Below are positions 1 to 24,000 of a DNA stretch of 24,000 nucleotides, piece after piece (within the stretch, counting starts at the first letter, position 1; each line of letters begins with the position of its first letter). The stretch lies in the NCBI RefSeq assembly GCF_047237965.1, contig NZ_JBDFLX010000003.1:95801-119800 (forward strand). The letters are read 5' to 3'. Origin of the DNA: Noviherbaspirillum sp. 1P10PC. GTDB lineage: Bacteria > Pseudomonadota > Gammaproteobacteria > Burkholderiales > Burkholderiaceae_D. A model generated the notes under the pieces. The model was not told where the DNA came from and searched no databases. It saw only the letters and a list, made by a program, of their open reading frames with translations. The position numbers and the translations under genes are program-made.

Positions 1-162
1 TGGAAACGAACTGCGGCGCTGCGGGGTGCGTCCCATGCCGCCGAAACCGCGCCCGCCGTGGCCCCGACCGCTGGAGCGGCCGCGCTCGTCTTCTAGTTCT
101 CCGGCGTCGCCGACGAAGGCTTGTGGGGTGAATTCCCCGCCAAAGACGGTATCCTGTTTCAT
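1..162 (-). CDS. 5' end of an ORF not in the supplied track, running out of the window. Hypothetical protein starting MKQDTVFGGEFTPQAFVGDAGELEDERGRSSGRGHGGRGFGGMGR
   Basis: ATG at 160-162 (minus) overlaps the TGA of the upstream PLP-enzyme ORF (ATGA at 159-162). AAGGAG lies 6 nt upstream. My hand translation stays open to position 1. Confidence 0.4.
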   Translation of the reverse strand, partial: MKQDTVFGGEFTPQAFVGDAGELEDERGRSSGRGHGGRGFGGMGRTPQRRSSFP

Positions 163-1295
163 CTTGAGCTCCTTGATGGGAATGGGGTGGCCGCCATGCA
201 GTAGTGACCGGTTCTTGCTTCGGCCGTGGCTCGGGTTTCATTGACCGCTTGCGCCAGCGCGCGGCCGGCGGCATCGATGTGGGCGACGTGGTGGCGCGCG
301 CAAAGCAGGAAAGTCAGCAATCGGCTGACGCCGTCGCAGGCCAGCGTCACGATGGCGCGCACACCGCGTCGCATCAGGCCCTGCTGCAGCGCCATCGCGC
401 TTTGGCCCGGGGCGTGGAAGGATTGCACCGGGAAGGGCAAGCGGCCCACCGGCATCAAGCCGGAACCTGTAGCCCATGCCTGCAATCGTTGCGCCAGCAG
501 GCACAGCGTTTGCCGCAGCGCTTCGCCATGCAGCCGGTTGATGTCCAGCGCCCGCCGTGCAGCTTGGATTGCGACAGCCGAGGGTGGGCTGCAATGCACC
601 AGGGTAGCGGACTGCGCGCGCCATTGCCGGATGAATTCAAAGTCGCCCGCCAGCACCGCCAGCGGCGCGCCAAATGCCTTGGCCAGCGAAGCGCCGGACA
701 ATATCCGCGGACCGCTTAAGCCATGCCAGCACAGGCTGCCGCCGCCATTCCGGCCCAGCGGATGCAGCGCATCGGCATCACCGCCGAGGATGCCGATAGC
801 CTGGGTGTCGTCCAGCACCAGGAAGCCGTCATGGCGGGCGGCGACCTGCGCATAAAGCGGCAAGGGCGCGATCGTGCCGCAGCCGGGACAGTAGCCATCG
901 CACACGATCACCGGGCGCCGTCCCTTGCGTTGTGCGACGGCGGCCAAGTCGGCAAGCTGGCCGGCATCCTGGTGCGGAAAGCAACAGAACGCGGCGCCGC
1001 GCACCGAGGCACATTGCGCCCCCCAGCGGGCAATAGGATAAGCGGCGGCGTCAACCAGGAAGGTTGTGTCCCGGCCCGCCAGCCTGCAGAACAGTTCGAG
1101 GAATAGGTGCAGCGTGGATGGCAGCAGCAGGGCTGCGCCGGTACTCTGCAGCCCGGCCAGCCGCGGCGCGAGATCCGTGGCTCCCGGCGGCTCCTCTAGC
1201 GCTGCCGGCCGCCCGAGGGAGAGTGCCGGCCACGGGCCGAGTTCGGCGCTGCCATGGCGCATGCCCAAGTAGAGCGCGGATGTAAAGTCCAGCAT
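159..1295 (-). CDS. PLP-dependent enzyme of the class I/II aminotransferase fold, alpha-oxoamine synthase-like (BioF/Kbl/SPT branch), divergent
   Basis: 378-aa ORF. SGASLAKAFGAP resembles the PLP-lysine motif (T/S-L-x-K-x-x-G). LVLDDTQAIGILG aligns with the D-D/E-A/S-H-x-x-G motif. GAGG lies 7-10 nt upstream of the ATG. Confidence 0.7.
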   Translation of the reverse strand: MLDFTSALYLGMRHGSAELGPWPALSLGRPAALEEPPGATDLAPRLAGLQSTGAALLLPSTLHLFLELFCRLAGRDTTFLVDAAAYPIARWGAQCASVRGAAFCCFPHQDAGQLADLAAVAQRKGRRPVIVCDGYCPGCGTIAPLPLYAQVAARHDGFLVLDDTQAIGILGGDADALHPLGRNGGGSLCWHGLSGPRILSGASLAKAFGAPLAVLAGDFEFIRQWRAQSATLVHCSPPSAVAIQAARRALDINRLHGEALRQTLCLLAQRLQAWATGSGLMPVGRLPFPVQSFHAPGQSAMALQQGLMRRGVRAIVTLACDGVSRLLTFLLCARHHVAHIDAAGRALAQAVNETRATAEARTGHYCMAATPFPSRSSR

Positions 1296-1327
1296 CGCTG
1301 CCTCGCCGTCTGGTCGCTAACCTGTGC

Positions 1328-3532
1328 TCACACCATCCGCTGTGCTGCTAGCCTCTGGCGCAGCAGGGTGGAAGGCAGGGTCGCATTGACCCGGGCATTG
1401 TTGTCGGCCGCGGACAAATCCACGCCGGACACTGCGCGGTAAGCATGCACGTAGCCCTGTACCTCGGGCCGCCAGAAGCGGGCCCAGTTCGCGCCTTGGG
1501 CAGCGTCATGCACACCGGCCCAGTTGCCGTATCGGATGCTGAGCAGCAATTGCTCGCCGAACACCCCTAGGTCGCGGAAGTTAAGCACATTGGTATCGCT
1601 CCAGCCCTGCATCCGCTTCATGGCGTCGACCCGGTCCATCCAGGGTTCGGGATAGGCAACCATCACCCTGGTCGGCAGGAATTCCCGGAATTCCGGCCGC
1701 GCCAGCAGCCATTGCTGCATCAGCATCTCGATGCGCGACGTGGATGGCAGGTCGCCGAACTGGTTGTGCGCGCCCTCGGCCAGGATCAGGTGGACCTCCT
1801 TGAGTGCGTTGAGCACCGGGAAGCCGTCAGCCACGATGGTGGTGTTGTCATCCTGGCGGTAGAACTGAATGGTGCGGTATAGCAGGTTATGGAAAGATTC
1901 CAGGAATTTTGAGCGGGCGTCGGCTGCCTGCATCTCGCCAATGGCGCGGCCTTCCAGCCGCAGGCCGTATTCATGGTTGTATTCATAATTGCGGCGCACT
2001 ACGCTTAGACGATGCTGTTCGTCCTGCACAAAGGCCCAGAGCAGGTTGTTGAGCGGGCGCAGGGGATCGACCTCGAAATTGGCCAGCGGGTCGAGGCGGC
2101 TGCTGGTGACACGCACATTCTGGAAGCGTCGGGTTACTGCGTTCAGGGTCTGCACCAGCATGCCTTCCTCGTGCCAGTAGGACCAGATCAGCTCCATCAT
2201 GCAAGGCGCCGCCAGTTTGCTGCGCAGGATGCCGGTGCAATCCTGGTACTGCCGTGGCGGCAGCTGATCCGGATCGTCGAACAGGCGGGTCTTGATGCTG
2301 ACGTCCTTGAGCTTTTCCCTTATCAGCGCGAGGTAGGGCAAGACATAGTCTTCGGTGCCATTGACCTGCTGGAGATATTCCTGCCAGAAGCGAGGCAGCT
2401 CGGGCGACAGACCGACCTTGCGCAACATGTATTCCCGGTCCTCTTCGGTGAAAGGAAATTCTTCCAGTAGCACACCGCAATTGACCATGACGAAAGCTTC
2501 GGTGGCAATCTTCAGCACGCGGTAGGCATCGGCATCGGTATAAGGCAGGTAGCGGCGCTTGGCCAGCTGGTGAAAGTTATGCACCAGCTCGGGAGCTGGG
2601 ACGAGCGGCTGTCGACGCAAGTCCGCGGCACCGCACAACAGATGATTCATGAAACGTTCATAGTTGTTGTAGCACATCGCATTGGTGCTGTTGCGGATCA
2701 CCAACCATAACGGCAGGTCTTTGGTCGGCTCGGCGCCAGTGCGGCGCAGAGTGACCGAGATATCGCCGCCGACGCGCCGCACGTGCTCATGGGCGGCATT
2801 CTCCATCCTGTACATAAGGCTGGTGCCGTCCGGGGACTCGCCGGTAATATGCATGACATTGGTGCCGGCTTTGGAATAGTTGGCCAAATACTCCAGCTGG
2901 CGCAAGGTCGCCCTGTTTCCGCCGGAAAAAGCAATACCATTGCCACCATCATGGCCGTCGGCGTCGCCCTCGGTCACAAGCTCGCGTGGCTCACCTTGCA
3001 ACTGGGCGCTCCCTGGGTTTATCGTCAGTGCTAATTTGCCCAGCGATTTACGATGGCTGATCCGGAGGATGAACGACTTTCCTGATTGCAGATTACTGCA
3101 TGGAAGCAGTTCGCATTGGTCATTAACTACCAGGGTATCGACTCTGAAGCCGGTATGCATCGTCAGCGTCAGGGCTTCGCAGCCGTCGCGTTGCAGCTTG
3201 ACGTACTCACTGTCCTGACTGCATACCTCGTATTCATTAACCGAAGCACAGGCGCTATAGACACCGGACTGCAAGTGATGGAATTCTACGCAACCATCAT
3301 CTTCGGTATTGCGTTCGTCAACTTGTATCCTTGTCAGGACTGCCTGTTCGGACGGGGGGCGGCCGGAACGCTTCGGCAACTGGGTATCGGTTTGGCCTGG
3401 CCCGTGGGCGGCGTCTGGTCTTTCGATCAGAAATATCCGCACATGGGCCCTAATGCGCACATTGGCATCGCCGCCGTCCCGCACGCAGACCTTCAGGGTG
3501 GCACCGTCATGGCCAACTGTATCCGTGTTCAT
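1328..3532 (-). CDS. Large hypothetical protein (734 aa): N-terminal beta-rich region plus a C-terminal helical domain of about 460 aa
   Basis: Uninterrupted 734-aa ORF with GAGGAG about 5 nt upstream of the ATG. TLKVCVRDGG...VRIF and DDGCVEFHHLQSGVYSA resemble a carboxypeptidase-regulatory/prealbumin-like beta-sandwich. The C-terminal part (ELIWSYWHEEGMLVQTLNAV and surrounding sequence) is not a family I can name. Confidence 0.8.
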   Translation of the reverse strand: MNTDTVGHDGATLKVCVRDGGDANVRIRAHVRIFLIERPDAAHGPGQTDTQLPKRSGRPPSEQAVLTRIQVDERNTEDDGCVEFHHLQSGVYSACASVNEYEVCSQDSEYVKLQRDGCEALTLTMHTGFRVDTLVVNDQCELLPCSNLQSGKSFILRISHRKSLGKLALTINPGSAQLQGEPRELVTEGDADGHDGGNGIAFSGGNRATLRQLEYLANYSKAGTNVMHITGESPDGTSLMYRMENAAHEHVRRVGGDISVTLRRTGAEPTKDLPLWLVIRNSTNAMCYNNYERFMNHLLCGAADLRRQPLVPAPELVHNFHQLAKRRYLPYTDADAYRVLKIATEAFVMVNCGVLLEEFPFTEEDREYMLRKVGLSPELPRFWQEYLQQVNGTEDYVLPYLALIREKLKDVSIKTRLFDDPDQLPPRQYQDCTGILRSKLAAPCMMELIWSYWHEEGMLVQTLNAVTRRFQNVRVTSSRLDPLANFEVDPLRPLNNLLWAFVQDEQHRLSVVRRNYEYNHEYGLRLEGRAIGEMQAADARSKFLESFHNLLYRTIQFYRQDDNTTIVADGFPVLNALKEVHLILAEGAHNQFGDLPSTSRIEMLMQQWLLARPEFREFLPTRVMVAYPEPWMDRVDAMKRMQGWSDTNVLNFRDLGVFGEQLLLSIRYGNWAGVHDAAQGANWARFWRPEVQGYVHAYRAVSGVDLSAADNNARVNATLPSTLLRQRLAAQRMV

Positions 3533-3573
3533 CTTGCTCTCCTCAATAAACGTTCAAAGGTTTGTTGATCGGT

Positions 3574-4893
3574 TCACGCCGCGATCCGCATCGCATTGGC
3601 CAAGCCGCTGGTACCTACCACTGCGCAAGCGGAAGACATTTCGAAGGTGCTGCGCAGCGCCCAGTAACCGAGCAGACGGGCCACGATTTCGCTTTCATCT
3701 TCCGGCCCCAGCAGTCCGTTGGCACGGGCCTGTCCCAGGACGGCAAACACCAGGGTCGGCGAAGCCCGATACATCCCGCCGGGATCGCGGTTCCATGCGG
3801 CGAACCGGGCAACAAGCTGTGCTGGCTGCCGCTTTTCAACTTCCAGCACCTCGGCCAGGGTGCGTCCAGCCAGGAGCCTCGGGCGATGGTTGACGAGGAG
3901 CGCGACAAAGCCCGGCAGGCTGGCATCCAGACACGCGAAAATTTCTTGCCGCTCCGGATCCAGGCCGTCGCGCGGATACAGTGTTTCCCAAAGCGCCGCC
4001 AGCTGCGCCCATTGCGGATGCGGATAGAGTGCATCGCCGATAGCGCAGGACAGGCGTACCCGGAACCACGGGACGGGGTGGGGGTCGTCGGTCGACAACC
4101 GGAACACGAAGGGCCGCGGCAGGCTGACCACGCCGATCAGGCCATAGGTCGAGCCGATGCCGACCCGGGCCACCGACCAGAAGTCGGCGACGATCTCGGA
4201 AATCCAGCGCTCCCACAACATCCAGGCCTGGCGTTCGCCGGAAGCGCCGCGCTGCATGCCGCGCAGCACCGGCCGCAGCGAGGCCACCAGGTCCAAGAGC
4301 GCGGCAGCCTGGTGACCTACCTCGTGCACCAGCGAGGAAGCGATGCCGCTTCCTACCATGCGCTCGCGCGGCACCCGGATGATAGATACCGGGTTGGCGC
4401 CGCCGCCCGGCAGCCGGGTGCGGGCGCGGCGGATGGCGGCGCCGACACCGCGGTCGAGGTAGCAGATGATGGGCGGTACTTCGTAATAACGTCCTGGCAG
4501 GGCCAGGGCATCGGCGCACAGGATGTCCAGGCCCGACATCCACACCCCGACCTCATGCTCGCTGCGCTGGGTGATGACCGCATTGAACATGTCGAACTGG
4601 GTCAGCACTGCGTTGAACTTCAACCGCAGCAGGGAAAAGCGGCGTTGTGCCGCCTCGGCGCCGGCTTCCTGGCCGGGGCCGCGCAGCCAGTCCAGGAAAC
4701 CCTGCACCATCCCGCGCAGCTCATGGCGCCCGGCGACCAGGTAGCGCTCTATGCCGACCTGGGCACGCGGCAGTAGAGCGGCAGCCGGCACCATGGTTTC
4801 GTGCAGCGCGAAGGGTCGCACCCGGGACAACCGGGACAGCAGTGCCCGTGCCTCATGCTCCAGCATGCGCGCGGCGAGGGGGTGCATGGCCAT
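3574..4893 (-). CDS. Putative zinc metallopeptidase-like protein (HExxH)
   Basis: 439-aa ORF. HEVGH is encoded at 4312-4326 (cac gag gta ggt cac on the minus strand). The start lies 6 nt after the stop of the upstream 457-aa ORF. No signal peptide is obvious. Confidence 0.7.
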   Translation of the reverse strand: MAMHPLAARMLEHEARALLSRLSRVRPFALHETMVPAAALLPRAQVGIERYLVAGRHELRGMVQGFLDWLRGPGQEAGAEAAQRRFSLLRLKFNAVLTQFDMFNAVITQRSEHEVGVWMSGLDILCADALALPGRYYEVPPIICYLDRGVGAAIRRARTRLPGGGANPVSIIRVPRERMVGSGIASSLVHEVGHQAAALLDLVASLRPVLRGMQRGASGERQAWMLWERWISEIVADFWSVARVGIGSTYGLIGVVSLPRPFVFRLSTDDPHPVPWFRVRLSCAIGDALYPHPQWAQLAALWETLYPRDGLDPERQEIFACLDASLPGFVALLVNHRPRLLAGRTLAEVLEVEKRQPAQLVARFAAWNRDPGGMYRASPTLVFAVLGQARANGLLGPEDESEIVARLLGYWALRSTFEMSSACAVVGTSGLANAMRIAA

Positions 4894-4899
4894 GATGGA

Positions 4900-6273
4900 T
4901 CAAGCCCCCAGCAGCACGATGACCTTGCCCTTGCGCACCCAGCGGCCGGTGTTGCGGCGCGGACCTGCGCCCATCCCCTGTTGCTGCATCATGCCGCCTT
5001 GGCCGGGCACGGCTGGCATCTGCTGCCCGCCGCTGGCCAAGGCTGGTGCCAGCTTTTGCGCGGCGCTGATTAGGGCGCGCTGGGCAGTGGTCATCGGATC
5101 GCCGCCGGGAGAGGCAGCGGCATTCTTAACGGTTTGCGCAGCCAGCTTCACGAACTGCTTGGCGCCCTCGAATTCCCGGTCCTCGTAGGAAAGGGACTCG
5201 GCTTCCAGTCCGAGCGCCTTGCCGGCAGCATTGGCTAGGCCCGAACCGATCTTCGCGCCCAGTGGCCCGCCGACATAGCCGCCCAGGGCTGCGCCCGCCA
5301 TCGGCAGCACCTTGCCCGCAGTACTCTTCAATACCGAACCAAGCGCCTGCCCGATGGGCGAGCGGATCGCGGTGCCGGCGACCCGGCCGACAGTCTTGAT
5401 CAGGTCGCCCAGGAATTGCTCCAGGTCGGCCTCGTTGTTCACGTTGAGCAGTTCGGCAGCCATTTCTAGCTGCTCGGCTTCGCCAAGCACTTCACCTTCG
5501 GCTTCGCCGCCCCATTCACTCTGGCCGAATTCGCCGAATTGGCCGAATGCTTCCTGCTGGCCAAACTCTCCCTGCTGGCCGAATTCACCGAACTGGCCGA
5601 ATGCTTCCTGCTGGCCGAATTCCAGCGAGGTGCGATCGATGTCGTGCATGATGATCTCCTTAGAAAGTGGCGCGCTGTTGCGCCGGGCGATCCTTGCCGG
5701 ATCAGTGGGGGATGAAGAAAACGCGTCGGTGCTGCTGCGGGCACAGGGATGGCCATGCTTCAGCAGCAATCCGGGTGCGTGCTCGGTGCTTGCGGCACAG
5801 AGCGCATGGCGCGCGACGGGGACGGGAAACGGCGCTGCCGACGTCGATGCCAGCTCATGTGCAGCGGCGGCCGCCAGCCTCACGAATGCCTTGGCTGCCT
5901 CGAATTCTTGGTCTTCCGGGCTGAGGCCCTCCAGTTCAAGACCAAATACTTCGCCTGACAGCAGAGTGGCCGAAGGGCTCGCTGTTCCGGAGTTGACCAG
6001 GAAAGGCAAGGTGGCGACTGCCGCCTCTTGCAGCAGTTCGCCCAAGGCATGTGCTCCTAGCGCAGTTCCCATCCCCAGGCGTTTGAACAGGGTACAGAGG
6101 AAGCGCTTCAGTCCTTCGCCGCCGCTTTCCATCAATATCGTGGCCAGTTCTGTTTCCTCGGCATCGTCCAGGATGCCGGGGGCTTCCAGTTCTGTCCCGA
6201 AGGCTCCCGTGCCGAAAGCATCCCGGTACAGAGCATCGGTTTCCGGATTGAATTTGACTAGCGGGCTTTCCAT
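4900..6273 (-). CDS. Internally duplicated acidic-repeat / glycine-zipper protein (457 aa; halves aa 1-208 and 209-457)
   Basis: GAGGAAG lies 5 nt upstream of ATG 6273. Both halves share E-rich helix, FL/FLG, Gly-rich segment and GLE-x-E-x-LS-x-ED-x-EFE-x-AK-x-FV-x-LA motifs. The second half contains AGAALGGYVGGPLGAKIGSGLANAAGKALG (GxxxG ladder) and ends GRWVRKGKVIVLLGA. An internal AAGGAG plus ATG sits at 5647-5649. Confidence 0.7.
   Translation of the reverse strand: MESPLVKFNPETDALYRDAFGTGAFGTELEAPGILDDAEETELATILMESGGEGLKRFLCTLFKRLGMGTALGAHALGELLQEAAVATLPFLVNSGTASPSATLLSGEVFGLELEGLSPEDQEFEAAKAFVRLAAAAAHELASTSAAPFPVPVARHALCAASTEHAPGLLLKHGHPCARSSTDAFSSSPTDPARIARRNSAPLSKEIIMHDIDRTSLEFGQQEAFGQFGEFGQQGEFGQQEAFGQFGEFGQSEWGGEAEGEVLGEAEQLEMAAELLNVNNEADLEQFLGDLIKTVGRVAGTAIRSPIGQALGSVLKSTAGKVLPMAGAALGGYVGGPLGAKIGSGLANAAGKALGLEAESLSYEDREFEGAKQFVKLAAQTVKNAAASPGGDPMTTAQRALISAAQKLAPALASGGQQMPAVPGQGGMMQQQGMGAGPRRNTGRWVRKGKVIVLLGA
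5523..5622 (-). repeat. 54-bp tandem repeat (about 1.9 copies) encoding EFGQQEAFGQFGEFGQQG / EFGQQEAFGQFGEFGQSE
   Basis: GGCCGAATTC(G/A)CCGAA(T/C)TGGCCGAATGCTTCCTGCTGGCC occurs at 5523 and again at 5577 (period 54 nt, 18 codons). GAATTC starts a partial third copy. Confidence 0.85.
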
Positions 6274-6392
6274 GCAACTTCCTCGGCAATTTTAGGATTT
6301 TTGCCGGCTTGCTGCTGCCGGCTATGCCCTTGCATTCGCAAGCGGCGTGCCAGCCTGATTAGGTGTTTTTGACGGGAAAGTGGAAGGCACGA

Positions 6393-6450
6393 GCGAAGTT
6401 GGCTTCGCTTTTCAGCGCGAACGGCCGAGGAAATGCGAAGCTGGCTTCGC
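6393..6450. repeat. Two copies of a 16-nt palindrome, GCGAAG(T/C)TGGCTTCGC, 42 nt apart
   Basis: Copies at 6393-6408 (followed by TTTT) and 6435-6450. Each can form a 6-bp stem with a 4-nt loop. They lie between the operon start (6273) and the IS6 transposase gene. Confidence 0.6.
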
Positions 6451-6547
6451 ATGTGACGAACAGTTGTTTTGTCGCATTAAGCGAGGTGGCCCCCGCCATC
6501 CTGCTGTCTTTGAAGAATGAGCAGGCGGCCGTGCTGAATACCAAGGG

Positions 6548-7219
6548 ATGCGATTTCCGGTCGACGTGATTCTGGTTTGTATTCGCTGGTACGCCGCCTA
6601 CCCCTTGAGCTATCGGCATCTCGAAGAAATAATGCAAGAACGCGGCGTGGTGGTTGACCATTCCTCGATCAATCGCTGGGCGATCCGGTTTCTGCCAGTA
6701 TTGGAAAAAGCCTTCCGAAAGCACAAGCATGCCGTCGGCACCGGCTGGAGGATGGATGAGACCTACATCAGGGTCAACGGCGACTGGAAGTATCTGTATC
6801 GGGCAATCGACAAGCAAGGCCAGACAATCGACTTTCTGTTGACGGCCGAGCGTAATGCAGCTGCCGCTAGGCGCTTCTTCGAGAAAGCCATGCAGCACAA
6901 CACGGTGCCTGACAAGGTTACGATGGACAAGAGCGGCGCCAACCAGGCAGCGCTGGAGCGACTGAACCAGGAACGCGAAGTACCGATTACGATTCGGCAG
7001 GTCAAATATCTCAACAATACTATCGAGCAGGATCACCGCGAGATCAAACGCATCACGCGGCCGATGCTCGGTTTCAAATCATTCCAAGCGGCGCGCGCGA
7101 TCCTGGCCGGCATCGAACTGATGCATATGATTCGCAAAGGCCAGTTCACGCTGAAGCGTGAAGGCATGTCGTCTGCCGACCAATTTTACGCATTGGCAGG
7201 ACAATTCCGCCCGGCGTAG
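6548..7219 (+). CDS. IS6-family DDE transposase
   Basis: 223-aa ORF collinear with IS26/IS6100 transposases: VILVCIRWYAAYPLSYRHLEE, WRMDETYIRV, YLYRAIDKQGQTIDF, MDKSGAN, QVKYLNNTIEQDHREIK. The frame is closed by TGA at 6518-6520, so the N-terminus is a few residues shorter than in IS26/IS6100. Confidence 0.9.
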   Translation: MRFPVDVILVCIRWYAAYPLSYRHLEEIMQERGVVVDHSSINRWAIRFLPVLEKAFRKHKHAVGTGWRMDETYIRVNGDWKYLYRAIDKQGQTIDFLLTAERNAAAARRFFEKAMQHNTVPDKVTMDKSGANQAALERLNQEREVPITIRQVKYLNNTIEQDHREIKRITRPMLGFKSFQAARAILAGIELMHMIRKGQFTLKREGMSSADQFYALAGQFRPA

Positions 7220-7252
7220 GGAGTCGCTGGCAAAATCCGGTACCACTGTGCC

Positions 7253-7376
7253 TTGCCCTCGCTAAGGCGACACAAACTGACATTGCGCACACCCGCCCTG
7301 CTAAGGAACACGCTCCCATTCGGTCGTTGGCATGACACGGAGCCACAGTACACGTGCTAAGCCAGAAATCAGACAT
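7253..7376 (-). pseudogene. Possible 5' remnant of a gene translationally coupled to the upstream antitoxin-like gene and interrupted by the IS6 end
   Basis: ATGTCTGA overlap: the ATG at 7374-7376 shares sequence with the TGA at 7369-7371 of the 149-aa ORF. The frame (MSDFWLSTCTVAPCHANDRMG...) reads without a stop into the IS6 terminal repeat at 7252. The product is not recognisable. Confidence 0.25.
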
Positions 7377-7818
7377 GCGACAGCGTAGCCACCGGCCGGT
7401 CAAAATGGTATGCCATCGCTTCTAAAATTTTGCCAGGTGAAGTGCGAACCACTTCCCTAGGACGTTTGGCATTCAAATAGTTATTTGGAGATTCCATCCA
7501 AGCAGCAATTTCGATTCCTGGTGCGTCGCCGAATGCATTAACTATCGCTTTCATGATGGGCAGTGGCTTGTAGCCTTGATCAAATTGATATTGTGGATAA
7601 CAGTCCCTATCGCCGCGTTGTATGGCAAAAATACACTTCTCATGCCTCCAGCGGTTCACTTTGGCAGCGCCAGCATTACGTAGGCCCTGAAAGTCAGGTG
7701 CGGATCTCGCGGTTAAACCTGCGCCGATTTGTTCTGCTGTGAGCCATTGCGTGCCGGCAAAGATTAGCTTTATCGCTTCTTGCATCATCCGGACCTTGCG
7801 AATATTTAGTGCCTCCAT
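7369..7818 (-). CDS. Xre/MbcA/ParS-type antitoxin-like protein (DUF2384-like C-terminal domain)
   Basis: The C-terminal segment IVNAFGDAPGIEIAAWMESPNNYLNAKRPREVV fits the F-G-x(n)-A-x-x-W-x-x-x-P-N-x-x-L-x-x-x-x-P pattern of the toxin-binding domain. The upstream CYPQYQFD resembles the P-x-W-Q-F element seen in these antitoxins. Confidence 0.5.
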   Translation of the reverse strand: MEALNIRKVRMMQEAIKLIFAGTQWLTAEQIGAGLTARSAPDFQGLRNAGAAKVNRWRHEKCIFAIQRGDRDCYPQYQFDQGYKPLPIMKAIVNAFGDAPGIEIAAWMESPNNYLNAKRPREVVRTSPGKILEAMAYHFDRPVATLSHV

Positions 7819-7957
7819 GACCGCTCCCTACAGAAAATATTCGGCAGCCAAGTTTCCCTATTGGCAACTTTCAATGCTGAGGTTGCGGCATGTTTATCCG
7901 CAGCCGCTAAAGATGCATCAAGTAGTTTCTAGGCTTGTTCGTAGCCAATACGCTTCT

Positions 7958-8647
7958 TCAAGTCCTCGACATTAAACTGCTTCGCTTCGCCAGCCTTACG
8001 AAGATTGATCGGTTAGAATATGTCAATTGCCAAGGTTTCGGCATACGCTCGATCATTTCCATCTGCTCGACTGGCGACAGTGTCTTTATCTCGTCCGCAG
8101 GCACAGTATCGTCCGTGATTGGATCAACTGGCTTTCGCTTCAACTTCCATGTTATCGGCATGTCAGTTTCTTCACCGTTACCTAAGATAGTTCTGCTTTG
8201 CGGACAAGGCAAGCGCTTGCCTGTTGTCACAAAATCCAATCCCCAATACCTGGTCACCTTTGAATGCGTTAGCGGAGCAGCATGCCCATCCGCAGCAGCA
8301 TCGCTGAATAGAGAGTTAATGAAGTCGTCAGCTTGCGTTGTGCGAAGAGGCGGCAAATGCGCGGAACGAATAAGGAGCCGCACCTTTTTGTTCAAGTTCG
8401 AGTATCGGTGCCCAATGGCGAGCTGAGAATGCGCGACATGCCGGATCGACGCCGAACCCTCATAGAAGAAAAGCGTAGCGATCACGGTCAATGTGTTGCA
8501 TAGCGGTGCCGCCGGTTTTGACTGCTCTTCGCCCTGATGTGCATCGCTCAACCTCAGCAGAATCGGCTCTCCAGAGCTCTTATTTTGCAGTGGGCGCTTA
8601 TCATAGCAACATACGCCGCATATCTTCAAAATAACAATCGTAATCAT
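7958..8647 (-). CDS. Hypothetical protein (229-aa ORF); possibly frameshifted near its 3' end
   Basis: Longest ORF in this stretch. It overlaps the upstream ORF by 47 nt. An alternative frame (8012 to 7932, stop 7929-7931) reads PINLRKAGEAKQFNVEDLKKRIGYEQA, which looks more protein-like than the annotated tail RSIFVRLAKRSSLMSRT. Confidence 0.35.
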   Translation of the reverse strand: MITIVILKICGVCCYDKRPLQNKSSGEPILLRLSDAHQGEEQSKPAAPLCNTLTVIATLFFYEGSASIRHVAHSQLAIGHRYSNLNKKVRLLIRSAHLPPLRTTQADDFINSLFSDAAADGHAAPLTHSKVTRYWGLDFVTTGKRLPCPQSRTILGNGEETDMPITWKLKRKPVDPITDDTVPADEIKTLSPVEQMEMIERMPKPWQLTYSNRSIFVRLAKRSSLMSRT

Positions 8648-9245
8648 TCCACCCTAGGATATCTATTACATTCGTTGCTAGATATTCAGAATGGAGTTTT
8701 CGGTATGTCGTCTCCTGTTCAACGAAAGCTCGAAACTCAAACTGTTCTCCATAGGTTGCCAGTCGCCTAAATACTTCGCGGTTAAGTGCTTCAATTTCCC
8801 GATTGGTGGTATTGATGAACTGGTTCAAACCACAAAATATAAGTAATCCAATAGGAATTGTATGAACAATTCTTCCGACAAAGAAACGAGCCGGTAAAAT
8901 CCTTTTATTAAAAATTCTATTCCATTCATCAGGAATATGTGTATTCTCAGAATATAAACCGATCGCTCGATTTGCCATTCTTAAAATAGAGCCAGCTAAT
9001 AAACCACAAGTAAAGGCTTCAGTCGAATATTTCTGATGCGCATCGATAATAATATGTTTCTCATCTTTGTTTTTTATCCGCCAGTCGTCAAATGATAGCT
9101 GAGATGTTGTTTCATTAAGTGCAATGGAAGCCAAAGGAATTGATTTCTGGATATTTTTTACTTTGTCAGCATATATGGCGTTTTGATGCAGAAGCGCCCG
9201 AACAGCATTTTCCGATCGCGTAAGAAAACTTATAGCACTTTCCAA
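8601..9245 (-). CDS. Hypothetical protein (214 aa), AT-rich, with two hydrophobic segments
   Basis: Uninterrupted ORF in the most AT-rich part of the window. Hydrophobic stretches: AFTCGLLAGSILRMANRAIGL and FFVGRIVHTIPIGLLIFCGLNQFI. No recognisable family. Confidence 0.5.
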   Translation of the reverse strand: MESAISFLTRSENAVRALLHQNAIYADKVKNIQKSIPLASIALNETTSQLSFDDWRIKNKDEKHIIIDAHQKYSTEAFTCGLLAGSILRMANRAIGLYSENTHIPDEWNRIFNKRILPARFFVGRIVHTIPIGLLIFCGLNQFINTTNREIEALNREVFRRLATYGEQFEFRAFVEQETTYRKLHSEYLATNVIDILGWNDYDCYFEDMRRMLL

Positions 9246-9468
9246 TTTTTTTCCCTAAAAATATCCAGCCTGATAATCAACATCTTACTTAACTTAGTTT
9301 TCATTCAAACTCATGATCCATCTTTCAGATAATTTAATTAAGGCAATTGCAAAAATTTGACAAATTTCACTCTTTGTCCGGCCAAAAATCGGATTAGCTA
9401 GTTAAAGAATATCAAGCTGGATTTTCTCATTCGTGCGCGGAAAAGGACTAGGTCCTTCGTCGAATCCT

Positions 9469-9795
9469 TTACTGAATTTTAGACTTTGAATAGGCTTGAA
9501 GAACATCTTCTTCAACTTTAAGATATTTGGAGATGTATTCAATCTGTCGCTCAATAGCCTCCCAAGTTAGATTAAATGTGCTGTGAAGCTGCTCTAACTC
9601 GGCAGTTGGATTTGCTTGATTTTCTAACTCTATTTTAACTGCAACCATAAGCTGTAACAGTTCGCGAGACGAATGATTAAGAATAATTAGTTGCTTTTCT
9701 TCTTTGGTAAGCATTATCTGATCTCTTTTCTGAATATAAATTTTCGTCTCCAAAACATGTGGTAGGCAATATCTTTTAAATTTAAAACCGTTCAT
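9469..9795 (-). CDS. Small hypothetical helical protein (108 aa, or 81 aa from the Met at 9714)
   Basis: Only ORF in this AT-rich segment. Heptad-like helical sequence (EEKQLIILNHSSRELLQLMVAVKIELENQ...). Divergent from the XRE gene. Both possible starts have weak ribosome-binding sites. Confidence 0.4.
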   Translation of the reverse strand: MNGFKFKRYCLPHVLETKIYIQKRDQIMLTKEEKQLIILNHSSRELLQLMVAVKIELENQANPTAELEQLHSTFNLTWEAIERQIEYISKYLKVEEDVLQAYSKSKIQ

Positions 9796-9863
9796 TTATG
9801 CCATGGAAAATTGCCAATAATTTCAAATAAAACTACGAGCTATCCACGACCACTTTTTAAATT

Positions 9864-9892
9864 ATTCACTCAACTTAAAATTTCGAGTGAAT
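9864..9892. promoter_or_regulatory. Inverted repeat ATTCACTC-N13-GAGTGAAT in the divergent intergenic region (candidate operator)
   Basis: Perfect 8-bp arms at 9864-9871 and 9885-9892, about 100 nt upstream of the XRE start and 70 nt upstream of the 108-aa ORF start. Confidence 0.3.
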
Positions 9893-9995
9893 GTGCGACT
9901 GTTCAAGAAAAACAATAACTTCTGTATCTTTCGTAAGACACAAATACTAAGGATTACTTAATACCCTGTCAAGTAAGAATATTGAAACTGCGGGG

Positions 9996-10316
9996 ATGAA
10001 AAAAAATGGTAACCACGGAACTGTTTTCTCAGCGCGTCTCCGACAGGCGCGCCTCTTAGCAGGCTTGACTCAGATCGAGCTTGGTGTGCTTGCTGGAATT
10101 GACGAGTTTTCAGCCAGTGCACGGGTAAATCAATATGAGCGAGGAGTGCACGCTCCCGATCATGGAACCGCCGCGCGACTCGCAGCTGCTTTAAAGGTAC
10201 CGGTCAGCTACCTCTTTGAGCCCAATGACATGCTCGCAAAAGTGATTTTTACAGCTGGAAAACTTGATGAAAATGGGCTTGAAAAAGTTCTCGACTATAT
10301 AAACGGCCTTGCTTAG
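9996..10316 (+). CDS. XRE-family helix-turn-helix transcriptional regulator
   Basis: FSARLRQARLLAGLTQIELGVLAGIDEFSASARVNQYERGVHAPDHGTAARLAAALKVPVSYLF is a typical HTH_3/XRE pattern (L-x-x-x-R-x-x-x-G-L-T-Q-x-E-L-A ... Y-E-x-G). Confidence 0.85.
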   Translation: MKKNGNHGTVFSARLRQARLLAGLTQIELGVLAGIDEFSASARVNQYERGVHAPDHGTAARLAAALKVPVSYLFEPNDMLAKVIFTAGKLDENGLEKVLDYINGLA

Positions 10317-11504
10317 TAACTTGAACAAAATGCATCAATTGTTTGATACTTGTGAGATACAGTTACAAGTGATGCAAGCCGGCCCATATGGGACGCCGCT
10401 GCGCAAATGCGTTTCGGCAGTCGCCATCACCAAGCTCACTTGCGACTGGTCGCAAACCGCATCGGCATTCAATCCTATTCGGAAAGACCAAAACCGGGCC
10501 CCGCTCGGTTGCCGAAGCTGTCTTCAGGTCGTTCCTTGACCGTGACAAGTTCGAAGGCTAGCCGGTCAGCCTGCGCGGGGGGACATGCGATCAACGCTGA
10601 CCGTTCATCGTTCCGATCGCCTGCCGGTGGCGCCAATAACTGCCAGTGGAGGAGAGACGAGAATCCTTGGCCAGAGGGAACCCGTCAGGTCGGGCGCCCG
10701 GCCGGATTGGAAGTTGGCGTGCGAAAGAATATCTATATGGATGCCGCCAGCATTGCCAAGGCACGGAGACTGAGGGAATGGCAACTTCAGTATTGGACCC
10801 AGGATCGGGTTGAATATGATGCCCCAGAAATGCAAGAAGGTGTCTTACTAAGAGCATTACATTGATGCCGCCATTTGCCCAGTAATAAACTTCTGACACA
10901 AGGAGAAAAGAGGTTGCTCGCTTACATCGACCTTCGGATGCAGCTTTAAGCTGCTAGCCTCTATGGTATTGGCTGACAACTTCCACATTTCTAACGCGAG
11001 CTCGAAGCTCATCGCTCTTATTGGGTTTGAGCCGTCTCAGTCTCACCGATCTGCCATCACTTGTTTCTTACTTACGCAACTTATTGACGTGTCTGCTTTG
11101 CTTCTTCGAGCCATGCCGAGTTGTCGAACGCTTACGGTTAGCAACTCTGCACGGGACTTACTGCCGTGAACCAGCATCGCCTAAACAACGCGGGCCGTTT
11201 TGTTGGCTTGGGCTACACAGGCAATGTTCATGTTTCTTCGACCTGCCAGTTGTTGCAGCCAGCAATCCACAGTCCCTGCCTTATGCATAGTGTGATGCGG
11301 GTGATCGAGGACTGGCTAGAAGGAAGCACATTCAAACGGCCCGTGCGCTATGCCAGGCTGCTGACCGATGCCCACTCAATCCCGACTGACATCCTCCCGC
11401 CGCTGTTTGAGCCTGTTGTGGTCAAGATGACGGCGAACCAGATGACGCTGCAACGCTACCAGATCGGTACCCGCGACGGCGCAGCGGTGCACTATATGCA
11501 AAGT

Positions 11505-11525
11505 GGGCCGTCCGCATGACGGCCC
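11505..11525. terminator. GC-rich hairpin downstream of the recombinase gene's stop codon at 11538 (possible terminator)
   Basis: GGGCCGTC-CGCAT-GACGGCCC, with a perfect 8-bp stem. No strong T-tract on either side. Confidence 0.35.
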
Positions 11526-11537
11526 GGGGTGAATGAA

Positions 11538-12617
11538 TCATCCAGCTTTGTCCACCTCTGGCGTCGGCTTCGACTGCTGTGCCGCAAGGGCTGCTTCCCG
11601 CTCCTCGACGGTGGCGCGAAGATAACAGTTATAAACCCACCTGCCGCGGCCGTCGCCATGGCCCAGATCGTTGCTGAGTCTGGACAGTGCTTTCTTTTCA
11701 CTCATTTGCAGCTCGCCTCGGTAATACTGAAACTGTTCCCACGTGAAGCTACGCCGAAGCGAATGCTGTGCATCTTTCCCGGCAATACCGAGTTTCTTCA
11801 TGCGCTTGTGGTTGCATGCCATGGCCGCTTTCAAGCTCACCGAGTCGACCAGGAATTCCTGGTGCTCCAAAACCTTTAGCGCCGCGTCTACAGCCACCAT
11901 CGCCTCTGCCGCCTTTGTGGGGCAAAGAACTACGGATCTGGGACGCCCACCTTTAGGGCCTTTCCTCACGATAATCGGCTGACCGTTTTCGAGCGCTCGC
12001 TTCCATTCCAACAGCGACCCCTCGCTCTGGATGGCCTCTCGTCCTCTGAGGCCGATTGCGTGCTCCAGTAGCAGGATCGCTGCCGTATCTTCCCTCGCCT
12101 TCTCCAGCGCCGTTTCCAGCACATCGACGTGGACTACGGTGCCGGTCCCAATCCGGGATGCGCTAGGCACGCCAAGCAATTTGCTTGAACACGTTACTAC
12201 CGCGAACTCACCACGCCCGACGCACTTCAACGCGCGACGGATATGCGACGCCTCGTTCTGGATCGTCCGGTTAGTCACCTTTCCAATGCGGGACTGGATA
12301 TATGCCCGGAATTGTTTGAAGGTCAAAGTCAATGGATCAACCTTTCCCCAACGCGCTTCCTTCGCAAATGCTTCAAGTGCGATGAAGGTCGTCCGCATTT
12401 TCGGATTCATTGTTGTCGCCGCACGCTTCTGTCCAAGGGCCGATTGCATAAATTTTGCGGTCATTGAATCCGAGTCAGCATAGAGAATCAAAACGCGCGT
12501 GGAGTACAGCGCCCTTGCCTTTTTCTTCAACCGGTCAGCGGCACGTTTTGCGGCACGGTTTGCCTTCGCAGCCTGGCCAGCCGTTGCAGCGCCAGCCACG
12601 TTCACTCGCTTCGCCAT
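11538..12617 (-). CDS. Tyrosine recombinase / integrase-domain protein (360 aa from the SD-supported start)
   Basis: Catalytic-type motifs in order: GLRGREA (Arg), KGGRPR (Lys region), HSLRRSF (H-x-x-R), LGHGDGRGRWVYNCYL (His ... Tyr). GGAGGTG lies 4 nt upstream of ATG 12615-12617. The ORF-track start at 12764 adds an implausible Cys-rich leader. Confidence 0.8.
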   Translation of the reverse strand: MAKRVNVAGAATAGQAAKANRAAKRAADRLKKKARALYSTRVLILYADSDSMTAKFMQSALGQKRAATTMNPKMRTTFIALEAFAKEARWGKVDPLTLTFKQFRAYIQSRIGKVTNRTIQNEASHIRRALKCVGRGEFAVVTCSSKLLGVPSASRIGTGTVVHVDVLETALEKAREDTAAILLLEHAIGLRGREAIQSEGSLLEWKRALENGQPIIVRKGPKGGRPRSVVLCPTKAAEAMVAVDAALKVLEHQEFLVDSVSLKAAMACNHKRMKKLGIAGKDAQHSLRRSFTWEQFQYYRGELQMSEKKALSRLSNDLGHGDGRGRWVYNCYLRATVEEREAALAAQQSKPTPEVDKAG

Positions 12618-14210
12618 AAACACCTCCATAGTGGTCACTACAAGTAGGAAAAATCTGTAAAGCCGGGCACAGCAACAGCAAGGTGATACAAGCCAAAACG
12701 GGGAACACCGTTTGGTTACTGCGGAGTTCAGATATCGGTCGGCTACCGCTGTCCGCGGGGGCACTTAGCCTGGGTACTACGCTGAGAGGGCACTACGAGG
12801 GCACAAACGTTCAAACGTCACTTCATACCAACGCTTCAAATCGTGGCCCTGTCCGAGCTGGTTGGAACTCTCCTGACGTCGAGTCACTACCAACCTTCTG
12901 AAGTAAAAAAAACGCAACGAGCAGCAGCGATCTACCCAGCTAGATCGGGCCGGCATGGTGTGCGTCAAAAACCTTTCTTGGGGAGTTTTTGGCAACCGCA
13001 TGGAGCTCGAAATCCGCTTACTCATGGGCTGCAAATTCAGGGCTGGCTCTAACTGCGAAACCTACTTTTCGGATCGCGGAAGCGACCGCTAGAATTGGTT
13101 GGGCGGGGGCTGGCCAGGATCGATGTGCCACAAGTTTTCGGAAGTTTGTTGGAGGGAGCTATTGAGCAGAAATTGGCTTCTTACCGGATTGCAATGACAC
13201 GCTGTTTGCATAATCAAAACAGACTTTTATGAAGGCGAGACATCACCAGGTGGCATGCTGGTGTGAACCAGTGTTCGGAGACTCCGCGGTCCGGGCAAGT
13301 TCCGGAGCTTCGCAGTGTGCGATGCCCAATGGCTGTTGGGTGCTGCGGCAGTACGGCAGGCCGTGGCAGCTCTTGCGGATAGGTTGAAACGGCTTGGGTT
13401 GAGCGCTCCTGCGAGGCCCTATCTGGCTGGATGCTGAGAGATGCTTGCACGTGGCGACCACAGAAGGAAGCCATCGTATTGTGGAACAAAGTTGGAAGGT
13501 CGGCAGAGCCGATAGCTTGCGGGTCAAGCAGGTTATTCGCTTCCGCTGGGCGGATGAGAAACCTAGAGTCTTTGGCAGACTTTTGTCGCAGATGCCGCGA
13601 GAAAAGCCCGTAGTTGAATTTGAAGCTGCCGCTTAGCGACATGGAAGTATGTCATTACAATTGAAGCGTTGCAAGTATTTGGATGGCTTTTTTATGGTAA
13701 GCCGCATTCCATCTGAAGAGACTTATCAGATTTGGTTTCGACTTGTCACTTCGGCGAAAGGACCATGTTCGGCCAAAAGCGAACTGGGATTGGAACGGCC
13801 TGTTGCGGCGGCGATCTGGTAAACAGCACAATCGCCCGTAGAAGTTAGGAAAACGATGCAACTTTTATGAGCACTTCGAGCTGGATCGCCTAGTGCTTTG
13901 ATGGCTGCGGAGTCTTAGCAGAGGTATAAGGGAGCCAAGGGATCGGCTCTAAAGAATCGACCTGCAAGTCAGCTGCGTTCGGCAATCGAGGGATTCTCGT
14001 GCACGGCGAAAATTTGAATTTGGGAATTGTTTTGAAGCTGCCGCTGGGCGGCGTGCGAATATTAGACTATCGAAATTCGATAAGTCAACTGCTATTCGCG
14101 AAGATGCCGTGACCAGGTCAACAAAATGACCATTTGCAAATCGCATGTGAAACACACAAGGATTTGCGCGAGGCGAAGCAATTCGGGGTCTTAGAGTATT
14201 ACTCAAGGTA

Positions 14211-14314
14211 TGAGTAGTTGCTACTCACACCTGAGTAAGCGCTACTTAGAGTGTGAGTAAACGCTACTCATGCCGTGAATAGTCTCTACTCAGCGCGTGA
14301 GTATTTATTATTCA
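14211..14314. promoter_or_regulatory. parC-like centromere/operator: five 17-bp palindromes TGAGTA-N5-TACTCA at 21-22 bp spacing
   Basis: TGAGTAGTTGCTACTCA at 14211, TGAGTAAGCGCTACTTA at 14232, TGAGTAAACGCTACTCA at 14254, TGAATAGTCTCTACTCA at 14276 and TGAGTATTTATTATTCA at 14298. A compressed relative, AGAGTATTACTCA, is at 14193. The array lies immediately upstream of the ParM-like gene. Confidence 0.8.
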
Positions 14315-14351
14315 TGCAAAAAGATTAACCCTTTCACTTTTCTTGAAACCC

Positions 14352-15419
14352 ATGAACACAATTGCCGAACAAGATCTCTTTCCAGTGTTTGAAAGAACCA
14401 TTATCGCGCTCGACGTTGGGCGCAGCGGTGTCAAAGCTATTGCGCTGTACGACGGCATGAAGATTCCGCTGGTGTACCCGGCGATCGTCGCTCGTGCAGT
14501 CAAGCTCGCAGACGAGGAAACGATGGCGCGCATTGCCCACGAAATCGTAACGGTGGATAACGCTGATTACTTTACCGGTGAAGCAGCCCGTCTATATACC
14601 CAGGCTGAAAATAATGCTGGCTTAACCAATGACTGGACCGACGGCGCCGAATATAAAGCACTTGTGCTGGGCGCAATTTCACGATTTAAGCATATGGGAG
14701 TGAGAGGGTTGAATGACGCGTATGTCGTTGTAGGAACTCCGGCGGATCACTACCTTTCTGGCCGCGCCGCATTAGAAGACAGCACATCATCTGTTCTAAA
14801 GAATGCGCAAGTAAAATCTTTGTCGCAGCCTATCGGCGTATACCTTTCTCATGTTTTGGATCAGAAGGGCAGCGCTATTTTGGATAAGCATCGTGATTCG
14901 TTTGGCCGCCGCACTTCTTGGATTATTATCGAAGTAGGACACTTCGATACCGGCTTCACGTACATAAAGGAAGGGGCGCATCAACAAGACCGGGATGATA
15001 TTGCGGAAGGAATTAGTGCTGCGGCAAAAAATCTAAAGTGCATTCTGCAGGCAAAAAAGATACGGCGCGACATGCTGGAATGCGACGAGGCATTGCGTAT
15101 CGGGAAAATTCTTTTGTTTGGCAAAGAGCAGCCAATTACCGACGAGATAGTTGAAGCTGTTGAACCGGTCGCACGAAAAATTATCGAAAAGGCAGAAATT
15201 CTTTTTGCAAGGGAAGCTTCTAAGGTCAACGGTATTTTGCTGGCGGGTGGTGGCAGTAATGCGATTTTGCATCAGCTAAGAGAGAAATGGTCGAATACGA
15301 TTGCATTGCCAGAGCCGCGAATGTCAGTTGCGGAAGGGTATTTGCGTTATGCAATTAGCGTTATGCAAAAACGTTTGAAAGAACAGAATTTGAACAATGC
15401 GACGGTGGTGAATGGCTAG
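14352..15419 (+). CDS. parM: Actin-like plasmid segregation ATPase (ParM/StbA family)
   Basis: Actin-fold motifs in order: IIALDVGRSGVKAI (phosphate 1), VVVGTPADHY, IIIEVGHFDTGF (phosphate 2, divergent), ILLAGGGSNAI (adenosine). The track start is TTG at 14343; the first ATG is at 14352. Confidence 0.8.
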   Translation: MNTIAEQDLFPVFERTIIALDVGRSGVKAIALYDGMKIPLVYPAIVARAVKLADEETMARIAHEIVTVDNADYFTGEAARLYTQAENNAGLTNDWTDGAEYKALVLGAISRFKHMGVRGLNDAYVVVGTPADHYLSGRAALEDSTSSVLKNAQVKSLSQPIGVYLSHVLDQKGSAILDKHRDSFGRRTSWIIIEVGHFDTGFTYIKEGAHQQDRDDIAEGISAAAKNLKCILQAKKIRRDMLECDEALRIGKILLFGKEQPITDEIVEAVEPVARKIIEKAEILFAREASKVNGILLAGGGSNAILHQLREKWSNTIALPEPRMSVAEGYLRYAISVMQKRLKEQNLNNATVVNG

Positions 15420-15891
15420 CCGGCCGGAACGAGCGAAGCGACGTCTGCAGATTGTCGTAAAGGAGTCTGCTTGTCCTGGACTGATCGCTAACTTGGCTCA
15501 TTTACCAGAAGGATGCGAAAACGTATTTATACGTGCCGTACTTGTGGAATGGTTTACATCTAATAACAATGACACTGAATTGGCTACCCGTCTTGTAGAG
15601 CAATACCGGACTATTGAATTTCGCAACGAGCTTGGAATTAGGACCGGTGAACAAGGCTGTGTTTGCCTGCGAGACCCGACTACGCCATTGCAAGCGGATC
15701 GCGGCGTGGGCCAGACAGTTTCGTTACAGACGACACCATTCTCTAACGAGACTGGAAATCATTTGTCCCCGGTCCGTCTTCCGCCGTCGGAGAGTTCTGC
15801 GCCGACTGCTGCGTCGCTAGTTCGTGGGGAACTGCCTATGGCAGCACCGGCGCCGGCGTTTGATGTCGAATTTGACCCAGACCAGTTCTAA
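15412..15891 (+). CDS. Probable ParR-like centromere-binding adaptor (159 aa)
   Basis: The start overlaps the ParM stop (ATGGCTAG, 15412-15419). Basic N-terminus (RPERAKRRLQIVV) compatible with a ribbon-helix-helix. Low-complexity linker and an acidic/aromatic C-terminal tail, FDVEFDPDQF. The assignment is by position and architecture only. Confidence 0.55.
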   Translation: MASRPERAKRRLQIVVKESACPGLIANLAHLPEGCENVFIRAVLVEWFTSNNNDTELATRLVEQYRTIEFRNELGIRTGEQGCVCLRDPTTPLQADRGVGQTVSLQTTPFSNETGNHLSPVRLPPSESSAPTAASLVRGELPMAAPAPAFDVEFDPDQF

Positions 15892-16086
15892 GCGCAACAG
15901 AGCGAGCTCAATATTGCGAGCGCAAGATGTGGCATTTTTTGAGGTGACCTAACTTTTGTGGACACTCCCGTTTCATAAATTGAGTCAATGGGAGAAAGCA
16001 TGAAGAGAGAGGTGGCCCCGTTCGTTTGGACAGAGACTGGCAAGGCTTAAGTGGAACCTGGCTGATGATGGGTCTTTCCGAGTGGC

Positions 16087-16917
16087 CTACGCTGCCCGTC
16101 GCATTGCAGGGATGTGCTTGAAGTAAAACGCATCTGGCGTCATGCCGTCAAGCGAACTATGAGGCCTGCGGCCGTTGTAGAAGTCGATATACCGTCCAAT
16201 CCCGCTGCGCGCAACACTGACTGTCTCGTAGGCGCGCAAGTAGACCTCTTCATACTTGATCGATTTCCAGAGCCGCTCTACAAATACGTTGTCGCGCCAG
16301 CAGCCCCGGCCATCCATGCTGATGGCAATGCCATTTTCCTTGAGGAGCTGGGTGAATTCTTGACTCGTAAACTGGCTACCCTGGTCGGTGTTGAAGATGT
16401 CCGGCTTGTCGTAGTGGTGGATTGCTTCCTGAACCGCCTCAATGCAGAAGTCAGTGGTCAGTGTGTTCGACAGGCGCCATGCCAGAACGCGGGGGCTGGC
16501 CCAATCCATCACGGCAAACAGATAGACGAAGCCTCGCTTCATTGGGATGTAGGTAATATGCGCGGCAAAGACTTGGTTCGGCAGGCTGAGATCCATCTGG
16601 CGCAGCAGGTACGGATAAACTGCGTGAGCAGGATGGCGCCGGCTGGTGTTGGGCTTCTTGTACACCGCTTCGATGGTCATGTGCTTCATCAGCGTCGTCA
16701 CATGTTTGCGGCCAATCGCATGGCCATCCTGCCGCAGCATGTCCCGTAGCATCCAACTGCCAGCAAACGGGTATTCCAGGTGCAGTTCGTCGATCCTGCG
16801 CATGAGCGCCAGGTCCGTTTCACTGGCCTGCCGAGAACGAGAGTAGGCAGTCGAGCGCGCCAGGGAGAGGTTCTGGCATTGCCGTGTCACCGGCAGAGCA
16901 TGGCTACGGTCGATCAT
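16087..16917 (-). CDS. IS3-family transposase OrfB (DDE integrase core)
   Basis: HITYIP...FVYLFAVMDWASPRVLAWRLS, FNTDQGSQFTSQEF, DNVFVERLWKSIKYEEVY and YNGRRPHSSL are hallmark rve-domain motifs. The frame stays open upstream through the slippery site. Confidence 0.92.
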   Translation of the reverse strand: MIDRSHALPVTRQCQNLSLARSTAYSRSRQASETDLALMRRIDELHLEYPFAGSWMLRDMLRQDGHAIGRKHVTTLMKHMTIEAVYKKPNTSRRHPAHAVYPYLLRQMDLSLPNQVFAAHITYIPMKRGFVYLFAVMDWASPRVLAWRLSNTLTTDFCIEAVQEAIHHYDKPDIFNTDQGSQFTSQEFTQLLKENGIAISMDGRGCWRDNVFVERLWKSIKYEEVYLRAYETVSVARSGIGRYIDFYNGRRPHSSLDGMTPDAFYFKHIPAMRRAA

Positions 16918-17219
16918 TTCTTTGCGCTTAGCAATCCCGCTTTGGTGAGCGCGCTTCCTAAAAAATCGATTTCCAGTGCCTGCTGCCCAATCTTTGCGTG
17001 CAACACTTTCAGGTCCGGCTCGTTCTCCTTCTTGCTGGCAGTACCGTCGAATACGTCAGCAGCCCGCTCCAGCAGCTGCCGCTTCCATTCGGTCACCTGG
17101 GTCGGATGGACTTGGGACTGCTCAGCGATTTTGGTGAGCGTCTTATCGCCACGTAATCCCGCTACGGCCACCTTGGCCTTAAAGCTGCCTGAGTGGTTCC
17201 GTCTGCTTCTATTTGTCAT
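16914..17219 (-). CDS. IS3-family transposase OrfA (HTH)
   Basis: MTNRSRRNHSGSFKAKVAVAGLRGDKTLTKIAEQSQVHPTQVTEWKRQLLE. The start at 17219 lies inside the IS, whereas the track start at 17273 lies outside the terminal repeat. ATGA overlap with OrfB. Confidence 0.9.
   Translation of the reverse strand: MTNRSRRNHSGSFKAKVAVAGLRGDKTLTKIAEQSQVHPTQVTEWKRQLLERAADVFDGTASKKENEPDLKVLHAKIGQQALEIDFLGSALTKAGLLSAKK
16959..16965 (-). other. Candidate -1 programmed frameshift heptamer T TTT TTA (orfA codons gaT TTT TTA)
   Basis: X XXY YYZ pattern in the orfA zero frame. By hand translation the orfB frame is the -1 frame and is open across the site (..FRKRAHQSGIAKRKEMIDRS..). Confidence 0.6.
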
Positions 17220-17282
17220 ACGCTTGCTCCTGTATTCGGCCTTGCGACCGAGATTTTGAAGCAAGGTTTCCACTTATCCATC

Positions 17283-17691
17283 TGCCCGAATTCCCGGGAC
17301 CACTTCTAAGAACAGATTTGATGACCTATACGCCCGAGTTTCGTGCGGAAGCGGTCAAGCTGGCATTGGAACAAGGACTTTCGCTGGAAGTGGCGGCGCA
17401 GCGGCTGTGGGTGCCGAAAGGGACGTTGTCAAACTGGGTCAGGGCTACCAAGCGGGGGTCAACAGCATCAGCCTCAGCCCCCGGCAGTCGTGGTGCCGCT
17501 GACTTGGAAGCGGAGAACGCCAGGTTGCGCCGTGAGCTCGCGGTGGAGCGCATGGAGAAGGAAGTCTTAAAAAATGCCCCGCGAGCCTCGCCGCCGTCCT
17601 GATAAGTAGGAACATCATTGGCAGAAAGACATGGAATGGTGCTCTTGAAAGCCCATGTCGACGACACACGTTACGCGGACCACTCTCGTAA
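17283..17691 (+). mobile_element. Truncated second IS3-family element: left end, orfA and about 40 codons of orfB
   Basis: TG-initiated end TGCCCGAATTCCCGGGACCACTT at 17283. The orfA is followed by an A AAA AAT heptamer (17569-17575). The -1 frame continues KKCPASLAAVLISRNIIGRKTWNGALESPCRRHTLRGPLS and then stops at 17689-17691, after which AT-rich unrelated sequence follows. Confidence 0.65.
17321..17602 (+). CDS. IS3/IS911-type transposase OrfA of the truncated element
   Basis: MTYTPEFRAEAVKLALEQGLSLEVAAQRLWVPKGTLSNWVR...LEAENARLRRELAVERMEKEVLK is the typical HTH plus leucine-zipper OrfA pattern. Confidence 0.75.
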   Translation: MTYTPEFRAEAVKLALEQGLSLEVAAQRLWVPKGTLSNWVRATKRGSTASASAPGSRGAADLEAENARLRRELAVERMEKEVLKNAPRASPPS

Positions 17692-18647
17692 GTAATTGAT
17701 TTTTAAATCGGAAAAGCAGACTGCCGATAATTTTAGGTGCCAATTTTATGGGCGGTCTGCAATTTGGCGCCGTCACACGCGACGATCATAACAACCTCGA
17801 AAAATATCGTGTACCTATTGATGGCCGAGTTTTCCTGCCTGCTGCAGAATCCGAGTCGAACTAAGCCTGGGGGCCTTGCTATAGCCGGAAGAGTTCAACC
17901 AAGCCGATGACGACGTTATCGAGCGGGATGCCCAGGCAGCATGCCGAGCCACCGGTATTGCCTTGCGCCATGCCGCTAGATCATACGGCGCACCGGGGCG
18001 ATGTCATAGAACGGATCACTGCCAGCGCGCGTCCGGTATTCCGGGTGGGCGCGCCTGAAAAAGAGAGCAGCAGCGTCGCCCGAGACAACCGACCCCAGGA
18101 CTAGTCGTTGGGTTTTGAGGTTGTAAATCAAGGCGAATTGCACGGCGCAGGGAAAAGAAGAAGAACAAGAACAGAATGAATTTTAGTAGAGGCGTCTCCG
18201 GCGCCAGCGTAGAAACGGCCCACCAGAACAGCAGCATTTGGACCTAGCCAACCATGCCCGAACCCTATACTGAAACCGGATCGAATGCTCATGGATATGA
18301 TGCGAGATTTCAGAATTAACGCCAATCACGCCGTTAGAAACCTCCCGTGGTGGCTTTTCTGCCTGTTGTCTTTTGTTGTTCTTTTTATCGCCACAGATTG
18401 TTGCATCGAAAGTGGCGTTCATCAAAGGGAGCAGCGCGAGACTGAAACGGCGTATGCCGTTAGTTCGATTTTCGAATCAGCGGCACGGCGTGCCTTTACC
18501 AGGTCGCACGTTATACCGCTAACAGTGAACCAATGGATAGCTTGAAGGCATCCTCAGCAACGTTGAACTGCCCATCGCTCACATTCTCAAATGGAGAAGG
18601 TTCAGCCAAGCTCTGACATCAGCCCTCCCTGTTTGAACGTTATGGGG

Positions 18648-19352
18648 TCATTTCCGCCCCGGCCCCAGAATTGCCTCGCGTGCAAATCCGATCGCGATCC
18701 CGGGCAAAGATGAATCGCCGCGCTGGACTCGCTGCAAGACTCTGCGAATCCATGCCCTAGGGTCCTGCTTTTCTTGAAAAGTCCGAGCTGCTCGGATTTT
18801 TTTCAACACCCTTGCCAGCTCTTCCTGTGAAGACTTCGTATTTCCCGTAGTGGGGGAGTAGGCAAGCGTTGGCTTCAGGATGTTCGACCATTTCCCCTTG
18901 TGCACCTCCTTCTCCAGCGCGGCCTCCCATCGCGGCTTGATTGCCGCATAGCCTTCCTGCTTCAACTCAAAAAACATGCCGGCTGCCGCGAAGTAGATCG
19001 CGGGGTGCGACCATATGCCCGTCTCGCCGCGCTCGCGCGCATTCATACCCGCGATGGCCTCCATATACGCCGCGGCAGGGTTAAGGATTGGCTTGCAAAG
19101 AGCAATGTACTCCGGCAAGGTCGGCGGCCATTTGCACGTCACCAAAGCTACAAGGCCGCGATTTAGTTCTTCCGGGGTAAGCTTCCCCAACTCCATGGCC
19201 CATACCGCCTTCACTGTCGCATTGTCGGTTCCCTGCCATTGCTGCGCGAATTTTGCGCCGTAGTAGCCGTGCATGCGTTCAAAAAGGCTTTCAACCCAAT
19301 GCAATGGGACGGGCTGCGGATGTGATGTAGATGAATTCGGAACGTTGCTCAT
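18648..19352 (-). CDS. Lambda P-like replication protein (helicase-loader family)
   Basis: 234 aa, against 233 aa for lambda P. VESLFERMHGYYGAKFAQQW...VKAVWAMELGKLTPEELNRGLVAL...WPPTLPEYIALCKP is collinear with lambda P INGVFSQLLATFPASL...IRRQWVLAFRENGITTMEQVNAGM...PFLPSPGQFVAWCR. GGAGG lies 5-6 nt upstream of the ATG. Confidence 0.6.
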   Translation of the reverse strand: MSNVPNSSTSHPQPVPLHWVESLFERMHGYYGAKFAQQWQGTDNATVKAVWAMELGKLTPEELNRGLVALVTCKWPPTLPEYIALCKPILNPAAAYMEAIAGMNARERGETGIWSHPAIYFAAAGMFFELKQEGYAAIKPRWEAALEKEVHKGKWSNILKPTLAYSPTTGNTKSSQEELARVLKKIRAARTFQEKQDPRAWIRRVLQRVQRGDSSLPGIAIGFAREAILGPGRK

Positions 19353-20145
19353 GTTGCCTCCTGCCTGTTAGACCTTCGATGGTTTCGCGCTGCGCGCGCT
19401 CCTTCTCCGACTCGTACCGGAAAGGAGAGGCTCGCGGCTGCACAGCTCCTGCCACATTCATCGATGCTTTTTCTCTGGCCCAGCGCTCAAGGATCTTCAA
19501 CACATAGCCCACGCCAATACTTTCGTTAGGCTTTGATCGCTTTGCTTCACCGCATGCAGCGGCGACGGTCTCGGGCGTGATGCCTTGCGAGGCAAGGGCA
19601 ATAAGCCGTGGGTCTGCAGGCTGCGCCGGTATGCCGGCTGTTCTCATGACAACGCTCAAATCGGCTGGTGTCACAGCGCGCGCGCCTACTTCGATGTCTT
19701 GACGCTGGCGGTGATCCTGCTGGGGGTTCGGAGAATCAGGAATCAGGGAATCTGGAATCGGAGAATCAGCCGGATTAGCATTATGGGACCACGGTTCTTG
19801 CCCGGTGCCGGCACCGGACAAGGCTGGTGCCGGTATGGCGCTCTGCTTTTCATCTTTGTGTGGGTGTTGGTGTTTATCGAATGCAAGAATCTGAATATAC
19901 CTAGCGTCACCATTTTTGTAGCGCAATAGGAACCCAGAAGATTCCAGATCATCCAGCGCGCCGTCTATATCAACGTTGTCTGCTGGAAAGACTGCCATCT
20001 TGATGCGCTTGGGGCGATCCTCCAGACGGCCGGCACGATCGGCGACAGTCCACAGGCCAATGAAGAGCAGCCTGGTCGAGAACGGGAGCCCAACGAGTTC
20101 CTCATTTACAAAAAATCCAGGTTTGATATTTCGTGCGCGGGCCAT
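19291..20145 (-). CDS. Phage-type replication initiator-like protein (O-like by position), with a conserved phage N-terminal domain
   Basis: The N-terminus MARARNIKPGFFVNEELVGLPFSTRLLFIGLWTVADRAGRLEDRPKRIK is a recurrent phage-protein N-terminus. A Pro/Asp/Ser-rich linker separates the two halves. The gene overlaps the P-like gene by 62 nt. GAGGAG lies upstream of the ATG. Confidence 0.55.
   Translation of the reverse strand: MARARNIKPGFFVNEELVGLPFSTRLLFIGLWTVADRAGRLEDRPKRIKMAVFPADNVDIDGALDDLESSGFLLRYKNGDARYIQILAFDKHQHPHKDEKQSAIPAPALSGAGTGQEPWSHNANPADSPIPDSLIPDSPNPQQDHRQRQDIEVGARAVTPADLSVVMRTAGIPAQPADPRLIALASQGITPETVAAACGEAKRSKPNESIGVGYVLKILERWAREKASMNVAGAVQPRASPFRYESEKERAQRETIEGLTGRRQHEQRSEFIYITSAARPIALG
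19729..19779. repeat. Short tandem GGAATC/GAGAATC repeats (about 15-nt period) inside the O-like gene linker
   Basis: CGGAGAATCAGGAATCAGGGAATCTGGAATCGGAGAATCAGCCGGATTAGC, which encodes DSPIPDSLIPDSPNP on the minus strand. It is followed by the perfect 16-bp palindrome CCGGTGCCGGCACCGG at 19802-19817. Confidence 0.8.
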
Positions 20146-21027
20146 GGCTATACTCCTCTGGAAGCTTTAAGGAGCTCACGCCGCGATCCGCATCTTGTTC
20201 CGGTTCTTGGCGCCGTTCCCGGCAACCCCCGAAAGCTGTCGGTTATTGCGAGCGTCATTCGGACTGCCCTCACATTAGGGGGTAGTCGTCGGTTCATTAC
20301 ATGATTTCCAATCGAAAAACTCATTCCTAACCTCTTTGTCAGTAAAGTTATTTCACGTCTGCACTGGCAGTCGCCTTGGCGGGGTGGTTTCAACAGAGAC
20401 CAGCACCAGCACAAGCCCAACGATTGTGGCAGTACCCCGGCAACGAACTGCAGCGAATGCGGCAGAGAAATTCAACACATTCGCTGGTCTTCAGGCTTTG
20501 GGGGTATCCAACTTCCGACAGAAGCCAAAAGCGTCAGTCGTAAGTCAGTTCTGGGGAGTCACGAGTGCGAAATGAGAAGATCTATAGAACATCCATTACC
20601 TTGCCGCTCAGTTCGATGCTGGTCGACAAGGGTTATACTTTGTAACACTGTAGGGCACGCATATCGTGGCTTCCAAGGGTCCATACAATCCGTAGCGCCG
20701 CCAAAAACAGCGTCACTATCGGAAGAAAGCACGTCATGACGCCTACAAGAGTGAGTTCATTAGTAAGCGCCTAGCGAACTCACCTTGTGACAGGTGGGCA
20801 TATAGGGATGACCGTGTCCCTCTATGTTGAAGGGCGAACCGATCCGAACGACAAAAGAGTTGGAAGCGGGCCTGTCATCGCTGGATACCTGTGCTATTTC
20901 CTTAATACTGCCCGCTAGATGTGTTTTGCAATTCGAGTAGTAGAACGGCTGCTATGGGCGATGACCGTCGTTTAGCATCAACATGCGCTGACAAAGAGTC
21001 AAAATTCTCTTAAAAGCGGCGGTTCTA

Positions 21028-21679
21028 TCAGCGAATTTTTGGTTTGGGTCGATTTTTCCATTCTTCGAAATCAAACCCTTGTCTCTCGGTAGGGTGCGGA
21101 TAAGCCGCGTCAGGATCTCTTCCGTCTATCTCTTCTATTGGAATTATGTCGTCCAGTGCTTTGCTTGCGATGAGCTTTGACATCTGATCAGGAGAAAGCG
21201 CTTCCAGAAAGCGCCGGAGTACCTCTGGATCAGGAATGAGCCCACTATTCAAACCTCCGGACGCCGTTTCACTCAACCTTTCCTTTTTCTCCTGAGAGTT
21301 TTCCGTTGTGGCCTGCTGTACGAATGCAATACATACCCCCGTCGGGTCGATGATCGAAAATTCCCGTGTTCCCCCAAGGTCGCGAGCCCAATAATCCATT
21401 GGGGTGCACGCAACCGTTCTCCTGGCAACGTCGATATAACGTATCGATCCGCTCGACCACAATACGCAGGCTGGTCCAATCGGCAAGATTCTTGTCTTGG
21501 TTGTCGAACAGATGCAATCTCACGCCGTTGCAGCCGAGAATTGCAAACTGTGCGGGGTCGGCGTCACGGTAAGTTAGTTCAAATCCAAGGGCGTTTCGGT
21601 AGAAGGCGATGCCTTCTTCGACATCGCGAGCAGGGATCAGAGGCGAGACATTCCAGAAATTAGTAGCTATAGATTGCAT
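21028..21679 (-). pseudogene. VOC/glyoxalase-bleomycin-resistance family gene disrupted by a single-base frameshift, with a C-terminal extension
   Basis: The N-terminal part, IPARDVEEGIAFYRNALGFELTY...GVRLHLF, is in one frame (ORF 21269-21679). TREFSIIDPTGVCIAFVQ continues in the ORF 21028-21486 frame. Removing one C from the C5 run at 21371-21375 joins ..RPWG to TREFSIIDPTG. Confidence 0.7.
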
Positions 21680-22485
21680 CTGGGCTCCATGCTGAGTCTA
21701 ACAGGTGGCAACGACCCAGCCACGTTACCTGACACTTAATAGGTGATCAATAACATCGCGGTGCCGCCGCGTCATGAAATACATAAACCCGCCAACCACT
21801 CTTTCAGGAGAGAAAGCTCCGTTTCGGGGTCGCTTGTTGGCGTCCGCCAACAAGCTGCCAACGTCTGCTTTCATGGTTCGTCAAAATAGACTGTAAGCGG
21901 ACATTTCTCTACGTCAATCAAAGGCGCATGTCGGCTAAAGGCGGTCATTCCACGAGACGAAGGAGAACAGCTCCTTGGCAACGGCAACCTGCCATCGAAC
22001 CAGCCGTTGTGATGGAGGCGGCGTCCACCAATTAAGTCGATCAGATTGTTTCAGGAAGTTTTAAGTACTCGAACAAAGCATATAAAAATCAATAACTTGG
22101 TTCTATTTTCTGTTTCTGCCCGTTTCAGATGTTTATCTGAATCCCGCTCAATGTGGTGGGGTAGAATGGAGGGGTAACCAATTGGGTGGAGGGGGCCATA
22201 AAATCGGCGACACCGCCTCGGTTGTCTGGAAAGTAGAGGACATCCGTAAACTGATCACGGAGGTCGCTTCCTGACCACCCCGTCTACTGGCTTTGATCGG
22301 TTTGATGAAGCCGGTAAAGCGCAGCAAGAGTATTGCAAAAGGTGCAGAAAGCGAACCTCGTGTTCTGCTTCGAGAGGATAGAAAGCCCCTGCTGGCTACA
22401 ACTTATTCCGCGGCAAAACTACTCCGAGACGCAAGGCAGTCAACTCAAGATGGTGTTCAGGCATTTAACAACGGATGGTGCCGCA

Positions 22486-24000
22486 TTATAGGTCGTCGAT
22501 AGCTGTAGTTATTTTTGCATGCCGCTCTGATTTTGCCACGATTGGGAAAGAAAGGGTTTTCATTGGCAGTAGAACACTTTCGAAAATCTCCCTACGAAGT
22601 GGGTTTTTAAGGCGACCGGCGATTGCCTTAGCAGGAATTCTAATTGGACGAAATGAATTATTTCTAAAGAGCAAACTTTTCTCAGCGTCGTTCTCTAAAG
22701 TGGTGCGTAAAAACTCGTCGTCAAGAAACTTCGATTCGCTCGTCAAATATACAGATAAACTCGAAAAGGCAGCAATTATATCGATCTCAATATCGACTCC
22801 AGTTCCTATGTCGCGATATTTTTTAAACGATCTTTGAATCAACTTCTCGATAGGTCCAAACCGTTTTTGTTCGATTAAAATCGAGTTGTCACCTTCCCGT
22901 AATTGTGAACAATGGGTAAGAAGGCGAACAAAGGAGGCCGTTATAAGCCATTCGTAAGCGTTTCGAATAACGTCTTTATCGTCTTTTTCGTGCAATGAAG
23001 TGGCTACTTCAGCTAGACAAAACGCAGCTACCGCTGCCGAAACTTCACCGCCCATTGCGACGATTTTTCCAAGTTTTGTGAATCTTTCAGACAACTCTGC
23101 TGAAGTGAGTAAAGTGTCCCGCGCATCAATCATGCCAATAATTAATGTTTCTGCTGGACTTATAGTCGCGTAATTTTCATTGGCCAGAGCGCGGTCTGAA
23201 ATAGTGGAATTAGACTGGTAATATCGGACATACCCAAAAGATAATGGCCCCGCGCAAGCAACTAGCGTCTCGAACCAATCCAGCATTACGTCTGCCTGAC
23301 CAGGAGCTTCCTGTAAAAAGTTCGTGATATCCGAAGTTAATGTCTTACTTAGAACGACGTGCTGTTCTGCTGAAATTTTTACTTTGCGTAGTCGCTCAGC
23401 AACAAGGAATTCCAGAAACGACCGGTGTGCAAAGTAAAGAATCCCCGTTTCCTTTTCTTCCGTCAACGTAGATACGATATATTCGTTTAATTTTGTATCG
23501 AGATTCGTCGCCCCACCGTTTGGGAGGCCTTGTAACAAGTCAGTGGGGACATCGTGTCGGTTGAAGTGACCTTGACTTTCTCTTCGTGTCCACATCCACC
23601 ACGTTAGCTCCCGCTGAAAAGTAAGCCGATCCTCTGTCGAAATTAATTTTCTTACACGCTTTTCACTGTCACGTTCTACCAGTTGTCGAATAAACTGCTC
23701 ATACAATGTGTAAGCCGTAAAACCCCTGAGATCAAAGGCAGGATCTGCGGCGAGGTCAGCTACTATCCTTGCTTGCACCGGGCGCCGTAAAAGTTCAAAG
23801 GCGATTTGGTCTTTTATTTCAGTGACTCGGGAGTTAACAAAATCTTCCAGGGCGAGTGAAGAGTTCGCGACTCTATATTGTAAGTAGGAACGTAAAAATT
23901 TATCTACTTCAGTGGAATCAAAGAATGCTATTTGCTCTTCGGACCACGGTGGGAAAGCTGGATCATTGTGAATTTGAGCCCCGACCATTCTTTGGCCTCG
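22486..24000 (-). CDS. C-terminal 500+ aa of a STAND (NACHT-like) NTPase; the 5' end lies outside the window
   Basis: The frame is open upstream of the Met at 23988 up to position 24000 (RGQR precedes MVGAQ). ILYFAHRSFLEFLVAERL is the typical F-x-H-x-S-F-x-E-F/Y-L-x-A helix that follows NACHT NTPase cores. It is followed by about 300 aa of helical sequence. The Walker motifs are not in the window. Confidence 0.55.
   Translation of the reverse strand, partial: RGQRMVGAQIHNDPAFPPWSEEQIAFFDSTEVDKFLRSYLQYRVANSSLALEDFVNSRVTEIKDQIAFELLRRPVQARIVADLAADPAFDLRGFTAYTLYEQFIRQLVERDSEKRVRKLISTEDRLTFQRELTWWMWTRRESQGHFNRHDVPTDLLQGLPNGGATNLDTKLNEYIVSTLTEEKETGILYFAHRSFLEFLVAERLRKVKISAEQHVVLSKTLTSDITNFLQEAPGQADVMLDWFETLVACAGPLSFGYVRYYQSNSTISDRALANENYATISPAETLIIGMIDARDTLLTSAELSERFTKLGKIVAMGGEVSAAVAAFCLAEVATSLHEKDDKDVIRNAYEWLITASFVRLLTHCSQLREGDNSILIEQKRFGPIEKLIQRSFKKYRDIGTGVDIEIDIIAAFSSLSVYLTSESKFLDDEFLRTTLENDAEKSLLFRNNSFRPIRIPAKAIAGRLKNPLRREIFESVLLPMKTLSFPIVAKSERHAKITTAIDDL

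Follow-up and report, generated by a model that had tools for sequence, protein, structure and literature searches.

The locus and its relatives

What could five closely packed genes accomplish together when their products do not lead to any known pathway? The question is raised by the first 6,273 nucleotides of the window, by which we mean the whole 24-kb (24,000-nucleotide) stretch of Noviherbaspirillum sp. 1P10PC DNA that was analyzed. Five minus-strand ORFs are present there:

4900-6273, minus strand: 457-aa ORF (A-B fusion), from the ORF list
3574-4893, minus strand: M, a 439-aa predicted zinc metallopeptidase with HEVGH and ExxxD motifs
1328-3532, minus strand: L, 734 aa, from the ORF list
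159-1295, minus strand: P, a 378-aa divergent alpha-oxoamine-synthase-like PLP-fold protein (TIGR00858 and 5jay alignments)
1-162, minus strand: ORF5, the first 54 codons of the first effector gene, which runs off position 1 (the window edge)

The ORFs are separated by 6, 41 and 32 nt and then joined by an ATGA overlap at 159-162, the spacing that the original prediction had reported. The Shine-Dalgarno sequences that it listed were also found, before the 457-aa ORF (GAGGAAG), the 734-aa ORF (GAGGAGAG), the 378-aa ORF (a weaker GGCGAGGCAG) and ORF5 (AAGGAG), and the 439-aa ORF is indeed preceded by a run of G only (GGGGG). The same prediction described a five-gene operon; the five coupled ORFs are real, but they only open a larger cassette, the rest of which lies past position 1.

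The gene order of these ORFs was found in 80 species loci and the homologues of each protein number from hundreds to thousands, so this set of ORFs is not a product of chance. The ORFs and the sites in front of them form the promoter-proximal half of a conserved, self-contained cassette of nine genes, in the order of two palindromes, a sigma-54 promoter and genes A, B, M, L and P; further variable effectors, a third glycine-zipper paralog (C), an Amidohydro_2 gene and a sigma-54 activator gene are seen in relatives only. The cassette occurs in at least 350 bacterial species and covers at least four phyla (Proteobacteria, Nitrospirota, Acidobacteriota and Planctomycetota). Homologues of a functional module were expected to be syntenic, and gene order is kept in 54-58 of 59 well-flanked species loci, with L present in 58 of them, the Amidohydro_2 gene in 57 and P in 54. 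No ATPase, transporter, membrane protein or secretion gene was found among the conserved cassette neighbors.

As had been anticipated, profile searches of Pfam, NCBIfam, PHROGs and PADLOC connected none of the four complete products to a known pathway. A, B and the helical domain of L gave nothing significant, and M gave no match, in Pfam, NCBIfam, PADLOC or the sequences of solved structures in PDB, which were searched with the three largest products; in PHROGs, these four gave no more than weak glycine-rich matches. No relative of M was found among the 2.9 million viral contigs of IMG/VR, and a literature search found no publication or experimental data on the cassette.

Promoter and activator sites

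The regulatory sites of the cassette lie at 6338-6450, outside the span (1-6273) covered by the original prediction:

6435-6450, minus strand: distal upstream activator site, 16-bp palindrome GCGAAGCCAGCTTCGC of the motif GCGAAR-N4-YTTCGC
6393-6408, minus strand: proximal upstream activator site, palindrome GCGAAGCCAACTTCGC, 42 bp from the distal copy
6338-6352, minus strand: sigma-54 (-24/-12) promoter TGGCACGCCGCTTGC, 64 nt upstream of the first ATG

The promoter is the single occurrence of TGGCAC-N5-TTGC with zero mismatches in the 24-kb window. When 69 related loci were scanned with one mismatch allowed and GG and GC kept, 58 of them had a sigma-54 element ahead of the first module gene, the expectation being 0.045 per 700 nt. 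The palindrome GCGAAR-N4-YTTCGC is present in at least one copy in 67 of 76 loci and in both copies in 43. In most related loci, the distal palindrome stands ~98 nt ahead of the -24 element and the proximal one ~56 nt ahead of it, the copies being 41-42 bp apart, an arrangement that is constant across phyla. Combinations of promoter and palindromes occur at the cassette position in 63 of 66 cases and almost nowhere else.

A gene with Sigma54_activat, AAA lid and HTH_8 domains adjoins the cassette in 55 of 59 relatives; here it would lie beyond position 1. The palindromes are presumed to be the binding site of this sigma-54 activator. With a promoter and upstream activator sites in the window and a cognate enhancer-binding protein gene in relatives, the locus has the makeup of a sigma-54-dependent operon, and one promoter, two conserved palindromes and one activator provide a genetic handle for switching the cassette on.

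The glycine-zipper module

The 457-aa ORF consists of two parts:

5650-6273, minus strand: gene A part, residues 1-208, aligning with separate ~200-213-aa genes of Janthinobacterium and Thauera
4900-5649, minus strand: gene B part, residues 209-457, with an MHDIDRT start behind a retained AAGGAG (5656-5661)

An internal duplication had been noticed in this product, and residues 1-208 do align with residues 209-457 (BLASTP E = 4e-17, 35% identity). Two genes that stand apart in most genomes have been fused in frame in this ORF, and the internal AAGGAG and ATG (5647-5649) have been kept. Fused A-B is also present in the closest contigs, L004-L006, and in ~16 of the 80 species loci, distributed over several genera, which suggests that A and B act jointly. 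Median identity to orthologues is 35% for A and 64% for the B core. The A part is composed of an acidic N-terminus, an FL-motif helix, a reduced glycine stretch, a EDQEFEAAKAFVRLA helix and a degenerate tail, ARIARRNSAPL. The B part contains acidic-aromatic repeats, ELLNVNNEADLEQFLG, a basic glycine zipper (5203-5388), EDREFEGAKQFVKLA and the tail GRWVRKGKVIVLLGA at 4903-4947.

Acidic helices flanking a basic glycine-zipper segment, with the basic end GRWxRxGxxIxLxG, form a module that is common to A, B, C and the C-termini of PG_binding_1-Ntox16 and PG_binding_1-OmpA proteins (hhalign probability 100%, E = 5e-39). Module proteins show strict conservation at both ends, in the N-terminal MHDIDRT and in the C-terminal tail. 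The original prediction pointed out that GxxxG ladders are typical of membrane-inserting peptides; the ladder is there, at residues 296-357, but with a maximum 19-residue Kyte-Doolittle mean of 1.16 the glycine-zipper stretch is too weakly hydrophobic to form a transmembrane helix of the classical kind. The 457-aa product gave no match to the Pfam Gly-zipper family at E <= 0.1.

CdzC and CdzD are reportedly contact-dependent glycine-zipper bacteriocins of Caulobacter. The module proteins resemble them and other glycine-zipper peptides in having long GxxxG ladders and in being small, paralogous and co-expressed candidates for damaging membranes. They differ in that the cassette lacks type I secretion genes and in that its module proteins are much larger, with acidic flanks, a basic tail and low hydrophobicity.

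The predicted metallopeptidase M

Two motifs of M define its candidate active site:

4312-4326, minus strand: HEVGH, M residues 190-194
4183-4200, minus strand: SEIVAD, with the candidate third ligand Glu233 and Asp237

The original prediction required HEVGH to be conserved among homologues, and it is invariant in 29 aligned homologues of 65-81% identity, as are all of H190, E191, H194, E233 and D237. The family is large, with more than 5,700 homologous clusters (988 representative clusters at 50% identity), and the median identity of M across phyla is 66%. In the AlphaFold2 model (pLDDT 74), which matched no fold, the protein is mostly helical, two strands precede the HExxH helix, and E233 and D237 sit in a predicted helix formed by residues 221-256.

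HExxH and a downstream Glu in ExxxD would, at the motif level, make M a gluzincin (clan MA(E)). In gluzincins such as thermolysin, neprilysin and ACE, the HExxH helix is likewise followed by a helix with ExxxD, for example EAISD, ENIAD or EAIGD; in M, HEVGH is followed after 38 residues by EIVAD. However, this 38-residue spacing and an invariant GAAIRRARTRLPGGG loop are peculiar to the M family, and neither the sequence of M nor its model matched a peptidase family. That M cuts the acidic N-terminal parts of the zipper proteins, as had first been suggested, is a conjecture.

The L and P proteins

The 734-aa L protein has two dissimilar regions:

~2783-3505, minus strand: N-terminal tandem beta-sandwich (Ig/pilin-like) domains, hypervariable (alignment, AlphaFold2 and Foldseek)
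1331-2767, minus strand: C-terminal helical domain of ~480 aa, highly conserved (alignment)

AlphaFold2 modeled the N-terminal domains with pLDDT ~90 and the C-terminal one with pLDDT <50, and Foldseek matched the N-terminus to pilin/Ig folds. The C-terminus has a median identity of 59%, whereas the N-terminus is detectable in just 4 of 80 loci.

The P protein can be compared with 8-amino-7-oxononanoate synthase (AONS), and the comparison identifies two sites:

678-680, minus strand: Lys206, retained (alignment to AONS)
801-812, minus strand: DDTQ in place of the DDAH motif (alignment to AONS)

The best profile match of P is TIGR00858 bioF (E = 7e-17), its 61 bits being far under the cut-off of 426, and the AONS structure 5jay is matched with E = 1e-10 over ~300 aligned residues, with ~55 N-terminal residues missing. 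Like the alpha-oxoamine synthases (BioF/AONS, Kbl, serine palmitoyltransferase and CqsA), P keeps the Schiff-base lysine and the PLP-binding aspartate of the DD motif (SLAKAFG corresponds to TLDKAAG and DDTQ to DDAH), and the lysine was found in the five orthologues compared; P may bind PLP. Unlike them, P falls below every family cut-off, has a shorter N-terminus and carries Tyr (AAYP versus NHAS) and Gln (DDTQ versus DDAH) in place of two catalytic histidines, which we take to be His133 and His207 of E. coli AONS. P probably does not catalyze the classical condensation. It had been proposed that the 734-aa or the PLP protein might confer immunity, and nothing supports such a role.

The variable effector slot

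The 54-codon fragment of ORF5, which comprises an acidic-aromatic leader, ELEDERGR and then a Gly/Arg-rich part, matched nothing in Pfam and NCBIfam. In other loci, the gene behind P matches this leader (L001, E = 1e-4, and L005; L014, L057 and L042 have the same pattern) and goes on into PG_binding_1 followed by either Amidase_2 or GIY-YIG. In relatives, the slot after P contains PG_binding_1 (17 ORFs), Amidase_2 (6), GIY-YIG (5), OmpA (4), VanY (2) and M23, 3D and HNH (1 ORF each); Ntox16 is also present. Its content differs between related genomes, and some effectors end in a C-terminal copy of the A/B/C module. Relatives thus have, at the same position, one conserved leader with different catalytic domains behind it (amidase or GIY-YIG), and a constant leader with swapped catalytic domains is a hallmark of polymorphic toxins. 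The window proteins contain no signal peptides or transmembrane segments, no signal peptide was visible in the effector N-termini inspected in relatives, and a crude heuristic for small signal-peptide-bearing ORFs found no immunity-like gene beside the amidase or nuclease genes.

The repertoire of polymorphic toxin systems includes Ntox16, GIY-YIG, HNH, peptidoglycan amidases and peptidases and PG-binding adhesion domains, and the trafficking routes on record for Ntox16 are T2SS, T6SS and PVC (Zhang, de Souza, Anantharaman, Iyer and Aravind 2012, PMC3482391). The cassette shares with these systems a constant N-terminal region and exchangeable C-terminal toxin domains at one locus position, as seen in relatives (the window shows the leader only). 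It differs from them in having no markers of T2SS, T6SS or PVC, no other trafficking domains (T5SS, T7SS), no RHS or filamentous repeats and no immunity gene recognized by the crude heuristic, and A/B/C, M, L, P and Amidohydro_2 are outside that framework. The original prediction of a toxin-like or maturation module gains partial support from the polymorphic slot with PG_binding_1 and amidase, GIY-YIG, Ntox16, VanY, M23 and HNH domains.

What the cassette may do

A cargo that varies among cell-wall enzymes and nucleases suggests that the cassette is an antibacterial toxin system not described before. The explanation that we favor, tentatively and at somewhat less than an even chance, is a tightly regulated cassette for the release or delivery of toxins or effectors, with M as a maturation protease. 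Such a cassette would normally be silent, and a dedicated enhancer-binding protein acting on the two palindromes would turn on the sigma-54 promoter. A, B and C would be masked membrane-active or carrier units, M would mature the module proteins and/or strip the leaders of the effectors, and L would be a scaffold, the variable Ig-like domains of which set target or cargo specificity; together, the module proteins, M and L would release or deliver signal-less effectors against competing bacteria. What has been observed is gene content, conservation, regulatory elements, catalytic motifs and the types of effector domain; proteolysis, membrane activity, export and the antibacterial role are what we infer, and the roles of M, L and the module are read from motifs and context because no known fold or family was matched. 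Counted against this explanation are the lack of conserved envelope-crossing machinery and of a visible immunity gene, the weak hydrophobicity of the zipper and the roles of P and Amidohydro_2, for which it does not account.

The same enzymes could instead be turned on the producing cell, as a module for autolysis, wall remodeling or suicide (developmental lysis, altruistic release of contents or abortive infection), which we consider unlikely. The zipper proteins would then act like holins on the cell's own membrane and the PG_binding_1 hydrolases and nucleases like endolysins and host-DNA nucleases. Signal-less peptidoglycan hydrolases accompanied by small candidate membrane-active proteins are indeed reminiscent of holin-endolysin cassettes and holin-dependent (type 10) secretion, PG_binding_1 matches many phage endolysin families, the absence of detected immunity genes and of secretion machinery fits this explanation, and tight sigma-54 control suits a dangerous function. 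But the cassette differs from holin-endolysin cassettes in its four extra conserved genes and sigma-54 control, and it has no transmembrane holin, spanin or phage linkage: no module protein has a holin-like transmembrane segment, and M has no viral counterpart in IMG/VR. The polymorphic-toxin domain Ntox16 and the exchange of catalytic domains after an unchanging leader typify toxins directed against other cells, the hypervariability of the Ig-like domains of L suggests that they recognize a range of external targets, and M, L and P would be left unexplained here, too.

Two other functions have less in their favor. It is improbable that the cassette is a non-toxic envelope structure or stress system, with a logic comparable to that of the sigma-54-controlled phage-shock response, in which A/B/C polymerize or coat the membrane and the PG-binding proteins anchor or remodel the wall. 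OmpA and PG_binding are anchoring domains, sigma-54 often controls cell-exterior functions, and the identity of M, B and L across phyla (about 59-66%) is very high and fits structural or enzymatic machinery better than it fits toxins; yet GIY-YIG, HNH and Ntox16 of the variable slot have no obvious role in such a system, and related genomes differ in what occupies the slot. A protease, a PLP-fold enzyme and a hydrolase adjoining repeated small genes, the products of which have strictly conserved termini, might also point to a modified-peptide or small-molecule pathway, where A/B/C would be precursors cut by M and modified by P and Amidohydro_2 before the product is secreted. This we regard as very improbable: the 'precursors' are 200-230 aa long, conserved over their full length, devoid of a hypervariable core and fused in places to large enzymes, there is no transporter or known RiPP enzyme family, and P lacks its two catalytic histidines.

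If the favored explanation of toxin release or delivery is true, a widespread antibacterial weapon is missing from every annotation resource tested, signal-less wall hydrolases and nucleases have a new route to leave, or act from, a Gram-negative cell, and four large families of 'hypothetical proteins' acquire a function. The hosts include ecologically important nitrifiers and plant-associated Burkholderiales, and metagenomes contain thousands of the protein clusters. A bolder form of the proposal, possible but more doubtful, is a new self-contained machine for protein-toxin delivery or release that attacks the walls and DNA of competitors and would rank with a new secretion system or type of bacteriocin particle. 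Such a machine would comprise four protein families of unknown fold and a dedicated sigma-54 switch, and its users would include nitrifiers, methanotrophs, anammox and cable bacteria. Were the toxin reading wrong, a cassette of nine genes conserved across phyla at about 60-66% identity would still be a well-defined problem.

The upstream boundary

Beyond the activator sites, the window contains a further element:

6464-7219, plus strand: IS6-family insertion sequence with a transposase ORF at 6548-7219; not part of the cassette, abutting its regulatory region

The transposase matches DDE_Tnp_IS240 (E = 9e-43), and plasmids of Polaromonas and Janthinobacterium carry matching IS6 transposase genes. 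Homology to L004, the nearest relative, ends at 6463, and the IS6 element, the junction of which is 13 nt from the distal palindrome, marks the upstream boundary of the cassette here.

Operon Organization and the Fused First Gene

The five minus-strand ORFs of the original prediction are present exactly as it described them, with intergenic gaps of 6, 41 and 32 nt and, at the last junction, an ATGA overlap, with purine-rich ribosome-binding sites before the first, third, fourth and fifth ORFs and with a G-run alone before the HExxH ORF. The ORFs are thus real, but the unit to which they belong is larger and better defined than could be seen from this stretch of DNA.

The cassette and its boundary in the window
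4900-6273, minus strand: 457-aa ORF, glycine-zipper genes A and B fused
3574-4893, minus strand: M, 439-aa HEVGH protein
1328-3532, minus strand: L, 734-aa protein
159-1295, minus strand: P, 378-aa BioF-like PLP-fold protein
starts at 162 and runs past position 1 (window edge), minus strand: ORF5
6464-7219, plus strand: IS6-family insertion sequence (transposase ORF 6548-7219), adjoining the control region

The GC content is 59-69% across the five-ORF region and differs from that of most of the remaining window. Neither a signal peptide nor a hydrophobic segment of transmembrane grade was found in any of the products, which rules out classical transmembrane or secreted proteins.

The internal duplication proposed for the 457-aa product is borne out, its two halves being paralogous (E = 4e-17). 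Janthinobacterium and Thauera have two separate genes in the place of this ORF: A (~200-213 aa, beginning with MNR) and B (~230 aa, beginning with MHDIDRT); Nitrospira has B without A. In the window, the stop codon of A is absent and its tail is degenerate (ARIARRNSAPL), and the ribosome-binding site (AAGGAG) and ATG (5647-5649) of B are kept inside the fused ORF. Fused versions of 460 and 477 aa occur in the closest contigs, and A and B form one ORF in about 16 of 80 species loci from several genera. An origin by frameshift or sequencing error is refuted by this recurrence in independent contigs and genera, and the repeated occurrence of the fusion points to physical cooperation between A and B.

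A module of ~190 aa is common to A, B and a stand-alone paralog, C, of ~213-230 aa (e.g., 13925-14551 in locus L001 and 14131-14781 in L003), which has more than 2,000 relatives; the A/B profile matches that of C with E = 5e-39 (hhalign). The module consists of an acidic helix (ELAxELLxVxxEAELDxFLG), a basic, Lys/Gly-rich GxxxG ladder, the motif LELE...EDxEFExAxxFVRxA, an Ala-rich stretch and a basic tail (GRWxRRGxxIxLxG), in this order. The hydrophobicity of the zipper is weak. The module is also found at the C-terminus of Nitrospira proteins with PG_binding_1-Ntox16-module and PG_binding_1-OmpA-module architectures. The N-terminus of C carries a conserved Cys motif, MH..CxCxxC, which is absent from A and B and may form a small metal-binding knuckle.

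Distribution and Synteny

L homologues form more than 2,000 clusters at 90% identity and M homologues more than 5,700, and those clusters that bear a name are called hypothetical. One L homologue, W0V5F8 (UniRef, P0080) of Janthinobacterium agaricidamnosum, is named "8-amino-7-oxononanoate synthase" but lacks a domain of that kind; the name was probably carried over from the adjacent P gene. When one genome was scanned for each species, at least 350 were found to encode M. The 80 loci analyzed include Nitrosomonas, Nitrosospira, Nitrospira, Methylococcales, Variovorax, Janthinobacterium, Massilia, Duganella, Bradyrhizobium, Methylobacterium, Cupriavidus, Competibacteraceae, several Acidobacteriota, an anammox planctomycete and Candidatus Electronema. 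Ensifer, Rhizobium and Paraburkholderia phymatum STM815 also have M, on megaplasmids or chromids, and the plasmid records in which it occurs are unannotated. The cassette is absent from 2.9 million viral contigs, and a phage origin was rejected on this ground.

The gene order was scored with purpose-built profiles against six-frame ORFs of all loci, 59 of which had enough flank.

Conservation of cassette components among the 59 loci
L immediately after M: 58
Amidohydro_2 gene: 57
Sigma-54 activator gene, usually at the far end on the opposite strand: 55
At least one module gene upstream: 55
P: 54
PG_binding_1 protein and/or further module gene between P and Amidohydro_2: 50

The homologues are therefore syntenic, in keeping with the tightly coupled unit proposed originally. 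All-against-all clustering of neighbourhood ORFs, which is noisy because frames overlap in GC-rich DNA, returned no further conserved family, notably no transporter or ATPase. At the Thauera locus, a CAP12-PCTIR TIR-domain gene (L003 20359-21369), with a domain of defence type, lies a few kb past the activator gene; seen at a single locus, it may be coincidental.

Properties of the Core Proteins

HEVGH and the downstream SEIVAD (H190, E191, H194, E233 and D237) are invariant in 29 aligned M homologues, so the motif on which the protease assignment of M had been based is conserved. HExxH...ExxxD is the gluzincin pattern, and M is predicted from these residues to be an active zinc peptidase. Its AlphaFold2 model (pLDDT 74) is mostly helical, with two strands directly before the HExxH helix; no profile or fold match was found in Pfam, NCBIfam, PDB sequences or by Foldseek against PDB and viral structures.

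L is scaffold-like, and its Ig-like domains are hypervariable. Its N-terminus contains two beta-sandwich domains of pilin- or Ig-like fold, predicted confidently by AlphaFold2 and matched by Foldseek in the PDB, both results concerning these domains only; this part is detectable in 4 of the 80 loci. The C-terminal helical domain of ~480 aa has many invariant His, Glu, Asp and Trp residues and no confident AlphaFold2 fold. An exact look-up of the 734-aa protein gave nothing useful.

P is a divergent BioF/Kbl-like PLP-fold protein that retains the lysine and the aspartate and lacks both catalytic histidines and ~55 N-terminal residues; its matches in Pfam, NCBIfam, PHROGs and PADLOC are weak and BioF-like only. 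P is undetectable at five loci (L052, L053, L067, L071 and L076, from Methylobacterium, Aquabacter, Mitsuaria and two Acidobacteriota), and because these keep the rest of the cassette, it may be dispensable or replaced there. Relative to the window proteins, median identity over the 80 loci is 66% for M, 64% for the B core, 59% for the L C-terminal domain, 47.5% for P and 35% for A.

The function of the operon had originally been left unassigned, and its core proteins indeed do not map to a known pathway. Searches of Pfam, NCBIfam, PADLOC and PDB yielded no family for A, B, M or the L helical domain, and PHROGs gave only weak glycine-rich, low-complexity matches for them; the beta-sandwich in L and the remote BioF-like fold in P are generic exceptions. 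PDB sequence searches with single sequences and profiles yielded nothing useful for the core proteins, nor did megablast of the cassette region against plasmids. No description of the cassette was found by full-text literature searches, whose reach did not extend to subscription literature.

The Variable Slot and ORF5

The region between P and the Amidohydro_2 gene of relatives (the slot) encodes polymorphic cell-wall and nucleic-acid enzymes without signal peptides.

Pfam domains in 96 slot ORFs (number of ORFs)
PG_binding_1: 17
PG_binding_3: 9
Amidase_2: 6
GIY-YIG: 5
Peptidase_M20: 4
OmpA: 4
VanY: 2
DUF2272: 2
Trypsin-like: 2
Peptidase_M23, 3D and HNH: 1 each

Among loci L007-L086, a Peptidase_M20 + M20_dimer protein occurs in four, DUF2272 in two and trypsin-like proteases in two; these may be either effectors or accessory enzymes. 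The gene directly after P begins with a leader in which acidic-aromatic residues precede E(E/D)ERGR and an Arg/Pro- or Gly/Arg-rich stretch; PG_binding_1 follows, and then Amidase_2 (at least 11 loci, 55-73% identical) or GIY-YIG. ORF5 of the window, MKQDTVFGGEFTPQAF...ELEDERGRSSGRGHGGRG, matches this leader and hence is very probably the start of an effector of this type (PG_binding_1 with Amidase_2 or GIY-YIG). A strict N-terminal motif shared by module and effector ORFs, [FYW]xPE[TPASE], was rejected: it is 4- to 10-fold enriched in them over background, but only 23 of 182 module ORFs and 2 of 37 effector ORFs have it, and because it occurs in so few, we term the leaders acidic-aromatic only.

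Transcriptional Control

The cassette forms one sigma-54 transcription unit, which has predicted activator sites of its own. A perfect TGGCAC-N5-TTGC occupies 6338-6352, 64 nt ahead of the first ATG; no other exact match occurs in the window. With one mismatch permitted and GG and GC retained, 58 of 69 loci have such an element ahead of their first module gene, compared with 0.045 expected per 700 nt. Upstream of the promoter are two copies of a 16-bp palindrome, GCGAAGCCAGCTTCGC (6435-6450) and GCGAAGCCAACTTCGC (6393-6408), 42 bp apart; the motif, GCGAAR-N4-YTTCGC, sits ~56 and ~98 nt ahead of the -24 element. Across phyla, 67 of 76 loci contain it (both copies in 43 of these), and 63 of 66 promoter and palindrome pairs are at the cassette-promoter position. 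The palindromes are most simply read as binding sites of the cassette's own activator, which in relatives begins with an unassigned domain of 100-125 aa and continues with AAA+ and HTH_8 domains. If the activator gene exists here, it lies past position 1.

Homology to the nearest relative, L004 (94% nucleotide identity), ends at 6463/6464, and the IS6 element starts at 6464, 13 nt past the distal palindrome. Because both limits fall beyond that palindrome, the control region in the window appears intact. Where the window has IS6, L004 has the receiver-domain end of a regulator gene as its upstream neighbour.

Possible Function

Polymorphic toxins are recognised by a constant leader joined to interchangeable wall-degrading or nuclease domains (PMC3482391). 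The cassette shares with them the constant leader and the swapped domains, but unlike them it has none of the trafficking routes given for those systems. Our tentative reading, which we hold at somewhat less than an even chance, is an inducible cassette that releases or delivers antibacterial effectors. M would mature the module proteins and/or the effector leaders, the acidic helices might keep the basic glycine-zipper segment covered before it is processed, the module would act as a membrane-active or carrier unit, and L could provide specificity. The maturation or toxin-like module of the original prediction may thus still be a plausible mechanism.

The main weaknesses of the effector reading are that the cassette has no energy source or membrane component, that a crude signal-peptide heuristic recognised no immunity genes beside the amidase and nuclease genes, that the zipper is only weakly hydrophobic and that P and the Amidohydro_2 protein are left without a role. 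Under a self-directed lysis or remodelling programme, the slot enzymes would act on the producing cell itself; we regard this as unlikely, though the strongest of the competing explanations. A non-toxic envelope structure is more doubtful still, and a modified-peptide pathway appears very improbable.

Remaining Part of the Window

A 149-aa ORF on the minus strand (7369-7818) weakly matches the Xre/MbcA/ParS antitoxin C-terminal domain (E = 3.5e-4, below the Pfam cut-off). The expected place of a RES-type toxin partner, at coordinates lower than 7369, is taken by the IS6 element, and a short ORF at 7146-7403 has no Pfam match; the 149-aa ORF may be an orphaned antitoxin.

The region 9000-24000, where GC is lower and uneven (35% at 9-10 kb), looks like a mobile or plasmid mosaic. 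Several of its ORFs of 150-500 aa (e.g., 22486-23988) have no Pfam match; others are listed below.

Recognizable ORFs in 9000-24000
11538-12764: Integrase_1
14343-15419: ParM/actin-like segregation protein
16087-16917: IS3-type transposase parts, with an HTH_Tnp_1 ORF (17213-17602) listed as on the opposite strand
21269-21679: glyoxalase/bleomycin-resistance-like protein

Megablast of the window outside the cassette against plasmids gave short matches only, to Novosphingobium and Polaromonas plasmids.
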